This document shows, one piece after another, positions 1-64,000 of a stretch of 64,000 bases of DNA. The DNA comes from Candidatus Limnocylindrales bacterium. GTDB taxonomy: Bacteria; Desulfobacterota; Binatia; UBA1149; CAITLU01. How positions within the stretch are numbered: the stretch's first letter is position 1; each line of letters opens with the position of its first letter. Below the pieces are notes generated by a model. That model made no database searches. It saw nothing but the letters and a program-made list of their open reading frames with translations, and was not told where the DNA came from. Position numbers and translations under genes: made by a program. The stretch spans positions 140,753 through 204,752 of the forward strand of contig DATNBU010000037.1 in the NCBI GenBank assembly GCA_035571835.1, in the 5' to 3' direction.

Positions 1-1876
1 AAAGCTCGACGCCCGAACGCAGAACGTGGTCGCCGCAATACGTAAATCTGCAATTTTTGCAGCCGTCGGTCGGATCGAAGTTTCCGTCGTCGCACTGCTC
101 GCCGGCGTTCACGTATCCGTCACCGCAGGAGACGGGCTGGCAGCTTCCCGGGCAGTCGTCGCTCTCTTCGCCGTTGCCGTCGTCGCATGCCTCGGTCCAG
201 ACGTCGCGCTCGCCGTCGCCGCAGCGCGACAGTCCGCAATTGGCAGAACAGGTGTGATTATCGATGAGCTCGAGGCCGTCGCACTCTTCGCCTTCTTCGA
301 CGACTTCGTTACCGCACGACGCAGGCATGCAGTCGGAGTTGCAGCCGTCGCCGTCGATCGCATTGCCGTCGTCGCATTGTTCTCCGATCTCAACGGTGCC
401 GTTGCCGCACCGCAGACCAGCCACCGCAACATGAACTTCGGCTTCCTGAGAGTTCCAGTACCACATGGTCTCCGCCGGCAGAGTGCTCCACGCCACGGTC
501 CAGCGGCCGGCCGAGTCTCCGGCAGCGAATGGTGCAAAATCCTGCCGTTCGTCATGGGAGGCAGCCGGATCGACCGGCGTAGGAGCGGTCCAGCTCAGGC
601 CGTCATCTGCAGAGATCGACGATACGATGTAGGCGGGCGCGCCCCGGCGCCATCCGAGCGAAACGCGCGAAGACCAGACGGCCAGGACGTGTCCTTTGCC
701 ATCGGTCGCCAGCGACGGAGTCAGGTCGTCGCGGTCGTCGTCTTCGACGTAGGCGCCGAGCGGCTGCGGCTCGCCCCAACTCTGACCGTTGTCGCCGGAT
801 CGCGAGAAGTAGATGTCGCTGTCGGTGCCGTACTGCTCACCCGGCAATTCTTCTTCCCATGCCACGAGCCAGGCACCGGAGGCCGTTGTTGCGAGAGACG
901 GTCCTCCGTAGGCAAACCAGTCCGGACGCCGAAGCGGATCGGCGGACCCCGGCGGCGTGATCGGATGGAGAACCCACGGAGACGCGGCGTCCGCGGCGCG
1001 CGCGACTCGAAGAGCGCCGTCATGTTCACCGCGCCACGCAAGGCCCCAACTGCCGTCGGCCCCGCTTGCCGCGACGAGCGGGTGGCGCGATCCGATATCC
1101 TCCGTGAATTCACTGCCGCCTAGAACAACTTCCTCGGACCATACTTCAGCGCCTTCGGTCCACGTTCGACCGTCGTCAAAAGAGTAATAGACGATGATGC
1201 TCGTCTTGCGATTGTTGTGGCAGCATTCGGGTGGCGTGTCGGTCTGGACAAGCTCACTCTTGATCGAGGCCACGATCCAGTTTCCGTTGCCGTCGGAAGC
1301 AACCGCAGCCTGGTGATACTCCGAGTTGCAGTTCCCACACAGGACCGTGCTGATCGCGGTATCGTCGGACCATGTCCTGCCGAAGTCGCTCGATCGACGA
1401 CTGACCAGATGTTCCGCCTGGCCAAGTTCGTAGCCGTCGTCTGTCCTGGCCGATTGCCGGTATAACTCGACTGCGACCGTGGTGCCGGCGCTCGAAACGC
1501 CATCCCATGGCGCCGAGGAGACGATCGCGTCCGCCGGCAATGCGCTGTCCGATGCCGGTGCCCACTGCTGCCCCGCATCGCGCGATGCGTACAGCGAAGA
1601 CACGCCGAGACCGGTGTCGCTGTACCTTCGCACCTGGCGCCAGCGCCGCAGAAGCAGCGCGCCGCTACCGTCGTCCTTGAGGCTGAACAGGCTGGTGTCG
1701 AAGGTTGGCGCTTCAGGAACGTAGCTGCGACCGACGGTGCGCACGTGATTGAAGATCGGCGCATCGACCGACGCGAAAGCAGTGGTGGGATCGGAGCCGG
1801 CGCGTGCGGGCGAGCACGCGGCGATCACCAGGACGGCCGAAAGCGCCAAAAGAAACGATGCGTAACTCCGAAGCAT
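1..1876 (-). CDS. Secreted lipoprotein (partial; C-terminus runs off the window start) with C-terminal Myxococcus-type cysteine-rich DGxCD repeats. It is a paralog of 36270..39488
   Basis: The reverse frame from the ATG at 1876 gives MLRSYASFLLALSAVLVIAACS (lipobox LxxC). The same frame at 60..420 gives CGLSRCGDGERDVWTEACDDGNGEESDDCPGSC..CGDGYVNAGEQCDD repeats. No in-frame stop occurs before position 1. The listed + ORF 26..1123 is its A/V-rich antisense shadow. Confidence 0.6.
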   Translation of the reverse strand, partial: MLRSYASFLLALSAVLVIAACSPARAGSDPTTAFASVDAPIFNHVRTVGRSYVPEAPTFDTSLFSLKDDGSGALLLRRWRQVRRYSDTGLGVSSLYASRDAGQQWAPASDSALPADAIVSSAPWDGVSSAGTTVAVELYRQSARTDDGYELGQAEHLVSRRSSDFGRTWSDDTAISTVLCGNCNSEYHQAAVASDGNGNWIVASIKSELVQTDTPPECCHNNRKTSIIVYYSFDDGRTWTEGAEVWSEEVVLGGSEFTEDIGSRHPLVAASGADGSWGLAWRGEHDGALRVARAADAASPWVLHPITPPGSADPLRRPDWFAYGGPSLATTASGAWLVAWEEELPGEQYGTDSDIYFSRSGDNGQSWGEPQPLGAYVEDDDRDDLTPSLATDGKGHVLAVWSSRVSLGWRRGAPAYIVSSISADDGLSWTAPTPVDPAASHDERQDFAPFAAGDSAGRWTVAWSTLPAETMWYWNSQEAEVHVAVAGLRCGNGTVEIGEQCDDGNAIDGDGCNSDCMPASCGNEVVEEGEECDGLELIDNHTCSANCGLSRCGDGERDVWTEACDDGNGEESDDCPGSCQPVSCGDGYVNAGEQCDDGNFDPTDGCKNCRFTYCGDHVLRSGVEL

Positions 1877-2053
1877 TGCGGAGGCGAATCTATGCTTTCG
1901 GTCACAGTTGCAGCAAACCGGAGTACGGATCGTCCGTGACGGCACGTTACTTTGAACGAACAAAGCTTTCCTGCGAACTGATCGAAGCGAATGATGCAGG
2001 AGTGAGCGCCGTGTTGTGAGGACAGCTCAACTGCAGAGCAAGCTGGCTTCGAA

Positions 2054-4558
2054 CTACTCGCAGCCGACCGGCTCGTTGCTTTCGTCGACGCCGTTCGGAC
2101 GCACGCCGTAGATCGGCAGCGGACATCCGCGCTCGAGTGCACCCAGATCCGGCGCCGCGCCCTGGAAGTGATCGGTGACGCCGGGAAGCACCGTGCCGGC
2201 ATCGACGGCGTTCGATGCAGCGTCGAGAGTCACATCGGCCGGGCTCAGCGTGAGCGTGTACGACGAAGGCGCGGCAAGACCGTTCGCGAAGATCGGCTCG
2301 GCGAGCAGCGTGCCATTCGTTTCCATCCCGCCGGCCTGCATCGCTGCGAAACTCGCGAAGCTCACCAGATCGCCCGGAGGAAGCCGGAAGCGAAACGCTC
2401 CATCGGGATAGTAACCGTCCGAATCGAACAGGCCGCCAACGATGAGCGCGGTCCAGTCCACCGCCCGACCGGGAAGCATCGACGGCCCGATGAAGAGGTT
2501 GTTGCGGACTTCGAAGTTGTGACTGGCCACTTCGGTGTACACGTGCAGCTCTTCGTCAGAAGTCACGAAAGTGTTGTTGTACGCGAGCACGCCGCTCGGA
2601 CCGAACTCCTGGCCGTTCCCGTGAAACTTCATCTGCTCGTCGGCGATGTTGACGACGACGTTGCGCAGCGCATACGCAGGCCCGCCGTAGATCGGCTGGA
2701 AGCTGATGGTCGAAAACGTATTCGTGAAGCGGTTGCGCCACGCACGCACGTTGCCTTCGCCGCCGTCGAGCTCGACGCCGTTGTCGTATGCCGACAGCAC
2801 TTCGTTGCCGTAGAAATCAACGGCGCGCGCGCCCGGCAGCTCGGTCTTCATCGCATCGCCGAAGCCGATGATCTGGTTGTGGCAGACCACGTGGCCATGG
2901 CCCTGCACGTTGATCCCGTCGTCGTTCGCGTTGTCGCCGCCGTTGTCGGTGTAGACCTCGGGCCACACGAGGCGGCCTTCGAGCACGTTGTCGCAGATGT
3001 AGAAGTCGTACTGGACCTCGCGCGTGGCGATGCCGAGCGTCGTGTCGATCGTGTGCACCCTGCGCACGACGTCTTCCACCGCGCCGGCCGTCTGGAAACG
3101 CAGCGCGCGGCTCGCGTTGCGCAGCGTCAGGTTCTCGACGTGCACGTAGCTGCCGTAGACCTCGAGCACGTTGCAGCCGGTACAGCCGCCGCCGTCGAGG
3201 ATGGTTCCGTCGCGGCTGGTGCCGCGGACCACGATCGGATTGTCCGCCGTTCCGCCGAAGTCGAGCACGAAAAGCCCGTTGTACGTGCCGTCGGCGAGCG
3301 TGATGACATCGCCGGCGGTTGCGGCATCGAGTGCCGCCTGAAGCTGCGTCGCATTGCTGACGGCAACGGAGTGCGGCGAGACCGGATCGGCCGGAACCGC
3401 GCGGGTCGTCGCCGTGAGCGTGATCGTGTCGTCGACCGGGCCGTCGGCGTCGACCATGTGAAGCTCGAGCTCGTATTCGGTCGCGGGCCGAAGGTCGAAG
3501 ATGCTGCCGGCAAACTGCTCGACGATGACGTTGTCGTCTCCCGACGGCACGGTCTCTGGCAGCACGCGCAGCAGCGGCAGCGCGTCGTTCCACGTGAGCG
3601 CGCCGGTTTCGCGATAGCGAAGCGAAACGGTCGCGTCGCGGTCCGCGTCGCCCGTGATCGGAAGCTGCACGCCGAGCGCCATCAGCGTGGGCCTGTCGAG
3701 CACTGCGGTTCCCGCGTGAAGCACCGGATCGGGACACGGATAGAACGCTTCGTTGCGTGCATCGAGCCGGTCGATGGTATCTTCGCAAAGCGCGACGAGC
3801 GCCGCCGAATCGAGGCACGACGGGCAGGTGCCCGCGACGAGCAGCCGCGACGTGACGGTGGCGTATTTCGAGCGCGCCTTGTTCTCGCAGCCTTCTTCGT
3901 CAAACGGCGGATCGTGCAGCGTGAGGCCCGACGACGCGGCTTTCTGATGGCACTTGACCACCGACTTCGCGAGCTTGGACAGGGAGAGACTGACGCGTCT
4001 CGTGCACGCGAGCGCATCGCTCGTAGCGGGAACGCTGCCGGCGTCGTCGCCGGACGGATCGAGCGACGCACCGCTGGTCGCGTCGCAGTACACATCGGCG
4101 CCGCGCGCATCGAGAGTGGTTTCGAGCGACGACGCTTCGCCTGACAGCAGCGACGGCACCGTGCTCGACGCGCATCCCGAGCTCGCCTCGAGATCGCCGA
4201 CCGCGCCGTCGAGAGCCGTGAGCGCATCGGCCTCGCACGCCTCTTCGTCGAACGACGACGGGTTGCCGAGGACGACTTCCGAATAGCGCGCGGCAGCGAG
4301 AGCGATATGGCACTTGCCGATCGCGCTCTCGAGCTTCGAGTAGGCGCCTGCCGCCGAATCCGAGCAGCGGCGAACGTCGGAACCGAGCGGCACGCATCCA
4401 CTGTCGTTGCCGCCGAACGGCTCGCCCGGACCAGGGCCGGGTGCAGCCGATGAAACCGCAGCGGCCAAAGAAACCGCAGCACTGAGCGCGAGTGAGAATG
4501 CGGCGAGACGTGCCGCCGGCCAACGTGGTGAAAACATATGCTGGCGCTCCCCCGCCAT
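2054..4558 (-). CDS. Secreted right-handed parallel beta-helix repeat protein (pectin-lyase fold-like) with three N-terminal ~60-aa Cys-containing repeats
   Basis: Signal peptide RLAAFSLALSAAVSLAAAVSSA. Beta-helix region NATQLQAALDAATAGDVITLADGTYNG...NVQGHGHVVCHNQIIGFGD...YGNEVLSAYDNGVELDGG. Repeats KLESAIGKCH.../KLAKSVVKCHQK... Confidence 0.7.
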   Translation of the reverse strand: MAGERQHMFSPRWPAARLAAFSLALSAAVSLAAAVSSAAPGPGPGEPFGGNDSGCVPLGSDVRRCSDSAAGAYSKLESAIGKCHIALAAARYSEVVLGNPSSFDEEACEADALTALDGAVGDLEASSGCASSTVPSLLSGEASSLETTLDARGADVYCDATSGASLDPSGDDAGSVPATSDALACTRRVSLSLSKLAKSVVKCHQKAASSGLTLHDPPFDEEGCENKARSKYATVTSRLLVAGTCPSCLDSAALVALCEDTIDRLDARNEAFYPCPDPVLHAGTAVLDRPTLMALGVQLPITGDADRDATVSLRYRETGALTWNDALPLLRVLPETVPSGDDNVIVEQFAGSIFDLRPATEYELELHMVDADGPVDDTITLTATTRAVPADPVSPHSVAVSNATQLQAALDAATAGDVITLADGTYNGLFVLDFGGTADNPIVVRGTSRDGTILDGGGCTGCNVLEVYGSYVHVENLTLRNASRALRFQTAGAVEDVVRRVHTIDTTLGIATREVQYDFYICDNVLEGRLVWPEVYTDNGGDNANDDGINVQGHGHVVCHNQIIGFGDAMKTELPGARAVDFYGNEVLSAYDNGVELDGGEGNVRAWRNRFTNTFSTISFQPIYGGPAYALRNVVVNIADEQMKFHGNGQEFGPSGVLAYNNTFVTSDEELHVYTEVASHNFEVRNNLFIGPSMLPGRAVDWTALIVGGLFDSDGYYPDGAFRFRLPPGDLVSFASFAAMQAGGMETNGTLLAEPIFANGLAAPSSYTLTLSPADVTLDAASNAVDAGTVLPGVTDHFQGAAPDLGALERGCPLPIYGVRPNGVDESNEPVGCE

Positions 4559-4670
4559 CGCGCGACCCTATCGATCAGCGGCGTACCAGGCAACGGACTT
4601 TCGACGCACTACCGCCGAATGGCGCGGCCGCGCGCACGCAAAGAAAAGCGAAAAGACGTTCAGGGCGGCG

Positions 4671-6026
4671 TTATCCGGCGGTGATCGAGACGTCTTCGGC
4701 GCGGATCGCCGGCACGAGCGCAGAGCCGCTCATCTCCTGGCGCTCGCGCGAGATCGCCGAGATCTTCGTCAGGAGCTCGAAGACGTTTCCCGCGATCAGC
4801 ACTTCGCGCACCGGCCTGCGCTCGCCGCTTCCGACAAGGAACCCGTTCTTGACCACGCCGGAGAAATCGCCGGTCACTGGGTTGGTGCTTCCCGAATAGC
4901 GTCCGACCCAGATCGCGCGCTCGCCGGACGCGACGAGATCGGCCATCGCGGTCTGGCCGGCGTCGACTTCCAGGCGGTGATGCCCGACCATCGGAAGCGA
5001 GCCGACTCCGCCTGCGGCGTTGCCGGTGCTGCGTGCACCGTGGCCGGCGGCAACCGCTTCGTAATGGTTGAACAGGAAGCCTTCGAGCACGCCGGCCGAA
5101 ACAAGAGGGCGGCGAACGATCGGCATTCCTTCGCGGTCGAATGCGCTCGAGTTTGCGCCGCCGGGCAGGCGGCCGTCTTCCCAGATCGTCAGCATCTTTG
5201 CGGCAACGCTCTGGGAAATCTTCGAGGCAAGAGGGCTGCGGCCTTTGCGAACGCTGTCGGCGCACATCGCGCCGATCAACGTCGGCAGCAGGAACTCGGT
5301 GACCGCATCCGGCGACAGCACGATCGGGCCGCGGAAGCTTTCCCCTTTGCCGGCGCCGAGCCCGGCGACGCATTTTTCGACGAAGCGCCGGCACGCCTGC
5401 GTGATCTCGGCATTGAACCCGAGCCAGCGGCGGCTGGTTGCGCTGTCGTAGTCGAAGCTGGCGACATCGTCGCCGTCGACCGCCATGCCGAACGTGCTCG
5501 CGTCGAGCGTGCTGTCGGATTCGCTTGCAGAAATACCTGTTGTCGATGCCAGCGCACGCGCGGAAACCGATGAAGAGACCGAGCCGGAATCAACGCGCAC
5601 GCGCGGGTCGAGCTCGCGAATCCGCGCGAGCATGTCGGCGGCCATCGTGGTGACTTCGGTGCTGCCGAGCTTTTCGACGGCCGCGTCGTAGATGCCGTCG
5701 ACGCGCGTGATCGCAGCCGGCTCGGGCAGATCGAAGAACGGATCGGCCGGATTGACGCGTGCCTGCGCGACGGCTTCGGCCGCGCGCTCGGCCATCAGCG
5801 AGGGCTCGAGATCGTTGGCCGTGACGAAACCCTGCGACGATCCGACGATCACCCGCAGGCCGTAGAGCGTCTCTTCGCCGCTCTGCACCGTGTGGACGGC
5901 GCCGTTTTCGATGTGCGTCTCCGAGTTGCGGCCCCACGCGGCAGCAGCCTCGGCCTTGTCGGCGCCCGCCTTGCGCGCGAGCTCGAGCAGCCGGTGGCAG
6001 AGGTCGAGCAGATTCTGTTCGTTCAC
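4671..6026 (-). CDS. pmbA: PmbA/TldE metalloprotease family protein
   Basis: 451 aa with full-length similarity to the TldE/PmbA family; lies immediately downstream of tldD on the same strand. Confidence 0.85.
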   Translation of the reverse strand: MNEQNLLDLCHRLLELARKAGADKAEAAAAWGRNSETHIENGAVHTVQSGEETLYGLRVIVGSSQGFVTANDLEPSLMAERAAEAVAQARVNPADPFFDLPEPAAITRVDGIYDAAVEKLGSTEVTTMAADMLARIRELDPRVRVDSGSVSSSVSARALASTTGISASESDSTLDASTFGMAVDGDDVASFDYDSATSRRWLGFNAEITQACRRFVEKCVAGLGAGKGESFRGPIVLSPDAVTEFLLPTLIGAMCADSVRKGRSPLASKISQSVAAKMLTIWEDGRLPGGANSSAFDREGMPIVRRPLVSAGVLEGFLFNHYEAVAAGHGARSTGNAAGGVGSLPMVGHHRLEVDAGQTAMADLVASGERAIWVGRYSGSTNPVTGDFSGVVKNGFLVGSGERRPVREVLIAGNVFELLTKISAISRERQEMSGSALVPAIRAEDVSITAG

Positions 6027-6047
6027 GCTGCGTGTTCCTTTTGCGGT

Positions 6048-7481
6048 TTACTGTTCGCCGCCGAGGAGCGCGCGGCAGCGGATGTACGGACCGCCGGCAT
6101 CGACCTTGGCCGGCTGGCCCTTGCCGCAGTAGCCGGCACCGAGATCCCAGCGGAAATCACTCGAGACCGCGTCCACGCTGGCGAGCACGTCGAATGCGAT
6201 TCCGGAAAGCGTCACGCCGCGCAGCAGCTCGGTCTTCTTGCCGTCGCGGATGCGCCACGCTTCCTGCACGCCGAACATGAACTCGCCGGTCGCATCGGCC
6301 TGCCCGTTCCGCGGCCCGTCGAGAAGATATCCGTCCTTGGTCGTCGCGATCATCTCTTCGAGCGACTGCGTGCCGGGCGCGAGGTACGTGTTGCGCATGC
6401 GGATCAGCGGCTGGTCCGAGTATTCCCACGCGCGCGCGTTGCCGGTCGGCTCGACGCCGTAGCGCGCGGCGCTCTCGCGGTTGTGAAGGTACGAGACGAG
6501 GATTCCGTTCTCGATGATTGTCGTGCGGCCGGCGATCACACCTTCGTCGTCCACCGGAATGGTGCCGCCGGCACCGATGTAGTGCTCGGAGACGCCGCTG
6601 TCGCACAGCGTAACCAGATCGCTCGCCACGCGCTGGCCGATCTTGCCGGCCGCAACCGAACCCGCCTGAACGAAGTCGGCTTCGACCGTGTGGCCGATCG
6701 CCTCGTGCACCAGCAGGCCGACGATCGACGGAGCAAGGATCACGGTCGTGCGCCCGCCGTCGGCGTGGCGCGCCGACAGCAGATCCTGTGCGACTTTGGC
6801 CGCGCGTTCGGCGAGAGCTTCGCCGGTCGCGCTGTGGAACAGGCAGTCCCAGCCGCCGGTTGCGCCGACGGCTTCGTTGCCGGTCGAAAGCTGTCCGTCT
6901 TTTTCGGCAACCGCCGATACGCGAAGCTCGGGGCGCACGAGCCGGAACGCCGCGCGCGCTCCGTCGGTCGTCACGATCGCTTTTTCTTCGAAGATTTCGT
7001 TGTAGCTGCAGCTCGCCGAACGGATCGCCGACGATGCGCCGCGAACGCGAGCCTCGAGGCCGGTCGCAAGGCCGATCTTCTCTTCGAGCGTGCGCGCCGT
7101 AATGTCGGCGAGGCCCGGCTGATCGAACACGCCGCGCGCGAGCTGGCAGGCGGGCAAGTTCATGAAGTCGTGCTTGGAGCGCACCGCGCTCGCGATTGCT
7201 CCCGCGCGGGCCGCATCGACCGCACGCCGGATCGCATCGCCATCGATCGACCCGGTCGACGCGAATCCCCATCCGCCATTCTCGAAGACCCGGACACCGA
7301 CGCCTTTGCGATGGCGCGCCTGCGACCGTTCCACCTTGCCCTTGTCGACGCCGACGCTGCGAGAGGTCTTCGCGTGGTAACGAAGCTCTACAAACCCGCT
7401 TTGCGCCGCCGCAATCTCACTCAGAAGCTCTAGAGCATCATTCATGCCGGGGATTCTAACCATGCAAAAAAAGCGATCCAC
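6048..7481 (-). CDS. tldD: TldD metalloprotease
   Basis: HEAIGH zinc motif (LLVHEAIGHTVEADF), 477 aa, TldD family. The true start may be internal (MNDALELL at ~7445). Confidence 0.9.
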   Translation of the reverse strand: MDRFFCMVRIPGMNDALELLSEIAAAQSGFVELRYHAKTSRSVGVDKGKVERSQARHRKGVGVRVFENGGWGFASTGSIDGDAIRRAVDAARAGAIASAVRSKHDFMNLPACQLARGVFDQPGLADITARTLEEKIGLATGLEARVRGASSAIRSASCSYNEIFEEKAIVTTDGARAAFRLVRPELRVSAVAEKDGQLSTGNEAVGATGGWDCLFHSATGEALAERAAKVAQDLLSARHADGGRTTVILAPSIVGLLVHEAIGHTVEADFVQAGSVAAGKIGQRVASDLVTLCDSGVSEHYIGAGGTIPVDDEGVIAGRTTIIENGILVSYLHNRESAARYGVEPTGNARAWEYSDQPLIRMRNTYLAPGTQSLEEMIATTKDGYLLDGPRNGQADATGEFMFGVQEAWRIRDGKKTELLRGVTLSGIAFDVLASVDAVSSDFRWDLGAGYCGKGQPAKVDAGGPYIRCRALLGGEQ

Positions 7482-7600
7482 CGCTCCCGGGAAATGTCCT
7501 TTGCTCGTCCGGGATCTCCTGTGCGGGCCGGAAATGCCCTGTTCGAGCCGTGGGCATCAGGGTAGTTGCCTGCAATTTCGCCCTGGGCTAGCGGTCGCTG

Positions 7601-7855
7601 GTGAGCGACGCGCCCGAGAAGAAGAAAGACGTCAAGGTCCATGTACTGCGATGCCGGTCCGACTCGTGCCGCGCGCTGCTGCCGTTCGAAGAAACCGACG
7701 AGGGTCTCCTGCTCGGAAACATGATCGAAATCGCAACCCGCGAAGGCGATGCGGCGTTCTTTCCTTGTCCGCGCTGCGGTGGCCGCAATCTGGTCGAAGA
7801 AGTCGTGCATGAGGGCAAGAAAAGAACCCGCGTGACGGGCTTCGTTGCATCGTGA
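7601..7855 (+). CDS. Small zinc-ribbon protein (CxxC...CPRC)
   Basis: GTG start; 84 aa with RCRSDSC and PCPRCGG Cys pairs. Its stop overlaps the GTG start of the next ORF (GTGA). Confidence 0.4.
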   Translation: MSDAPEKKKDVKVHVLRCRSDSCRALLPFEETDEGLLLGNMIEIATREGDAAFFPCPRCGGRNLVEEVVHEGKKRTRVTGFVAS

Positions 7856-8427
7856 CGCCTCGGGTGGCGGCTGACTTGCAGCCCGAAGTATTCCGCAAAG
7901 ATCGCTGGCTGCGAGCCAGCGCGTATCATCTTGCCTCGTGGAGCTTTGCTGCGCTCGTCCTCGACGTGCGGCTGCGCTCGGCGGGCGCAACGACGCAGGC
8001 GACCGGCATCGCGGCGTTAGTCGTGATCGTCGGCGCCAGTCTGCTCACGTCGATGACGACCGAGCGGCGAGTCGCAAAAATGTTCGGGCCCGCCGGAGCG
8101 CCGCTGTTCGCCGGAGCCGGCCGCATGTGGCTCGTGGTGTTTGCGACGCTTACGTCGGCCAGCATTGCCATCGCTTCGGCGGGCCGCGTGGAGGCCGTGA
8201 TGACGCTGTGGATGTTCGGCGTGGGAGCAGCGTTCCTGTTCTGGGGAAGAACGATCGGCTTCCGGTGGTATGCGGGCCTCGGCCTCGCGCTGATGGCTGC
8301 GGGCGCCGTCGATTCGTGGATGACCGCCGTCGGCGGACCGGTCGGGCTTCTGCGCCTCTTCGTGCTCGGTTTCGCGCTGCCCGCCGCAGCAATTCTCACC
8401 AATCGCCGCTACCTCTGGCTCCGCTGA
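7852..8427 (+). CDS. Integral membrane protein (multi-TM), hypothetical
   Basis: 191 aa with several hydrophobic helices (AALVVIVGASLLTSM, LVVFATLTSASIAIA, LLRLFVLGFALPAAAIL), translationally coupled to 7601..7855. Confidence 0.5.
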   Translation: MTPRVAADLQPEVFRKDRWLRASAYHLASWSFAALVLDVRLRSAGATTQATGIAALVVIVGASLLTSMTTERRVAKMFGPAGAPLFAGAGRMWLVVFATLTSASIAIASAGRVEAVMTLWMFGVGAAFLFWGRTIGFRWYAGLGLALMAAGAVDSWMTAVGGPVGLLRLFVLGFALPAAAILTNRRYLWLR

Positions 8428-8428
8428 A

Positions 8429-8540
8429 AAATCGGGGACAGACACCGATTACGCGAAATCGGGGACAGACACCGATTAACCGAAATCAGTGTCTGTCCCC
8501 GAATAGTGGAAATCAGTGTCTGTCCCCGATTAACCCCGAT
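8429..8540. repeat. Four copies of a ~25-bp palindromic unit AAATCGGGGACAGACACCGATTA (two direct, then two inverted), followed by GGGACAG hairpins through ~8634
   Basis: Direct reading: aaatcggggacagacaccgattacgcgaaatcggggacagacaccgattaaccgaaatcagtgtctgtccccgaatagtggaaatcagtgtctgtccccgattaa. Each unit has an AATCGG/CCGATT stem. The same unit recurs at 63030..63108. Confidence 0.8.
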
Positions 8541-8639
8541 TAAATAAAAACGGGACAGATCCGGTTTTGGTTTCCGGAGCTGTCCCGTTCTTTGTCGCGG
8601 GTCGGTGCGCGGTGAGTCCGGGGCTGTCCCGGGTTTCGA

Positions 8640-8825
8640 TCAGTGAAGTGTGCGGACGCGGCGGTTGTCGGAGACGACGATGTCCTGGTTGAGGACGCTG
8701 CGGCGGACCGGCACGGGCAGGTTGGTCTCCATGATCCACGTGCCCTGAAGGCGCTTGCCGGAGAAGACCAGCTTCTGGCTGTCCGCCTTGGTCGAAGTCT
8801 CGTTCTTGTTTCTTGAAAGGTTCAT
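8640..8825 (-). CDS. Small hypothetical protein (61 aa)
   Basis: ATG preceded by GAGGAG 7 nt upstream; followed by GGGACAG hairpins at 8549..8634 that may act as terminators. Confidence 0.35.
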   Translation of the reverse strand: MNLSRNKNETSTKADSQKLVFSGKRLQGTWIMETNLPVPVRRSVLNQDIVVSDNRRVRTLH

Positions 8826-9075
8826 GGCTCAGGTCTCCTCGGGTGGCTTGCGTTCAGTCACCGGGAGAGAAGCGATTTTCGTGCCTCTCGGGGGCCCTCC
8901 CCTAACTCATTGAATTCACAGTGATCGCTTCCGCAGCGATGAGGAAGGCCCGAACGCGCCCGAACTGACGTGTACAAACTCGTACGGGTGCCAATCGCGG
9001 CATTTTTCGACTCACGCGAGGGAGCGAAGCGCCAGCCCGGCGACCGCGGACGACCGCGCCCGGCCAGTCGGAACT

Positions 9076-9936
9076 TCAATGACCACGGAACACTGGGCTT
9101 CTTTTTTCAAGGAACGCCGTCATTCCTTCCTGATAGTCGTCGCTCCCGAAACAGTCCGCGACGAGCGTGCCGATTTCTTCCGAAGACAGGAATCCGACCA
9201 GACGCCGCCTCACGGCTAGCCGGACGTAGCGAAGAGCCTTCGGCGCCATCGTCGCGATCTCGGCTGCAAGGCTTCGCGTCTCGGTTTCGAGCTCTCCATG
9301 CGGGAAGCACCGATGCACGAGGCCGAGCTCGAGGGCCTCGCGGCCGCCGATCCGCCGTCCGGTCAGAAGCATGTCGAGCGCACGGGCTTCGCCGATTACC
9401 GCCACCAGCCGCTCAAGCCCATGGTGCGGATACGCAAGCCCGAGCCGGCCAGCGGGAATCGCAAGAAATGAGCGGTCCGACGCGACGCGAAGGTCGCAGC
9501 CGAACGCAATCAGCGATCCGCCGCCGACGCACGGCCCGTCGATCATCGCGACGCTCGGCACCGACAGGCGCGCGAGCGCTTCGAGCGTGCCGGTGCTGCC
9601 TTCGTCGTACTTGCGGGCCAGCTCGGGATCGGAGCGGTATTCGCGGAACTCGGTAATGTCGGCGCCCGAGATGAAGAAGCCGGCCGTGCCGCGGATGACG
9701 ACCAGGCGGACGCCGTCGGTGCCGGCCAGCTCGTTCAGCTTGTCGGGCATGGCCTGCCACATGGCGCGCGTCATCGCGCCGCGGCTTTCCGGACGGTCGA
9801 CGGTCAGCCAGCCGATCGGACCGTCGATTTCAGTGCGCAGGGATTCGGCAGTGGCCACAGCAACAGTTCTCCCAGGGGATTGGCGACGCGTTCCGCCGCC
9901 GCAGCGAGGCTTAACGACCGGCAGTTGCAGGCTCAA
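9076..9936 (-). CDS. Enoyl-CoA hydratase/isomerase (crotonase) family protein
   Basis: Crotonase fold signature IDGPCVGGGSLIAFGCDLRVASD..; the start is probably internal (~9860). Confidence 0.8.
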   Translation of the reverse strand: MSLQLPVVKPRCGGGTRRQSPGRTVAVATAESLRTEIDGPIGWLTVDRPESRGAMTRAMWQAMPDKLNELAGTDGVRLVVIRGTAGFFISGADITEFREYRSDPELARKYDEGSTGTLEALARLSVPSVAMIDGPCVGGGSLIAFGCDLRVASDRSFLAIPAGRLGLAYPHHGLERLVAVIGEARALDMLLTGRRIGGREALELGLVHRCFPHGELETETRSLAAEIATMAPKALRYVRLAVRRRLVGFLSSEEIGTLVADCFGSDDYQEGMTAFLEKRSPVFRGH

Positions 9937-10095
9937 CGTGACCCCGTCGCGTCAGCCCGAGGTCGTGTGCGGGACGGCGAGCGCCCCGCTGTCCTCGGCT
10001 GAGCGGCCGGATGCGCCGGTTGTGGGCGTCGGAATCGGCTGCTAGGACTGCCTGTCCGGCTGACCGGGATGGGCCCGGCAGGGACGAAGGAGACT

Positions 10096-10317
10096 ATGGC
10101 GAAAGACGGGATCGAGGTGAACGGAGAGGTGGTCGAGAGCCTTCCCAATGCATTTTTCCGGGTGAAGCTCGAGAACGACCACACCGTCCTCGCCCACATC
10201 TCGGGCAAGATGCGCAAGTACTACATCCGCATCCTGCCGGGCGACAAGGTCAAGGTGGAGCTGTCGCCGTACGACCTGACGCGCGGTCGCATCACGTGGC
10301 GAGAAAAGAACGTCTGA
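10096..10317 (+). CDS. infA: Translation initiation factor IF-1
   Basis: [69 protein letters not shown]; AGGAG precedes the ATG. Confidence 0.95.
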
Positions 10318-10389
10318 TGACCGTGCTGCCGGCCTCGCGGCCGGCCAGAAAGTAGGCGCAGCGCCGAGCGCGCCGACTTCGCGATGTAC

Positions 10390-10465
10390 TGGGGAGTGGC
10401 CAAATTGGTAAGGCACCTGCCTCTGGAGCAGGGCATTGTAGGTTCGAGTCCTACCTCCCCAGCCA
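10390..10465 (+). tRNA. tRNA-Gln (anticodon CUG)
   Basis: UGGGGAGUGGCCAAAUUGGUAAGGCACCUGCCUCUGGAGCAGGGCAUUGUAGGUUCGAGUCCUACCUCCCCAGCCA. This closely resembles E. coli tRNA-Gln (5' UGGGG, 3' CCCCAGCCA); anticodon loop CUCUGGA. Confidence 0.85.
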
Positions 10466-10538
10466 CTTCTTCCTTCCGCTTCCATGGGCCGGCACGACGG
10501 GAATGTCGCGGTCCGGTCGTCTCTCGCGGGCAACCAGA

Positions 10539-11426
10539 ATGATTTCGACGGATCCGGCACCGAAGACTCCCGCCCCGATTCGCGACGCTGCAACAGTGCT
10601 CGCGCTTCGCGATACCGAAGGCGGTCCGCAGGTCTTCATGGTCCGTCGCGACTCGCGCATGGGATTTCTCGGCGGCGCGCACGTCTTTCCGGGCGGCGCC
10701 GTCGATGCTGCCGACTGCGAGAGCGCGCTTTTTTCGATCACTTCCGGTTTCGATGAGGCCGGTCCTCTCGAGCGGCTGCACGCCGATCCGGTCCGCGCGC
10801 GCGGCCTTCTCGTCGCTGCGGCGCGCGAGCTTTTCGAAGAGTCCGGGATCCTGCTGGCTCGCACTTCTGCCGGCGACTGGATCGATCTGGATGAAGCTGC
10901 TCCGAGAACCGAACGGCTCGCCGCCGGCCGCGCTGCACTGTCGAATCGCGGCGGGGATTTCGGCGGTCTGCTTGCGGCCGAAGAGCTTCGCCTCGACGTA
11001 AGCGGCCTTCGCTTCTTCGCGCACTGGATCACGCCCGATCGCGAGAAGAAGCGCTTCGATACCCGCTTCTTCCTGGTGCGCGCTCCCGAACGTCAGTCCG
11101 CGCGTCACTGCGAGATCGAGTCGTCGGCAGGCGAATGGATCACGCCCGGCGGCGCGCTTGCGAGCTACCATGCACGCGAGATCGAGCTCGTGCCGCCGAC
11201 CATCGCATCGCTCGAACGATTGTCCGAATACGCGAGCGTCGATGCGGCGCTCGCGGCTTTCGCCGTCGCCGACATTCCGTGCATCCTTCCGAAGATCCTT
11301 CTCGGTGAGGAGATCGTGATCCTGTATCCGGGCGACAGCGACTATGAATCAGGAGCGGCGATGGTGCCGGCCGGCCGGCCGGTCAACCGGCTCGTCATGC
11401 TCGACGGTCTCTGGCAACGGCCCTGA
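10539..11426 (+). CDS. NUDIX hydrolase
   Basis: Nudix box GGAVDAADCESALFSITSGFDEA...RELFEESGILL. Confidence 0.8.
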   Translation: MISTDPAPKTPAPIRDAATVLALRDTEGGPQVFMVRRDSRMGFLGGAHVFPGGAVDAADCESALFSITSGFDEAGPLERLHADPVRARGLLVAAARELFEESGILLARTSAGDWIDLDEAAPRTERLAAGRAALSNRGGDFGGLLAAEELRLDVSGLRFFAHWITPDREKKRFDTRFFLVRAPERQSARHCEIESSAGEWITPGGALASYHAREIELVPPTIASLERLSEYASVDAALAAFAVADIPCILPKILLGEEIVILYPGDSDYESGAAMVPAGRPVNRLVMLDGLWQRP

Positions 11427-11435
11427 TTACCGGCG

Positions 11436-12992
11436 ATGCGCATCCGCTGGTCGGAATTCGAAAACATCTTCCGTGAATTCACGGAGCCTGCCGGCGGCGC
11501 GCTGTCGTTCTATCTCGAGGACGAGTCCGGCAACGTCGTGGCCGGGTCGGTATCGGATGACAGGCCGGCGGTCGCGCGACACCGGCTGACGATTGCCGAG
11601 CAGCACATCGCACGCCTCAACGCGTGCGGGAACGCCTCTCCGGAAACGGTGCGGCTTTGCTGGGCCGCGTGCGAGCGCGAGCTCGCGCATCAGCTGACGA
11701 TCGGCGACATGGCGGACGCGACCGCGCGCCTGTGGCGTCAGACCAACGCACTGCTTCGCATGAGCGAAAGCACCAACCTTGCGCTCGAGCCGGGCCCGAT
11801 GCTGAGCCGTGTGCTCGGCGTGCTTGCGCACGCGACCAATCTCGAGCGCGGCTGCGCGCTGGTGCGCGTTGCGGGCGCCACCGATTACACGCTGTTCGGG
11901 TTCGAGCACCCGCGCCAGGTTCCGGCGAGCGCGATCAAGACGCTCGAAAAGCTCGAAGACGATGTGACAATGCTTCCCGGCGAAGGCGATACGCGCGAAG
12001 TCCAGAAGGAGTGCGCGTCGCTTCTCGGCCGCCGCTCGCAGCTCATCGTCGTCCGCATCGCGACCGACAACGCGCGCTACGGATACCTGCTGGTTCCGTT
12101 CTCGGTGACGACGACGGTCAGCTCCGAGGACTTGAAGGTGCTCGGCGCCGCGACGCGCATCGTCGGAATCGCCGTCGAGAATTCGCATACACTGCTTCGC
12201 GAGCGCGAATCGATGCGTCTCGAAGTCGAAAACGAGATGCTCAGCAACCAGGCGCGCGAGATGGAAGAGATGCTTCACGTGGTCTCGCACGACCTGCGTT
12301 CGCCGATGACCGCGATCTACGGATTCATGCACATCGCGCTCGACGAGCTCGACGACCTGCGCACGTCGCTCGAGGATCTGCCCGATCACGAGGTTGCCAC
12401 TCAGGGCACGCGCATCGCCAAGCCGCTCGAAGACGGCATTCGCAGCGTCGAGCGCCTGAACGGAATGGTGCAAAGGCTCCTCGACTTCTCGCGCATCGCG
12501 CGACTCGAGTATCATTTCGAGCCGCTCGAGATGTCGCGGCTCGTCGGCGACGTGGTCGATTCGCTCGGCTTCCATATGCGCGAGAAGGGCATCAAGGTTT
12601 CGGTCGGACCCTTGCCGAACACCGACGGCGACCGTGTCCAGGTCGAAGTGGTGTTTCGAAACCTCGTCGACAACGCCGTCAAGTACATGGGCGACGGCAA
12701 GCCGCGCGAAATCGAGATCGGCAGCCGCGATGAGGCCGGCGAGACCGTCTATTTCGTGCGCGACACAGGCATGGGCATGACCGCAGAGCAGTGCGGAAAG
12801 GCGTTCCTGCCGTTCCGGCGTTTTCGTGCGGACGCGGCTCCCGGCGAAGGCATCGGCCTGTCGTTCGTGCGCAAGATCGTCGAGCGTCATGGCGGCCGCA
12901 TCTGGTGCGAATCGACCGAAGGCGTCGGGACGTCGTTTCAGTTTACGCTCAAGGCCGGAAGGGTCGGACGGGATATCGCTCTGAGCGCGTAG
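11436..12992 (+). CDS. Sensor histidine kinase (GAF-like N-terminus, HisKA, HATPase_c)
   Basis: H-box VVSHDLRSPMTAIYGF; N/G boxes FRNLVDNAVKY, DTGMGMT, GEGIGLSFV. Confidence 0.85.
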   Translation: MRIRWSEFENIFREFTEPAGGALSFYLEDESGNVVAGSVSDDRPAVARHRLTIAEQHIARLNACGNASPETVRLCWAACERELAHQLTIGDMADATARLWRQTNALLRMSESTNLALEPGPMLSRVLGVLAHATNLERGCALVRVAGATDYTLFGFEHPRQVPASAIKTLEKLEDDVTMLPGEGDTREVQKECASLLGRRSQLIVVRIATDNARYGYLLVPFSVTTTVSSEDLKVLGAATRIVGIAVENSHTLLRERESMRLEVENEMLSNQAREMEEMLHVVSHDLRSPMTAIYGFMHIALDELDDLRTSLEDLPDHEVATQGTRIAKPLEDGIRSVERLNGMVQRLLDFSRIARLEYHFEPLEMSRLVGDVVDSLGFHMREKGIKVSVGPLPNTDGDRVQVEVVFRNLVDNAVKYMGDGKPREIEIGSRDEAGETVYFVRDTGMGMTAEQCGKAFLPFRRFRADAAPGEGIGLSFVRKIVERHGGRIWCESTEGVGTSFQFTLKAGRVGRDIALSA

Positions 12993-13053
12993 CTTCGCGA
13001 TTTGCTTGTCGGCGCGGTTCGGGTCGAATGCGGCGGCCGCATCGCGTCGCGCG

Positions 13054-13162
13054 CTGGTTCAGGAGCGCGCGGTTTTCAGAGACGCGCTCATTTCAGAAGC
13101 GTGCCGTGTTTTCAGGAGCACGTCCGATTTTCCGGTGCCGGTTTTCAGGAGATAGAAAAGTG
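13054..13162 (+). repeat. Tandem array of about six ~18-19 bp repeats with core TTTCAG(G/A)AG, immediately upstream of the hemQ-like gene
   Basis: ggttcaggagcgcgcg / gttttcagagacgcgctca / tttcagaagcgtgccgtg / ttttcaggagcacgtccga / ttttccggtgccg / gttttcaggagatagaaaaGTG. The last copy supplies the SD for the GTG start. Confidence 0.7.
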
Positions 13163-13993
13163 CCCGAGTTCGTCGCCGTCGAAGCCCCTCAAACTATCGA
13201 AGGCTGGTACACGCTTCACGACGTCTACACGGTCGACTGGTCACTGTGGCATGCGCTCGATGATCTGGAGCGCGAGCACGTCGGCAGCGAGCTTTCGAGC
13301 TGGCTCGAGGGTCTCGCGGCCTATCCGGAACGCGGCGATTCGAAGCTCTACAGCGTCGTCACGCAGAAAGGCGACCTCATGTTCTGCCACTACCGGAGCA
13401 GCCCGGCTGCGCTCAACGAGATCGAGCTCCAGCTTCGCAAGCTACGCATCTATGAGTTTCTTGCTCCGGCGTACTCGTACCTGTCGGTGATCGAGGTGAG
13501 CCTGTACGAAGTGCAGGCGATGGCGATGCGCCGCCTTTCCGATCGCGGCATTGCGCCGGGGACTCCCGAGCACGACGAAGCCCTGGCCAAGGAAATGGAA
13601 GTGCAGAAGGAGCGCATGAACGAGCGCCTATTCCGCAGGATCCCGCCGCAGCGCTACATCTGCTTCTATCCGATGAACAAGCGTCGCGGCGAGCAGGTCA
13701 ACTGGTATGCGCTGCCGCTCAAGGATCGCCGCGCGATCATGCGCGGTCACGGATCGATCGGCCACAAGTACGCCGACGTCGTCACGCAGGTGATCGGCGG
13801 ATCGACCGGTCTCGACGACTGGGAATGGGGCGTGAGCCTGCACGCCGAGGACCCGCTGTCGTTCAAGAAGCTCATCTACGAAATGCGCTTCGACCCCGCG
13901 AGCTCATGGTTCGCCGAGTTCGGCCCGTTCTATGTCGGCGTTCACATCGCCCCGACCGCCGTCGCCGCCCTGATGGAAGGAAGGCTTGAGTAA
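13160..13993 (+). CDS. Chlorite dismutase / HemQ (coproheme decarboxylase)-family protein
   Basis: GTG start with AGGAG SD; 277 aa; the overall architecture and length fit the Cld/HemQ family (WYTLHDVYTVDW..., C-terminal GPFYVGVHI). Confidence 0.75.
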   Translation: MPEFVAVEAPQTIEGWYTLHDVYTVDWSLWHALDDLEREHVGSELSSWLEGLAAYPERGDSKLYSVVTQKGDLMFCHYRSSPAALNEIELQLRKLRIYEFLAPAYSYLSVIEVSLYEVQAMAMRRLSDRGIAPGTPEHDEALAKEMEVQKERMNERLFRRIPPQRYICFYPMNKRRGEQVNWYALPLKDRRAIMRGHGSIGHKYADVVTQVIGGSTGLDDWEWGVSLHAEDPLSFKKLIYEMRFDPASSWFAEFGPFYVGVHIAPTAVAALMEGRLE

Positions 13994-14106
13994 AAGGGGA
14001 CAGGTACAATTAAAAAAACCGTTTAAAATCGCGGCGGCGTTGCGGCGCATAAAATGCGTGCGCGATTTTCCACGTGATTTTTAAATGTACCTGGTCCCTT
14101 TTTTCA
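13993..14106. repeat. AT-rich nested inverted-repeat element (MITE-like) in the convergent intergenic region; likely a bidirectional terminator
   Basis: Outer arms AAAGGGGACAGGTACA ... TGTACCTGGTCCCTTT; inner arms AAAATCGCG ... CGCGATTTT; T-run follows. Shares the GGGACAGGTAC motif with 61373..61406. Confidence 0.6.
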
Positions 14107-14913
14107 GCGGCGCGCCGCTACGTCTTTCCAGTTTGTCATCAGTGCGCGTGCAGACGCGGTGTGCGTGCCGAGAACCTGCGTGCGGTTCTCGAGCTCGATC
14201 GCCGTGCGCAGCGTCGGGGCATCGATGTTGATTGCGAGAACCTGCTTGGTCGTCGAGACCGCATACTCGGAGTTTGCGCAGATCTCGTCGGCGAGCGCAC
14301 GGCTTGCCGCGAGCAGCCCTTCGGCGGGAACGATGCGGTTTACGAGACCGATACGCAGCGCTTCGTCCGCTTCGATGAGACGTCCCGTAAGGCTCATCTC
14401 GTAAGCGTGACCTGCGCCGACCAGGCGCGGCAGCAGATACGAGACGCCAACGTCGCATCCGGATATCCCCAGCTTTACGAAGGCGACGCTGAAGCGCGCC
14501 GACGGCGCTGCGTAGCGAACGTCGCACGACAGAGCGAGCGCGAGCCCGCCACCGGTCGCAGCGCCGTTGACAGCTGCGATGAACGGCTGCCGAGCCTCGC
14601 GCATGCGCGGCATCAACGACGCGATTCGCTGCTGCACCGCAAGGCCGCCTTCGACCGAATCGAGGCCTTCGGTGATCGGCCACTTGCCGTGTTCCTGCAG
14701 ATCGAGGCCGGCGCAGAAGCCGCGGCCTTCGCCGGTCAGGATGACGACGCGCGCCTCGCGGTTTTTTGCGAGGACGTCGAGGCACGAGTGCAGGTCGTCG
14801 ATGAGGCCGGGCGACATCGCGTTCAGGCGATGCGGTCGCGTGAGCGTCAGTGTGGCGACGCTGCCGTCAAGGTCGAGGCGAAGGTCTTCGGTGCGGACGA
14901 GATCGGTGGGCAT
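14104..14913 (-). CDS. Enoyl-CoA hydratase/isomerase family protein
   Basis: Crotonase signature FCAGLDLQE...AAVNGAATGGGLALALSCDVRYA; start chosen at MPTDLV, which has GGAGG 8 nt upstream. Confidence 0.8.
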   Translation of the reverse strand: MPTDLVRTEDLRLDLDGSVATLTLTRPHRLNAMSPGLIDDLHSCLDVLAKNREARVVILTGEGRGFCAGLDLQEHGKWPITEGLDSVEGGLAVQQRIASLMPRMREARQPFIAAVNGAATGGGLALALSCDVRYAAPSARFSVAFVKLGISGCDVGVSYLLPRLVGAGHAYEMSLTGRLIEADEALRIGLVNRIVPAEGLLAASRALADEICANSEYAVSTTKQVLAINIDAPTLRTAIELENRTQVLGTHTASARALMTNWKDVAARR

Positions 14914-15070
14914 GCGCGGGTCCTCCGGCATCGGCTCAAAGCCGAAGGCCGTCGGCGAGTAAAATCGGCGGCGAAATGCGTGCTGCGGCGCGCTTCCTGC
15001 GCGTCGCCTGCCGGCGAGTGGACATCGGGCGACGAAGTGGCTAGCAGAAGGGCCTTCCACTGCTCGTTCG

Positions 15071-15146
15071 GTCGCATAGCTCAGCTGGTTAGAGCGCTCG
15101 CCTCACATGCGAGAGGTCCCTGGTTCGAATCCAGGTGCGACCACCA
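15071..15146 (+). tRNA. tRNA-Val (anticodon CAC)
   Basis: GGTCGCATAGCTCAGCTGGTTAGAGCGCTCGCCTCACATGCGAGAGGTCCCTGGTTCGAATCCAGGTGCGACCACCA; acceptor GGTCGCA/TGCGACC; anticodon loop CUCACAU; CCA encoded. Confidence 0.9.
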
Positions 15147-15214
15147 TCTTTGATTCCCTGCACGTCCCGCGAAGTCCGAAACACGAATTGTCAAGGGCGA
15201 ATGGCAGATGCCCC

Positions 15215-15349
15215 GCGGCTCGGATGAAGATGCGGGTGAAGCACATTGTTCCGCTGTCAGAGCAGGCGGTCGCCATTCTCGGGGAACTCGCAGTCAGCGC
15301 GGCGTACAACTTCGCCGAGCATCTGCCGGAGCGGCGCAGAATGATGTAA
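15215..15349 (+). pseudogene. Remnant of a P4-type tyrosine integrase (internal ~45-aa fragment only)
   Basis: ARMKMRVKHIVPLSEQAVAILGEL resembles the conserved P4-integrase segment ERMKMRRPHIVPLSxQAL; no N-terminal or catalytic RHRY region is present. Confidence 0.5.
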
Positions 15350-15612
15350 GCGTGGGCGAGCTACCTGAATGGCCTGAAGGCTGGGGCGGTGGTAGTGCCG
15401 CTGTTTCGCAGCGCCTAGAACCGGAACCAAATATCGATCGCTACTTGCGACGAGGGGGCCGTTCCTCCGATGGCGCAGTCCGTGGTTCGGTATGGCCGAC
15501 CGAAGCGCCGCCAACGCAATTGGCGGAAGATGAGGTCGACGATCGTCGTTTCCACTCCGGCCATGCAGACACACGTTGGGCGGTCTTTTCTATTCCGGTC
15601 CAAAACGACTTG

Positions 15613-17151
15613 CTATGGTTCTGCTTCGACATCCGCCTCGTCCTCCTCCAACTTCTGTCGCAACTCATCTAACGCCGCAACCGCCAGCAGTTCTCGTACG
15701 GGGTAAGCGATGGGTAACATTGGGGTCCGCGGGTGGCTGGCCTCACCTGTCGGAAGCTCAACGCGATTCCCCTCCTCGTCCTTTCGGGACAAAACCACCC
15801 CGTCTGACCTCACCATGCTAAACAGGTCGCCATACCGACGAGGTGCAACGCCGAGGAAGGGTCCCAGCACCATGCGGGCCGCTTGAGCATCCACCGCTGA
15901 ATCCTCTCCCGCATGATGGATCGCATCTCCGTGGAGAGGTAGAGCCTCACTTTTCGGATATGGCTCGATATAGACGATTCGCTTCACTCCCGCCGCAACC
16001 GCGTGCCGAGCGCAGTTGTGACACGGGAAGGTGGTCGTGTAGAGGACCGCGTTTCGGACACTCACGCCAACACGCGCCGCCGACAAGAGTGCCTCCATCT
16101 CCGCATGAACGGTTCGTCCATACTCGGTGATGTCCCGTAGCTTTGATTCGGAAAGCACGCGTGTCGCTTTCTCGACATCATCCACCAAGCCCTGTTCCCT
16201 AAGGGCCTCGGCAGCCCTCGCCGCGATTACTCGGAGACGTGCGGTGTTCGAGTCGAACCCAATGGCGAGGTCTCGCATGTCGGGATTGTCCTCAGCGCTA
16301 TACAGCCCGCCGCCGGGACGTGGGACTTCATTGTGCCCAACGCCGATCAGGTCCCCGGTTTCAGCGATGAGAGCAGCTCCGATCTGTCGTGCGAGCGCGC
16401 CCGAACGAATCGATGCTCCGAACGCTGCGTGCATCCCAAATTCGTCGAGCGTGGGGGTGTGGAAAGGGTTGCCGAATACCAAGTCGAGAAAGCGATGGAG
16501 GGCCGCCTGTGTGGACTCGTAGCTGGAAACATCGATGAAGACATCTGAAAGATGGAATGTATCTCGGGTCTGTTGCCCGAACTTTTTGTCCTCCTCTTCG
16601 TCCTCATCACGTCTCAAAAGCTTCTCCGCCTGCTCTTCGGAGAGACCTTGCGAGACTTGGAGATGGCGCTTGCGCAAGTTGCGTGGGGCGAAAGCGCCGA
16701 TCAGATAGAACCCGGGTCCGTAGATTTGACGTAGGGTCCGGACTTCCTCCGGGCGTTTCAGCGAATCAAGAACGTGAACGTGCCGGGGCAGAGTCGGATC
16801 CGGGTCTTCGATGTCCTCCGTCGCCTGTGCGCGGCGCTCTGAGATGTTGAACACGGCTGACAGCACGAGCGCATTGCAGTAACCGGACCGTCGCCGGAGT
16901 TCGTTTCCGGCGGTCATATATGAGTTGACGCGATTGAAGTAGGGGTCGCCTTCGATCGGCACGCCGAGAATCTCGGCGAAATTCGGAAGGTCGTCGCTCA
17001 GTTTTACAGTGTTGACCTCGTACCGCCGAACGGCGAACAGGTCGCGTAGAACCGACGTGACGAAATCGCGGTTGCAGCCAATTGGTGCGACCAGTCCAAT
17101 GATGAGTTCGGAGTTGGCGGTCGCAAAGAGTGAAACCTCAGATGTCCCCAC
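15613..17151 (-). CDS. AvcD/DCD-like anti-phage deoxycytidylate (dCTP/dCMP) deaminase candidate: C-terminal CMP/dCMP-type zinc deaminase domain after a ~300-aa N-terminal domain
   Basis: HAEMEAL...PCHNCARHAVAAGVKRIVYIEPYP is the H[AC]E...PCxxC zinc-binding signature of dCMP/cytidine deaminases. The 512-aa architecture matches described defensive deaminases. Located in the tRNA island. Confidence 0.7.
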   Translation of the reverse strand: MGTSEVSLFATANSELIIGLVAPIGCNRDFVTSVLRDLFAVRRYEVNTVKLSDDLPNFAEILGVPIEGDPYFNRVNSYMTAGNELRRRSGYCNALVLSAVFNISERRAQATEDIEDPDPTLPRHVHVLDSLKRPEEVRTLRQIYGPGFYLIGAFAPRNLRKRHLQVSQGLSEEQAEKLLRRDEDEEEDKKFGQQTRDTFHLSDVFIDVSSYESTQAALHRFLDLVFGNPFHTPTLDEFGMHAAFGASIRSGALARQIGAALIAETGDLIGVGHNEVPRPGGGLYSAEDNPDMRDLAIGFDSNTARLRVIAARAAEALREQGLVDDVEKATRVLSESKLRDITEYGRTVHAEMEALLSAARVGVSVRNAVLYTTTFPCHNCARHAVAAGVKRIVYIEPYPKSEALPLHGDAIHHAGEDSAVDAQAARMVLGPFLGVAPRRYGDLFSMVRSDGVVLSRKDEEGNRVELPTGEASHPRTPMLPIAYPVRELLAVAALDELRQKLEEDEADVEAEP

Positions 17152-17615
17152 GCGCCTCAGACTATAGAGGTTTGACGGCTTCCTGGCAGCTGAGCTGTGC
17201 GTTTCTCACTGAAGTCGCCGTCCGGACCCTTGCAGCGACGATTTGGCTGGGCTGCTTCTCGTGAGGCGAACAGTAACTTGGCTCACTTCGGGAGGACTGC
17301 CCATGCCACGCTCTTCGACAGCGGAAGCGACACAGCAACAATTCCTTTCAGCAATGGGCGAAGAATGGGCAACGCGGGCAGTCACGACGGCGGAGAAGCC
17401 AGCGTCGCGGATGTGCGTGTCGCCTACGACCTGCTCGAACACATCTTGTCCGAAGTATACGAAGGCAAGGGAAAGTCGCTGAAGGTACTCGCGAAAAAGG
17501 TAAACAAGAAGAAGGGGCCGGTAACATAGATGCGCTTGCCTGCTCTCCATATGGCGATCTCGCTAGGCGTGCGTGATCTTAGTCGCTCAATGGAACCAAC
17601 CCACGGACGCCACCA

Positions 17616-18500
17616 ATGAAATACGACAGATTCAATCGGTTCGAAGGGACGAGCTGGGCATTTTGGCAGTTCAATGAGTACGAAACTCAGATCAACAGCG
17701 CGTACTGGTCTGGGGTCGCGGCAGTTTCTCGCGCCAGCTACGAGATTCGGCGTAGTGCACCGCCCGTCAATGCAAGGGTGGTAATGCATGCCACGGGAAC
17801 GGACGCGCAGCGAATCTCGGCTGAGGGTCCCGCTTTTGTTGCGAATCTCGGCGAATTTCTTAAGTGGAACAGAGCCAGCTTCATTTTGGCAGCAACCGGA
17901 GCCTTTGAAACGTACATCTGGCGAGTCGTGTTAACTGCGTTGATGTCGGATCCTGCCGCGTTGCATGGCAAGTCTCGAGCAATCGATGGAGCGACTTGGC
18001 TGAAGTTGGGACTTCGACCGGACTACAGTGACATCAAGAAGCGGGTTACGAAGGATACGTGGTTCCAGCGCTATGCGGCTGTTCGGAATATCTTTGGTGA
18101 AATTCCAGCGCTGAGTAGTCGTGTTCCAGAATTAGATCAGATCAGAATTTTTCGTAACAACGCTGGGCACGCATTTGGGAGGGATTTGACGGTAGAACCA
18201 AATCTCACGGCGCGAACGACGGAACGCATGCGAACTATTGACGACACAAAGTTTAAGGAGTGGCTAGGTGTAATCTCGAAATCCGCAAAGGCCATCGATT
18301 CAGTGCTTGTCAAGAACCATATCGGTGATTTCGAGCCTATGATTCACTTTCACAACTACTATGAATCTCTTGGTACTGTGAAGCCGGGGATTAGCAGCGC
18401 ATTTGCCTCACAGTACAAGTTGGCCTTGGCAAAAACCGAAGGTCACTCTAAGGGCAACGAATATGCCCTGACACTGATTCGCGCTTACCTGAACGCGTAG
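17616..18500 (+). CDS. Hypothetical protein with an HEPN-like Rx4H motif (Abi_2/AbiD/AbiF-like)
   Basis: 294 aa, low GC; ELDQIRIFRNNAGHAFGRDL fits the HEPN R-x4-H motif (Abi_2 consensus lRNxxAH). Confidence 0.45.
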   Translation: MKYDRFNRFEGTSWAFWQFNEYETQINSAYWSGVAAVSRASYEIRRSAPPVNARVVMHATGTDAQRISAEGPAFVANLGEFLKWNRASFILAATGAFETYIWRVVLTALMSDPAALHGKSRAIDGATWLKLGLRPDYSDIKKRVTKDTWFQRYAAVRNIFGEIPALSSRVPELDQIRIFRNNAGHAFGRDLTVEPNLTARTTERMRTIDDTKFKEWLGVISKSAKAIDSVLVKNHIGDFEPMIHFHNYYESLGTVKPGISSAFASQYKLALAKTEGHSKGNEYALTLIRAYLNA

Positions 18501-18520
18501 CGCGCGACGCTACAGTCGCA

Positions 18521-19303
18521 GTGCCAGCCGTTCTCCCCATGCCTAACTTCCTCAAGCGATTACTGCTGAGGCATGTTTTAAAGAAACCCTCTCCGGATGT
18601 CGTCCCACGAAGCGGTGAGGCGGCGCGACAAGTTGACTGTCGTGTCGCGTACATTCGCCGAACAGAGCCTGAGCCGGAGGTTCTTGTCCAATCCGCGGGA
18701 GCGTCGGAAGTTACGGGCCTTCGTCGAGAGGCGGGTCGATTTCAAGTACCCTTGTCTCTCAGCTACGAAGATTTTTCAGCTGGGGATGTCGAGATTATCC
18801 ACTGGTATGGATTGACGAGTTTTCGATACGATGGGCTGTGGCGTTACGTCCTCGAAGGATTGACCGGCTTCGATAGAGCAAGCTTTCTCTACGATCGCGC
18901 ACGGCAGTTGGGGTTCAATCGGAAGCCACTACTTCGGTACAGCCTAACTGAATTGCTAGATACCCTTGTGGAAGCCGCACAACTTCATCCAACCGAGGAA
19001 CACTCCTCCGTATCGTTGCTAGTTCGCCGTTACGGCGAACGATGCATAGAGCACCCAGACTGGGAAACCGTCCGCGGGAGCACACAATTGTTTCTCGATG
19101 CGCTTGTGAGTTCTGATTCTTTGGAGCGGACAGCCACTGGCTATCGAGTGAAGCCTAAAGCGGTTCTTGCCCTGGCGGAGTTTCAAGAAGCCGAGCGACG
19201 TCACCGTGAGAACTTCCGTACGGCTAGAGCGATGACTCGTCTCACGGTCGTGCTCGTTATCATCGGAATTGTTCAGGCATACGTGACTTGGATGAGTCCG
19301 TAG
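18521..19303 (+). CDS. Hypothetical membrane-anchored protein (single C-terminal TM helix)
   Basis: 260 aa beginning 20 nt after the previous gene; C-terminal RLTVVLVIIGIVQAYVTWMSP; no recognisable domain. Confidence 0.45.
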   Translation: MPAVLPMPNFLKRLLLRHVLKKPSPDVVPRSGEAARQVDCRVAYIRRTEPEPEVLVQSAGASEVTGLRREAGRFQVPLSLSYEDFSAGDVEIIHWYGLTSFRYDGLWRYVLEGLTGFDRASFLYDRARQLGFNRKPLLRYSLTELLDTLVEAAQLHPTEEHSSVSLLVRRYGERCIEHPDWETVRGSTQLFLDALVSSDSLERTATGYRVKPKAVLALAEFQEAERRHRENFRTARAMTRLTVVLVIIGIVQAYVTWMSP

Positions 19304-19375
19304 TCCTCGGTGGCCGCGAGTGCTCACAAGTTGAGATGGTGAGAAACTAGAACCTTCAGGGCGTGGGCAAGCGTT

Positions 19376-20764
19376 TCATCTTGGCGCATCGGCCAAGTAC
19401 TGATTCACGTCGGTGAACAGCGTCCGAATGGATTCCAGATGCTCCCGCCGAATGGCTTCGTTCTTCTCGTTAAGTAGCCCCTCCACTGCAGCCCGACCAG
19501 GTCTTTCAGTCTTCGTGCGGACATCGTTCGCAGGTTGGGCAAAGAATCTGTAGTCGGGAAACCGTCGCCGAAGCTCACCGACGAGTTCTGCTTTGTCGGC
19601 GTCGAGGATTCCTACAACCTTCGAATAGCCCAACTCCGCCAGGACAGCGGCGAGGTGTGCCATATTCCCCGCTCCTCCAACGCCCCAACCGAAGAAGTCA
19701 CCACCGAGTTGCAGATTGAGTTCCGTGAGCACGACGTCATAGAAGACCACATCCTCCTGTCCTTCGACGAGGACTACCCGATCGTCGACGAAGAAAATCT
19801 CTCTCGCGTTGAGTCCGAGCAAGTGAGGATTGTTTTTATCGCGAAGAAGTCCGTAGAGATGTCCGGCCGTTTCAACCGACAACTGGGAGACTCGCACTCC
19901 ATCCTCACGGAGGTGCGCACGCGCAATCGCCATGCCGCTTTCGAGTGCCCTGAGATCGATCAGGTAGGGCGAGTGCGTTGCGATGACGATCTGACGGCTC
20001 GCCGCGTACTCGAATATTATGTTTGCCAACCGCCGCTGAAGAGCCGGGTGGAGTGAGAGTTCCGGTTCATCGATTATGATGAGGTCGCCGTCTTTCGAAT
20101 CATAGAGCGCGTCTACGATGTAGAGGAGGCTCACCAACCCCTCACCTAACCCTTCGCTGCTATGTGTGCCGCGCGCGTCTTGAAACTTGAGAAAATAAGT
20201 CCCTTGGTCAGTCTGATCGATAGTCCAGTTAGGGAGGGGTGAAACGAGTTTGGAGAATAACTCGTCGAAACCTCCTCGGTCGCGATTAACGGCGAAGAGT
20301 CGGTGAGTCAGCTCATGGAGGTTGGTAGATCGAGAGGACGGAAGCCCCCCAGCGTGCTGCGCATAGTCAACTCTGCTCCACGTCGCTTTGCTGAAGTACG
20401 GGTCGAAGAACCGGCGAGACGGCAGAACGAGCAGTCTCCGAAGCGTTATGAGGTCGCCCGTGGTCTCTCGCTCAGTTTCGCTCTGCCCACGTCGGAGGCT
20501 TCGAAGCGTAGCTATACCACCATCGCACGAAGCGACGATTTCCACCCTATCTCCGGCAGGCAGGTTTCGACGGCCTTGCGAGAACGAAGGAGGTTCCGCC
20601 ATTCGGATCGCGCGGAAGGCCTCGATGATCGTCGTCTTGCCCGAGTTGTTTGCGCCAAGGACCACAGTCAGTCCGCTGCCGGGTGTTCCTGTGGGCTTGG
20701 CAAGGTTGAGCTGCTGGGCTGTCTGGAACCCCCGCAGCCCGTGAATGCGAATGTAGTCGAGCAT
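19376..20764 (-). CDS. OLD-family ATP-dependent endonuclease (AAA ATPase + TOPRIM), class-1 stand-alone
   Basis: Walker A GANNSGKTT; Walker B LIIIDEPELSLHP; C-terminal TOPRIM-like VVLVEGQEDVVFY...GILDADK. Confidence 0.8.
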   Translation of the reverse strand: MLDYIRIHGLRGFQTAQQLNLAKPTGTPGSGLTVVLGANNSGKTTIIEAFRAIRMAEPPSFSQGRRNLPAGDRVEIVASCDGGIATLRSLRRGQSETERETTGDLITLRRLLVLPSRRFFDPYFSKATWSRVDYAQHAGGLPSSRSTNLHELTHRLFAVNRDRGGFDELFSKLVSPLPNWTIDQTDQGTYFLKFQDARGTHSSEGLGEGLVSLLYIVDALYDSKDGDLIIIDEPELSLHPALQRRLANIIFEYAASRQIVIATHSPYLIDLRALESGMAIARAHLREDGVRVSQLSVETAGHLYGLLRDKNNPHLLGLNAREIFFVDDRVVLVEGQEDVVFYDVVLTELNLQLGGDFFGWGVGGAGNMAHLAAVLAELGYSKVVGILDADKAELVGELRRRFPDYRFFAQPANDVRTKTERPGRAAVEGLLNEKNEAIRREHLESIRTLFTDVNQYLADAPR

Positions 20765-20928
20765 CCTCCTACTTTGAGCGGCGGTCCCGCACCCGGCGAA
20801 CTGCGTTGTGCGGATTGCGAGGAGGTAGCCGCAATCGCAGCGTTGGGAGGTGGGGGCAACTTTGGGGGCACTCGGCGAGGCAGAACTCCGACTCTTGCCG
20901 CGAGGTCAGGTACTTACCGCATCAATGC

Positions 20929-20950
20929 GATTCCAGGTGCGCACCATCTT
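20929..20950 (+). repeat. attR-like imperfect direct repeat of the tRNA-Val 3' end
   Basis: gattccaggtgcgcaccatctt versus tRNA aatccaggtgcgaccaccatctt. Confidence 0.6.
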
Positions 20951-21068
20951 CTAACGGTCTATTCCGGTCACATAGGTTCATTTCATACCGGACACACTAC
21001 CGGCTCGTTGTCGCCAACCGTTCGACCAGATCTTCGATCCTGGCCCGAAGCGCCGAACGCGATGGGAA

Positions 21069-21515
21069 CTAGTGATCTCGCATTGCGGGGAATCCCTGCC
21101 AGACTTCGCTGTTGCGCACCGCAGCCTGGACGTCGGTTGGAAGCACCGTATCGTCGGTACTCTGGACGACGACGACGCGCTCAGCGTCCTTCACATCCTC
21201 CGGGGAGACGACGTGCGGTCGGTAGCCATCGAGGCGGAATCCGTCGACCGCCAGAGCGAACATCATGCGGTACGGTACGGCGGAATAGCTAGCGATAGCC
21301 GCCCGTGCGATGGCGCGCTCAGGAAGGCCGCGCGCCGATGCGAGCCGGTTGAAATAGGCGGCGGACCACACACTCATGGACACCCCGTTCCGGCACACGA
21401 ATACGACTTGCGCCGAGTCGCGTGCCACTTCGATTGGCTGGGCTTTCGTCGCAAAAGCAGCGGAAGCGGCGAGCAGCAACACGACGCCCACGACGAGAAC
21501 AGATTTGGACTTCAT
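21069..21515 (-). CDS. Secreted hypothetical protein
   Basis: Signal peptide MKSKSVLVVGVVLLLAASAAFA; 148 aa. Confidence 0.5.
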   Translation of the reverse strand: MKSKSVLVVGVVLLLAASAAFATKAQPIEVARDSAQVVFVCRNGVSMSVWSAAYFNRLASARGLPERAIARAAIASYSAVPYRMMFALAVDGFRLDGYRPHVVSPEDVKDAERVVVVQSTDDTVLPTDVQAAVRNSEVWQGFPAMRDH

Positions 21516-21770
21516 GGATCTGAAAACGATCGAAGCGGAGAAATCGTTACAAGGCTCGGTACTGGCGCAACTCGGCCGAATGACCGCCCACGCTTGGGAC
21601 TGCGATATAGAACCACTGGAAGCGGCTCGCAGAACGGCAGAGTTAGAAGACGAGCGGTGCCACACACGTGTCGATCTCTAGCGTCGCGAGCGGGACGAGC
21701 AGTGCTGCGCCCGGCGTACTCACGCATTGACCGCGCGAGCACGCAGGGGCCGCCTCGTAGAGCGAGCTAT

Positions 21771-22949
21771 CTACTCGCAATTCTCCGGGTAGAGCTCGCA
21801 GTGCTGAGGATTGCATCGGGACTGGCAATCCGGACCGGTGCAGTCGCGATCGTACAGCAATCCGATGTAGCACCACAGAGTCAGTTCCGTCTGGAGGTAC
21901 CTGAAGCGGAAGTACAGAACCGTGGGCGCTGGCGTGATCTCTTCGCCATCGAGCGGTAGCGGTGTGACCGTGAGGCGCACCCGCCAGTACGTGTCGGTGC
22001 CGGCATCGGTATCTTCCAGACTCGGGAGGCCGCTCGGCGGAATTTTCAGTACGGGCGAATTGGCGTGGGCGGTGAGCCATGGCATCTGTACCGGGCCTCC
22101 CTGCAGCGTCGATGGGAAAAGGATTTCCCACTGGTACGACAGTGCGGCGTTAACCTGCGAACAGACTCGTTCGTCGATAGTCCGGTCGGCATAGAGGAAC
22201 TGACCCTCGATATCGTCGCCCGATCCGTCAAGATCAGCGACAGTCTTGCATCCGCCGGCGCTCGGGGTTTGCATCCCACAATCCGGCCAAAAGCCCTCTT
22301 CCCGCACGAGCTCGTAAAAATCCGTACCCCGATCGATCTCGACGACGATGTCAGGACTGCCGTCGCCGCACAAAAGCGGCAGCGTCGTCGTCGTGGTGGT
22401 CGACGTGGTCGTGCTCGTTGTCGAAGTCGTCGAGGTCGTCGGCGGAGGCGGGAAGCACACGCCGGAGTCGTTGGCATCGACGGCGTAGTCGCCGTTGGTG
22501 TCCGCTCCGTCGATGCAGGTCGGCCGGTTGAAGCACACGTCGCCGGAGCGCTCCTGGCAGTCGGTTGCAGTTCTGATCTTGCAGCGGACCTTGCCGGCGG
22601 CGCTCTGCTCCACACATGGAGCCAGCTCGTCGCTGCCGATTCCGCAAACGGACGTCGCGTACATTTTCTTGAGCAAGCCTTTGCAGGTTTTGTTCAGGCC
22701 TTCCCTTTCGATGGCCAGATTGATCTGCCCGGCGACGCATCGTTTGAACTCGGCGCGCCCCTTCCCGTCGCTGCCATCGTACTGTGCGCAGGGACAGGCC
22801 AGATCGATCCAGCCCCTTGTCGATTCCATCAATCCGCCGTCCAGAAACGTCGGATCGCAAGGCTCGGCTGCGCGCGCCGGAGCGGCAGCGGCAGCGATGA
22901 GGACGAATGCCACAAGGAACGACCGGAAACGGTTGCTGTTCGCTTTCAT
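21771..22949 (-). CDS. Secreted cysteine-rich protein with a Thr/Ser-rich linker
   Basis: Signal peptide FLVAFVLIAAAAAPARA; 30+ Cys; PPPPTTSTTSTTSTTTSTTTTTT linker. Confidence 0.65.
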   Translation of the reverse strand: MKANSNRFRSFLVAFVLIAAAAAPARAAEPCDPTFLDGGLMESTRGWIDLACPCAQYDGSDGKGRAEFKRCVAGQINLAIEREGLNKTCKGLLKKMYATSVCGIGSDELAPCVEQSAAGKVRCKIRTATDCQERSGDVCFNRPTCIDGADTNGDYAVDANDSGVCFPPPPTTSTTSTTSTTTSTTTTTTLPLLCGDGSPDIVVEIDRGTDFYELVREEGFWPDCGMQTPSAGGCKTVADLDGSGDDIEGQFLYADRTIDERVCSQVNAALSYQWEILFPSTLQGGPVQMPWLTAHANSPVLKIPPSGLPSLEDTDAGTDTYWRVRLTVTPLPLDGEEITPAPTVLYFRFRYLQTELTLWCYIGLLYDRDCTGPDCQSRCNPQHCELYPENCE

Positions 22950-23317
22950 GAAACTCTCTCCCCTCGCCGAAACTTCGGCGGTTATTTCGTTGCAGGTTCC
23001 GAGACGACGGCCGGTTCGAGCGTGCCTCGCATGAAGTCGATCAGCTCGGCGGCGGAGCCGAATCTCGTCGCTCGTCCCGAGCTGACGTGCTCGACGCGTC
23101 CGTGTACGGCTTCCGTCTCGAGGAGGTGCACTACGAAGGCCTGCTCGGCACAGAGCCCGGGGCGGCCGGTTCGTCGCGGATCGTTCATGGGTGCAGGCTA
23201 AACTTCGGCCGGCCGGCGAGTCTTCACGAAACCTTCACGTTTGCGTCACGTTGAACCCGCCCCCGTTTCAGCCGCATCGGTCTACGTTGTTGGACTGCCC
23301 GCCCGGCTGGATGGTAA

Positions 23318-26263
23318 GTGGGCGGAATGCCTGAGGCCGATCGCGAAGCACCGCGCATCGACGACACCGCGGAATGCATCTGGCGCGACGGCGAAAAGAT
23401 CGGCGTCCCTCCGAAGGCCTTCCTCGTGTTGCGGCGACTGATGGAACGGCCGGGGCAGCTCGTCACGAAGAGCGACCTGCTGGATACGGTATGGCCGGGC
23501 ACCTTCATCACCGAGACTGTGCTCAACAATGCCGTCGGCCAGCTTCGTCAGGCTCTCGGCGACGACACACGGCGGCCGAGGTTCATCGAGACCGTTCACC
23601 GACGCGGCTTCCGATGGATCGGGCCGTCACAAACTGCCTCCGCGCTGCCACCGGCTGCGATCGGTGACGAGATCGGTGTCGGCTTCGCGGCCGCCGACGA
23701 TTTCGTTGGTCGCGCGGAGACCCTTGCCGAGCTTGCGCGTCATCTTGCGCGCGCGGCCGCGCGTCAGCGCCAGCTCGTTTTCGTGACCGGCGAGCCGGGC
23801 ATCGGAAAGTCCGCTCTGGTCGAAAACTTTCTCCGTGGACTCGCCGCGTCCGATCCTGCGAGCGTCAACGTCGGGCGTGGAGAGTGCATCGAAGCTTACG
23901 GCGTCGGCGACCTGTACCGACCGGTGCGCGATGCGGTCGAGCAGATGCTGCAGCGAAGCGGCCCCGACACGCTGCGGGCGTTTCGCCGGCACGCTCCGAG
24001 CTGGCTGCTTTCGATGCCCGAGCTTTCGAGCGCTGCCGAGCTCGAGGAGCTTCGTCGCGCCGTCATCGGCGCGACCAGCGACAGTGTGCAGCGCGAGCTC
24101 GAACGTGCGCTAGAAGCAGCGAGCACCAGGGCTGTCGTCGTGCTCGTCATCGAAGACCTGCACTGGAGCGATCCTGCGACGGTATCGCTTCTATGGAGCC
24201 TGGCGGCGCGGCGCGAACCCGCGAGGCTGCTGATCGTCGGCACCTACCGGTCCGTCGACGCCATTGCGCAGCAGCACCCGATCATCCGGATGAAGCATGA
24301 GCTGAGCGCGAAGCGGCTATGCGTCGAAATCGCGCTCGAGGGGCTTTCGATCGACGGCGTCACATCCTTTCTCGACCTGCAGTTTTCCGGGCACCAGTTT
24401 CCGGCCGGGCTTGCGATCCCGCTTCACGAACAGAGCGCGGGCAATCCGCTGTTTCTGCTGAACGCTCTCGACGACTTCCGTCAGCGCGGATGGCTACGCG
24501 AAGAGGACGACGTCTGGCGATGCACCGTCGATCTCGACTCGATCGTGGCCTCGGTTCCCGAGAGCACGCGCGAGCTGGTCGGTTTTCGTATCGAGCAGCT
24601 GCCGGCAGCGACACGCATGCTTCTCGAGGCAGCCAGCATCGTCGGAGCGGGATTCGCCGCGCAGGCCGTCGCTGCAGCCGAGGGCGGCACGTGCGCGGAT
24701 GTGGAAACGCAGCTCGAGCCGCTGGCGCGGGCTGGGCAGTTCATCGAGAGCAGCGGCGAGGTCGTCTGGCCAAACGGCATTCGTGGTCGCGAGTATCGAT
24801 TTCGACACGCGCTCTACCGGCAGGTTCTCAGTCGCCACGTCACGCCGGCACGGCGCGCGCTTCTGCACCAGCGCATCGCGAGCGCTCTGGAAAGCGCGTA
24901 TGGCGAGCGCTGCAATGAAATTGCGGGACAGCTCAGTGTGCATTTCGAGCAGGCCGGCGACGCTGTGCGCGCGGCCGAGTACATCGACGTCCTCGCGAAG
25001 CAGGCCTACTCGCGTTCGGCCACCCACGAAGCCGAGGCGATGTACCGGCACGCCGTCGCGTTGCTGAAAAGCGGCCCGATGACTCCGGCGCGGCAGGAAC
25101 GGCTGCTCAAGTCGATGACTGCGCTCGGCATCGCGATGAGCACCGTGCACGGGCTCGGTAGCGCCGAAGCCGCCGAAGTATGGCAGGAAGCGCGCGAGCT
25201 CGGGCGGGCGCTGAACAGGACACCGGAGTACGTGGCGTCGCTCAGCGCGACGATCATGGCCAGGACCTATATGGGACAGGTCCGGGAAGCGCTGGCCATT
25301 GCTCAGGAAAGCCTCCTGCTCGCCGGAAGCGATCAATCGTCCAGTGCCGTCACCGTCGCGCACATGTCGATGGGGCAGAGCCTGCTGTATCTCGGCGAGA
25401 TCGACGCGGCGCTCGTCCATTCCGAGCGCGCTGTCGCATCGATCGATCTCGAAGCGCCCGAAGCGCTCCGCCTTGACGCTTCCGGCTACGATCCGTCGGC
25501 GCCGGCGACGCTTTCGCGAGGATGGTGTCTGGTCCTTGCCGGGCGCCTGCGCGAAGGAAGAGCGTTGACCGAGTCGGCGATCCGCATGGCTCGCGCCAAG
25601 CAGCAACCGTTCTATCTGATCTTCAACGTGAGCATGGCGGGACTGGTCGCGCTGATCCTCCGGGATCCTGCTCGGGCTCACGAGCTGGCGGCCGAGGCGC
25701 TGGCTATTGGCGAAGAAAACTCGCTGCCGTACGGCCGGGAGATGAACCAGATCGTCTGCGGCTGGGCCGACGTTCGCCGCACTCTCGATCCGAAACCGCT
25801 CGGCCGGATGCGCGAGATCCTCGACTCCATTCTCGGGACAGGGACGCTGCAGGTTTCGCGCGGATGCAGCATGTTCGCCGACGCGTGTCTGGCGGCGGGC
25901 CGCATCGACGATGCCTGCGAAGCGAACACTGCGGCGTTCGAAACGCGTGGGGAAGGACGCTTCTACGACGCCGAGTTGTTGCGCCAGCGCGCGGCGATCG
26001 TGCTGGCTCGTTCGAAGCAGGGCGGTTCGAGCTCCGAGCAGGCCGGAGAGCTGCTCGAGCAGGCGATCAACGTGGCGCACTCGCAGGGCGCGAAGCTGTT
26101 CGAGCTGCGCGCTCTCGTCGAGCTTTGCAGACTGCGGTCGAGCGACGGCTGGCGCGATGAGGCGCGCCAGCGACTCGAGGCTGTGATCGGCAGCGTCGAT
26201 GGTGACGACGATGAAATCGACCTGCGGGAGGCGCGTGAGGTGCTCGAAGAAATGAGGCGTTGA
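23318..26263 (+). CDS. Transcriptional regulator: OmpR/CadC-type winged-helix DNA-binding N-terminus fused to a STAND/AAA ATPase and a TPR-like C-terminal region
   Basis: trans_reg_C-like VPPKAFLVLRRLMERPGQLVTKSDLLDTVWPG...RRGFRWIG; Walker A VFVTGEPGIGKSAL; 981 aa. Confidence 0.8.
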   Translation: MGGMPEADREAPRIDDTAECIWRDGEKIGVPPKAFLVLRRLMERPGQLVTKSDLLDTVWPGTFITETVLNNAVGQLRQALGDDTRRPRFIETVHRRGFRWIGPSQTASALPPAAIGDEIGVGFAAADDFVGRAETLAELARHLARAAARQRQLVFVTGEPGIGKSALVENFLRGLAASDPASVNVGRGECIEAYGVGDLYRPVRDAVEQMLQRSGPDTLRAFRRHAPSWLLSMPELSSAAELEELRRAVIGATSDSVQRELERALEAASTRAVVVLVIEDLHWSDPATVSLLWSLAARREPARLLIVGTYRSVDAIAQQHPIIRMKHELSAKRLCVEIALEGLSIDGVTSFLDLQFSGHQFPAGLAIPLHEQSAGNPLFLLNALDDFRQRGWLREEDDVWRCTVDLDSIVASVPESTRELVGFRIEQLPAATRMLLEAASIVGAGFAAQAVAAAEGGTCADVETQLEPLARAGQFIESSGEVVWPNGIRGREYRFRHALYRQVLSRHVTPARRALLHQRIASALESAYGERCNEIAGQLSVHFEQAGDAVRAAEYIDVLAKQAYSRSATHEAEAMYRHAVALLKSGPMTPARQERLLKSMTALGIAMSTVHGLGSAEAAEVWQEARELGRALNRTPEYVASLSATIMARTYMGQVREALAIAQESLLLAGSDQSSSAVTVAHMSMGQSLLYLGEIDAALVHSERAVASIDLEAPEALRLDASGYDPSAPATLSRGWCLVLAGRLREGRALTESAIRMARAKQQPFYLIFNVSMAGLVALILRDPARAHELAAEALAIGEENSLPYGREMNQIVCGWADVRRTLDPKPLGRMREILDSILGTGTLQVSRGCSMFADACLAAGRIDDACEANTAAFETRGEGRFYDAELLRQRAAIVLARSKQGGSSSEQAGELLEQAINVAHSQGAKLFELRALVELCRLRSSDGWRDEARQRLEAVIGSVDGDDDEIDLREAREVLEEMRR

Positions 26264-26539
26264 AATTCCGTCTGAGCCGCGCGCAAGAGCCTCGTCGCCG
26301 TCTCGCAGGGGCGTGTCCGACGCTGGTAATCTGAGTTAGGCAGCGTGGTGCGGCAGTTCCCGCATTCGCGGACGCCAACGCAACTTCACCGCCTGCCTCC
26401 AATTCGTTGATGATTGACGGTGCGGCTAGTATCGGACGCGAACCCCGTGTCGTGGCGATGCTGTCCACAGATCTCTACCATCCTCCGTTCGTCCGCTCCG
26501 CCACCCGCGACCGGCGTTCACGGACTCGTAAAGTAGGGT

Positions 26540-26944
26540 TTGTTTATGGTCGATAGAGAACATCTCCGATTCCCAGCGCGCGATCTGAAGCCGTACATAA
26601 GACACGTATCGATAAGAAAGCTGGAAGTTGGCGTTCCGTATTTCCACATCGCGTACATGGACGAAACGATGCTCGTGCCCGAGCTGACACCGCTAATTTT
26701 TGCCGGACGAAATCTAAGCCCCGACGATCACAATCGACGCCCCGCGCTTTTTTATTTCCAGGATTTTGCGTCCTACTCGGCGGGTATCCGGTATGACACA
26801 TTCCACGGCGGCTCGGACGAAGAGTGCGAGTTCGATCCAGTCTGGAACTGCTATGAGGAACGCGGAGCCACTGTCAGTGGAATCTGCGAGTTCGAGGAGG
26901 CCATCAACTGCCTTCTTCGGTGTTCTCTGCGTCGGAGCGGCTAG
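26540..26944 (+). CDS. Hypothetical protein (low-GC ORF)
   Basis: 134 aa; clearly lower GC than its flanks; no recognisable motif. Confidence 0.35.
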   Translation: MFMVDREHLRFPARDLKPYIRHVSIRKLEVGVPYFHIAYMDETMLVPELTPLIFAGRNLSPDDHNRRPALFYFQDFASYSAGIRYDTFHGGSDEECEFDPVWNCYEERGATVSGICEFEEAINCLLRCSLRRSG

Positions 26945-26998
26945 CGTCGGACCACAATGGTAGTCCGGTGAACGCGCGGAGCGGTGGAACTCCCACCG

Positions 26999-27787
26999 CT
27001 AGCGACCCCGCAGCGCCTCCGACGCGCGCTGCGCACCCTCTAGCCGGCGATTCACCTCATCCCAATTCACGTTCGCGAAGAACGCATCGATGTATTTCGC
27101 TGCAGCTGCACCGTAGTCCATCTGGTAGCTGTGCTCGTACATGTCGAGGACGAGCAGGGGAACGCTCGTCGCCAGAACCTGCGTATGATTGCCGCCCGCG
27201 AAAGTACGCAGTGCGCCGGTGTCGAGCTCATAGCCTAGGATCGCCCAACCGCTGCCGCCGCCGAGCCCCATCGCAGTAACGCGGATCTGCTCCTCCCAGT
27301 GCGCCGTCGTTCCGTAGGCCGCAGCGATTGCCGATTCGATCGCGCCCGACCTTTTGCCGTTGCCGCCGAGATTCGCGAAGTATGCCTCGTGCAGCGTCTT
27401 CGAATTGCGGAACGTGAGCTCTCGGTCGCGAAGCGCCGCGACAATCGGAGGAGGCGTTTCGGCGTTGATCTTCGACAGCTCCTGCTCGATGCGGTTCAGG
27501 TTCTTGACCGCACCACCATAGTTGTTTTCGTGGTGCGACGTGATCATCCGTTCCGAAAGGCCGCTCAGCGAACCTGCGGCGAACGGAAGCGGAGTCACCG
27601 TATTGCTGCCCGTGAGCGCGACAGGTGTGCTCATGTCGTGATCTCCTGAGGTTTGACCTGCATTGGAAGCAAGTGCGTCGATGCACGCCGTTCCCGCGAC
27701 AAGCGCCGCACTTCCGACTGCGATGACGGTAAGCGCCTCCCGGCGCGTGAGCAATGGATCGAATGGCTTGCGGGTGGAGCGGGACAT
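26999..27787 (-). CDS. Fe/Mn-family superoxide dismutase, Tat-exported
   Basis: Tat motif TRREALTVIAVGSAAL; SOD C-terminal signature DMYEHSYQMDYG...NVNWDEVNRR. Confidence 0.75.
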   Translation of the reverse strand: MSRSTRKPFDPLLTRREALTVIAVGSAALVAGTACIDALASNAGQTSGDHDMSTPVALTGSNTVTPLPFAAGSLSGLSERMITSHHENNYGGAVKNLNRIEQELSKINAETPPPIVAALRDRELTFRNSKTLHEAYFANLGGNGKRSGAIESAIAAAYGTTAHWEEQIRVTAMGLGGGSGWAILGYELDTGALRTFAGGNHTQVLATSVPLLVLDMYEHSYQMDYGAAAAKYIDAFFANVNWDEVNRRLEGAQRASEALRGR

Positions 27788-28112
27788 TGCCGCTCAATGC
27801 AGCGCTTTCGCGAAGCAGGCGAGAAACGCATCCAACATATCGCTGCGGCGCGCGAGCCGAGCCTCGTCACTCTGGTGCAGCGCAGTCGGCCCATCGATGT
27901 GCGTCGCCAGTCCGGGTGAGCGAGCTCCCACGGGGTGAAAGATACAGTTGAATCGCGGATCAGGTCAAAGATGATGCAGCTGCACCACTCGGGGCCTCGG
28001 GAGTCATCTCGAAGCGGGCTCATCGGTCGCGAGGGCTGCATGGGATAAACAAGATCTCGCCTCACATGACGCAGTTCATCTCAGTCCAGACGAGAAGTCG
28101 GAGGTAACAAAC

Positions 28113-28424
28113 ATGAAACGAATATCTGCATTACTCGCAATCACATTCGCGTTCGGCCTTGCCTCGTGGACCGCGGCATCGGCCAGAGAGAAAGAGGAGA
28201 CGCTGAAACTGTCGGATGCACCGGCGGCAGTTCAAAAGACCATCAATGAGAAAGCAGCCGGTGCGAAGATAGTCCGCATGGAGAAGGAGCAGGAGCACGG
28301 CAAGACGGTGTACGAAGCCGTTGTTCTGAAAGACGGCAAGGAGACGGGCATCGAGGTTGCAGCCGATGGCACGTACATGAGCTCGCACGACGAGAAAGCC
28401 GAAAGCCAGGGCCGAAAAAAGTAA
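28113..28424 (+). CDS. PepSY-domain secreted protein
   Basis: Signal peptide MKRISALLAITFAFGLASWTAASA; PepSY-like VRMEKEQEHGKTVYEAVVLKDGKETGIEVAADGT. Confidence 0.6.
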   Translation: MKRISALLAITFAFGLASWTAASAREKEETLKLSDAPAAVQKTINEKAAGAKIVRMEKEQEHGKTVYEAVVLKDGKETGIEVAADGTYMSSHDEKAESQGRKK

Positions 28425-28568
28425 CCCTACGCGCTGAACCAACCCGGATCGCCGGTGAGCGAGTTATGCTTGCCGGCGATCGAGCATCGACGGCGCCATC
28501 GTCTTCGACGTTTCGATCGGCAGCACGCCGCCTGGCGTATGCGCAGGACTGGTCGTGTCCACTGGGCG

Positions 28569-28847
28569 CTAGCGCGCCGGGCACCTCGATGCGACGGTCA
28601 TCGTCTTGCTGCTTCCGTCAAAGCGCCGCACGTCGATGCATCGGTGGGCGGAGGCCGACACTCCTGGCTCGAGGCCTTCAGTCAAGGCATACGGCATTTC
28701 CGGCAGTGTTCGGTACACCGAAATGCCGGTTCTCGGATCGACGCGCCACTCCTCCCCGCGATTGGTGCCCGTGTCGGCGTAGCTGTTGAGGCCGGTCGCC
28801 AAGGTCAGTCCGACCAGTGAAATGGTGAATGCGGTTTTACGTGTCAT
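28569..28847 (-). CDS. Small secreted hypothetical protein
   Basis: Internal ATG with GGAG 9 nt upstream; signal peptide MTRKTAFTISLVGLTLATGLNSYA. Confidence 0.4.
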   Translation of the reverse strand: MTRKTAFTISLVGLTLATGLNSYADTGTNRGEEWRVDPRTGISVYRTLPEMPYALTEGLEPGVSASAHRCIDVRRFDGSSKTMTVASRCPAR

Positions 28848-29129
28848 GTATTTTCTCCGGCCCACACAGTTATTAAGAATGTTCGCGCGGCTGTCTCGCA
28901 TCAGAACAACTCTCCGCAGGCTTTGCCTATGAGACGCCAGATCCCGACGCGGGTTACCGCGATCTTGTTTACATTGTCGCCCCCTTCGACGCCGCGTGCC
29001 GCAGGAGCTCACGGTCGTTCGAAACCGGCTATCGGAAGAGTGAACTGTATGACACACCAGTCCCTTCCAGCAGCGTTGTATTGATCTTCCTCTTTGCCAG
29101 GCGCGAATCAGGGTCGTAGAGTAGCGAAG

Positions 29130-30158
29130 ATGAAGACATACCTCCGAGTCACGTCAGGTTTCCTTCTCCTCGCTGTGGGAACCCTGGTTCCTTGTGTTGC
29201 CGCTGCTCAGTGGGAGTGCCCCGAGGTTGCGGCCACGGAAGGCTCCTGCGGGCAGTCGATCTGTCCAGAAGATGGCGTCCAGGCCGCGGACGCACTGGAA
29301 GCACTGAAAGCGGCCGTTGGCTCAGCCTACTGCGCATCGTGTCGCTGCGACGTCGATTCGAACGGCAGCGTCACTGCCAGTGATGCGATCCGGATTCTAC
29401 GGAGCGCTGTCGGCACGGCCGGCGATCTCAATTGTCCTGCGTGTAACTCGCTGACGCTTTACGCGGTCGAGGGTGAGGCGAACAGCGACGACCCGACAAG
29501 CACCGCCGCTAGCCCGACCATTGATGGCTCTGCTCTTCCGCCGCAGTGGTTCAATATTTCTTCCACGCTGCTTCCTGATGGGCGCACGGCAAAGATCGGA
29601 CGGCAGCAGTTGGACCCGCTGACGACACGGCTGCTGCTGCTCGACGAGAACGGCGAACTGGTCTCGAACGTCGTTCTCTTCGAAGGTGTGTATGTGGACG
29701 GACGCCTGGACTGCTCGGCGGGCAGCGATCGCTGCGTGGCTACACCGAGGGCGTTCTCCCAAGAGGAGAGGTTTTTTCTGGCGACGGTATTCGATGTGGA
29801 TGCGGTGGATCATCGCGGCACGGTCATCCTCAAGGGAGTTGTGAGGGAAGGCGAAGGCGATACCGAAATCTCGACCGGCGCGGGACACAACCAGATCGAG
29901 TGCGACGAACGCGGCATTTGCGTGGCAACCTGGATCTTGTCCCGGACGACCGTAGAGGACGAGTACTACTCAAACACAGAGTCGCTCGGCTACTATGCCA
30001 GAGCATTCAACGTTCACACCGGCGAGGTTGGCCCTGAGCTCTTCCTGGCCGACTCCGATCCTGCGGAATTTCGAGCACCATCCGTCGTGACGATCGATGC
30101 CGGTCTCTTCCGCGTCACGTTGCCGACGGGCGAGCTCTTCGATTTTGAGGTCCGCTGA
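29130..30158 (+). CDS. Secreted protein with a dockerin-like Ca-binding repeat
   Basis: Signal peptide MKTYLRVTSGFLLLAVGTLVPCVAAA; motif CRCDVDSNGSVTASDAIRILRSAVG. Confidence 0.6.
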   Translation: MKTYLRVTSGFLLLAVGTLVPCVAAAQWECPEVAATEGSCGQSICPEDGVQAADALEALKAAVGSAYCASCRCDVDSNGSVTASDAIRILRSAVGTAGDLNCPACNSLTLYAVEGEANSDDPTSTAASPTIDGSALPPQWFNISSTLLPDGRTAKIGRQQLDPLTTRLLLLDENGELVSNVVLFEGVYVDGRLDCSAGSDRCVATPRAFSQEERFFLATVFDVDAVDHRGTVILKGVVREGEGDTEISTGAGHNQIECDERGICVATWILSRTTVEDEYYSNTESLGYYARAFNVHTGEVGPELFLADSDPAEFRAPSVVTIDAGLFRVTLPTGELFDFEVR

Positions 30159-30173
30159 CCCAGCGGCTCTGTA

Positions 30174-30590
30174 GTGACTTTTGTCGAACTAGCCGGCACC
30201 TTGCCGAACCGATTTCATGACGCCGAGCTCAGCAGCTTTGAGATGGACTATGCGGCTCGAATCCTGCGCCTGAACCTGGAGGTGTGGATCGGCAGCATGG
30301 ATGAGCCGCCGCCGCGTCGTGAAAGGTATCGCCTCGCGACTGTGACCTGTCGCGACGTCGCTTACTTCGTTGTCGAGCCGCCGGATGCTTCCTGTCCAGG
30401 TTCTGCCACGCCAGGCGGCATCTCGATCGACACCGGCGAAGGAAGTCCCGGGAAGTACCGGCCGACACTGCCGGACGCGCCAGAAGGGACTACCCCGATC
30501 TGGATGTTCGTCATGGACTACAACAGTTTCATCTTTTTCGCGGCAGGTGACTCATCGCTGGAGTGGACCGGCGAAGACCGATTCTACTGA
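30174..30590 (+). CDS. Hypothetical cytoplasmic protein
   Basis: GTG start 16 nt after the upstream stop; 138 aa; no signal peptide. Confidence 0.4.
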   Translation: MTFVELAGTLPNRFHDAELSSFEMDYAARILRLNLEVWIGSMDEPPPRRERYRLATVTCRDVAYFVVEPPDASCPGSATPGGISIDTGEGSPGKYRPTLPDAPEGTTPIWMFVMDYNSFIFFAAGDSSLEWTGEDRFY

Positions 30591-30613
30591 AGTCTGCGGC
30601 ATTCACGTACCGG

Positions 30614-32839
30614 CTACGGCACACATCCGCCCGCACCAGGAACATAAACTCGTTCCGGTGATCCGCCGCAATAAGCCCGCAGCACATTCTGCCGCCGTAA
30701 CAGCGACGGCCCGACGGACGCGCAGAACGCCGATGTCGTAACGGGATGTTCGGGATCGGCCTCTCCGATGTCGGAAATCGGAGACGGAAAACACGAGCGG
30801 TGCTGCATCAGCGTGCAGGTGGAGCACCCGTCGCCGGGGCAGTCTGCCGCCGTTTCGCAGTCTCCGTTGCTCGTGCACGGGACGACGCCGCGGCTGTCCA
30901 TGGTGAGCACTCCGTCGCATCTCTTGTCGATCGGTCCGTTGGCGCACTCGCCGCTGCCGTCTCCGAGATCGGTGCAGACTCCGTCGCTGCACGCGTTCGG
31001 CTTCGGATCCGAGCTGCCACGGTGCGCCGAGCACGTCGACGGCACACAGCTGCTATTGCAATCGGCATTGTTCGAACAAGTCTTCGCGTAGGACGACAAA
31101 CAATGACCGGCCAGACACGGGCCTGTGCTCGGGATGTCGACGCAATCGGTGTTGCTGTCGCACAAAACGTCGTCGCCGGTGCAGCGGCCCTGTCGGCTCG
31201 CGCACTCGGCGTTGGTATTGCACGGCGTAGCCAGGTCGCCGCTGCAGATGAGGCACGGGCAACGAAGATCGGGATGATTGCTGCCGCACGACAGGTTCGA
31301 GTCGAGCTCGGCCTGGTCGGTCGTCTCCGTCGCGCGAACGATGGCCGGGCCCACAGGACAACTGCCCCGCAAGCAGGCGAACGCGACCAGGGAAGTGCTC
31401 AGGCAGTCGAGACTGTAGCCGGATGCACCACGCAAAGCCCCCAGCGGATATCTCGAATTGATGCCATTGACGTCACACGCCGGGCCGGGAACGTCGCTCG
31501 TACCGACGCAGGTCCCGCCACGCTCACCGTCATTCGCAACTTCGTCGAGCATGCAATGACCTGCGCCTTCGCAATCGAGATCGTCCAGGCAGCCGATGGA
31601 GCTGTTCTGGTCGCAGACACCGCCGCAGTAGGCGCAAGGACTTCCGGTAGCTTTCCGGAAATACGGCGACATCAGCCGTTCTTTGACGATTGCGCTCTCA
31701 CCGGTGTCGACGTTGACGGTCCCGCGGACGTCGGCTTCGAAGATCGGCAGCATGCATGCCTCGTATCCGGGCGTCGCCAGCGGCTGAGGGGCGCCGTCGA
31801 AGCAGTTGCAGCTTGCTGCCGCAGTGCAGGTCGAGATGCAGTCGGCGTCGGCGGAGCAGATCGCGCCGGTCTCGCAGCGCGACTCTTCCAGGCAGTGCCC
31901 GTCGCTGCAATCCTCGTTGCTGCTGCAGAGCTTCGAGCGGTCGGTCAGGCAGCGTCTTGCGCACGGTGTCGCATCACAATCTCCGTCGTCGTCGCATGGA
32001 TGACCGCGATAGTGGCCGTCCGCACAGATCCGGCAGTTGTCCGCATCGGTTGCAAGCGGTTTGTCGCAGGTCTGGTGAACGTCGCTCTTGCAGCGGCAGT
32101 TTCCGGCGGAAGGGTCGATGCCGAGAATCTCGCAGACACCGCAACTCCCGTCCTCCTGCGGCGAGCACGCCACTCGCACACGAAGCCTCGATTCGCCGTT
32201 GAGCGTCTGACCATGGGCGGTGCCGTCCCAGCCGAAATCGTAAGCCGTCGCAGTCTTGCAACGCGACGTTTCCTCATCGCAGGTTCCGACCGCGCAGTCC
32301 GCATTGGTAGCGCAGGACGCACCGCGCGCCTCCTGCGTGATCCACTCTACTACGTCGGGGCAGGACGCCGTCGTCAGCGTGGTCGTCGTCAGCGATAGCG
32401 TCGTAGTCGTTACGGATATCGTGGTTGTGGGCGTCGACAGCGTCGTGGTGGGACTCGACAACGTCGTAGTCGTCGTTGAGGTCGTGGTCGTCGTCGGGCA
32501 GCAGCCCAGTGCAGGCCTTTCGCCGACCGCGGCCCACAGGCAGCCGAGCGCATCGCTCGCGAAAACCGAGCCGCTGCCGTCGACGTCGCATGCGCACGGT
32601 TCGCAGAGCTCTGCTCCAGTTGCTGCCTTCAGGATGAAAAGACAGTCGCTTGCGTGAGGAATGACCCTCGCGGCGCCCGCAGCTTCACACCACGGCTCGG
32701 CGGCCCTGGCTGGCAAGGCAGTCACGACAAGTAGTAGGCAGGGTACGATCCAGAACCGGGTCGAGATTGGATTGCTCAAGCATGAGCGGAATATCGCATG
32801 GTCGAGGTCGAAGGAAGCGAAGCAAGTTCTCGCTGTCAT
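30614..32839 (-). CDS. Large secreted cysteine-rich repeat protein with a Thr-rich linker and a dockerin-like motif
   Basis: Signal peptide IVPCLLLVVTALPARA; CACDVDGSGSVFASDALGCLWAAVG; TTTTTSTTTTTLSSPTTTLSTPTTTISVTTTTLSLTTTTLTT; more than 80 Cys. Confidence 0.7.
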   Translation of the reverse strand: MTARTCFASFDLDHAIFRSCLSNPISTRFWIVPCLLLVVTALPARAAEPWCEAAGAARVIPHASDCLFILKAATGAELCEPCACDVDGSGSVFASDALGCLWAAVGERPALGCCPTTTTTSTTTTTLSSPTTTLSTPTTTISVTTTTLSLTTTTLTTASCPDVVEWITQEARGASCATNADCAVGTCDEETSRCKTATAYDFGWDGTAHGQTLNGESRLRVRVACSPQEDGSCGVCEILGIDPSAGNCRCKSDVHQTCDKPLATDADNCRICADGHYRGHPCDDDGDCDATPCARRCLTDRSKLCSSNEDCSDGHCLEESRCETGAICSADADCISTCTAAASCNCFDGAPQPLATPGYEACMLPIFEADVRGTVNVDTGESAIVKERLMSPYFRKATGSPCAYCGGVCDQNSSIGCLDDLDCEGAGHCMLDEVANDGERGGTCVGTSDVPGPACDVNGINSRYPLGALRGASGYSLDCLSTSLVAFACLRGSCPVGPAIVRATETTDQAELDSNLSCGSNHPDLRCPCLICSGDLATPCNTNAECASRQGRCTGDDVLCDSNTDCVDIPSTGPCLAGHCLSSYAKTCSNNADCNSSCVPSTCSAHRGSSDPKPNACSDGVCTDLGDGSGECANGPIDKRCDGVLTMDSRGVVPCTSNGDCETAADCPGDGCSTCTLMQHRSCFPSPISDIGEADPEHPVTTSAFCASVGPSLLRRQNVLRAYCGGSPERVYVPGAGGCVP

Positions 32840-32881
32840 TTCGACTGGCTGTAGCGGCGCCCGCCCGTTACTACACAGCCG

Positions 32882-33520
32882 ATGAACGCAGAAGTCAGAC
32901 GCTTGGTGGCCGCCGCCTTGCTCGCATTCACCACGTCAGCGTTCGCCGGGACAGCGCCGCCTGAACCTGCAGGGGGCACGAATAACATGAAGCGTTTTGG
33001 GGCGGCCGTCCCGGATGCAGACTCCTGGGCGAGTGCAGAGAAGGCCATAGTTCGGCTGGCGCCGTCCGCATTTCCGGATCTCCCCGCGCCTCTCAAGTCT
33101 CACCTCACGCAGATCGGCTGCACCATTCCGCAGTCATTTGCTGACGAACAACCGCACAACGTCATCAAGGGACAATTTCGTCGCCGCGGGCAGACGGACT
33201 GGGCGGTCCTCTGTCATCGCGGCGATACTACGAGCTTGCTCGTATTCTGGGAGGGCGCGCCTGAGAAATCGGAGGAACTGTCGAAGGGCAAGGATGAAGG
33301 CTTCCTTCAAACCACCGACGGAAACGGAACTATCGGCTTCAGTCATCTCATCGCAACAGTTGGCAAGGAAGACATCATGGCCTACTACGAAGGCTTCGGT
33401 GGAGCTCCGCCTCCGGCCCCACTCGATCACGAGGGCATCGACGATGCATTCTACAACAAGGCTTCCGGGATCCATTACTGGCATGATGGGAAGTGGCTTG
33501 GGCTTCAGGGAGCTGATTAG
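32882..33520 (+). CDS. Secreted hypothetical protein
   Basis: Signal peptide MNAEVRRLVAAALLAFTTSAFAGTA; 212 aa. Confidence 0.55.
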   Translation: MNAEVRRLVAAALLAFTTSAFAGTAPPEPAGGTNNMKRFGAAVPDADSWASAEKAIVRLAPSAFPDLPAPLKSHLTQIGCTIPQSFADEQPHNVIKGQFRRRGQTDWAVLCHRGDTTSLLVFWEGAPEKSEELSKGKDEGFLQTTDGNGTIGFSHLIATVGKEDIMAYYEGFGGAPPPAPLDHEGIDDAFYNKASGIHYWHDGKWLGLQGAD

Positions 33521-33526
33521 TTTTCG

Positions 33527-36106
33527 ATGATCGCTTCGTTCCGGATGCGATCTCTCTGGACGCTGCTCGGCCTCGCGTTCCTCTCCACGTCGGACGCTTT
33601 TGCGGCGCTCTCAGAAGACGCACCGATCGTAATCCGCGACCAGACCGCGACGGCGACGACAGACGTCGCGATGCGCACCGATGGAGGCTTCATCGCAGTC
33701 TGGGATCGCGAAGCGGCCAATCATTTCGTCAGGATCGAAGGAAGATGTTTTGCCGCTGACGGATCTCCGGTCGGAGGCGTCTTTCGAATTTCGAAACTCC
33801 GTGGCGGCAATCAGCATTCTCCATCTGTCGCCGTTTCGGGCAACGGACGGTTTCTGGTCGCCTGGTACGGCCAGGATGAGGACGATCCGGCCGCGATCCA
33901 GGCACGCGTAATCGACCAGAATTGTTATGTCGCGGGTCCGTCCTTTGTCCTGCACAATCCCACGCCGCAGAAAAACGAGTTCGCGCCATCCGTCGCACGC
34001 GATCGTGACGGCTTCGCAGTTGCGTGGGCGTCGGACGATGGCGTGCACGTCGTCCGTCTCGACAATGACGGGAACGCGCGCGGCAAGTTCTTCCACCCGG
34101 AAACGGACATTCGCGGCGTCGCAGTCGATGGATTGTCCGCGAGCCGGCTCGTCGTTTCGTGGAGCAGCGTGCACTATCGTTCGTTGACGATCGATTCCGA
34201 AGGCCCGGTTGGACATGTGGACGGTCTGGTTCTCTCGGCCGCGAACCAGGTGATGGAGAACTTCGAAGCGAATAGCGATCGGATTCCGACAACCTACGAC
34301 TACATTGTCGACGGCGAGATGCGCGTCGCCCTTTCGGCGAGCGCGACCGGCAACTTTGCGATTACCTACGACAGCGCGATCCCCCCGTATGTTTACAACG
34401 CGGACGATCACGACGGCGGTTATACCCTCGGCGCAAAGATCGAGCGCTTCAGTTCGAACGTGTCGTCGCTCGGAAGCCTGTTCGTGGATGACGTATACTC
34501 ATCGGGGCGCGTCGCCGACGTTGCGATGACGCCGGGTGGAAATGTGGTCTCGTCAGTCGAAGGCAACGGGCTCGGTCTTCGCGCGATCGATTGTCACGGG
34601 ACGATCCTCGGCGACGCGCTGATCCGCGCTAGCACCGCCGAAGCGACGTCCGTATCCGCCTCGTCGATCGCGATCGGCGAACACGGGGAAGGCGTCGTAG
34701 CGTGGGCGGAGCAGCGGACGGCCACGACTGCGCTCGTTGCCCGGCGCATTCATCTGGATGATGCCTGCGCGCTCTGCGGAGATGCCGACACGAGCGGTTC
34801 CGTGACAGCGATCGATTCGCTCATTGCGCTGCGAACGGCGGTCGGTACGGGAAACTGCGCGCTCGATCGTTGCGATGCCGACGGGTCGCGGGTGATTGGC
34901 TCGCCGGATGCGCTCCTTGTTCTGCGCGCTGCGGTCGACGGAAGGGTGCTGGCTTGCAACCGCGCGCCGCAGATCGACCTGAAGACGAGCTCGCGAATCT
35001 CCGATTCGGGGTTTGAGCCGTCGCTCATATCGGAGCCCGGCGGTGCGCGTCTCGTCTGGTCCGACTATACGGCGGAGGGTGGTCGGGTCGTTGGGCGCCA
35101 TGTGGATTCGGGTCTGGAAGTCGGTCCGTTCGAAGTTCTGGGCGGACCGGATGAAAACCAGTTCGTCAGAAGTCCCAGTGGTTGTTCCGGTAGCAATGGA
35201 CTGGCGATCGCATGGACAGACCAGCTCGCCGAGCTGCCGGTTGGAATAACGCTCGATCGATCCAACGTGCTCGTTTCTCTACCGGGAATTCCACCTCTGA
35301 CTGCAAACCAGCCTCTGCTCGGCTCCCAAGCCGGTGCAGCCATCGCGTGCCTCGCCGATGGCCGGTATGCGGTTTCATGGAGGAGCTACTGCGACGGCGT
35401 CGATCGCCACGGCATTACCAACGCGTTCTTCCGTCCCGACGAGTGCGACGACGGCCCGGCAGACGGCGCGTACGTCCAGTCGTTCGATTCAAACGGGAAT
35501 CCGTTGGGAGCGCCGGCCGCGGTTGCGCTGTTTTCTTCGCCGTACGCCGGATCCGCGGTTGCGGCCTTCGACGGCGATCGATTCGTAGCGATGGCGACTT
35601 CGACCGTCCAGCTACGATCGAGCGAGAACGAATTGTTGAGCGAAGCCAGCGTCCCGGGCGAGGTTCCGTTCGCTGCGATACCGATTCTACAGTGCGCCGG
35701 CAGTCGATGCGCGGAAGTCGGTACCAGCGACAGTGCGCTTCTTATCGATGCCGAGCATTTAAACGATCTTCGAAAGATCGTGCTGCAGTCAACGATGCAG
35801 CTCGGACCGGACCGCGTGATCGAAGCGGCCGATTTTTCGATCGGATGCGACACGGCCGGGTCGTGTGTCGCAACATGGTCCCTTTTCGATCGAACTCTGC
35901 ACTCGGACTACTACGAGACCGACACGCTTGGAGTCTACGCCCGACCGTTCGACCTCGAGTCGGGAGACCTCGGCGAGAGCATCCGTGTACGCAACGGCAC
36001 GTACGGGGATCTCAGTGTGAGAGTGGCCGGCGCGGCGCCGGGAGTATTCCTCGTCGCCGCGGTCGAGAACAACAGCACCACGCTGCACCGGATCGAGCTT
36101 CGTTGA
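33527..36106 (+). CDS. Large secreted protein with tandem dockerin-like repeats
   Basis: Signal peptide MRSLWTLLGLAFLSTSDAFA; CGDADTSGSVTAIDSLIALRTAVG and CDADGSRVIGSPDALLVLRAAVDG. Confidence 0.65.
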   Translation: MIASFRMRSLWTLLGLAFLSTSDAFAALSEDAPIVIRDQTATATTDVAMRTDGGFIAVWDREAANHFVRIEGRCFAADGSPVGGVFRISKLRGGNQHSPSVAVSGNGRFLVAWYGQDEDDPAAIQARVIDQNCYVAGPSFVLHNPTPQKNEFAPSVARDRDGFAVAWASDDGVHVVRLDNDGNARGKFFHPETDIRGVAVDGLSASRLVVSWSSVHYRSLTIDSEGPVGHVDGLVLSAANQVMENFEANSDRIPTTYDYIVDGEMRVALSASATGNFAITYDSAIPPYVYNADDHDGGYTLGAKIERFSSNVSSLGSLFVDDVYSSGRVADVAMTPGGNVVSSVEGNGLGLRAIDCHGTILGDALIRASTAEATSVSASSIAIGEHGEGVVAWAEQRTATTALVARRIHLDDACALCGDADTSGSVTAIDSLIALRTAVGTGNCALDRCDADGSRVIGSPDALLVLRAAVDGRVLACNRAPQIDLKTSSRISDSGFEPSLISEPGGARLVWSDYTAEGGRVVGRHVDSGLEVGPFEVLGGPDENQFVRSPSGCSGSNGLAIAWTDQLAELPVGITLDRSNVLVSLPGIPPLTANQPLLGSQAGAAIACLADGRYAVSWRSYCDGVDRHGITNAFFRPDECDDGPADGAYVQSFDSNGNPLGAPAAVALFSSPYAGSAVAAFDGDRFVAMATSTVQLRSSENELLSEASVPGEVPFAAIPILQCAGSRCAEVGTSDSALLIDAEHLNDLRKIVLQSTMQLGPDRVIEAADFSIGCDTAGSCVATWSLFDRTLHSDYYETDTLGVYARPFDLESGDLGESIRVRNGTYGDLSVRVAGAAPGVFLVAAVENNSTTLHRIELR

Positions 36107-36269
36107 AGCGCGGGGGTGCGGAAGGCTCTAGTGACGCAGACAACATCGTTGGCAGGCCTCCCAACTGAAATCCTACGCCGGGCAAAATTCCTCGTAGCGC
36201 AGAAACGCAAGGTCGTGCACGCTGTCGTTCGAAGCCCCGGGGACGGGCCGGGTCTTCCGAGGGGTCGAA

Positions 36270-39200
36270 ATGACGAAGCACCTTTTCGCGCTGGCCGCGC
36301 TGCTGGTCGCCGCGAGCGCCACCACGTCCGCCGCAAGTCATGTGATGCCGGTCGGGCATCTGTTCGCGGCAAGCGACTATCCAAACCGCTACTCCTGGGA
36401 CTTCTGCACCCTCGGCGACGGAACCGGACTGAAGATCACGACCGATTTTCTGCAGCCTGATCTCGCCGAGCTCCGGCTAGAGCATCGAAGCGCCGGCGGC
36501 GCGCTGATCTCTCCCGCGCTCGTCATCGCAAGCGGACCGATCGCGGAAAGCGAGCTCTACTGTGGCGACAGCGGCGAGGCGATCGTCAAGTATCGTTTCA
36601 GCAACGACTCGTGCACGCGTTACCGCATGGTTTCTTCCGACCACGTGCACGCCGGCGACGAACGCCAGGCCGCGCCGAACGGAACATGCGACGTCAGCCC
36701 TGTGTTCGCGTTCTGGAGCGACGGCTACACGATGGCGTGGGGCGCGTATCATCCCGATGCACACACCGACATCTGGGCACAGGGCTTCGATCGCGACGGA
36801 AGTGAGCGTTACGCCCCGGTCGTACTCAGCGGCGATCCCTCGCGCTGGCACAGCTGGCCGGTGCTCGCGACGGATACCGACGGGAACACGCTGGTTTCGT
36901 GGGCGGAAGGAAAAGACGAACACACCGACATGGTTGCGGCGGCGATCGGAAAGGACGGCGATCCGGGCGCACCTGTCACGTTCTTTGGCGGCGGCTTCGA
37001 CCTCGTCGGCAACGGGCCGACTCGTGCCGCCGCAACCAACATCGGTTCGTACATCGTGTACTGGCCGGCTTCGGCCGCAGAATCGCTGCTCGGCCAGCAC
37101 CTCGTGATCGAAGAGATTGCGCCGCAGCCGACCACCACGTCCACCACGACATCGACCACGCTCGAGAATGACGTCACGCCGATGTTCGGCGACGAGCGAG
37201 GCTGGGGCCATGGAGCCGCAGTGTGGGAAATCGGACCGCAGCTTGCCGGTGACGGGCACGGCGGCTGGATGGCGTCGTGGAGCGGCAGTTCCGAGAATGC
37301 GTGGCCGTTCCGGCCGCAGTTCCGCTACACATCCGTATCGCACGATTCCGGCCGCCGCTGGTCGCGTCCGGTGCCCGTAGGGAGCGATGTCGCGACGATC
37401 GTCAGCGACGGCGCTGGAGAATGGCTGTCGATTGCGGATGCGTACCACTACCAGGACGTCGAGCCGTATCATTCCCACGTGATTGAGATCGGACGTACGC
37501 AGGGCGGCGGATCGTCGTGGTCGGAGACGCGCGCTGTGGCGGACCTTCCTCGCGATCCCGACGAAGACTGCTCGAACTACATCAGTGCGCTGACGCTTGG
37601 CCGCAACCACAGCGACACGCTGCTCGCGGCGTGGACGCAATCCACCGAATGCGACGACTCGGATCGGAGCACGATCCGGTACGACGTGTATGCGATCCGA
37701 TCCACCGACAGCGGCCAGCTCTGGTCAGCGCCGAAGCTGCTCTATACGGACTATGACAACGTTTTCCGTCGGAACATGAGCTTGACCGCGACGGGACAGG
37801 ACGGATGGGTGCTCAACGTGGCGACGGGAACCGCAATCCGCACGAACGACGGAGGAGTGACATGGACCGAACCGGAAGAGTTCGGATTCCAGGACGCCGC
37901 CTGCGACGCGTCCGGCTACTGCGTGTCGGTGAGCGATGGCGGCGACGGTTCTCACGGATGGGATGCTGACATCTTCGCATCCGTCTCCGAGGACGAAGGC
38001 CGCACGTGGAAACCGCTCGCCGCCGTCAACGACGATGCGCTCATCGATCACTCCCCGGACTACTCGCCGCGGATTGCGACCGACGGCAACGGACGCTGGA
38101 CGGTGGTGTGGGTTTCGCACCGCAATCTCGCCGGCAAACTCGGGTTCGATGCGGATCTTCTCGAAGCCGCCTCGACCGACGGCGGCCGCACGTGGAGCGC
38201 TCCCCGAGCCGTCAGCGTCGCCGCACAGAACGACGGATGGACCTTCGATGACTATCCGGTGCTCGCCTACGGCGCCGGCGCATGGATCGCGCTTTGGCAA
38301 AGGCGAACCGTGACGGAAAACTACGAAGCGTTCCGCAGCGACGCGCGCGTCGCGGTAGCCGACGACAACTGCGGCAACGAAATCGTCGACGGCTTCGACG
38401 AATGCGACGACGGCAATACCGTCAACGGCGACGGCTGCGACAACAACTGTTACGTGACCGCCTGCGGCAACGGCATCGTCACCGAAGGCGAGGAGTGCGA
38501 CGACGGAAACCGGCTCGACGATGATGCGTGCGTTGCGGACTGCGTTTCCGCGAGTTGCGGCGACGGCTACGTCGACAGCGAAGTCGAAGAGTGCGACGAC
38601 GGCAACAGCGACGAGAACGATGCCTGTACATCGGCCTGCACCATTGCGCGCTGCGGCGACGGCTTCGTTGCGCGCGGTAGCGAGGAATGCGATGACGGCA
38701 ATACCAGCAGCGAGGACGACTGCCTCGTCACGTGCGAGGTGGCGCGCTGCGGTGATGGTTTCATTCTCGACGGCGTCGAGGAGTGCGACGACGCCAACAG
38801 CAATACCAGTGACGGATGCCCGGCGAACTGCAAGCAAGCACGCTGCGGTGACGGCTTCTTGTGGCTTGGCGTCGAGGCTTGCGACTCGGGTAGCTCCAGC
38901 GGCGCCTGTCCGGCCAACTGCGGCGTGGCCGGATGCGGCGATGCAAACTCCGACGGAGAGCGCACGGCAGGCGACTCGATGTCGATCCTGCTTCACGCGG
39001 TCGGAAGGCCGAACCCCTGTCCGATGGACCAATGCGACGTGGACGGTAACCTGTGGATCAGCTCGCGCGACGCGCTGATGACGCTCGGATTGTCGGTCGG
39101 GATCGCGTACCCGACGCGCTGTGATCTCGGTCCATGGCTTACCGTCCGCCTTCAGGATGCTCGCACGTTCGGAGCGTTGCAGATCCACGTGGACACTTCG

Positions 39201-39488
39201 GCGGCGCCGCTTTGGGTGTTGTCCCACGCGCCGAACAATTCTGCAGCTTGCGAGTCGTTGCTTACCGGCTCTCTCATCGCCGGCCATGTCGGCGACGGCC
39301 AGCTCGACCTCGGCATGATCGCATCCCAGGGATTCTCCGGACCCGTTGATATCGCGCGATGCCGCGTCGAGGTTACCGGCGATGTACGACCCAGCCAGTT
39401 CGCCGTCGAAATACCGGACGTGACCGACGCCGACGGCGCGCCGGTCTACCCGCCGCCGAAAGTGATGCTGAGAGTGATTGCGGAGTAA
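36270..39488 (+). CDS. Secreted BNR/Asp-box repeat protein with about eight C-terminal Myxococcus cysteine-rich DGxCD repeats and dockerin-like motifs
   Basis: Signal peptide; Asp-box motifs STDSGQLWS, TNDGGVTWT, SEDEGRTWK, STDGGRTWS; repeats CGNEIVDGFDECDDGN.../CGNGIVTEGEECDDGN.../CGDGYVDSEVEECDDGN...; CDVDGNLWISSRDALMTLGLSVG. Confidence 0.75.
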   Translation: MTKHLFALAALLVAASATTSAASHVMPVGHLFAASDYPNRYSWDFCTLGDGTGLKITTDFLQPDLAELRLEHRSAGGALISPALVIASGPIAESELYCGDSGEAIVKYRFSNDSCTRYRMVSSDHVHAGDERQAAPNGTCDVSPVFAFWSDGYTMAWGAYHPDAHTDIWAQGFDRDGSERYAPVVLSGDPSRWHSWPVLATDTDGNTLVSWAEGKDEHTDMVAAAIGKDGDPGAPVTFFGGGFDLVGNGPTRAAATNIGSYIVYWPASAAESLLGQHLVIEEIAPQPTTTSTTTSTTLENDVTPMFGDERGWGHGAAVWEIGPQLAGDGHGGWMASWSGSSENAWPFRPQFRYTSVSHDSGRRWSRPVPVGSDVATIVSDGAGEWLSIADAYHYQDVEPYHSHVIEIGRTQGGGSSWSETRAVADLPRDPDEDCSNYISALTLGRNHSDTLLAAWTQSTECDDSDRSTIRYDVYAIRSTDSGQLWSAPKLLYTDYDNVFRRNMSLTATGQDGWVLNVATGTAIRTNDGGVTWTEPEEFGFQDAACDASGYCVSVSDGGDGSHGWDADIFASVSEDEGRTWKPLAAVNDDALIDHSPDYSPRIATDGNGRWTVVWVSHRNLAGKLGFDADLLEAASTDGGRTWSAPRAVSVAAQNDGWTFDDYPVLAYGAGAWIALWQRRTVTENYEAFRSDARVAVADDNCGNEIVDGFDECDDGNTVNGDGCDNNCYVTACGNGIVTEGEECDDGNRLDDDACVADCVSASCGDGYVDSEVEECDDGNSDENDACTSACTIARCGDGFVARGSEECDDGNTSSEDDCLVTCEVARCGDGFILDGVEECDDANSNTSDGCPANCKQARCGDGFLWLGVEACDSGSSSGACPANCGVAGCGDANSDGERTAGDSMSILLHAVGRPNPCPMDQCDVDGNLWISSRDALMTLGLSVGIAYPTRCDLGPWLTVRLQDARTFGALQIHVDTSAAPLWVLSHAPNNSAACESLLTGSLIAGHVGDGQLDLGMIASQGFSGPVDIARCRVEVTGDVRPSQFAVEIPDVTDADGAPVYPPPKVMLRVIAE

Positions 39489-39493
39489 GCCAC

Positions 39494-40267
39494 GTGACCG
39501 AGTACGACCTGCGAGTGTTGCGTCTGATCCTGTTCGCATTCGCGGTTGCCGGAGCGCTCGTGCTGCAGAAACTCTCGCCACACAGCCGCTCGCCGGGCAG
39601 CATCCGTGTCAACGCAGGCCTGTGGCTGGTGAACGTCGCCGTCACCGGTACGATCTGCGGCGCCTGCGTGTGCAGTGCGGCTCGCTGGGCAACCGACAGC
39701 GGGATCGGTCTGTTCAACTGGTACTCGATTCCGGCATGGGCCGTATTTCCGGTCTCCGTCGCGTTTCTCGACCTCGTTTCCTACGGATGGCATCGAGCGA
39801 ATCATGCGATCCCGTTTCTTTGGCGGTGGCATCAGGTGCATCACTCGGACACGGCGTTCAGCGTGTCGACGGCGCTTCGATTTCATCCCGGCGAGCTGGT
39901 GCTGTCGCTTCCGGTGCGGCTGGCGGCGGTTGTCGCTCTCGGCGTTCCCGTGGCTGCGGTGGTGATCTTCGAAGTCGTTTTCACGTTCGCCAATGCGATC
40001 GAACACGGCGACATCGATCTTCCGAGCCGCGTCGAGGCGGCTGGTTCACGCCTGCTCGTCACACCGGCGCTTCACCGATGGCACCACACGACGGACGTGC
40101 ACGAGAGAGACAGTAATTTCGGGACGATCTTCTCGGTATGGGACAGATGGCTGGGCACGTACGCAGCCAACGATTCGGCGACGGCAGTGCGAACGGGTTT
40201 GCCGGGCCTGTCCGGCGTAACGCTCGGCGCGGCGTTGTTCATGCCGCTGCGTCGCACTCCGGGCTGA
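39494..40267 (+). CDS. Fatty acid hydroxylase / sterol desaturase-family membrane protein
   Basis: His boxes HRANH, HQVHHSD, HRWHH; GTG start after the upstream stop. Confidence 0.7.
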   Translation: MTEYDLRVLRLILFAFAVAGALVLQKLSPHSRSPGSIRVNAGLWLVNVAVTGTICGACVCSAARWATDSGIGLFNWYSIPAWAVFPVSVAFLDLVSYGWHRANHAIPFLWRWHQVHHSDTAFSVSTALRFHPGELVLSLPVRLAAVVALGVPVAAVVIFEVVFTFANAIEHGDIDLPSRVEAAGSRLLVTPALHRWHHTTDVHERDSNFGTIFSVWDRWLGTYAANDSATAVRTGLPGLSGVTLGAALFMPLRRTPG

Positions 40268-40286
40268 CCGTCTCGGAGGATCGCGA

Positions 40287-40478
40287 TTACGATCTTTCGC
40301 GCAGAGCCATCTTGACGCCGGCCACGTACGTTACGCACGCTCCGACAATCGAAAAAGCGAAGCCGATCGTAAGGTCGTTGACTCCGGCGATGCAGCTGCG
40401 CGGGATCACGAAGCCGTAGCCGATGACGACGGTTGGAATGACGTAGCCGACAAGCGGCACTATGAGTTTGCCGCTCAC
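40287..40478 (-). CDS. Small membrane protein (63 aa), translationally coupled to the upstream acyltransferase
   Basis: GTG overlaps the upstream TGA (GTGA); GGAGG 6 nt upstream; hydrophobic LIVPLVGYVIPTVVIGYGFVI...FAFSIVGACVTYVAG. Confidence 0.4.
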   Translation of the reverse strand: MSGKLIVPLVGYVIPTVVIGYGFVIPRSCIAGVNDLTIGFAFSIVGACVTYVAGVKMALRERS

Positions 40479-42160
40479 GACTCGCCTCCGGTCTCGCGTG
40501 AAAGATTGCAGCGGCGATCCTCGGTGCCGGTACGAATCCATGTCGTCGTCCGGCCGAGCAGGTGAAAGCCGATGTATCCGCGCACGAGCAGGCGATCGTC
40601 ATCTTCGAGCGCGGCCACGCAGTGATAGGTTCGCCCGCTGGTCGGGTCGTAGATGGTTCCTCCGTCCCAGGTGCCGTCGCCGATCGGACGGAGCCCGCTG
40701 AGAATGTCGATTCCGATCACGGATCGCTCGCGCAGCGCGGGGTCGGGGTTCTGCCTGTCGCTCAGCGTGCAGCCGTTTTCGTCGAACGGAGAACGCAGCC
40801 AGACCACGCGCCCGCACAGCGCCTCTCCGCAGTAGTCCACCTCGACCTGCGCCGCGCCGCCTTCGGCATACCAGCGGCCGACTGGCGACGGCGCGGCAGA
40901 GGCGCCGATGACCGAAACGAGCAGCGCAAGGATCGCCGCCGCAGTTGCCGCGGCAACAACGCGAGGCTGCCTCACCGGACACGCGAGAGGCCGCATCCCG
41001 AACAGGATGCGCAGCGGCTGCAGCGGTTTCACGACGAAGTGATAGACGGCAAAAATCAGCGTGAACGAGGTTGCCAGTATGAGCAGAAACTTCGGAGCGA
41101 TCCCGAGCGGGAGCTGGACGATCCAGTAGCCGGGATAAACGATCGCGGCCTGGTGAAGCACGTAGATGGGGAGCGCAGCCTCCGAGAGGTAGCGGAGCGC
41201 AGGCGTCGAGAACGACAGATGACGACGCGCGAGGCCGAGCAGCGCGACGATGAACGTCCATCCGGCAATTGCGCTTCCGGCCAGCAGGACAGGTGGCGAT
41301 GAGTACAGTCCGACAATTCCGCCGAGCAGAACGAGACACGTGCCCAGACCGACGACGAGCGCGCGCTTCCATTCGTTGTGAAGCAGCGCCTCGATGCGTG
41401 CATCCCAGCCGATCGCGAAGCCGGAACACAGGAACGTCAGGTAGAACGCCACATTGGCCCAGTCGTTGTACAGATTCTGAATTCCCGGCCAGTAAGGCCG
41501 CATCGTGACCTGGATCAGCACCAGCAGCGGCACCGGCAACCAGGCCATCCACGGTCGCAACTCGAAGGTCGGACGTGCGGCCCGCGCCCAGCGTACGAGC
41601 AGCGGGAGCAGAATGACCGTGAACGTGAACAGATAAGCGATGAACCACAGGTGCGCCCACGTGAAGCGATCGAGGTGTGTGAAAAACGTTGGAAAGAACG
41701 TTCCGAACGATTCGTGAAACTCCGGCATGCCCGGCAGACCCGAGGGAATGACCTGCCGGAACCCCGGCTGAAGAGCGTCGGTAACTCTCAACCCGCTGTG
41801 GCTCAGATCCATGCCGCTGCGAAGCTCGAGATACTTGATCCCCGGCATGAACAGCACGATGCCCGTCAGCAACGGAACTCCGATGCGCGCACATCGTTCC
41901 TTGAAAATCTCGAAGCCGCTGCGCGCACCGATGGCCTTGGCAAGCGACCAGCCGGCGAGCACGAAGAACAGCGGCATGTGCCACAGGCTGACGAAGCCGC
42001 AGAACACGACCATCAGGAACGAAAGGTCGCTGTTTCGGATGTGGTAGAACGGCGCAGGGTTGAAGACCATTGCCGTGTGGAACACGACGACGAGCAGGGT
42101 GGCGAGCACACGAAGCCAGTCGATATCGGGACGACGATCGGAAAGCGCAGGGGATGTCAT
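40475..42160 (-). CDS. Acyltransferase family 3 membrane protein fused to a C-terminal DUF2147 domain
   Basis: IDWLRVLATLLVVVFH acyltransferase_3 start motif with ~10 TM helices; C-terminal GRWYAEGGAAQVEVDYCGEALCGRVVWL...GTWDGGTIYDPTSGRTYHC (DUF2147-like); AGGAG SD. Confidence 0.75.
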   Translation of the reverse strand: MTSPALSDRRPDIDWLRVLATLLVVVFHTAMVFNPAPFYHIRNSDLSFLMVVFCGFVSLWHMPLFFVLAGWSLAKAIGARSGFEIFKERCARIGVPLLTGIVLFMPGIKYLELRSGMDLSHSGLRVTDALQPGFRQVIPSGLPGMPEFHESFGTFFPTFFTHLDRFTWAHLWFIAYLFTFTVILLPLLVRWARAARPTFELRPWMAWLPVPLLVLIQVTMRPYWPGIQNLYNDWANVAFYLTFLCSGFAIGWDARIEALLHNEWKRALVVGLGTCLVLLGGIVGLYSSPPVLLAGSAIAGWTFIVALLGLARRHLSFSTPALRYLSEAALPIYVLHQAAIVYPGYWIVQLPLGIAPKFLLILATSFTLIFAVYHFVVKPLQPLRILFGMRPLACPVRQPRVVAAATAAAILALLVSVIGASAAPSPVGRWYAEGGAAQVEVDYCGEALCGRVVWLRSPFDENGCTLSDRQNPDPALRERSVIGIDILSGLRPIGDGTWDGGTIYDPTSGRTYHCVAALEDDDRLLVRGYIGFHLLGRTTTWIRTGTEDRRCNLSRETGGES

Positions 42161-42876
42161 GCGGTTTTCTCCTTGATGAGCGATCGAACGAGAAGCTGAA
42201 CCACCGTCTCGCGGGCGGCAGTCTCGCTGATTTCCGGCGAGCCGGCCGTTGCCGGCGGCAGATCCCAGTGGCGATGAACCGCCCAGAAGACGATGGTTTC
42301 GAGCACGAGGCGCGCTGTGACGCCGACGTCGCCGGGTTTCACGAAATGGCCGCGACGCGCGCGTTCTTCGATGTAGGTTTCGAGAAGGCGCAGGATTCCG
42401 CCGCGTCCGCCTTCGAGCCACAGCGCCGCAATCTCGGGGTAGTCGCGAGCCGAGCTGTCGAGGAGCTTGAGGCGGCGACGGTTGCGCGCAAGCACGTCGT
42501 AAAGATCGAAAAGAATGGTCGAGAACTCTTCGCCGGCGTTTCGCACCTGTCGTCGCGTAAGAGCCGCCATGAGCGACGGCAGCTCGGAGCTCCGCGCGAG
42601 CTCTGTGCGAACGTATGCGAGAGTTTCTTCCGCTTTTGGAGTCGGGAGCGGAAGAGACGGAGGCGCGGACTGCGCTTCCGGATTGTCTATGTAGCGTAGA
42701 GCCGCATCGAACAGGGCCTCCTTGCTCGCGACGTAGAGGTAGAGAGTCCCCTTGGCTACTCCCATGGCGGACGCGACGTCCGCCATCTGCGTACGGCGAT
42801 ATCCCTGCTCGATGAAGACCGCAGCAGCGGCATCCAGGACCTTTTGAAACTTGTCGTCGGGACGGCGGCGAGGCAT
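42157..42876 (-). CDS. TetR family transcriptional regulator
   Basis: HTH FIEQGYRRTQMADVASAMGVAKGTLYLYVASKEALF; stop overlaps the downstream start (ATGA). Confidence 0.8.
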   Translation of the reverse strand: MPRRRPDDKFQKVLDAAAAVFIEQGYRRTQMADVASAMGVAKGTLYLYVASKEALFDAALRYIDNPEAQSAPPSLPLPTPKAEETLAYVRTELARSSELPSLMAALTRRQVRNAGEEFSTILFDLYDVLARNRRRLKLLDSSARDYPEIAALWLEGGRGGILRLLETYIEERARRGHFVKPGDVGVTARLVLETIVFWAVHRHWDLPPATAGSPEISETAARETVVQLLVRSLIKEKTA

Positions 42877-42990
42877 GCCGTCTTGTATAACTGACCGAGT
42901 CAGTCAGTCAAGGGCTTTCGCACGGGTGCCGAGGCCTATCGGCCTGCTCGCGCCCAAGCCCCTGTTTTTATGGACGATGCGTGGCCGCGC

Positions 42991-43983
42991 TCATCGCGCC
43001 GCATCCATCGTGATCCCGCGGCGAAGCTGCTCGTCGCCGTCCTCGAAGTCCGGCGCCGCGAGCCAGAGGCGAAGGAGATGCCTCTTCCGCTCGGGCTCGT
43101 CCCAGTCCTGGTAGGCAGTGCGCTTGTGAAGGATCACCGCGTTCTTCAGCCACTGGACGTCGCCCGGCTGAAACTCCATGTCGAGATAGAGAGAAGCATC
43201 ATTGGCGGTCTGCTCCATCGTCTCGATCGCTGCGGTCTGCGCGGAAGTCATCGCTGGAACGTCAGGCAGCTCCTGTGCGCGCCGGATGTACCACGGGATG
43301 AACGCGGTATTCAGGGCCTCGCCGCGCCTCGAGCAGATCGGCCGCGCGAAGTGCATCGGGGCCGGCATCTGCGGCTCGAAGTAGTGCCAGTGGAAATCCT
43401 CGAACAGCTGCGGGGCGATGTCCGGCCGGCGACGCAGGACTTCGTTGTAGACGGTCACCGAGCTTACGATGCGGCTCTGTCCGCCGGTCCTCGACGTCTT
43501 GAGACAGAGAAGACCGATGATGTCGGCTCCGTCGGTGTGAAAGTCCTGCTCGGCTTTGGTCTTGTAGAGCCGCGTCGACGGATCGTCCGGATCTGCTCCG
43601 GTATCGCGAATGTCGGTCAGCAGCTCGCCGGCAAAATTCTGCGGCACCGGGCTTCCGAGCTCGCGGCCAAGCAGCCAGTAGACTGCCGCAGCTTCGCTCT
43701 CGCTCATTCTGCCGACGGGAAGCCCGCGCACCAGAACGAAGCCGCGTCCGCGATGAAGCACTTCGCGCCATTGTCTCGCGGCATTCGCGAGTGTTCCGAG
43801 CGGAACTGCATTCCGTTCGAGGGATGTCACTTTCGTTCCTGCCGAACGTACGGCTGCGGCAACGCGCAGCGCATCGTCCACTTCGGCGTTACTCAGTTGA
43901 TAAATCCAATCGGCCGTTTTCGACATTTCGCGGCCGGTCCAGGCTGCGGGGTTCTCGAACGGCGAGGGCGTGCTCGATTCCAT
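42991..43983 (-). CDS. TauD/TfdA-family Fe(II)/2-oxoglutarate dioxygenase
   Basis: HTDGAD (HxD) motif; 330 aa; TauD-like overall. Confidence 0.75.
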   Translation of the reverse strand: MESSTPSPFENPAAWTGREMSKTADWIYQLSNAEVDDALRVAAAVRSAGTKVTSLERNAVPLGTLANAARQWREVLHRGRGFVLVRGLPVGRMSESEAAAVYWLLGRELGSPVPQNFAGELLTDIRDTGADPDDPSTRLYKTKAEQDFHTDGADIIGLLCLKTSRTGGQSRIVSSVTVYNEVLRRRPDIAPQLFEDFHWHYFEPQMPAPMHFARPICSRRGEALNTAFIPWYIRRAQELPDVPAMTSAQTAAIETMEQTANDASLYLDMEFQPGDVQWLKNAVILHKRTAYQDWDEPERKRHLLRLWLAAPDFEDGDEQLRRGITMDAAR

Positions 43984-44004
43984 GGAAGGCTCCTCGAAAT
44001 GTGA

Positions 44005-44664
44005 CTACAGACGTGTGGCTACGACCGCGTCCGACGGAACCAGAAACGGTGCGAGGGACCGATGCCAGGCGACTGACCAGCGATCTGCGGCAAGAAAGGG
44101 CAGGAGATCGATCGGCCGGCAACCGCCGACAACCTCCGGTGCCATACGATGAATCGTGGACCACACGCCTGCGATCACGTGCGAGTACCATGAATTGCCG
44201 GTGCCGAGACTGGCGAGACAGAGAAGACCGCCGGGCTTCAGCATCCGGTGCGCCTCGGCGAGTACCGCGGCGATGTCGTCTTCCGAGAGCAGGTCGAAAA
44301 CGAAATTGGAGAGCCAGCGATCGTAATGTCCGCTCGGCTCGTCGACCGGCGGCCCGCCTTCCGACAATGCAACTTCTGCGCGAGCACCAAAACGCGCGAG
44401 CCGGCGGCTCGCGAGCCCGATCATAGTCGGGCTCAGATCGATGCCGCGGTAGGTTGCGGTGGCGGGGAGGCGCTCCGCAAGAAGCGATTCCGCGAAGCGC
44501 CCCGTTCCGCACCCGAACTCGAACACCGCCGACGCTTTCTCGAAGCATCCGTGCGTAACCAGCTCGCGCGTCGTCCTGTCTTCGTAGAACGCCTGCGAGT
44601 CCTGGAACGAACCGATCCGGTCGTACACGCGACGGGCGTCGCGATGCGAAAGCGCCGTGGTCAT
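44005..44664 (-). CDS. Class I SAM-dependent methyltransferase
   Basis: Motif I VFEFGCGTGRF; start at M51 of the listed ORF, 8 nt after the upstream stop. Confidence 0.7.
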   Translation of the reverse strand: MTTALSHRDARRVYDRIGSFQDSQAFYEDRTTRELVTHGCFEKASAVFEFGCGTGRFAESLLAERLPATATYRGIDLSPTMIGLASRRLARFGARAEVALSEGGPPVDEPSGHYDRWLSNFVFDLLSEDDIAAVLAEAHRMLKPGGLLCLASLGTGNSWYSHVIAGVWSTIHRMAPEVVGGCRPIDLLPFLAADRWSVAWHRSLAPFLVPSDAVVATRL

Positions 44665-44671
44665 CTGCCGG

Positions 44672-45178
44672 TCAGCTCGCGCAGCTGCCCTGCGAAAGAC
44701 CGTCCGGCACGCAGCAGCCCGCGGATGTGCCCGTATCGATGTCGTTCGCAGCTGCGGCGCTGCTGGTCTGCCCGAGGAACGAACGCAGGGAAATGTCTGC
44801 GGCCGTCTCGGCATCGCTGTCTTCGATCAATGCGTACATCTCCCACGGAATGCCGTCGGCGTCGCGAATCCAGAACTTGTCGGCTTTGGCATAGCAGCAC
44901 GTGGTCGCGGTCTGCTGAAGAAGGGGAATCTCGGCCTGCTTGACGCGCACCATCTCGGTCGCGACCTGGCCGGTGTCACTGTAGCGGATGCCGAGGTGGC
45001 TCAGCTTGCCGGGCTCGCCTCCGATGTTGAGCGAGAAGATGACCGGCGGGTCGGACAGCTCGAACTTCGCATAGTCGTGGCGAACCTTGGCCGGTTCGAT
45101 GCCGAGAAGCTTGCGGTACTGCTCGACGGCCTGGGGGATATCCTGGACGTAGACGGCGACATGGAAGGTATTGGACAT
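44672..45178 (-). CDS. VOC/glyoxalase-family protein with a vicinal Cys pair (ArsI-like candidate C-As lyase)
   Basis: Glyoxalase-like fold; TATTCCYAKADKFWIRDADGIPWEMYAL; AGGAGG 8 nt before the internal ATG; adjacent to arsR-aqp. Confidence 0.55.
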   Translation of the reverse strand: MSNTFHVAVYVQDIPQAVEQYRKLLGIEPAKVRHDYAKFELSDPPVIFSLNIGGEPGKLSHLGIRYSDTGQVATEMVRVKQAEIPLLQQTATTCCYAKADKFWIRDADGIPWEMYALIEDSDAETAADISLRSFLGQTSSAAAANDIDTGTSAGCCVPDGLSQGSCAS

Positions 45179-45260
45179 GGTGGTTTCCTCCTGGGGATAT
45201 TGCTGGGGGATATTGACGTTCGTCGATATTGCATCGGACATCGAAGTCTGTCAATATCCT

Positions 45261-45650
45261 CGCATGAAGAAAATCAGTCCCTGCTGTCCTCCGGTCCTCC
45301 ACGCGACGCTCAGCCAGAGCGAGGCGGCCGAGCTCGCGACCACGCTCAAGGCGCTGGCCGATCCTGTAAGGCTTCGCATTCTCAGTCTCATCGCCGCGCA
45401 GCCCGACGCCGAGGCATGCGTCTGTCATCTGACCGAGCCGATCGGCTTGTCGCAGCCGACGATGACGCATCACCTGCAGATCCTTCACGGAGCGGGGATT
45501 CTCGAACGCGACAAGCGAGGGGCGTGGGTCTACTACAGGATCGTTGCCGATCGTCTCGAAGAAGTGCGTCGCGCGCTCGCCACGCGCATTCCGAAGCAGT
45601 CCGTCGCGAAACACTCCGCCGCTAAGCGCGCCATCGCGAAGCGCGCATGA
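45261..45650 (+). CDS. arsR: ArsR/SmtB family metalloregulator
   Basis: ALADPVRLRILSLIAAQPDAEACVCHLTEPIGLSQPTMTHHLQIL; N-terminal PCCPP. Confidence 0.85.
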   Translation, partial: RMKKISPCCPPVLHATLSQSEAAELATTLKALADPVRLRILSLIAAQPDAEACVCHLTEPIGLSQPTMTHHLQILHGAGILERDKRGAWVYYRIVADRLEEVRRALATRIPKQSVAKHSAAKRAIAKRA

Positions 45651-46348
45651 CCGATCGTGAGACCCCGTCGCTTGCCCGACGGGTCGCAGCCGAAGGAGTC
45701 GGAACGTGTTTCCTGCTCGCCGCGGTGGTCGGTTCGGGAATCATGGCCGAGCGGCTCTTTCCAGGAAGCGTCGGACTCGCGCTGCTCGCGAATGCGATTG
45801 CGACAGGAGCTGCCCTCGCCGCTCTGATCCTGACGTTCGGGCCCATCTCCGGCGCGCACTTCAATCCCGCCGTGACGTTCTCGTCGGTATTCAATCGCGA
45901 GCTGTCGAGCACGGATCTGCCGTTCTATCTGATCGCGCAGCTCGTCGGAGCTGTCGTCGGAGTGATCCTCGCGAACCTGATGTTCGAGCTCCCGGCAATC
46001 TCTCTTTCGCAGCACGCGCGACACGGCTTCGGACAGATCCTGAGTGAATTGGTCGCAACCTTCGGCCTGCTGACGGTGATTCTTGGCTCTTCGCGGTCCA
46101 GATCGTCCGAGGTCGTGGCGATAGCCGTCGCGGCGTACATCACCGCGGCGTACTGGTTCACGGCGTCGACGTCGTTCGCCAATCCGGCGGTCACCATTGC
46201 CCGCTCGCTCAGCGATACGTTCGCTGGCATCGCGCCGGCGGATGTCGCGGGGTTCGTCGGCGTGCAGATGCTGGGAGCGGCTGCGGCGACACTGCTTTTT
46301 CGGTGGCTTATTTCCGGCATCCCCGTCGTTACTCGCATCGGTGAATAG
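45647..46348 (+). CDS. MIP-family aquaglyceroporin (AqpS-like arsenite channel)
   Basis: Two NPA boxes (HFNPAVT, FANPAVT); start overlaps the arsR stop (ATGA). Confidence 0.85.
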   Translation: MTDRETPSLARRVAAEGVGTCFLLAAVVGSGIMAERLFPGSVGLALLANAIATGAALAALILTFGPISGAHFNPAVTFSSVFNRELSSTDLPFYLIAQLVGAVVGVILANLMFELPAISLSQHARHGFGQILSELVATFGLLTVILGSSRSRSSEVVAIAVAAYITAAYWFTASTSFANPAVTIARSLSDTFAGIAPADVAGFVGVQMLGAAAATLLFRWLISGIPVVTRIGE

Positions 46349-46437
46349 TCTCCGAAGGCGACGTCCCGATGTGTCTCGCACTTTTATGATGTTGGAGTAA
46401 TTGACAACACTGCCACACGGTATCATGCTCCATCTGC

Positions 46438-46734
46438 ATGGTTGCGCGGGCGCTGCTCCGGCGACGGGTGATTGTTGCCGCGGATGCCTTCGTCGATCTG
46501 GTAGTATGGGACGTCCCGAACCCTGTTCCGCCATCCTGGCATGGCTTCAAGTATCGCCTTGCCTATGTCGTAGCTGGCGACTGTGTGCTGAGGTACGACA
46601 ACGAGCGTGGCAAGGGCGACCACAGGCACTTCGGCGCACGAGTGACGCACTATCGATTCTCGTCGCCGGAACGTCTGATGGAAGACTTTCTTGCGGATGT
46701 TGAGAGGTGGAATCGTGAACACCGTCGTTCTTGA
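46438..46734 (+). CDS. Hypothetical protein (conserved-looking RYDNERGKGDHRH motif)
   Basis: 98 aa; start region low in GC; overlaps the start of the next ORF. Confidence 0.4.
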   Translation: MVARALLRRRVIVAADAFVDLVVWDVPNPVPPSWHGFKYRLAYVVAGDCVLRYDNERGKGDHRHFGARVTHYRFSSPERLMEDFLADVERWNREHRRS

Positions 46735-47059
46735 AGTGAGACCGTTGGCCGAAACTCTCGCTGAAGCAGCCCGCGCGATGAAGGAACGACGAGGCGAGAG
46801 GCGAGCGCGCATCTCCTTCGCCTCGCCGGAACTGCTCTGGAAGGTACTCACTGCGAAGAGGTGGGACCTGCTCAGGGCGATGTGTGGTGCTGGTCCGGTT
46901 TCCATTCGCGAAGCCGCGCGACGGGTTGGCCGGGACGTAAAGGCGGTTCACGCCGATGTCACTGCATTGCTCGATGCTGGATTGCTCGATCGGACGGAAG
47001 AAGGCGTCGAGTTCCCATTCCGCGCGGTCAAGGTGGAGTTCGTGCTCGAAGCGGCGTAG
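46691..47059 (+). CDS. Putative winged-helix DNA-binding protein
   Basis: wHTH-like VSIREAARRVGRDVKAVHADVTALLDAGLL; the likely start is an internal GTG (~46718/46730) overlapping the upstream stop. Confidence 0.4.
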   Translation: MRMLRGGIVNTVVLEVRPLAETLAEAARAMKERRGERRARISFASPELLWKVLTAKRWDLLRAMCGAGPVSIREAARRVGRDVKAVHADVTALLDAGLLDRTEEGVEFPFRAVKVEFVLEAA

Positions 47060-47092
47060 TTCGTCCGGCCGTCGGGAATCTATTTGAAGCGA

Positions 47093-48670
47093 TTATTCTC
47101 GCCGCCAGACCAGCCGCTCGATATCGAGCACGAACGAGCCGTCCGTCGGGTCTCTGGATTCCATGCCGTTGCGCAGCGTGACAACGTTCCCGCCGGCGAC
47201 ACGAATCCCGGTTGGCCCCACTGCATCCGCCCGGTGCCTTTCGATCCAGCCTGGAGCTTCGCCGCTGGTGTCCAGACGGTCCATTCTCAGCGTGCGAACG
47301 TCCAGGCGATAGACCGGTGTTTCCCCGAAGCGCCGTTTTCCGCGATATCCGAGCGATCCGATCACGTAGATGAAGTCGCCGACGAGCGTCGCCGTGTGAA
47401 AATCCGTCGGCGGGAATACGGATTCCGGGTAGCCGTAGATCGCTATCGTTCCGTCGCGCTCGTGAACGATCACATCGTTGTAGATGCAGAAATCGTCGTC
47501 GTAGTAGTCCTCGTGTTCGCCGCCGATCTGCACGGCGCGGCCGTCGGGCAGAAGAGTCAGCGACTGGCCGTATCGTTGCGCGCTCCAGACGGCCTCGGGG
47601 CACGGACCGCACGTGTCCTCGAACCCTTGGCGCGCTTCGAACCCCGAGGCTCCGCTGAGGATCATGGATTTCCAGAATGCGATATCCATTCGTTCGGGAT
47701 TGCTCTTTCCGAACGACCGACGAAATCCCGATTTGAACTCATCGGATGAGACCGAAGCGAGCGCGTTTCCCGGTATGTCTGCGACGAATCGGGTAGTCTC
47801 GATTTGCGGAAGACCGAGAACTGCGCGCTGACCAGCATACGTCATCTGCGCTGGGTCGGCGCCGGCGTCGAGAAGCCGCATGACAATGTCGCGCGACGTC
47901 GCCTCCTTGAGCGCCTTGGTGGAGGAGCCTGCGTGGACGTCGGCTCCTGCGGCGAGCAGGATATCGACGCATTCGATGTCGTCGATCTCGACGGCTCGTA
48001 CCAAGGCCGTCGTGCCGCGATCGTCCGTCTGCTCGACGTCCGCGCCGTCTTCGAGCAGCCAGCGCAGCATCTCGGGGTGTCGGCCGTCGACCGCATAACA
48101 CAACGGTGGAGTCCAGAATCCGCCGCTTCCGCCGCGCGCCTCGATGTCCGCGCCATGGTCGCGCAGCAGCTTCGCCTTGGCGATGTCTCCGGTCCGCACT
48201 GCAATCAGCCACGCCGTCCGCGACCAGCAATCCTTCTCCTCGAGCGTGCTGCTGTCCGCGAGAGCCGCTTCGACGTCGGCCAGGGATCCGAGCGCGACAG
48301 CTTCGATGAGCGGTGTCCAGCCGAGTTGGTCCTTGTCCGCTCCCGCGGCCAGCAGCAGCGCGACCGCGTCGAAACGTGCAAGACGCGACAACACAAGCAG
48401 GGCAGTTTCGTTGTACGAGGAGACACCGGAGACGTTGACTCCCTGGTCAACGAGCAGGGTCACCAGCTCGAGCAGGTGCGGGTCGCGGGTGATGTCGCGC
48501 CCATAAATGGCGTCGAGCAGGGCGTCGTGTCCGTGATCGCGTTTGTAGTGAATGTTCGCGCCGGCCCGAATCAGCGCGGAAACCTTCTGCGGGTCGCCTT
48601 CTGCGAGCGCCTTGCGAAGCTCCTCCTGGCTCGGCGGCTCGGGAGGCAGATTGCTGCGGCTGTGAGTCAT
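47093..48670 (-). CDS. Ankyrin-repeat protein with an uncharacterised C-terminal domain
   Basis: Repeated G(A/W)TPL..A...G......LL..GAD modules (GHDALLDAIYG, GWTPLIEAVALG, GTTALVRAVEID). Confidence 0.7.
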   Translation of the reverse strand: MTHSRSNLPPEPPSQEELRKALAEGDPQKVSALIRAGANIHYKRDHGHDALLDAIYGRDITRDPHLLELVTLLVDQGVNVSGVSSYNETALLVLSRLARFDAVALLLAAGADKDQLGWTPLIEAVALGSLADVEAALADSSTLEEKDCWSRTAWLIAVRTGDIAKAKLLRDHGADIEARGGSGGFWTPPLCYAVDGRHPEMLRWLLEDGADVEQTDDRGTTALVRAVEIDDIECVDILLAAGADVHAGSSTKALKEATSRDIVMRLLDAGADPAQMTYAGQRAVLGLPQIETTRFVADIPGNALASVSSDEFKSGFRRSFGKSNPERMDIAFWKSMILSGASGFEARQGFEDTCGPCPEAVWSAQRYGQSLTLLPDGRAVQIGGEHEDYYDDDFCIYNDVIVHERDGTIAIYGYPESVFPPTDFHTATLVGDFIYVIGSLGYRGKRRFGETPVYRLDVRTLRMDRLDTSGEAPGWIERHRADAVGPTGIRVAGGNVVTLRNGMESRDPTDGSFVLDIERLVWRRE

Positions 48671-48793
48671 CGAATGGTCCCTTTCGCACGCGAACCTTGC
48701 AGGCATCTCCGGCGGATTCCACCGCACACCGAGCTACTCGAAACACCTGCTTGACGACGAAGACCCGGACTGACACGTAGCTGAACCCCGACG

Positions 48794-49495
48794 ATGACCG
48801 CATTCCCGGCAAAGGGCTACGGAGACGAATATCCGCAAGCGATTACGATCGACGGCGTGAGAAGCACGCTGCGCTGGGAAACGCGCTGGTCGAGGTACTT
48901 CGAGGATGCGGCGGGACACGGGATGCTGATTCCGCGCTTCATGGACGGTTCCGCGTCCGTTACGGCACGCGAGATCGAGGCCGAATGGCCGGCGTGGTCG
49001 CAACGCGAGCGAGACGACTTCTGCGAGGCGTGCGGCGCGTTGACGGATGTCGAAGAGCTGGCAGGCATCCTGCGATACGTGATGCGCGTGGGAGGGCCCG
49101 ACGAATGGTTCGCGGTGGCGCTCGATGTGGCCAGGATTCTGCCCATGGACGAAGCCTTCGAGCTGCTCGCTGGTGCCTTGTTGACGACTGGCGTCCCAAT
49201 GGCCTGCAACATCACGCAAGGCATAGCGGCTACGAAGCATCCGGATGCTCCCGGCCTGCTGAGCCGGCACCTGGAGCAACTCTGGTCGCAACCGCAGATC
49301 TGGGAGCACGACGACTTCACGAACTGGACCGCGTTCGATGCGACGATGTGTATCGAGGGCCTGCTCGAGCTCGGGGCATCTCCGAGCGACTTTGAATCCA
49401 GAGTGAGACAGCTGTCCGAGCACAGCTGCGCCGGAAACAGGCAGAGCTGTCGTACGTTCCTGACCAGGTATTACCCGTGGCTCAGCCGTACATGA
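48794..49495 (+). CDS. Hypothetical protein
   Basis: 233 aa; divergent from the ankyrin gene; no recognisable motif. Confidence 0.4.
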   Translation: MTAFPAKGYGDEYPQAITIDGVRSTLRWETRWSRYFEDAAGHGMLIPRFMDGSASVTAREIEAEWPAWSQRERDDFCEACGALTDVEELAGILRYVMRVGGPDEWFAVALDVARILPMDEAFELLAGALLTTGVPMACNITQGIAATKHPDAPGLLSRHLEQLWSQPQIWEHDDFTNWTAFDATMCIEGLLELGASPSDFESRVRQLSEHSCAGNRQSCRTFLTRYYPWLSRT

Positions 49496-49955
49496 TGCGC
49501 GTGATCCAGTCGGCAACCAGCGCCGGCTTGGATTCGCCGTCGATCTCGACCGTCATCGTGCGCGTCGTCTGAACCCACGGCTCCTTGAGCTCGGCGCTCG
49601 CGAGCACGCTGCGACAGCGCACGCGACGCCCGACCTTGACCGGGCTCACGAAGCGGACTTTCTCGAAGCCGTAGTTCACGCCCATCACCATTCCGGAATA
49701 GCGGGCGGGATCCTTCGGGATGGATGCGTCGAGCCAGGTCAGCAGCGACAGCGTAAGGAAGCCGTGCGCGATCGTGGTGCCGAACGGCGTCGACTTGGCC
49801 GCTTCGGGATCGACGTGAATGAACTGGTGATCGTTGGTGACTTCGGCGAACTGGTTGATGCGGGACTGGTCGATTTCGAACCAGTCGCCTACTCCCTCTT
49901 CCTTGCCCACCGAGGATTGCCAGACCGCGAATGCCTTCTCTGCGTTGGTGCTCAT
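49482..49955 (-). CDS. MaoC-like (R)-hydratase hot-dog protein
   Basis: FAEVTNDHQFIHVDPEAAKSTPFGTTIAHGFLTLSL. Confidence 0.75.
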   Translation of the reverse strand: MSTNAEKAFAVWQSSVGKEEGVGDWFEIDQSRINQFAEVTNDHQFIHVDPEAAKSTPFGTTIAHGFLTLSLLTWLDASIPKDPARYSGMVMGVNYGFEKVRFVSPVKVGRRVRCRSVLASAELKEPWVQTTRTMTVEIDGESKPALVADWITRIMYG

Positions 49956-50099
49956 GGGACCGGAACCTACAAAAGTCGCCCAGCGCTGTCGACCGCGTCG
50001 CCCGGATCCTTGCCCGGTGCACTTCGAAGATGGCATCGTCTGGAGTAAGCCCGTCCCAGCAGTAATGGTGAGACATCACCGCAATCCGGAGGAGTGCCA

Positions 50100-50408
50100 A
50101 TGAAATACGTGATCAGCTGGTTCGAACGGCCGCAGGGTTCGCCCATCGAATACGAAAACGCCCAGAAGCGAATCCTCGAGGTCTTCGGCCAGTGGAAAGC
50201 GCCGGCCAACTTCAAGATCGATTTCTTCGTCATACGAGTCGGCGAGTGGGGCGGGCACATGCTGGTCGAATGCGACGATCCTGTCGCCATCCATAAGTTC
50301 TGCTCGATGCTTCCGGCGTTCGTATTCGAGGCGCGACCCGTCATCACGATCGAGGAAGCCGTGCGCGGCGAGCGCGAAGTCATCGCGTGGCGCGACGCAT
50401 TGAACTAA
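50100..50408 (+). CDS. DUF3303-family protein
   Basis: MKYVISWFERPQGS... is typical of the DUF3303 family. Confidence 0.55.
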   Translation: MKYVISWFERPQGSPIEYENAQKRILEVFGQWKAPANFKIDFFVIRVGEWGGHMLVECDDPVAIHKFCSMLPAFVFEARPVITIEEAVRGEREVIAWRDALN

Positions 50409-50436
50409 GTCAGCTTAATTCGTCGCCACTTCGCTT

Positions 50437-51054
50437 TTGGAACAAACGCGCCGTGACGAGGAGCAACTTGTGATGGGCCCATCGATACGACGTGCGGCGC
50501 CGGAAGAAATGCCGCGGGCAATCGCCGCAATCACGGCAGCATTCCTTACGGACCCGATTGCGCGATTCGCCTGGCCTTCTCCGTATGCTCATCTCGAAGC
50601 AATGCCGCTCGCTGCGCGAGAGTTTGCCGGCGCCAGTTTCGAGCACGGCGCGGCGTATGTGTCTTCCGACTTTTGCGGCACGGCTCTGTGGTTGCCTCCC
50701 GGCGTGGAGCCGAATGGAGAGGCGCTCGAGAAGATCTTCCGCGACACGGCGATGCCCGAGCATCTGGACGATCTGCTCGGCACATTCGAAAAGATGGAAC
50801 ACGCACATCCCGACGAAGCGCACTGGTACCTGCCGCTGATCGGCGTCGAACCTAACGCACAGGGAAAAGGGATCGGAGCGGAGCTGATGCGCTACGCTGT
50901 GGCGCGCTGCGATCAGGAAAAAGCACTGGCCTACCTGGAATCGTCGAACCCGCGCAACATCGCCCTCTATCGGCGCTTTGGTTTCGAAGAGATCGGCGAG
51001 CTCCAGGTCGGCGCGGGGCCGCTGGTTACGCCAATGCTCCGGCGACCGCGCTGA
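50437..51054 (+). CDS. GNAT family N-acetyltransferase
   Basis: Acetyl-CoA-binding segment IGVEPNAQGKGIGAELMRYAV...SNPRNIALYRRFGFEE. Confidence 0.75.
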   Translation: MEQTRRDEEQLVMGPSIRRAAPEEMPRAIAAITAAFLTDPIARFAWPSPYAHLEAMPLAAREFAGASFEHGAAYVSSDFCGTALWLPPGVEPNGEALEKIFRDTAMPEHLDDLLGTFEKMEHAHPDEAHWYLPLIGVEPNAQGKGIGAELMRYAVARCDQEKALAYLESSNPRNIALYRRFGFEEIGELQVGAGPLVTPMLRRPR

Positions 51055-51121
51055 GGAGAAGCCTAAACGCGCATTGAAGCCACTCGCGTGATCAGCGAGA
51101 GACTCGTGCCAGACCTGGAAA

Positions 51122-52501
51122 ATGCCGACGACGTCACATCCGCAATCCGGCCCGCCGCCGTCGTCAGCGCCCGAAGCGTGGGAACCGCTGCTGCGCTTTG
51201 CGCGGTTCGCCGGCCGCCCGATCGAGCTCTTTCTCCGGATCGAGGCCGCGAGCGGGATCCTGCTTTTCGCAGCGGCGGCCGTTGCGCTCGCGTGGGCGAA
51301 CTCTCCGTGGTCGGAGAGCTACCAGTGGTTCTGGCATGTGCCGCTCGGGATTCGAGTGGGTGCCTTTTCGTTCGAGCGCACGCTCGAGTGGTTCGTCAAC
51401 GACGGCCTGATGGTGATCTTCTTCTTCGTCGTCGGGATGGAGATACGCCGCGAGATGGATCACGGCGAGCTGTCGGAGTGGCGGAGGGCTGCGCTTCCCA
51501 CGGCCGCCGCGCTCGGCGGCATGATCGTTCCTGCAGGGCTGTATCTGGTCGTCGCCGGTGTTCCCGAAACGAGGTCGGGTTGGGGCGTGCCGATGGCGAC
51601 CGACATCGCGTTTGCCGTGGGCGTGCTGACGCTGCTTGGATCGCGCGCTCCGGCCTCGCTGCGTGTGCTGCTGCTGGCGCTCGCGGTCATCGATGACCTC
51701 GGGGCTATCCTCGTCATCGCGCTGTTCTATTCGTCCGGCATCGAGGCTGCGGGACTCGTCGTCGCGTTGTTCGGTTTTGGCGGGATCCTCGCGATGCAGC
51801 GATTCGGCGTGCGGATGAAGCTGGCGTACGTCGTGCCCGCCGTCGTGGCGTGGGCGGGCATCTACGCAGCCGGAATCCATCCGACGATCGCCGGCGTCAT
51901 CGTCGGGCTTCTCACGCCGGTGCGCGCGTGGCTCGGACCCGACGGTTTCATTGCACGGGTCCGCGAGGAGCTCGAGCTTCTGGATCCATCCGTCGATGTG
52001 GAGTCCAGGAAGGCGGGCCTCTTCGTCGGCCTGCGCAATGTTGCCGTCGCGCGACGCGAAGCCGTCTCACCCGCCGACAGCCTGATCGAGATGCTTCATC
52101 CGTGGGTAGCGTTCGGCATCATGCCGGTGTTCGCGCTCGCCAATGCAGGGGTCGCGTTCTCCGGGCTCGCACTGGGCGGCTCGTCGCTGCGCGTGGCGAT
52201 GGGGAGCGCAGCCGGCCTCGTCGTGGGCAAACCGCTCGGAATTCTTTTCGCGTGCTGGCTGGCGCTTCGCTTTCGCATCGGAACGCTGCCGGAAGGAATC
52301 ACGTTCCGGCACCTCGTCGTGCTCGGTTTCGTCGCCGGCATCGGGTTCACGATGGCGCTGTTCATCGCGCAGCTCGCATTTACCGACGCAGCGCTTCTCG
52401 ACGCAGCCAAGCTGGGCGTGCTGATCGCAAGTGCGGGTGCGGCGATTTTTGGCCTCGTTGCGGGCACACGACTCCTCGCGCCGCCGTCCGCGATGCGCTA
52501 G
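51122..52501 (+). CDS. nhaA: Na+/H+ antiporter NhaA
   Basis: 459 aa polytopic protein; full-length NhaA-like (ILLFAAAAVALAWANSP, VIDDLGAILVIALFY). Confidence 0.9.
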   Translation: MPTTSHPQSGPPPSSAPEAWEPLLRFARFAGRPIELFLRIEAASGILLFAAAAVALAWANSPWSESYQWFWHVPLGIRVGAFSFERTLEWFVNDGLMVIFFFVVGMEIRREMDHGELSEWRRAALPTAAALGGMIVPAGLYLVVAGVPETRSGWGVPMATDIAFAVGVLTLLGSRAPASLRVLLLALAVIDDLGAILVIALFYSSGIEAAGLVVALFGFGGILAMQRFGVRMKLAYVVPAVVAWAGIYAAGIHPTIAGVIVGLLTPVRAWLGPDGFIARVREELELLDPSVDVESRKAGLFVGLRNVAVARREAVSPADSLIEMLHPWVAFGIMPVFALANAGVAFSGLALGGSSLRVAMGSAAGLVVGKPLGILFACWLALRFRIGTLPEGITFRHLVVLGFVAGIGFTMALFIAQLAFTDAALLDAAKLGVLIASAGAAIFGLVAGTRLLAPPSAMR

Positions 52502-52514
52502 CTTCCGCCCGCCG

Positions 52515-53393
52515 ATGGCCATCCCTGCCGACAAACTCCCGCTTGCCGACCTGCGCCGGAAGTACGTCGACGAAGGCCGCGCGCTGCCGCAGGACATCGA
52601 GGCCGCTCTTCGCGTCGATACGCGCGGCGCTGCCAAGGCGATTCTCGCCGCGGTCGACAAGCGCCGGCGCGCCAATCGTGCCGAGGGCCAGCGCCTGCGT
52701 CATCTGTTTCGCTTCGAGCAGGAGATCTGGTCGACAGGCATCACGCGCATCGCCGGAGTCGATGAAGCGGGCATGTCGCCGCTCGCGGGGCCGGTCGTTG
52801 CCGGTGCGGTGATTCTTCCGGTCGGCTGGCGTCATGCGGGCGTCGACGATTCGAAGAAGCTTACCGCCGAGGAGCGGACGCATCTTGCCGTGCAGATAAG
52901 GGCCAACGCGGTTGCGTGGGGCGTCGGCATCGTCTCGCCCGAAGAGATCGACCGCATCAACATCTATCGCGCCGGCCTGCTGGCGATGAAACGTGCGGTC
53001 GAAGCACTCGGGCCTGCTCCCGAGCATCTTCTGATCGACGCACGCAAGCTCGCCGACGTCGCGATTCCGCAGAAGTCGATCATCCACGGCGACGAGCTCA
53101 GCTTTTCGATCGCCGCGGCCAGCATCATCGCGAAGACCACGCGTGACGGGATCATGATCGGCTACGATCAGGAACATCCCGGCTACGGTTTCGCGCGCCA
53201 CAAGGGCTATCCGGTTCCCGAGCACTACGCCGCGCTCGACAGGCTCGGCGCCTGCGCGATCCACCGTCGATCGTTCGGACCGGTGCGAAAGGCACTCGGC
53301 CTCGATCCGGTGCAGATCGAGATGTTCGGAATGTCCGAGATGCTCGAGGACGAAGCCGCGCTCGCGGATCCAGACGTTACGAGCGAAGCGTAG
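52515..53393 (+). CDS. rnhB: Ribonuclease HII
   Basis: IAGVDEAGMSPLAGPVVAGAVIL...DDSKKL. Confidence 0.9.
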   Translation: MAIPADKLPLADLRRKYVDEGRALPQDIEAALRVDTRGAAKAILAAVDKRRRANRAEGQRLRHLFRFEQEIWSTGITRIAGVDEAGMSPLAGPVVAGAVILPVGWRHAGVDDSKKLTAEERTHLAVQIRANAVAWGVGIVSPEEIDRINIYRAGLLAMKRAVEALGPAPEHLLIDARKLADVAIPQKSIIHGDELSFSIAAASIIAKTTRDGIMIGYDQEHPGYGFARHKGYPVPEHYAALDRLGACAIHRRSFGPVRKALGLDPVQIEMFGMSEMLEDEAALADPDVTSEA

Positions 53394-53847
53394 CCGTCAG
53401 CCGCCGCGGCTCGCGCAGCAGGTCGAGCGCGTCGACGATGCTCGTGCAGACAACGTCCGCGCCGCCGAGCGTCTCTACCGAAGCACCCTCACGCTGCACC
53501 ACGACAATGCCGAGCGCGGCCTCGGCGAGCATCCGTCGGTCGTTGCGGCCGTTGCCGATCGCGACCACGTTCTCGCGCCCGAGCGACGTGACGTAGTCGA
53601 GCTTGGCGGCATCCTGGCCGGTGGGCGGCGCGATGATCAGCTTTGCGGGCAGCCCCGCCAGGTTTTCGGCCGCGAGCCCGAACGTATCGGCCGTGATGAC
53701 GTGGACGGTGAGGTCGGCCGCGAGTGCCCGGAGGGCGTCGGCTACGCCTGCGAGCAGATGGCCGTCGAGCGCAAGCGTTCCGTTGTAGTCGAGCACGAGG
53801 TGTGAGAGTTCGAGGCGGCGGTAGCCCGGAATGTCGACGGTGATCAT
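53377..53847 (-). CDS. HAD-superfamily hydrolase
   Basis: Motif I LVLDYNGTLA; later AIGNGRNDRRML (motif IV-like). Confidence 0.6.
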   Translation of the reverse strand: MITVDIPGYRRLELSHLVLDYNGTLALDGHLLAGVADALRALAADLTVHVITADTFGLAAENLAGLPAKLIIAPPTGQDAAKLDYVTSLGRENVVAIGNGRNDRRMLAEAALGIVVVQREGASVETLGGADVVCTSIVDALDLLREPRRLTATLRS

Positions 53848-53912
53848 GTCCGCATGTCTATCGACCTCGACGGGTACCGCAACACCGAGGGACGCTCGAG
53901 GATGAACGCGCA

Positions 53913-54299
53913 ATGAGTCGATTTCTTCTGATCTGTCTCGGCGGAGCGGCCGGTACCGGGGCGCGCTACCTGCTCTCGGCCTGGGCCCTCGAGTTTTTCG
54001 GCCCCGTCTTTCCGTTCGGGACACTGGCCGTCAATCTCATCGGCTCGTTTCTTCTGTCCGTCGTGATGTACGCCGGCATCGACGCTGCCGTTCTGTCGCC
54101 GACGATGCGTCTCGCGCTCGGAACCGGCGTGATGGGCGGCTTTACGACCTACTCGACGTTCAACTTCGAAACGATGAAGTACGTCCAGGACGGCGCGTGG
54201 GGTTCTGCGGCGCTCTACGTGACGGTCACGGTCGTCGCCTGCTTTCTCGCGGGCATCGCCGGCTGGGCGACGGCCCGGTCCGTGCTCGGTACGTACTGA
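53913..54299 (+). CDS. crcB: Fluoride ion channel CrcB/FluC
   Basis: 128 aa; GTLAVNLIGSFLLS, GGFTTYSTFNFE. Confidence 0.85.
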   Translation: MSRFLLICLGGAAGTGARYLLSAWALEFFGPVFPFGTLAVNLIGSFLLSVVMYAGIDAAVLSPTMRLALGTGVMGGFTTYSTFNFETMKYVQDGAWGSAALYVTVTVVACFLAGIAGWATARSVLGTY

Positions 54300-54323
54300 G
54301 CGCTCGAGCACGCCACGCTTCGC

Positions 54324-54980
54324 TCAACGCGTAGCTTCGACGATGTGGCCCCACACGGAAAGGTAGCGGGCTTTCGGCGGAAAGCTCCGAAACTCGAAGC
54401 GCGAAAACCCCGCGCGGTTAAAGGCGTCCGCGAGCTCGGGCGCCGTATAGAGATTCGAAGCCCACCAGCGACCGATCAGCATTCGTGTCAGCGGATTTCG
54501 CCGCGTCATGAACAGTACCAGCGTGCCGCCGTCGTTGAGCCTCGCGCGCAATCCGGTAAGCGCAGCGGCGATCGTATCGCGCGGCACGTACTCGAGCATC
54601 GATGCGGAGACGATCAGATCGTAGTCGCACCAGTCGTCAGGCAATGCGCCAAGCTCGAGCACGTTGGCTTCGGCCAGCTCGATGTCGCGCATGCCGCGCC
54701 TGCGCATGTTTTCGCAAAGGGCATCGAGCATCGCCGGCGTCAGGTCGAAAGCGTGAAACGCGGCGGGCGTGCAGCCACGCCGGTCGAGCGCACCGCGAAG
54801 TGCGAGCGTCAGCGCGCCGGTGCCGCATCCGGCATCGAGAATGCGGAGGTCTGGGCGCACGAGCGCCGAATGCTCGAAGAACGCCCGCAGTCCCTGCGGA
54901 TACCGCATCGCACGGATGAAGCGGGAGTAGGCTTTCTGCCGGCCGGTAAAGAACTCTCGCGCGTCGGCTGTGACGCTCAC
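54324..54980 (-). CDS. Class I SAM-dependent methyltransferase
   Basis: Motif I ILDAGCGTGALT; its GTG start overlaps the TGA of the extended ArsM-like ORF (GTGA). Confidence 0.7.
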   Translation of the reverse strand: MSVTADAREFFTGRQKAYSRFIRAMRYPQGLRAFFEHSALVRPDLRILDAGCGTGALTLALRGALDRRGCTPAAFHAFDLTPAMLDALCENMRRRGMRDIELAEANVLELGALPDDWCDYDLIVSASMLEYVPRDTIAAALTGLRARLNDGGTLVLFMTRRNPLTRMLIGRWWASNLYTAPELADAFNRAGFSRFEFRSFPPKARYLSVWGHIVEATR

Positions 54981-55732
54981 GAATCAGCCTTCGGTTTGCG
55001 CGCCGTGAAGAGCCCGCCCTGCGTCGACGGTGAAGTTCGATAGCCCGTCCAGCCGTGAAACGTGGCTTCGCAGAATCCGGCGTCGCTGAGCATTTTCAGG
55101 AGCGACCGCTCCCAGATTGCGCCTGCAATTCAAGCGGACCAGGCGCCTTTCTGCGAGACCTCTTCTGGAGTGACACCGTCTTCGAGCAGCATGTCGGCCA
55201 TCTGGATGCGGCCGCCGGGGCGCAGCACGCGGAACGCTTCGGCGAGCACTTTCGGCTTGTCGAGACAGAGGTTGAAGACGCCGTTGGAAACCACCACGTC
55301 GACGGATGCGTCGTCGAGCGAAAGGTCGTCGATCTCACCGATGCGGAACTCGACGTTCGCGGAGCCGGCCGCGCGCGCGTTGCGCCGGGCCTTCTCGACC
55401 ATCTCCACTCCGAAATCGATGCCGATCACGCGGCCTTCCGGCGCGACGCGGCGCGCGGCAAGGATGCTGTCGAGTCCGGCGCCCGAGCCGAGATCGAGAA
55501 CGATCTCTCCGTTTCTCAGCGGCTGGAGGGCGATTGGGTTTCCTACGCCGGCGAAGGACTCGACGACGGACCGCGGCAGGGCGTCGATCCCCGTGGCATC
55601 GTAGCCGAGCCGCTTCGCACTCTCCGCGCCGACGAGGAACGACTCTTCGCGTTCGGGCGACAGCGCGACCATTGCGAAGCGCTCGCGGATTTCCGCTTTC
55701 AGCCGCGAAGAGTCTTCTCTTTCGTCGTCCAC
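54977..55732 (-). CDS. ArsM-like arsenite S-adenosylmethyltransferase with an in-frame TGA (candidate selenocysteine) at the conserved GC(I/V)AGA cysteine. The listed ORF 55130..55732 is its N-terminal part
   Basis: VLDLGSGAGLD motif I; VDVVVSNGVFNLCLDKPKVLAEAFRVLRPGGR; then ...QKGAWSA-TGA-IAGAIWERSLLKMLSDAGFCEATFHGWTGY continues in the same frame for 50 codons to a TGA that overlaps the next gene's GTG. Confidence 0.5.
55100..55117 (-). other. Candidate bacterial SECIS-like hairpin downstream of the in-frame UGA
   Basis: mRNA UGA-auugcaggcgcaaucu-GGGAGC-GGUC-GCUCCU; 6-7 bp stem with a GGUC apical loop; GU lies 24-25 nt after UGA. Confidence 0.35.
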
Positions 55733-55733
55733 G

Positions 55734-56267
55734 ATGTGTTCATTACGCCGGGACCAGGCTCAAGACGAGCCGGCTTACAGACGATCATCGGAGTCTGCCC
55801 CCACGCGTGGAACAGTCGAGATTTCACGCAAGTCATTGACCGGCAGGCCGCGTTGTTGGACCCTTGCCGCCGTGGCCGTGGCCGTGGCCGTGGCCGTGGC
55901 CGTGGCCGTGGCTCTCGATACACTTGCGTACGCGCGGCGGCTCCGCGAGGCTGGTTTCAGCGAGCAGCAGGCCGAAGGTCAGGCCCAGGCGCTCGCCGCT
56001 GCCATGACCGATACCCTTGCGACCAAGCAGGATCTTCGCGAACTCGACGTACGCTTCGACGCACGGTTTACGGGAATCGAGACTCGTTTCGATGAGCAGG
56101 AAAAGCGGATGGCTATTCGGTTCGACGAGCACGAAAAACGGATCGAGATGCGTTTCGCGGAGCAGTCAGCACGCTTCGATGCCCGCCTTGCCGATCTCGA
56201 ACGTCGCATCACGCTTCGAATGCTGGCCGGAATTGGCGCGGTCTCGGCGCTGGTCAAACTTCTCTGA
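55734..56267 (+). CDS. DUF1640-family coiled-coil protein with a C-terminal TM helix; N-terminal (Ala-Val)7 encoded by a hexanucleotide repeat
   Basis: LDTLAYARRLREAGFSEQQAEGQAQALAAAMTDTLATKQDLRELDVRFDARF matches the DUF1640 pattern. The real start is probably one of the in-frame GTGs within 55869..55910, not the listed upstream start. Confidence 0.55.
   Translation: MCSLRRDQAQDEPAYRRSSESAPTRGTVEISRKSLTGRPRCWTLAAVAVAVAVAVAVAVALDTLAYARRLREAGFSEQQAEGQAQALAAAMTDTLATKQDLRELDVRFDARFTGIETRFDEQEKRMAIRFDEHEKRIEMRFAEQSARFDARLADLERRITLRMLAGIGAVSALVKLL
55869..55910 (+). repeat. Microsatellite (GCCGTG)x7
   Basis: gccgtggccgtggccgtggccgtggccgtggccgtggccgtg. In frame it encodes (AV)7; on the opposite strand it gives (HG)n. 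Confidence 0.9.
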
Positions 56268-56296
56268 TTCAAGGGGCGGGGAAAGCCCGCAAAGGC

Positions 56297-56752
56297 TCAG
56301 CCGCCGTTCGATCCGACGAGGATCGCCCGCGCTTCGCTGGCGTCGTGCGACTGCCGGAGCGCTGCGGTCTTGTCCTGGTCGCGAAGGACCCGCGCGATCT
56401 GCGAGACCGCGGTCAGAAGCTCGGCGCTCGGCTCGTCGGGTGCGATGATCGCGCATACGAGGTCGACCGGTCGCGCGTCGTTCGACTCGAAACCGATCGG
56501 CGACAGCAGCCGAAGGAAGACTGCGTGCGTCTTCGCGAGCCGGTGCAGCCTGGCGTGCGGCAGAGCGATTCCCCCGCCGACTCCCGTCGACCCGAGCGCC
56601 TCGCGTGCGAGCAGCGCTCCCTCGACGACGTCGCTCGGCATGCCTGCCTCGGACGCCAGCAGACTTGCCGCGTGCGCGATGGCACGCGGCTTGTCGGTCA
56701 GGGTGAGGTCGAGGGACACGGAATCGGGGGTCAGCACTTGTTCAAGATTCAT
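56297..56752 (-). CDS. PTS EIIA-type-2 (PtsN/EIIA-Ntr-like) regulatory protein
   Basis: GIALPHAR active-site motif; 151 aa. Confidence 0.7.
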   Translation of the reverse strand: MNLEQVLTPDSVSLDLTLTDKPRAIAHAASLLASEAGMPSDVVEGALLAREALGSTGVGGGIALPHARLHRLAKTHAVFLRLLSPIGFESNDARPVDLVCAIIAPDEPSAELLTAVSQIARVLRDQDKTAALRQSHDASEARAILVGSNGG

Positions 56753-56896
56753 TCCCTGCAGCTCCGTACGGAATTTCTACCACACAGCTCGAAGGCATGC
56801 GCGATTGCCGGCTGTTGTTTCTGCGAATCTTTGTCGGGTCTTGGCCTCGCGCCGGCGATCCGGCACTCTCTGGCGCTGGATGAGGCCCGCTGAGCG

Positions 56897-58222
56897 ATGA
56901 ACGCCGACCTTCGCGCAAAGACCATTTCGGCCGATGAGGCCGCCGAGCTCGTAAAATCGGGAGACTGGGTCGACTTCGGTGCCGGCCTGTCCCAGCCCGA
57001 CCTGTTCGATGAAGCTCTCGCACGTCGCAAGGACGCGCTGCGTGGCGTTCGAATTCGAGCCTGCGTCACAATGTCGCCGCGGGCGGTTCTCGAATCGGAC
57101 CCGACCGGCGAACATTTCCTGTGGTTCAACTGGCACTTCTCCGGCCACGACCGGGGCAGCAATACGGGTGGCCGGTGCAACTACATCCCGATGAATTTCG
57201 GCGAGGCGCCCGACTACTATCGCCGTTTCCTCGACCCCGTCGACGTGGCCTGCATCAAGACCACTGCGATCGACGAGGACGGGTGGTTCAACTACGCAGC
57301 CACCAACGCGAACACCGACGCCATCCTCGAGCGCGCGAAGGTCATCATCGTCGAGACCTCGACTGCGATGCCGCACGTCCGGAGCGACGGTGGAAGAATC
57401 CATCTCCGTGACGTCCACTACGTGATCGACGGCGGCGAGAACCCGCTTCCCGAGCTCGCCAACCCGCCGGTCACCGAAGTGGACCACCGCGTGGCCACCC
57501 TCATCGCCGAGCAGATCGACGACGGCGCCTGCCTGCAGATCGGCATCGGCGGCATGCCGAACGCCGTCTGCCTGTTGCTGAAGGATGCCGGCCTCGAGGA
57601 TCTCGGCATTCATACCGAGATGTTCGTCGACGGCATGGTGGATCTCATCGAGTCGGGCGTCGCCAACGGCGCGCGCAAACAGATGAACAAGGGCGAGGCC
57701 GTCTTCACTTTTGCCGGCGGCTCGCGCCATTCGTACGATTTCCTCGACCGAAACCCGTCGGTTCGAAGCTGCCCTGTCGACTATACGAACCTTCCCGACC
57801 AGATCGCGCGCAACGACCGCGTGGTCTCGATCAACAACACCACGCAGATCGACCTGCAGGGCCAGGCCGCCTCCGAATCCGACGGCCACCGCCACCTGAC
57901 CGGCACCGGAGGCCAGCTCCAGTTCGTCCGCGGTGCCTACGCCTCCAAAGGCGGAAAATCTTTCCTGTGCCTCGCATCCACCTACGAACGCCACGGCGTC
58001 AGGAGAAGCCGCATCGTCACCGCGCTGACCCCCGGCAACATCGTCACAACCCCGCGCACCGACGTCATGCACGTCGTAACCGAATACGGCAGCGTCTGCC
58101 TCAAAGGAAAGTCCGTCGCCGAACGCGCCACAGCGCTGATCGCCCTGGCCCACCCCGACTACAGAGAAGAACTGGAACGCGAAGCCAGACAGCAAGGCAT
58201 GATCCCGAAGCACTTCTTCTGA
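56897..58222 (+). CDS. Acetyl-CoA hydrolase/transferase family protein (4-hydroxybutyrate/butyryl-CoA transferase-like)
   Basis: 441 aa; full-length family similarity (IGIGGMPNAV, GGQLQFVRGA). Confidence 0.8.
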   Translation: MNADLRAKTISADEAAELVKSGDWVDFGAGLSQPDLFDEALARRKDALRGVRIRACVTMSPRAVLESDPTGEHFLWFNWHFSGHDRGSNTGGRCNYIPMNFGEAPDYYRRFLDPVDVACIKTTAIDEDGWFNYAATNANTDAILERAKVIIVETSTAMPHVRSDGGRIHLRDVHYVIDGGENPLPELANPPVTEVDHRVATLIAEQIDDGACLQIGIGGMPNAVCLLLKDAGLEDLGIHTEMFVDGMVDLIESGVANGARKQMNKGEAVFTFAGGSRHSYDFLDRNPSVRSCPVDYTNLPDQIARNDRVVSINNTTQIDLQGQAASESDGHRHLTGTGGQLQFVRGAYASKGGKSFLCLASTYERHGVRRSRIVTALTPGNIVTTPRTDVMHVVTEYGSVCLKGKSVAERATALIALAHPDYREELEREARQQGMIPKHFF

Positions 58223-59240
58223 AAGGCTCTTCGCGGGTTTCCACGTCGTTCTCCGCAAGGACGCGACCGCCCACGGACATGCGCCTTTCGCGACAAGTGC
58301 GAACATTCCCCGGGGAATGTTCGTGCAGCCATGTACAGTCGCGATTCGCTGCGCCCGCCCGGAGTGATTTCAAGCGCGAGCAAGCTACGCCCTTAAGCGG
58401 ATGACCAAAGCGCGCACAAAGAGACCGCCCGCACCATTTTCGTGAATCGTGACTGACCGTCGCCCTATGCGCGGACTTCGTAGAAGGGTCCAGATGCAAG
58501 GCAGATTCCGGCGAAGAGAGGGAGTCGTACTTCCCGTACGTCGACCAAACGCAGCCGGAATCGAACGCAGCAGATGGGCCCTTATACGAAGTCCGCCCAG
58601 CGATCGTGGCACTGACATAGCCGGTCGGCGATTGAGCGAAACGGCCGCAAGAAACACAAACCCCGGCAGCGCTTCCATCTCGAGAGACGGCCCGCCGGTG
58701 AGAGCGGGACTGCCGGGGTTCGGTGGTGTTTGGGTCCCCTTGAGGGGCGACCCAGCGATGTGCTGGAGCGCGTTTCCTCCTAAGAGGACACCACCTCACA
58801 GGTCACCTTGAACGAATAGATCACTGGATCACCTCCTTTGTTTTCGGCGGGGGACAATGAGCGGTCCCGAGCACCGCTGCCTCAGAGGAAGACCGCCGGT
58901 GTCCCCCCTGGGCCCCGGCCACCGACCGAAGTCGGCGATGAGGCCTGTGTACGCCTCGGCCAGGCGATCGCTGAACAGGCGGTCAAATTACGCTCGCGCC
59001 TGACGGTTGTCGAGACACGGAAGTGCAAATCTGCTGGTGTTTTTCCGCAAAAGCGGGTGACCGTGCGGTACTGCTTCGACGCCTGTTCGAACTCTGAACG
59101 CGTCGCGTCGCAAGACACGGCGAGCGCCGCCAACAAACATTCTTGCATTCCCACTGCAACACCCATTAGGTTGCGATCGGGAATCGGGGAGAGAGGCGCA
59201 CGTTTCGCGTGCGCGGTTCCGAAGCCTCCAAGGAAAGCTT

Positions 59241-61358
59241 ATGAAAAATCGACTTCGTCATCTCGCCATCGTTGCGTTCGCTGCGCTCGTGTCGTCGAGC
59301 GTTGCGTCGGCCCAGTGCCCGGACTGTTCCGTCAAGGGCGGTGGCAGCCCGAAGACCGACTGTCACGTCGAGCTCGCAAACGACGTGCTGCACGTGAACT
59401 ACCCGTTCTATCCGAAGAAGAGCAAGGAAGTGCGCTGCTTCGACGGCGATGCGTGCGACCTCGACGGCATCGCGAACAACTCGTGCACGTTCGACGTCGA
59501 CCTCTGCCTGCACAACGCGGATCCGTCCCTGCCCGACTGCGTACCGGCGACCGTTACGGCCGTTACGGTAAGCGACGTCGAGGATTTCCCGGAGCTCACG
59601 AGCCTGCAGACTGCCGCAAATGGCCTGCTTCCCGCCAGCACCAACGTCTGCACGACCGGTCAGACCGTCACTGTCCCGCTCGAAGGTCCGGACGACAACG
59701 GCGTCTACACGGCGACCAAATTCTCCATGAAAATCGGCACCGAAGGCGGCAAGGACAAGGACAAATACAAGTTCCTGTGCGTGCCGCGCGGCTGGCCGAG
59801 CCACGGCTACGACAATGCGAATACGCGCGCGACGCCGCTCGACACCGGCATCGACTCGACGAACGTTTCGACGCTCGTCGAGAAGTGGACGTTCAATACG
59901 CCGGGCGACAACCCTGCGGTCAGCTCGACGGTGACGGTCGGCTCGACGATGGTCTACACGACCGCCTGGGACAGCAAGGTCTACGCGCTCGACAAGAAGA
60001 ACGGCGAGATCAAGTGGACGTTCAATACCCACGCCACCCACGGCGGCATCACCAAGGGAATTCAAAGCTCGCTTACGCTCACGCCCGAAGGCCGCGTGCT
60101 TGTGGCCGACAGCAACGGACAGCTCTACTGCCTCGACGGAAAGAAAGGCACGCAGGTCTGGCACGCCGACGCGGCGACTGCGGATCCGAACGCCGCACAC
60201 GCGTGGGCAAGCCCGCTGGTCGCCAACGGCATGGTGCTGATGGGAATCGCATCGCACAACGACGCGCCGTGTACGCGCGGTACGCTGATCGCGTACGACC
60301 TCAACACAGGTGTGGAGAAATGGCGCCAGCACACCGTTCCGGAGCGCATCTGCTACGACGACACGACCAACGAGTGCAGCGCGAACAGCGATTGCGTCGC
60401 CGCTGCGGCAGGCTCGCCTTGCCTGATCGGAGACTGCGACAGCAACCCGGAAATCTCGTGCACCACGAACGCGGATTGCCCGAGCACGTTCCTTACGGGC
60501 GGTCAGTGCATTGCAGCCGGATCACCGACGGGAGAGTGCTGGCTCGAGCGATCGATCTCGTGCACGGCCGACGCCGATTGTCCGGCGTGCGTCCCGGGGG
60601 TCGGCGGTGGAGTAACGGCGACGCCGGCGGCTTCGGCCGACGGAACCTCCATCTACATGGCGAGCGTCGGCTGCCTGTCGCGGCCGTCGATCGGCAACTC
60701 CGACAGCATCTTCAAGCTCGACGCCGCAACCGGCGACATCGTGTGGGCTTACCGGACCGAGTCGATCGAGCAGTTCCAGTCGTTCGAGGGCGGACCGACC
60801 TACCACGATTACGGATTCCTCAACGGGCCGATCCTCACCGACAACGGCACGCCGCTGGCCGTGGCCGGTGGAAAGGACGGAGCGATCTACGCAGTGAACC
60901 AGGAAACCGGCGCGCTCGAATGGTCGAACGTCATTTCGGCGCCACCGACGTTCGCCGGATTCGGACTCTTCAACGGCGCGGACGCGTACGACGCGGAGAC
61001 CGATCAGTTCTTTGCAGCGCTCGACGGCAGCACGACGTACGCGACGTCGAACGACCACCTGATCTCCTTCAATGGGGCAGACGGAACGACCGGCTGGTCA
61101 GAGCTTCCGGGCTCGTCGAACGCGAGCTGGAGCAGTCTCACGCTCGCGAACGACGTTCTCTATGCGGGAACCAATGCCCATTCGCGGCTCGACGCGTACA
61201 ACAAGGCGACGGGCGCGTTCATCGCATCGCTGAACGTCCCGTCCGGACAGGTCTACGGCGGAGCGGCGGTCGAAAACGGCGTGATCTACATTCCCTTCGG
61301 GAACATCATCAGCGGCGACGGCGGCGTGATCGCCTACCAGTTGCCGACGGCGCCGTAG
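59241..61358 (+). CDS. Secreted PQQ-repeat beta-propeller protein with an inserted Cys-rich domain
   Basis: Signal peptide MKNRLRHLAIVAFAALVSSSVASA; repeated VYALDKKNGEIKWTF / LYCLDGKKGTQVWH / LIAYDLNTGVEKWR / IFKLDAATGDIVWAY / IYAVNQETGALEWS; AAGGAAAG SD. Confidence 0.8.
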   Translation: MKNRLRHLAIVAFAALVSSSVASAQCPDCSVKGGGSPKTDCHVELANDVLHVNYPFYPKKSKEVRCFDGDACDLDGIANNSCTFDVDLCLHNADPSLPDCVPATVTAVTVSDVEDFPELTSLQTAANGLLPASTNVCTTGQTVTVPLEGPDDNGVYTATKFSMKIGTEGGKDKDKYKFLCVPRGWPSHGYDNANTRATPLDTGIDSTNVSTLVEKWTFNTPGDNPAVSSTVTVGSTMVYTTAWDSKVYALDKKNGEIKWTFNTHATHGGITKGIQSSLTLTPEGRVLVADSNGQLYCLDGKKGTQVWHADAATADPNAAHAWASPLVANGMVLMGIASHNDAPCTRGTLIAYDLNTGVEKWRQHTVPERICYDDTTNECSANSDCVAAAAGSPCLIGDCDSNPEISCTTNADCPSTFLTGGQCIAAGSPTGECWLERSISCTADADCPACVPGVGGGVTATPAASADGTSIYMASVGCLSRPSIGNSDSIFKLDAATGDIVWAYRTESIEQFQSFEGGPTYHDYGFLNGPILTDNGTPLAVAGGKDGAIYAVNQETGALEWSNVISAPPTFAGFGLFNGADAYDAETDQFFAALDGSTTYATSNDHLISFNGADGTTGWSELPGSSNASWSSLTLANDVLYAGTNAHSRLDAYNKATGAFIASLNVPSGQVYGGAAVENGVIYIPFGNIISGDGGVIAYQLPTAP

Positions 61359-61415
61359 GCATTCGACAATCCGGGACAGGTACGAATTGTAGTTCGTACC
61401 TGTCCCATCTCGGGA

Positions 61416-61449
61416 CGGCGGCGGATTTTCGAATCCGCCGCCGTTTTTT
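61416..61449 (+). terminator. Rho-independent terminator
   Basis: GGCGGCGGATTTTCGAATCCGCCGCC followed by GTTTTTTT; preceded by a GGGACAGGTACGAA/TTCGTACCTGTCCC hairpin (61373..61406). Confidence 0.8.
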
Positions 61450-61470
61450 TGCGAATGGAGCTGGAGCGAC

Positions 61471-62931
61471 TTACTGCCGGAGCGCCGGCTCGTATCCCCA
61501 CGGCAGATTGACCTGCTTCGACTCGAGATACGCGCGCAGGCCTTCGGGTCCGAGCTCGCGACCGATCCCGGACGACTTGAAGCCGCCGAACGGCGAGCCG
61601 AACTCCATCATGAAACCGTTGACGGTGTAGACGCCGGTGCGCACGCGGCGCGCGACGTCGAGCCCGCGGTCCACGTCGGCGGTCCATACGGATCCCGCGA
61701 GCCCGTATTCCGAGTCGTTGGCGATCGCGACCGCGTCCTTCTCGTCGTCGAACGGGATCAGCACGAGCACTGGTCCGAAGATCTCCTCGCGCGCGACGCG
61801 CATCGAATTGTTGACGCCGGTCATCAGCGTCGGCTCCACGTACCAGCCTTTGTCCATCGACGACGGGCGGCCGCCGCCGACCGCAACCTTGGCGCCTTCG
61901 CCGCGACCGATCGCGATGTAGCCTTCGACGCGCTCGCGCTGCCGGCTCGAAACCAGCGGCCCGCACTCGGTCGACGGATCCATCGGATCGCCGACGCGCA
62001 TCGCGCCGACTGCCGCCGAAAGGCGCTCGGCGACTTCGTCGTAGCGCGAGCGCGGCGCGAGAATGCGCGTCTGCCCGACGCACGCCTGGCCGTTGTTCAT
62101 GATCGCGCCGCCCATCAGGCCCGGGATCGCCATGTCGAGGTCGGCGTCCTCCATGACGATGCAGGCCGACTTTCCGCCGAGCTCGAGCGTGACGCGCTTC
62201 AGGTTCTGGCCGCAGATCGATGCGATGTGCCGTCCGGCGGCGGTCGAACCCGTGAACGAAACCTTGTCAACGCCGGGATGCCGCACGAGGTATTCGCCGA
62301 CCTCACGCCCGGTCTGGACGATGCTGACGACGCCTTCCGGAATGCCGGCCTGCGTGCAGGCCTCGGCAAGGATGTACGCGTCGAGCGGAGTCTCGGGCGC
62401 CGGTTTGACGACGATCGTGCAGCCGGCGGCCAGTGCCGGCGCGAGCTTGAGCATGATCGTGAACAGCGGGACGTTCCACGGCACGATCGCCGCGACCACG
62501 CCGACCGGCTCGTGGCGCACCACGCACGGTCCCATCATTCCCTGGCGCGTCTCTTCGAATGCGAACTCGCGCGCGAGCCCGGTGAAGTAGTCGAGCACCA
62601 TGTTGGCGGCCATCGCCTGGCCGAGGTTCGAAAAGCTGATCGGCGAGCCCATCTCGCGCGTGATCGTCTCGGCGATCTCCTCGCTGCGCCCCTGGAGGAT
62701 GGCCGAGAGCTGGGCCATGTGGGCCGCGCGCTCGGCGGCCGGCATGCGCGGCCACGGGCCGTCGTCGAACGCGTGGCGTGCGGCCGCGACGGCCGCATCC
62801 ACGTCGGCCTCGCGGGCCTCGGGAACCCGGGCGATGGCTTCCTCGGTATGCGGCGAGATCACGTCGATGGTCGCGCCGGAAGAGGGAGCCTGCCACTGGC
62901 CGCCGATGTAGAGCTTGTCCTGGGTCTGCAT
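61471..62931 (-). CDS. NAD(P)+ aldehyde dehydrogenase
   Basis: ELGGKSA, GQACVGQTRILAPRS (catalytic Cys), GSTAAG motifs. Confidence 0.9.
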   Translation of the reverse strand: MQTQDKLYIGGQWQAPSSGATIDVISPHTEEAIARVPEAREADVDAAVAAARHAFDDGPWPRMPAAERAAHMAQLSAILQGRSEEIAETITREMGSPISFSNLGQAMAANMVLDYFTGLAREFAFEETRQGMMGPCVVRHEPVGVVAAIVPWNVPLFTIMLKLAPALAAGCTIVVKPAPETPLDAYILAEACTQAGIPEGVVSIVQTGREVGEYLVRHPGVDKVSFTGSTAAGRHIASICGQNLKRVTLELGGKSACIVMEDADLDMAIPGLMGGAIMNNGQACVGQTRILAPRSRYDEVAERLSAAVGAMRVGDPMDPSTECGPLVSSRQRERVEGYIAIGRGEGAKVAVGGGRPSSMDKGWYVEPTLMTGVNNSMRVAREEIFGPVLVLIPFDDEKDAVAIANDSEYGLAGSVWTADVDRGLDVARRVRTGVYTVNGFMMEFGSPFGGFKSSGIGRELGPEGLRAYLESKQVNLPWGYEPALRQ

Positions 62932-63029
62932 GATCGAGCTGTTCTCCCGCAAATGAAGTGGTTCGGACCGCCCGTGTGTAGCCCGGAGGGCCGTCCGGCG
63001 GAAATCCAAACGATCGTTTGTCTCGCCGG

Positions 63030-63108
63030 AAATCGGGGACAGACACCGATTTCCCGAAACCCGGGACAGACACCGATTTCCCGAATTCGGGGTCTGACCC
63101 CGATTTCC
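63030..63108. repeat. Three direct copies of a ~27-bp unit A(A/T)(A/T)(T/C)CGGGGACAGACACCGATTTCCCG, the same unit as at 8429..8540
   Basis: aaatcggggacagacaccgatttcccgaaacccgggacagacaccgatttcccgaattcggggtctgaccccgatttcc. Confidence 0.8.
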
Positions 63109-63121
63109 TCAAAACCGCGAG

Positions 63122-64000
63122 CTAGACCGCGACCGCGCTCTTTTCCGTCAGATCGCGAACCCGCTGGCCGAGAATCCACGCGAGATTGCGGAACAGCTTG
63201 GCGCCGGTGCCCGGGAAGCGGCGACGAACGCGCTCGAGATCGGCCGACGAAAGCCGCAGGATTTCGGTGCCCGTTTCGGCAACCACGTCCGCCGAGCGCG
63301 GCTTGGTGTCGATCAGCGCGACCTCGCCGAACAGGTCGCCGGACTTCATTTTCGACAGCAGTTTTTCGCGGCCGCCTTCGGTGACGCTCGCGCGCAGCGC
63401 GCCGCTCAGCACCAGGTACATGCTGCCGTCGCTCTCTTCGCCGCGCTGGATCACGTGCTGTCCCGGCTCGAACGTCTCGATCGTGCCGAGCATGATCACC
63501 TTGCGCGCTTCCCACTTCGTGAAGTCACGAAGCAGCGCCGTCGCCGTGATGTCGCCTTCGAGCTTGAGCCCGACGATGTTCCACGCGGTCACGAGCCGCG
63601 TTGAGACCATGAGGATCGGCGTCATGGTGAGCTCGGTGACGATGGCGAGCAGCATCGTTACCGCGGAAAGGCCGCCGAAGTAGGCGGTCGGCACGAAGTT
63701 CGAGAACACCAGAATCGCGAAGCCGGCCGCGAGCGCGAGCGACGTCGACAGGATCGATTTCCCCTCGGCATGAAGGGTCGCGAACATCGCCTTTTCCTGG
63801 TCGTGGTGCCGGTCGAGCTCGGCGCTGTAGCGCGCCATGTAGTGCACCGTGTCGTCGACGGCGATGCCGATGGCGATCGCCGCGATCATGCACGTGCCGA
63901 CGTTCAGAGGAATGCCGAACACACCCATGATCCCGAAAATGACGGCGATCGGCACCAGGTTCGGGATCAGCGAAAGCAGGCCGGCGCGGATCGACATGAA
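63122..64000 (-). CDS. C-terminal part of an RND/MMPL-superfamily transporter fused to a cyclic-nucleotide-binding domain (gene continues beyond the window end)
   Basis: TM helices SIRAGLLSLIPNLVPIAVIFGIMGVFGIPLNVGTCMIAAIAIGIAVDDTVHY; C-terminal cNMP-binding GDLFGEVALID...RSADVVA. Confidence 0.65.
   Translation of the reverse strand, partial: FMSIRAGLLSLIPNLVPIAVIFGIMGVFGIPLNVGTCMIAAIAIGIAVDDTVHYMARYSAELDRHHDQEKAMFATLHAEGKSILSTSLALAAGFAILVFSNFVPTAYFGGLSAVTMLLAIVTELTMTPILMVSTRLVTAWNIVGLKLEGDITATALLRDFTKWEARKVIMLGTIETFEPGQHVIQRGEESDGSMYLVLSGALRASVTEGGREKLLSKMKSGDLFGEVALIDTKPRSADVVAETGTEILRLSSADLERVRRRFPGTGAKLFRNLAWILGQRVRDLTEKSAVAV

What the first reader, a model, noticed from the sequence alone, without database searches (positions are those of the whole stretch)
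55869..55910. (GCCGTG)7 microsatellite that forms the start region of a DUF1640 gene (every repeat carries an in-frame GTG)
A perfect 42-bp hexanucleotide repeat encodes (Ala-Val)7 directly before the conserved DUF1640 N-terminus (LDTLAYARRLREAGF...). The listed ORF begins about 135 nt further upstream. Family members normally start just before this region, so the true initiation codon is probably one of the seven in-frame GTGs. Slipped-strand changes in copy number would alter N-terminal length and the spacing of the start to upstream promoter elements shared with the divergent ArsM-like gene, without breaking the frame. The antisense ORF 55833..56132 with an (HG)n run is its mirror image.
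Basis: partly seen in the sequence, partly recalled or inferred. Interest (0 to 1): 0.5.

Follow-up and report, generated by a model that had tools for sequence, protein, structure and literature searches.

The report
Start-codon microsatellite on a small membrane-protein gene
A perfect 44-base run of GCCGTG has grown out of the start codon of a small coiled-coil membrane-protein gene in an uncultured bacterium; it is real and probably varies in length between populations, but nothing shows that it acts as a genetic switch.

Summary
(GCCGTG)7 plus GC lies at 55869-55912, is perfect, and is in frame (Ala-Val)n with a DUF1640/CCDC90-like gene. The next-longest perfect repeat in the window is 16 bp.

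The ORF listed from ATG 55734 is over-extended. 88 of 115 homologues begin M-A-[IVL]-A-L-D-T-L, which corresponds to the sixth GTG (55902). The upstream 135 nt does not have a coding composition.

New here is a promoter-like layout, TTGACC-17 nt-GACCCT-7 nt, ending just before the first GTG (55872). It recurs in about five of 13 family loci, where the start codon sits at the predicted transcript start. Other genes in the window show the same leaderless layout. The tract therefore lies downstream of the promoter, and copy number does not change promoter spacing to the first GTG. It changes either the N-terminal (Ala-Val)n length or an SD-less, hairpin-forming leader.

Copy number:
- 7 in the source assembly.
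- At least 6 in a second sample.

Verdict: a recently expanded, frame-safe slippage tract. Function as a switch is unproven.

The parts
55869..55912 (+). Perfect hexanucleotide microsatellite (GCCGTG)7 + GC. It contains seven in-frame GTG codons and no A.
55836..55841 (+). -35-like hexamer TTGACC, part of the conserved CATTGAC motif.
   Evidence: The same motif lies at the same distance from the start codon in L002, L006 and L011, with TTGCAT in L014. It is the only TTGNNN-16..18-NANNNT match in 55700-55880 on either strand.
55859..55864 (+). -10-like hexamer GACCCT (A at position 2, T at position 6), 17 nt after the -35 and 7 nt before the first GTG.
   Evidence: The hexamer is GACCCT in L002, GACCAT in L006, GACGGT in L011 and GATCCT in L014, each 6-9 nt before the start codon.
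55872..55874 (+). First GTG of the tract: the predicted 5' end of a leaderless mRNA and the predicted start codon in the 7-unit allele. The product would be 131 aa, M(AV)6ALDTL...
   Evidence: Inferred from promoter geometry and from leaderless-type genes elsewhere in the window. No transcript-start data exist.
55902..55904 (+). Sixth GTG: the start codon homologous to that of family members (M-A-V-A-L-D-T-L, 121 aa).
   Evidence: The JGI product P0001 is exactly this 121-aa sequence.
55902..56267 (+). Conserved body of the DUF1640/CCDC90-like gene, stop codon included.
   Evidence: 322 homologues. Pfam PF07798 E = 4.5e-5, 23.8 bits, below the 33.5-bit cut-off. AlphaFold2 model: helix-loop-long helix, pLDDT 89.
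56016..56033 (+). L-A-T-K-Q-D, the beta-layer motif [aliphatic]-A-T-K-[polar]-[DE] described for DUF1640 membrane proteins.
   Evidence: Sequence compared with PMC4786415. The positions are nearly invariant in alignment A1.
56214..56264 (+). C-terminal hydrophobic tail (LRMLAGIGAVSALVKLL), the presumed membrane anchor.
   Evidence: Kyte-Doolittle 19-residue maximum 1.74. The family is described as integral membrane proteins in PMC4786415.
55734..55868 (+). Non-coding upstream part of the listed 177-aa ORF. It holds the promoter; it is not an N-terminal extension.
   Evidence: Codon-position GC 0.53/0.67/0.58. No homologue aligns to it.
55833..56132 (-). Antisense ORF with an (His-Gly)n run: the reverse-complement reading of the tract, not a gene.
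   Evidence: it lies inside the conserved DUF1640 gene on the other strand.
54977..55732 (-). Divergent neighbour: an ArsM-like methyltransferase with an in-frame TGA (probable selenocysteine) at 55130-55132. Context only.

Best explanation
The tract is a recently expanded, length-polymorphic, frame-preserving microsatellite. It grew by replication slippage out of the start region of a small tail-anchored coiled-coil protein gene of the DUF1640/CCDC90-like family.

The ancestral start region was GCC-GTG-GCC-GTG-GC, that is fMet(GTG)-Ala-Val-Ala preceded by GCC. That is already two units.

A conserved sigma-70-like promoter (TTGACC-17-GACCCT) ends 7 nt before the first GTG, so the mRNA is probably leaderless and begins at that GTG. 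Every unit carries an in-frame GTG, and the tract lies wholly downstream of the promoter. Expansion or contraction therefore never moves the first GTG away from the transcript start and never breaks the frame. Each added unit adds Ala-Val to the N-terminus, giving 131 aa with a 15-residue hydrophobic N-terminus at 7 units against 121 aa at 2 units. It also adds to a G.U-containing hairpin at the mRNA 5' end.

Shown: the tract, its frame, the over-extended ORF, the homologous start, and the recurring promoter layout.
Inferred: the leaderless transcript, use of the first GTG, the 2-unit allele, and any effect on expression.

The most likely biological status is a nearly neutral or mildly hypomorphic slippage product, not a selected switch.
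For: The tract is perfect and unique. Homologue N-termini are M-A-[IVL]-A-L-D-T-L in 88 of 115, and none has a dipeptide repeat. The upstream 135 nt looks non-coding.

The promoter layout TTGAC(N)-17/18-GA(N)3T-6..9-start recurs in the window, L002, L006 and L011, and as TTGCAT in L014. That is about five of 13 independent family loci, although the surrounding intergenic sequence is unrelated. L006 starts GCC GTG GCC GTT GCG, an imperfect two-unit state in a relative with 57% protein identity.

Leaderless-type layout is enriched in this genome. TANNNT lies 5-8 nt before a candidate start in 5 of 37 coding-like ORFs, against 0.7% of internal ATG/GTG. Several of these start codons are the first in their ORF or precede signal-peptide-like N-termini. 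The tract contains no A, so it cannot hold a -10 element of its own (sequence).

In the JGI contig from sample 3300045391, the genes upstream of the tract are offset by 53250 and the genes downstream by 53280. The 121-aa gene there starts 140 nt from the methyltransferase start, which is exactly where the first GTG sits in the window. The Logan contigs break 30 nt into the tract from both sides, as expected for k = 31 if the tract is 37 nt or longer.

Literature: a 5'-terminal ATG or GTG is necessary and sufficient for leaderless translation in mycobacteria (PMC4633059). AlphaFold2 models the extension as a simple N-terminal prolongation of helix 1.
Against: No transcript-start, ribosome-profiling or proteomic data exist for this uncultured organism. 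The -10-like hexamer GACCCT matches TATAAT only at the two key positions, and the consensus promoter scan found nothing.

Only about five of 13 family loci show the abutting promoter. Others have Shine-Dalgarno leaders, so the family is not uniformly leaderless.

The spacing is 7 nt, which puts the G of the first GTG at the eighth position after the -10. That is within, but not at the centre of, the usual range. In Caulobacter, leaderless GUG starts are much weaker than AUG, and 5' structure lowers initiation (PMC8459731).

The 2-unit allele rests on gene coordinates only. Both metagenome DNA scans and 30 exact-sequence look-ups of synthetic alleles found nothing more.

A 15-residue hydrophobic N-terminus (Kyte-Doolittle 2.36) might be harmful. 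That argues for a later start or a poorly functional allele.
Confidence: 0.5

Rival explanations
1. Translation starts at the homologous sixth GTG (55902), or at the sixth or seventh GTG. The five upstream units are then a 30-nt untranslated leader that lacks a Shine-Dalgarno site and folds into a hairpin. Copy number would act as an expression rheostat, with more units giving less protein, as in the Haemophilus hmw1A leader repeat.
For: The sixth GTG gives exactly the family N-terminus. The repeat is quasi-self-complementary: it forms a 20-bp hairpin, and the repeat alone folds at -33 kcal/mol with 7 units against -2.8 with 2. One relative (L005) has the same CATTGAC element followed by a leader of about 30 nt with GGAGG. 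It avoids a strongly hydrophobic N-terminus. hmw1A shows that a transcribed repeat can tune expression through leader structure (PMC12721329).
Against: No Shine-Dalgarno-like sequence is possible inside an A-less tract. All seven GTGs have an identical local context, so nothing singles out the sixth. The first GTG sits at the predicted 5' end, where 70S ribosomes load on leaderless mRNAs (PMC4633059). The computed cost of opening the first 16 nt rises only from 8.9 to 13.2 kcal/mol between 2 and 7 units. That is a modest effect, about 4-fold by the Caulobacter slope.
Confidence: 0.25
2. The tract is a selected contingency locus: a hypermutable site kept by selection so that the population carries variants of this membrane protein with different N-terminal hydrophobic lengths or expression levels.
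For: The tract is a strong outlier for this genome. It sits at the 5' end of a membrane-protein gene. Length appears to differ between samples. The design is frame-safe and regenerates a start codon in every unit.
Against: There is one locus and only three public contigs or contig pairs. No within-sample heterogeneity could be examined. Units of six bases cannot switch the frame, and the tract is not between promoter elements. Coding hexanucleotide repeats are regarded as changing the amino-acid sequence, not giving phase-variable expression (PMC2651432). No relative among 120 inspected has such a repeat, so it is young rather than maintained.
Confidence: 0.12
3. The 177-aa ORF from ATG 55734 is the real protein, and (Ala-Val)7 is an internal linker.
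For: One gene caller chose it for the ENA contig. The frame is open for 89 codons upstream of the first GTG.
Against: No homologue aligns to the first 45 residues, and query coverage stops at 68%. The codon-position GC pattern is non-coding. ATG 55734 lies 1 nt beyond the divergent gene's GTG start codon (55732..55730), leaving no room for promoters. The conserved promoter-like motif would lie inside the coding sequence.
Confidence: 0.03
4. The tract length is an assembly artefact.
For: Tandem repeats can be mis-assembled, and one assembler broke its contigs at this tract.
Against: The 44-nt tract is far shorter than the k = 141 used for the source contig and than typical reads. An independent sample gives flanks with 0 mismatches and at least 30 nt of tract on each side. 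A de Bruijn collapse cannot shorten a tract below k-1, so a 14-nt allele is not a collapse product (inference).
Confidence: 0.02

Closest known systems
Haemophilus influenzae hmw1A/hmw2A (ATCTTTC)n repeat in the transcribed 5' leader (PMC12721329)
   Same: A simple repeat lies downstream of the promoter and at or before the start codon. The repeat is part of an RNA hairpin. Unit number does not break the frame, so the effect is graded rather than on/off.
   Different: In hmw1A the repeat is clearly untranslated and pairs with a separate G-rich arm. It is processed by RNase III, and expression has been measured to be inversely proportional to repeat number. Here the units are self-complementary, each carries a potential start codon in frame with the gene, and no expression data exist.
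In-frame coding hexanucleotide and trinucleotide repeats of bacterial genomes (for example the H. influenzae survey, PMC2651432)
   Same: A unit length that is a multiple of three changes the protein length, not the frame.
   Different: Those tracts are short (a few units) and mostly length-invariant between strains. This one has 7 perfect units, overlaps the start codon, and appears to differ by 5 units between assemblies.
Haemophilus influenzae lic1A (CAAT)n with alternative ATG start codons (my own recollection of Weiser and colleagues; not checked here)
   Same: A repeat at the extreme 5' end of a coding region, combined with several possible initiation codons.
   Different: The tetranucleotide units shift the frame and select which ATG is in frame, giving on/off/intermediate states. 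Here every unit is in frame and every GTG reads the same protein.
Leaderless mRNAs of Mycobacterium, Deinococcus and Caulobacter (PMC4633059, PMC4007540, PMC8459731)
   Same: A promoter -10 element lies 6-8 nt before an ATG/GTG, with no Shine-Dalgarno site. The start codon is at the transcript 5' end.
   Different: This is a prediction from sequence only. The -10 is weak (GACCCT). No described leaderless gene that I know of starts with a microsatellite made of start codons.

Membership tests
DUF1640 / CCDC90-like (Pfam PF07798) | Pfam model score at or above the gathering cut-off | tested here: inconclusive
   23.8 bits (E = 4.5e-5) against a cut-off of 33.5. However, precomputed PF07798 hits are listed for P0001 and most of the 120 listed homologues (322 in all), and one source names a homologue 'CCDC90 family protein'. 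This is a sub-threshold bacterial branch.
DUF1640 / CCDC90-like (Pfam PF07798) | Beta-layer motif [aliphatic]-A-T-K-[polar]-[DE] at the start of the stalk (PMC4786415) | tested here: met
   L-A-T-K-Q-D at 56016-56033, nearly invariant in alignment A1.
DUF1640 / CCDC90-like (Pfam PF07798) | Long coiled-coil stalk ending in a hydrophobic membrane segment | tested here: met
   The AlphaFold2 model has one helix over residues 31-130. The C-terminal 19-residue Kyte-Doolittle maximum is 1.74.
Simple-sequence contingency locus (phase-variable gene) | Long perfect repeat tract in a promoter or at the 5' end of a coding region | tested here: met
Simple-sequence contingency locus (phase-variable gene) | Unit number differs between or within populations | tested here: inconclusive
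   7 units (source), at least 6 (SRR6185369), and a 30-bp shorter spacing in JGI 3300045391 that fits 2 units, with no DNA available. No read-level data.
Simple-sequence contingency locus (phase-variable gene) | A change of unit number switches expression on or off, by frameshift or by altered -35/-10 spacing | tested here: not met
   The unit is 6 nt and in frame. The tract lies downstream of the only promoter-like layout.
Simple-sequence contingency locus (phase-variable gene) | High-frequency reversible switching | not testable with these tools
   Needs cultures or deep read data.
Leaderless mRNA gene | -10 element ending 6-8 nt before the start codon, with a -35 at 16-18 nt | tested here: met
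   TTGACC-17-GACCCT-7-GTG, although the -10 matches the consensus only at positions 2 and 6.
Leaderless mRNA gene | No Shine-Dalgarno sequence before the start | tested here: met
   No GGAG, GAGG, AGGA or GGGG in the 20 nt before 55872. The tract has no A.
Leaderless mRNA gene | Mapped transcript 5' end coincides with ATG/GTG | not testable with these tools
   No transcriptome exists for this organism.
Leaderless mRNA gene | The same architecture in relatives and elsewhere in the genome | tested here: met
   About five of 13 family loci. 5 of 37 coding-like ORFs in the window, against 0.7% of internal ATG/GTG.
Transcribed-leader repeat rheostat (hmw1A type) | Expression inversely related to unit number through leader RNA structure | not testable with these tools
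   Only in-silico folding: the hairpin grows with unit number, and the cost of opening the first 16 nt rises from 8.9 to 13.2 kcal/mol between 2 and 7 units.

The most novel reading that the evidence does not exclude
A microsatellite whose every unit is a start codon plus one codon sits exactly on the transcript start of a leaderless gene. Slippage can then never destroy initiation or the frame. Instead it dials the length of a hydrophobic (Ala-Val)n N-terminus, from none to a membrane-span-like segment, and the stability of a 5' hairpin. This would be a frame-safe, start-regenerating tuning device for the topology or dosage of a membrane protein, maintained by selection in an uncultured lineage.
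Probability: 0.12. Interest if true: 0.6.

Novelty: new variant of a known kind. Interest (0 to 1): 0.35.

Why it matters
In practice it corrects an annotation. The 177-aa ORF should be a 121- to 131-aa protein, and contigs break at this tract in short-k assemblies.

In biology, simple-repeat hypermutable sites are known almost only from host-adapted pathogens. A clear example at the start codon of a probably leaderless gene in an environmental, uncultured bacterium would extend where such sites occur. It would also give a natural series of alleles for asking two questions: how 5' structure affects leaderless translation, and how N-terminal length affects a DUF1640 protein whose bacterial function is unknown. 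The significance is modest unless variation within populations and an effect on expression or topology are demonstrated.

Tried and rejected
- Two whole-collection DNA scans of JGI metagenome contigs found nothing: one with the upstream flank and one with a degenerate repeat/coding junction. The DNA of the shorter JGI allele could therefore not be read.
- Exact look-ups of 30 synthetic alleles found none on record. These were M- and V-initiated forms with 0-10 extra Ala-Val, and the ATG-ORF with 1-11 units except the window's own 7.
- The look-up of the 200-aa methyltransferase product found nothing. This is not evidence of a strain difference, because JGI stores GTG starts as V.
- The look-up of the identical acetyl-CoA hydrolase (P0121, said to lie on a 712-kb NCBI contig) returned only the window's own source contig.
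- The consensus promoter scan found no sigma-70-type site in 55500-56400. It requires 4 of 6 matches per hexamer, and the -10 here has 2 of 6.
- The z-score of the fold against dinucleotide shuffles is not significant (0.54). The hairpin is a property of the repeat unit itself, not evidence of a selected RNA structure.
- CATTGACS is not enriched in the window, so there is no sign of a local regulon.
- Rfam at gathering thresholds found only two tRNAs. NCBIfam has no model for the DUF1640 protein. No solved structure is related by sequence.
- No paralogue of the gene is in the window.
- Rejected readings: the upstream ATG as start, an assembly artefact, and the antisense (His-Gly)n ORF as a gene.

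Full report
**1. Observation**

The window holds a perfect period-6 tract, (GCCGTG)7 followed by GC, at 55869-55912 (Tandem Repeats Finder: 7.3 copies, 100% matches, score 88). It is in frame with ORF 55734-56267 on the + strand. GCC reads as Ala and GTG as Val, and GTG codons lie at 55872, 55878, 55884, 55890, 55896, 55902 and 55908.

The tract is far beyond chance:
- An 18-mer of the repeat is expected 0.03 times in shuffles and occurs only here.
- The next-longest perfect simple repeat in the 64 kb is 16 bp.
- 69 kb of loci fetched from other genomes and contigs contain no perfect repeat of 18 bp or more.

The window is identical to ENA ERZ27256655 contig k141_2050732 (203 kb). An independent sample (Logan SRR6185369) yields two contigs that match the window without a single mismatch. 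Each ends exactly 30 nt inside the tract, one from the left (end at 55898) and one from the right. The tract is therefore real. The antisense (His-Gly)n ORF is just its reverse-complement reading.

**2. The gene and its start**

The ORF matches Pfam CCDC90-like/DUF1640 only below threshold (23.8 bits against 33.5). It nevertheless has 322 clear homologues in public metagenomes and MAGs, labelled Candidatus Binatia, 'Deltaproteobacteria' and similar.

It carries the beta-layer motif L-A-T-K-Q-D that Hartmann et al. describe for DUF1640 membrane proteins (PMC4786415). It also has a hydrophobic C-terminal tail. An AlphaFold2 model (pLDDT 89) is helix-loop-long helix.

Three results show the 177-aa ORF is over-extended and the true start lies inside the tract:
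- Of 115 homologues with the LDTL motif, 88 begin 3-4 residues before it (MAIA 46, MALA 7, VAIA 6, MAVA 5 and others). The rest look like over-extended calls that contain an internal MAIA or VIA. None has a dipeptide repeat.
- No homologue aligns to the first 45 residues of the 177-aa ORF.
- That segment has GC 0.53/0.67/0.58 at codon positions 1/2/3, against 0.74/0.43/0.66 for the gene body and about 0.7/0.45/0.8 for neighbouring genes.

The codon homologous to the family's Met is the sixth GTG (55902). GTG-GCC-GTG-GCT-CTC-GAT then reads M-A-V-A-L-D.

**3. Promoter geometry**

I aligned the DNA upstream of the start codons of 13 independent family loci. A layout recurs in the window, L002, L006 and L011, and in L014 with TTGCAT:

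| Locus | Layout |
|---|---|
| Window | TTGACC-17-GACCCT-7-GTG(55872) |
| L002 | TTGACG-17-GACCCT-6-ATG |
| L006 | TTGACG-18-GACCAT-6-GTG |
| L011 | TTGACC-17-GACGGT-9-ATG |
| L014 | TTGCAT-17-GATCCT-6-ATG |

The general form is (C)ATTGAC(N), 17-18 nt, a hexamer with A at position 2 and T at position 6, then 6-9 nt, then the start codon. The surrounding intergenic sequences are otherwise unrelated. My hand estimate from base composition puts the chance of TTGAC falling within a given 4-nt position range at about 0.0025 per locus.

This is the geometry of a sigma-70-type promoter whose transcript begins at the start codon, that is a leaderless mRNA. Other family loci have ordinary Shine-Dalgarno leaders (L001, L003, L012, L023, L005), so the family is mixed.

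The genome of the window uses the leaderless layout elsewhere. TANNNT lies 5-8 nt before a candidate start in 5 of 37 coding-like ORFs, against 0.7% of internal in-frame ATG/GTG. Examples include the following:
- 4558(-): TTGCCT-17-TAGGGT-6-ATG. This ATG is the first start in its ORF and precedes a signal-peptide-like N-terminus.
- 29130(+): TTGCCA-17-TAGAGT-7-ATG.
- 45264(+): TTGCAT-17-CAATAT-6-ATG.

In the 55700-55880 interval, the DUF1640 layout is the only such match on either strand. The tract contains no A and so cannot hold a -10 element of its own.

**4. Consequences for how the tract works**

The whole tract lies downstream of the promoter, and the promoter-proximal GTG is the first one (55872). 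Copy number therefore cannot change the spacing between promoter and first GTG.

If the mRNA is leaderless, the first GTG is the 5'-terminal codon. In mycobacteria a 5' ATG or GTG is necessary and sufficient for leaderless initiation (PMC4633059). The 7-unit allele would then encode M(AV)6ALDTL... (131 aa), with a 15-residue uncharged hydrophobic N-terminus. Its Kyte-Doolittle 19-residue mean is 2.36, against 0.34 for the 2-unit form and 1.74 for the C-terminal anchor. AlphaFold2 models the extension as a prolongation of helix 1.

The repeat is also quasi-self-complementary, with GGCC blocks separated by G.U pairs:
- At 7 units it forms a 20-bp RNA hairpin.
- The repeat alone folds at -33 kcal/mol with 7 units and -2.8 with 2.
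- As DNA, the top strand folds at -12.8 kcal/mol with 7 units. That would favour slippage.

The computed cost of opening the first 16 nt of a leaderless mRNA rises only from 8.9 kcal/mol (2 units) to 13.2 (7 units) and about 15-16 (8 or more). By the Caulobacter calibration of -0.3 ln units per kcal/mol (PMC8459731), that is roughly a 4-fold drop. This is a dimmer at most, not a switch. In Caulobacter, GUG is also a poor leaderless start.

The main rival is that ribosomes use the sixth GTG. The five upstream units would then be a 30-nt structured leader without a Shine-Dalgarno site. I cannot decide between the two from sequence alone.

**5. Origin**

L006 is a relative with 57% protein identity. 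It starts GCC GTG GCC GTT GCG, an imperfect two-unit version of the same sequence directly after the same promoter. The likely history has three steps:
- A leaderless GTG start preceded by GCC.
- Codons 2-3 as GCC-GTG, giving a perfect 14-nt proto-repeat.
- Slippage up to 7 units in this lineage.

No other family member inspected has a repeat there, so the expansion is young.

**6. Copy-number variation**

Public data hold only three instances of this gene.

- **ENA ERZ27256655 (the window's source):** 7 units.
- **Logan SRR6185369:** both flanking contigs stop 30 nt into the tract. In a k = 31 graph this happens only if 31-mers inside the tract recur. That requires a tract of 37 nt or more, that is at least 6 units, or mixed lengths.
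- **JGI 3300045391:** the 3601-bp contig could not be read as DNA, but its gene table is informative. CrcB, both methyltransferase genes and the 38-aa ORF map to the window with an offset of 53250. The DUF1640 stop and the EIIA gene map with an offset of 53280. The 121-aa product (P0001, identical to the window's last 121 residues, starting VAVALDTL) begins 140 nt from the methyltransferase start, exactly where the first GTG sits in the window.

The simplest reading of the JGI contig is an allele with two units, 30 bp (5 units) shorter, which is the canonical family start. A de Bruijn collapse cannot produce a 14-nt tract. I put this at about 85%, but it is an inference. Two metagenome scans and 30 exact look-ups of synthetic alleles found nothing further.

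**7. Comparison with known systems**

- The tract works most like transcribed or coding simple repeats that do not shift the frame. The hmw1A (ATCTTTC)n leader repeat of Haemophilus tunes expression through an RNA hairpin (PMC12721329).
- In-frame hexanucleotide coding repeats are held to change the amino-acid sequence but not to give phase-variable expression (PMC2651432).
- It fails the defining on/off criterion of a classical contingency locus, because the unit is a multiple of three and the tract is not between promoter elements.
- I know of no described case in which a microsatellite made of start codons sits on the transcript start of a leaderless gene. I therefore call it a new variant of a known kind, with the caveat that the leaderless status is predicted, not measured.

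**8. Verdict**

- Right: the start lies within the tract, the tract is frame-safe, and its length is probably variable.
- Not supported: the idea about promoter spacing and shared promoter elements.

The best explanation is a recent slippage expansion of the start region of a probably leaderless DUF1640 gene. It adds (Ala-Val)n, or a structured leader, without breaking the gene. It is probably nearly neutral or mildly hypomorphic. Interest is moderate to low (0.35). It would rise if within-population length heterogeneity and an effect on expression or topology were shown.

Noticed in passing
window 54977-55732 (-); TGA at 55130-55132; hairpin about 55097-55116 (-): The divergent ArsM-like methyltransferase reads through an in-frame TGA (…KGAWSA-TGA-IAGAIWERS…) to give 251 aa. 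Its best NCBIfam hits are arsenite-methyltransferase selenoprotein families (E = 6e-75, but below their cut-offs because the fused second domain is absent). A 6-7 bp hairpin with a GGUC loop starts about 14 nt after the UGA, resembling a bacterial SECIS element (the loop comparison is from memory). Gene callers split the gene into 200- or 180-aa and 38-aa pieces.
   Followed up: partly
window 8429-8543, 63029-63117, and 55787-55802 (-): Tandem and inverted copies of a 27-nt unit containing GGGGACAGACACCGAT occur 7 times with up to 2 mismatches, against 0.03 expected. They look like REP-type palindromic elements. One degenerate copy lies in the intergenic region just upstream of the DUF1640 promoter.
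   Followed up: partly
window 4558 (-), 7445 (-), 29130 (+), 45264 (+), 46438 (+), 48857 (+), 49955 (-): Several genes have a good -35/-10 pair ending 5-8 nt before the start codon and no Shine-Dalgarno site. This suggests leaderless mRNAs are common in this organism (5 of 37 coding-like ORFs, against 0.7% background).
   Followed up: partly
window 56076-56164 and homologues P0002-P0120: The DUF1640 gene contains a 33-nt (11-residue) imperfect internal repeat. Homologues range from 110 to 184 aa mainly by different numbers of 7- or 11-residue stalk repeats (for example ARFAQVD reiterated), so stalk length is evolutionarily plastic.
   Followed up: no
L005 about 2985-3010 (Candidatus Binatia MAG DASPNH010000141.1): The start region reads ATGGCGATGGCGCTCTGGAT. 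That is (ATGGCG)2 encoding M-A-M-A, then two extra bases (CT) that put the start out of frame with LDTL. It is either a real frameshift at another short repeat or an assembly error.
   Followed up: no
window 56897-58222 (+): An identical acetyl-CoA hydrolase/transferase protein (P0121) is on record from an NCBI TPA MAG labelled 'Candidatus Limn…' (name truncated in the output) on a 712-kb contig. Proteins at 76% identity and below are labelled Candidatus Binatia. The taxonomic label of the source organism is therefore uncertain.
   Followed up: partly

What the first reader, a model, noticed from the sequence alone, without database searches (positions are those of the whole stretch)
63030..63108. 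Second locus of the same GGGGACAGACACCGATT repeat, 55 kb away
Three tandem ~27-bp copies (AAATCGGGGACAGACACCGATTTCCCG, AAACCCGGGACAGACACCGATTTCCCG, and the variant AATTCGGGGTCTGACCCCGATTTCC) sit between the aldehyde dehydrogenase gene and the RND-transporter gene. The core is identical to the 8429..8540 units, so this is a dispersed intergenic repeat family, seen at two loci within 64 kb.
Basis: seen in the sequence. Interest (0 to 1): 0.5.

Follow-up and report, generated by a model that had tools for sequence, protein, structure and literature searches.

The report
REP-type palindromic repeat array between genes
The three 27-base copies are real members of a dispersed family of short hairpin-forming intergenic repeats, best read as REP/REPIN elements of the kind copied by a domesticated tyrosine transposase: a known type of bacterial "junk-plus" DNA, found here in unusual lineages.

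Summary
Window 63028-63108 holds three head-to-tail 27-nt units. Unit 1 is a perfect 9-bp-stem hairpin, unit 2 is degenerate, and unit 3 is a near-perfect palindromic variant. The 17-nt core is identical to units at 8429-8536. The array lies 13 nt after the stop of an MMPL/cNMP-binding gene and 96 nt before the aldehyde dehydrogenase start; both genes are on the minus strand.

The same 19-nt core is multi-copy in a Myxococcales MAG, a Planctomycetaceae MAG and one large soil-metagenome genome. It occurs there mostly as inverted doublets that fold into long hairpins, often directly after stop codons. The doublet hairpin shows strong compensatory covariation.

Close relatives of this genome carry either a different related array or no array at the orthologous site, so the elements turn over.

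In the Myxococcales MAG, a RAYT-like Y1 transposase gene is flanked in inverted orientation by related units and then by one unit of this family. Three homologous transposase genes are flanked the same way by units of the same architecture.

Best reading: a REP/REPIN family, a new member of a known kind. The cognate transposase of the window's own genome was not found, and terminator or mRNA-stabilising effects remain untested.

The parts
63028..63054 (+). Unit 1: GGAAATCGG-GGACAGACA-CCGATTTCC, a perfect 9-bp stem with a 9-nt conserved centre
   Evidence: The DNA fold is -9.8 kcal/mol, z = -4.7. The 17-mer core is exact.
63055..63081 (+). Unit 2: a degenerate copy. The core has 1 mismatch and the 5' arm is mutated to GAAACCC, so it forms no hairpin of its own.
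   Evidence: The fold is -3.4 kcal/mol, z = -0.8.
63082..63108 (.). Unit 3: a near-perfect palindromic variant, GAATTCGGGGTC-T-GACCCCGATTTC. It has the outer arms of a doublet with the centre missing. It pairs with unit 1 in the composite hairpin.
   Evidence: Inverted repeats I1 and I3. The fold is -8.3 kcal/mol. The array folds at z = -4.1 as RNA and z = -5.5 as DNA. The same type of variant (GGGGTCTGTCCCC or GGGGTCTGACCCC) occurs in L147, L187, L166 and L225.
8429..8482 (+). Array 1: two units in + orientation, starting 1 nt after the TGA of the 191-aa ORF 7852-8427
8483..8536 (-). Array 1: two units in - orientation (core GGGGACAGACACTGATT). They form a nested ~48-bp hairpin with the two + units.
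   Evidence: Inverted repeat I1 (48-nt arms, 83% complementary). The RNA fold is -101.6 kcal/mol, z = -11.
63122..64000 (-). Upstream neighbour: 3' part of a gene for an MMPL/Patched-SSD membrane domain plus a cNMP-binding domain. Its stop codon is at 63122-63124.
   Evidence: An 84% ortholog in L240 has no repeat after its stop.
61471..62931 (-). Downstream neighbour: aldehyde dehydrogenase (PF00171), ATG at 62931
   Evidence: It is 100% identical to P0121, a MAG contig of 208,220 bp.

Best explanation
The array is a small cluster of REP-type elements (repetitive extragenic palindromes, or REPIN-derived units). Each 27-nt unit is a short palindrome: A/T-rich arms GAAATCGG / CCGATTTC around a conserved centre GGACAGACA.

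Shown here:
- The units are dispersed, non-coding and clustered head-to-tail or inverted.
- They fold into long hairpins.
- In other genomes they occur mainly as inverted doublets whose hairpin is kept by compensatory changes.
- They sit preferentially just after stop codons.
- They are gained, lost or replaced at orthologous sites.

Inferred:
- The family is multiplied by a RAYT-like HUH/Y1 transposase. By analogy with IS200/IS605 TnpA and E. coli TnpA-REP, this enzyme would bind the hairpin in single-stranded DNA and cut and rejoin it.
- Tandem and palindromic variants such as units 2 and 3 would be decay or rearrangement products of doublets.
- At this locus the array most likely has only secondary effects. 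It forms a stable 3' hairpin on the transcript of the MMPL/cNMP gene, which could affect stability or read-through. It also marks a synteny break. The ALDH gene keeps its own conserved operator-like palindrome downstream of the array.
For: Anatomy and statistics:
- Sequence and repeat structure.
- Hairpin folds of the arrays and units.

Dispersal:
There is also one Planctomycetota contig. The other matches are chance singletons.
- The 19-mer is found at 106 metagenome loci. Several dozen of these lie on large contigs of one metagenome assembly, Ga0134124. In that assembly 37 of 44 clusters are inverted doublets, and 20 of 44 lie within 20 nt of a long-ORF stop.

Structure under constraint:
- In 26 doublets, 11 of 26 pairs show changes on both sides (44 cells).
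- 92% of cells are paired, against 32-57% when the partner is slid.
- 0 of 500 shuffles reach the observed values.

Turnover:
- ALDH orthologs at 91% identity carry a different but related array (AATCGGGGACGGGTACGTATTCC twice, plus one inverted copy) at the same spot.
- Orthologs at 92% and 86% carry none.
- The 84% ortholog of the MMPL/cNMP gene has none after its stop.

Transposase link:
- L057 3021-3686 in the Myxococcales MAG matches Pfam Y1_Tnp (53.8 bits). Its best NCBIfam model is REP_Tyr_transpos (74.2 bits). Its only PDB hit is 4ER8, TnpA-REP.
- It is flanked by GTGGGACAGTCACCCTTTC units, two upstream and one inverted downstream, followed by a unit of this family.
- Homologs at 72%, 54% and 50% identity are each flanked in inverted orientation by their own units of the same design.
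- A RAYT-like gene in a Spirochaetota contig has GAAATCAGTGTCTGTCCCC about 90 nt upstream.

Literature: palindromic singlets and tandem arrays are described for REPINs in PMC3337134.
Against: - No transposase gene is present in the 64-kb window. The rest of the source genome could not be fetched.
- None of the 106 metagenome loci (588 kb) with the exact 19-mer carries a RAYT homolog.
- In the one MAG with a RAYT next to this family, the gene's immediate flanks are a sister family, not this one.
- The RAYT-like proteins score mostly just below NCBIfam's cut-off (57-78 bits against 80).
- There is no GTAG or CGTC head as in classical REPs.
- Copy number in the window's own genome is unknown.
- No direct evidence of transposition or of any RNA-level effect was obtained.
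Confidence: 0.75

Rival explanations
1. The units are primarily RNA elements. They would be transcription terminators or 3' mRNA-stabilising hairpins kept by selection at gene ends, with no mobile origin.
For: Both window arrays start 1-13 nt after a stop codon. 20 of 44 clusters in a related genome lie within 20 nt of a stop. The arrays form very stable hairpins. The hairpin covaries.
Against: The consensus scan finds no terminator-like site in either array, since there is no T run after a G+C-rich stem. An identical 19-24-nt sequence at dozens of unrelated loci and in several genomes is not needed for a terminator. Few G-U pairs appear among the covarying cells, and palindromic doublets look the same on both strands. 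Orthologous sites gain, lose or replace arrays. RAYT-like genes are flanked by the same kind of unit. This effect may still exist as a secondary role.
Confidence: 0.12
2. The conserved core is a recognition site for a host DNA-binding or DNA-uptake factor, comparable to a DNA uptake sequence or a nucleoid-protein site. Such sites accumulate as inverted pairs behind genes.
For: The most conserved part is the centre and 3' arm (GGGGACAGACACCGATTTC), identical in genomes labelled as different phyla. The heptamer GGGACAG/CTGTCCC occurs 23 times in the window against about 5 expected, and it appears in other intergenic hairpins. Uptake sequences in Neisseria are known, from my own knowledge, to form inverted pairs at terminators.
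Against: The whole 24-27-nt unit is conserved, not a 10-12-mer. By a rough reading-frame and GC3 test, most clusters in the two MAGs and both window arrays lie outside coding frames (26 of 27 in the Myxococcales MAG, 10 of 15 in the Planctomycete contigs). RAYT-like genes are specifically flanked by such units in inverted orientation. No competence or binding factor was identified.
Confidence: 0.08
3. The units are remnants of a miniature inverted-repeat element (MITE) of a DDE-type insertion sequence, or simple slippage products of one local hairpin.
For: The arrangement is tandem with a strict 27-nt period. Other MITE-like elements with terminal inverted repeats exist in the same window at 58467-58608 and 13989-14106.
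Against: No target-site duplication is visible in the sequences printed. No longer element with terminal repeats surrounds the units. No recurrent transposase or other protein family lies next to the copies. The same unit occurs at many unlinked loci, so local slippage alone cannot explain it.
Confidence: 0.05

Closest known systems
REPIN-RAYT systems of Pseudomonas fluorescens SBW25 (Bertels & Rainey; PMC3116915, PMC3337134, PMC5581495)
   Same: Short palindromic REPs occur mostly as inverted doublets that form a long hairpin, and the hairpin is kept by compensatory change. Tandem arrays and long palindromic singlets occur as by-products. The Y1 transposase gene is flanked by the repeats in inverted orientation. 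The location is extragenic.
   Different: The sequence is unrelated. The spacer between the two REPs is only 2-10 nt here, against tens of nt in SBW25. The host lineages are non-proteobacterial MAGs. The same core is shared by genomes labelled as different phyla, whereas REPIN-RAYT pairs are described as lineage-specific and vertically inherited. The cognate RAYT of this family has not been identified.
E. coli REP/BIME elements and TnpA-REP (PDB 4ER8; PMC3479197)
   Same: Both are imperfect palindromes of 20-40 nt in intergenic regions. Both cluster in direct or inverted order and often follow genes. The only solved structure matching the associated transposase-like protein is TnpA-REP.
   Different: There is no GTAG head. 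The arms are A/T-rich and the centre is conserved, rather than a G+C-rich stem. The protein match is weak (E = 0.003), and NCBIfam scores lie mostly just under the cut-off.
Subterminal hairpins of IS200/IS605 elements and the palindrome-associated elements derived from them
   Same: A hairpin in single-stranded DNA is the likely recognition structure for an HUH/Y1 enzyme. Conserved mismatches in the doublet stem (A.A and C.C in the Planctomycete type) could give strand specificity.
   Different: No transposase gene lies between the copies. The associated proteins match the RAYT model far better than the IS200 model (74 against 21 bits).
Neisseria DNA uptake sequences at terminators (recalled from my own knowledge, not tested)
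   Same: A short conserved motif is found as inverted pairs just downstream of genes.
   Different: The unit is much longer, it is linked to Y1 transposase genes, and no competence context is known.

Membership tests
REP (repetitive extragenic palindrome), general sense | Short (about 20-40 nt) imperfect palindrome able to form a stem-loop | tested here: met
   Unit 1 has a 9-bp stem and folds at -9.8 kcal/mol (z = -4.7). Unit 3 folds at -8.3 kcal/mol. Unit 2 is degenerate.
REP (repetitive extragenic palindrome), general sense | Extragenic location | tested here: met
   Both window arrays lie between ORFs with Pfam support or high GC3. Most clusters in the MAGs lie outside coding frames by a GC3/frame test (26 of 27 and 10 of 15). 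That test is crude.
REP (repetitive extragenic palindrome), general sense | Many dispersed copies in one genome | tested here: inconclusive
   The window has 7 units at 2 loci in 64 kb, and the rest of the source genome could not be obtained. Other genomes do meet the criterion: 23 and 13 loci in two MAGs and at least 44 clusters in one metagenome genome.
REP (repetitive extragenic palindrome), general sense | Clusters of units in direct or inverted order (BIME-like) | tested here: met
   The arrays are ++-- at 8429-8536 and ++P at 63028-63108.
Classical GTAG/CGTC-tagged REPs (E. coli type) | Conserved GTAG (or CGTC) tetranucleotide at the 5' foot of the hairpin | tested here: not met
   No GTAG or CGTC adjoins the units in the window or in the copies printed.
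REPIN | Two REPs in inverted orientation that together form a long hairpin | tested here: met
   The locus at 8429-8536 forms a nested hairpin. At 63028-63108, unit 1 pairs with the palindromic unit 3. In Ga0134124, 37 of 44 clusters are doublets, and a model doublet folds at -29 kcal/mol.
REPIN | Hairpin maintained by compensatory substitutions | tested here: met
   In alignment A1 of 26 Planctomycete-type doublets, 11 of 26 pairs change on both sides and 0 of 500 shuffles reach the observed values. This could not be tested on the window's own few copies.
REPIN | A RAYT gene in the same genome, flanked by the same repeats | not testable with these tools
   There is no Y1 gene in the window and the source contig is not retrievable. 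The nearest evidence is L057 in the Myxococcales MAG, which is flanked by a sister family plus one unit of this family. No RAYT was found in 588 kb of metagenome loci.
REPIN | Mobility: presence or absence at orthologous sites | tested here: met
   Upstream of orthologous ALDH genes, relatives carry a different array (L235/L236) or none (L237, L238/L239). There is none after the orthologous MMPL/cNMP gene in L240. This shows turnover but not the mechanism.
RAYT (REP-associated tyrosine transposase), for the L057 protein | HUH and catalytic Tyr motifs, and a match to the curated RAYT model | tested here: inconclusive
   The motifs HVH and Y..NP are present. Pfam Y1_Tnp scores 53.8 bits, above its cut-off of 23. 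NCBIfam REP_Tyr_transpos is the best model, but at 74.2 bits it is below the cut-off of 80. Relatives score 57-86 bits.
Intrinsic (rho-independent) terminator | G+C-rich stem followed directly by a T/U run | tested here: not met
   No terminator-like sites were found in 62700-63400 or 8200-8900. The hairpin at 8546-8592 next to array 1 has a T-rich tail but is a separate feature.
CRISPR array | Repeats separated by unique spacers of similar length (about 25-50 nt) | tested here: not met
   The units abut with a 27-nt period, and only about 6 nt vary between cores.
Known RNA families (Rfam 15) | Match at gathering score | tested here: not met
   Only the two tRNAs reach gathering score in the window. 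At E <= 1 there are only generic long-hairpin hits to animal miRNA models, far below their thresholds.

The most novel reading that the evidence does not exclude
The same 19-24-nt REP core (GGGGACAGACACCGATTTC) is multi-copy in genomes labelled Chloroflexota (the window; Limnocylindrales label on the 100%-identical protein), Myxococcota and Planctomycetota, with a single copy next to a RAYT-like gene in a Spirochaetota contig. If those labels are right, this REP-RAYT system has moved between phyla, or its core is held constant by a widely conserved recognition protein. Either would run against the current picture of REPIN-RAYT pairs as lineage-specific and vertically inherited. It would also give a broad natural series for working out how a RAYT reads its hairpin.
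Probability: 0.3. Interest if true: 0.6.

Novelty: new member of a known kind. Interest (0 to 1): 0.35.

Why it matters
REP/REPIN elements and their RAYT transposases have been studied almost only in Gammaproteobacteria. This family extends the pattern to uncultured soil, peat and freshwater lineages. It has very compact doublets with 2-10-nt spacers, clear compensatory evolution of the hairpin, and replacement of one family by another at the same intergenic site. For annotation, such arrays explain assembly breaks and synteny breakpoints, and they should not be mistaken for regulatory sites of the neighbouring genes. The apparent sharing of one core across phyla would be of wider interest if confirmed by proper taxonomic placement.

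Tried and rejected
- Fetching the source contig by exact protein look-up failed twice. A genome-wide census and a RAYT search in the window's own genome were therefore impossible.
- My own ORF- and GC3-based gene callers could not assign strands reliably in 63-70% G+C DNA. I used only the coarse results: coding versus non-coding, and distance to long-ORF stop codons.
- A RAYT search by motif and by phmmer found nothing in the window or the Planctomycete loci.
- The same search found nothing in the 106 metagenome loci.
- An all-against-all comparison of ORFs near the repeats found no recurrent transposase or other partner protein.
- The RAYT in L087 (Verrucomicrobium) has its own unrelated REPs. 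The 16-mer hit 2.3 kb away in that locus is chance.
- A full-text literature search for the core sequence returned 0 papers.
- blastn of array 1 against the plasmid collection found no match.
- The viral contig scan gave 4 single hits without the flanking arms, which I judge to be chance.
- Rfam gave nothing meaningful.
- CRISPR, a riboswitch or sRNA, an operator for the ALDH gene, and a canonical terminator were considered and rejected; the reasons are in the membership table.

Full report
**1. The observation**

Reading 62800-63400 shows three head-to-tail 27-nt units:
- 63028-63054: GGAAATCGGGGACAGACACCGATTTCC
- 63055-63081: CGAAACCCGGGACAGACACCGATTTCC
- 63082-63108: CGAATTCGGGGTCTGACCCCGATTTCC

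The repeat finder and TRF agree: spacing 27 and 27; period 27, 3.3 copies.

It has one mismatch at 63062, 8484(-) and 8511(-), and three mismatches in unit 3. That is 9 matches against 0.13 expected, with no shuffle reaching 9.

A looser scan of the 19-nt core, allowing up to 5 mismatches, finds no other copy in the 64 kb.

The second locus, 8429-8536, has four units: two forward and two reverse.

**2. Local context**

Both neighbours of the 63-kb array are on the minus strand.
- The upstream ORF, 63122-64000, runs off the window. It has an MMPL/Patched-SSD membrane part and a cNMP-binding domain. Its stop codon is at 63122-63124, 13 nt from unit 3.
- The downstream gene is an aldehyde dehydrogenase (PF00171) with ATG at 62931, 96 nt from unit 1.

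Array 1 begins one base after the TGA of ORF 7852-8427.

**3. Structure**

- Unit 1 is a perfect 9-bp stem (GGAAATCGG/CCGATTTCC) around GGACAGACA.
- Unit 2 has lost its 5' arm.
- Unit 3 is a near-perfect palindrome.
- The whole 63-kb array folds into one composite hairpin in which unit 1 pairs with unit 3. The RNA fold of the minus strand is -52.8 kcal/mol (z = -4.1). The DNA fold has z = -5.5.
- Array 1 folds into a nested hairpin of about 50 bp (z = -11) and is followed by a separate hairpin with a T-rich tail.
- Neither array matches a canonical terminator or sigma-70 promoter pattern.
- Neither array matches any Rfam family.

**4. Census elsewhere**

Almost all hits are single and lack the flanking arms, so I read them as chance. 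Two assemblies stand out.
- A Myxococcales MAG (CAINDP01, about 70% G+C) has 23 loci with the unit GAAAATGGGGACAGACACCGATTTCC.
- A Planctomycetaceae MAG (CAZYDC01, about 63% G+C) has 13 loci.
- One Planctomycetota contig (L006) also carries the unit.
- The window itself is not among these loci.

*Metagenome collection.* The scan for the 19-mer returned 106 loci and was not truncated.
- Several dozen of these lie on large contigs (up to 680 kb, 65-67% G+C) of one metagenome assembly, Ga0134124. They carry exactly the window's form of the unit.
- There, 37 of 44 clusters are inverted doublets: GAAATCGGGGACAGACACCGATTTC, 2-3 nt, then GAAATCGGTGTCTGTCCCCGATTTC.
- 20 of 44 clusters have the stop codon of a long high-GC3 ORF within 20 nt. 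The TGA often overlaps the GAAATC arm.
- That genome also shares two other repeat families with the window, so it is probably a relative.

*Identity of the source.* The ALDH protein is 100% identical to a protein of a MAG labelled Candidatus Limnocylindrales, on a 208,220-bp contig. I could not verify that label.

**5. Constraint on the hairpin**

In the Planctomycete-type doublets the core is constant, but the 9 nt outside it differ widely between copies while staying complementary. An example is GACAGAATT...AATTCTGTC.

On an alignment of 26 doublets:
- 11 of 26 pairs have changes on both sides (44 cells).
- 92% of cells pair, against 32-57% when the partner is slid.
- No shuffle out of 500 reaches any of the five measures.
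- Two internal mismatches (A.A and C.C) are conserved.

The outer arms were not constrained by my selection pattern, so this is genuine covariation of the doublet hairpin.

**6. Turnover at the orthologous site**

ALDH orthologs at 86-92% identity keep the downstream synteny: a PQQ-propeller gene followed by an acetyl-CoA hydrolase gene. Upstream of them lies an inositol-phosphatase gene instead of the MMPL/cNMP gene.

Between that gene and ALDH:
- L235/L236 carry a different but clearly related array: AATCGGGGACGGGTACGTATTCC twice, plus one inverted copy.
- L237 and L238/L239 carry none.

The palindrome CAAACGATCGTTTG next to the array (window 63007-63020) is conserved in L235 and L237.

An 84% ortholog of the MMPL/cNMP gene has no repeat after its stop.

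So the array sits at a synteny break, and arrays come, go or are replaced on a short evolutionary scale.

**7. Link to a transposase**

A motif screen of all fetched loci found one HUH/Tyr protein, at L057 3021-3686 in the Myxococcales MAG.
- It matches Pfam Y1_Tnp at 53.8 bits.
- Its best NCBIfam model is REP_Tyr_transpos, at 74.2 bits against a cut-off of 80. The IS200 model scores only 21 bits.
- Its only PDB match is 4ER8, TnpA-REP, at E = 0.003.

The gene has two GTGGGACAGTCACCCTTTC units upstream and one inverted downstream. A unit of the present family follows 55 nt further on. That sister unit also forms a mixed doublet with a unit of this family in L017.

The protein family is very large, with more than 7,600 hits. 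Three homologs fetched with flanks, at 72%, 54% and 50% identity, are each bracketed in inverted orientation by their own short units:
- GAAAATGGTGCCAGCCTCCGTTTC
- AATTCGTGACAGCCACCAATTTCC
- GATCTGGGGACACAATACGGAAC

These share the design of A/T-rich GAAAT/ATTTC arms with a GGGGACA- or GACAG-type centre.

A RAYT-like ORF in a Spirochaetota contig, fetched only because of the 16-mer, has GAAATCAGTGTCTGTCCCC about 90 nt upstream. I regard this as suggestive only.

This gene-between-inverted-repeats layout is the hallmark of RAYT-REP systems (PMC3337134, PMC5581495).

**8. Interpretation**

The best-supported reading is a REP/REPIN-type family.
- The doublet hairpin is the conserved, probably replicated, entity.
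- Single, tandem and palindromic units such as units 2 and 3 are derivatives. Palindromic singlets of the form a-palindrome-a' and tandem arrays are described for Pseudomonas REPINs (PMC3337134).
- The mechanism is inferred by analogy with IS200/IS605 and TnpA-REP (PMC3479197) and is not shown here. It would be recognition of the hairpin in single-stranded DNA and cleavage and joining by a Y1 enzyme.

What is missing is the cognate RAYT.
- There is none in the window.
- There is none in 588 kb around exact 19-mers in metagenomes.
- In the Myxococcales MAG the gene's immediate flanks are the sister family, not this one.

Secondary effects on the MMPL/cNMP transcript are plausible from the position after stop codons, but they are untested.

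**9. Rivals**

- A purely RNA-level terminator or stabiliser does not explain the identical 19-24-mer at unrelated loci and across genomes, the turnover, or the transposase flanks. The terminator scan was also negative.
- A host-factor or uptake-type site cannot be excluded. It is favoured only by the strong conservation of the core and the excess of GGGACAG (23 against about 5 expected).
- A DDE-type MITE or local slippage is not supported: there is no target-site duplication, no longer element, and no partner protein.
- CRISPR is excluded by the absence of spacers.

**10. Verdict**

The element is a new member of a known kind (REP/REPIN). It differs from classical REPs in three ways: no GTAG head, very short spacers, and non-proteobacterial hosts.

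The one surprising aspect is that one core is shared by genomes labelled as different phyla. This depends on MAG taxonomy that I could not check.

Noticed in passing
window 58467-58608: An element of about 135 bp with terminal inverted repeats (GCGGACTTCGTAGAAGGGTCCA ... TGGGCCCTTATACGAAGTCCGC) lies in the 1-kb gap between the acetyl-CoA hydrolase and PQQ-propeller genes. Five copies at 81-91% identity occur in loci of the Ga0134124 metagenome genome. It looks like a second, MITE-like dispersed repeat.
   Followed up: partly
window 13989-14106: An element of about 115 bp has inverted ends AAAAGGGGACAGGTACA... / ...TGTACCTGGTCCCTTTT. It lies between a chlorite-dismutase-family gene and an enoyl-CoA hydratase gene. 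There is a 74% match in L161 of the Ga0134124 genome. It shares the GGGACAGGTAC motif with the hairpin at 61373.
   Followed up: partly
window 61373-61444: Between the convergent PQQ-propeller and ALDH genes lie two hairpins. One is a perfect 14-bp stem, GGGACAGGTACGAA/TTCGTACCTGTCCC. It resembles the repeat family found upstream of ALDH in relatives L235/L236. The other is a 13-bp G+C hairpin followed by T7, which is terminator-like.
   Followed up: partly
window-wide; hairpins at 8546-8592 and 8617-8635: The heptamer GGGACAG/CTGTCCC occurs 23 times against about 5 expected. Many occurrences lie in intergenic hairpins outside the two arrays. This suggests several sister repeat families built around the same motif.
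   Followed up: partly
window 63007-63020: A perfect 14-bp palindrome, CAAACGATCGTTTG, lies between the array and the ALDH start. It is conserved upstream of ALDH orthologs in L235 and L237, which lack this array. It is probably the operator of a regulator of the ALDH gene.
   Followed up: partly
window 15150-21000: G+C drops to 54-58% directly after tRNA-Val(cac) at 15070-15146. ORFs in this stretch include a 512-aa protein with a cytidine-deaminase domain and a 462-aa AAA_21/AAA_15 ATPase. This is possibly an integrated island with defence-like genes.
   Followed up: partly
window 63122-64000 against L235-L240: There is a synteny break exactly at the array. Relatives have an inositol-phosphatase gene upstream of ALDH, and a different neighbour after the MMPL/cNMP gene.
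   Followed up: yes
window 55869-55912 and 56076-56164: A perfect (GCCGTG) x7.3 hexamer repeat and a 33-nt x2.7 tandem repeat were found. Their coding status was not examined.
   Followed up: no
window 2-1963 (-) and 36270-39488 (+): Two large proteins combine BNR/sialidase-like repeats with DUF4215 cysteine-rich repeats, which are typical of Myxococcota. This fits poorly with the Chloroflexota (Limnocylindrales) label attached to the 100%-identical ALDH protein. The taxonomic placement of the source MAG deserves a check.
   Followed up: no
L129, L131, L137, L165, L169, L170, L200, L203, L226: The same single-copy locus, in an organism of about 55% G+C, carries one copy of the 19-mer in an imperfect hairpin. 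It was recovered from nine contigs of different metagenome assemblies. It is a widespread soil organism with only one such site among the loci fetched.
   Followed up: no
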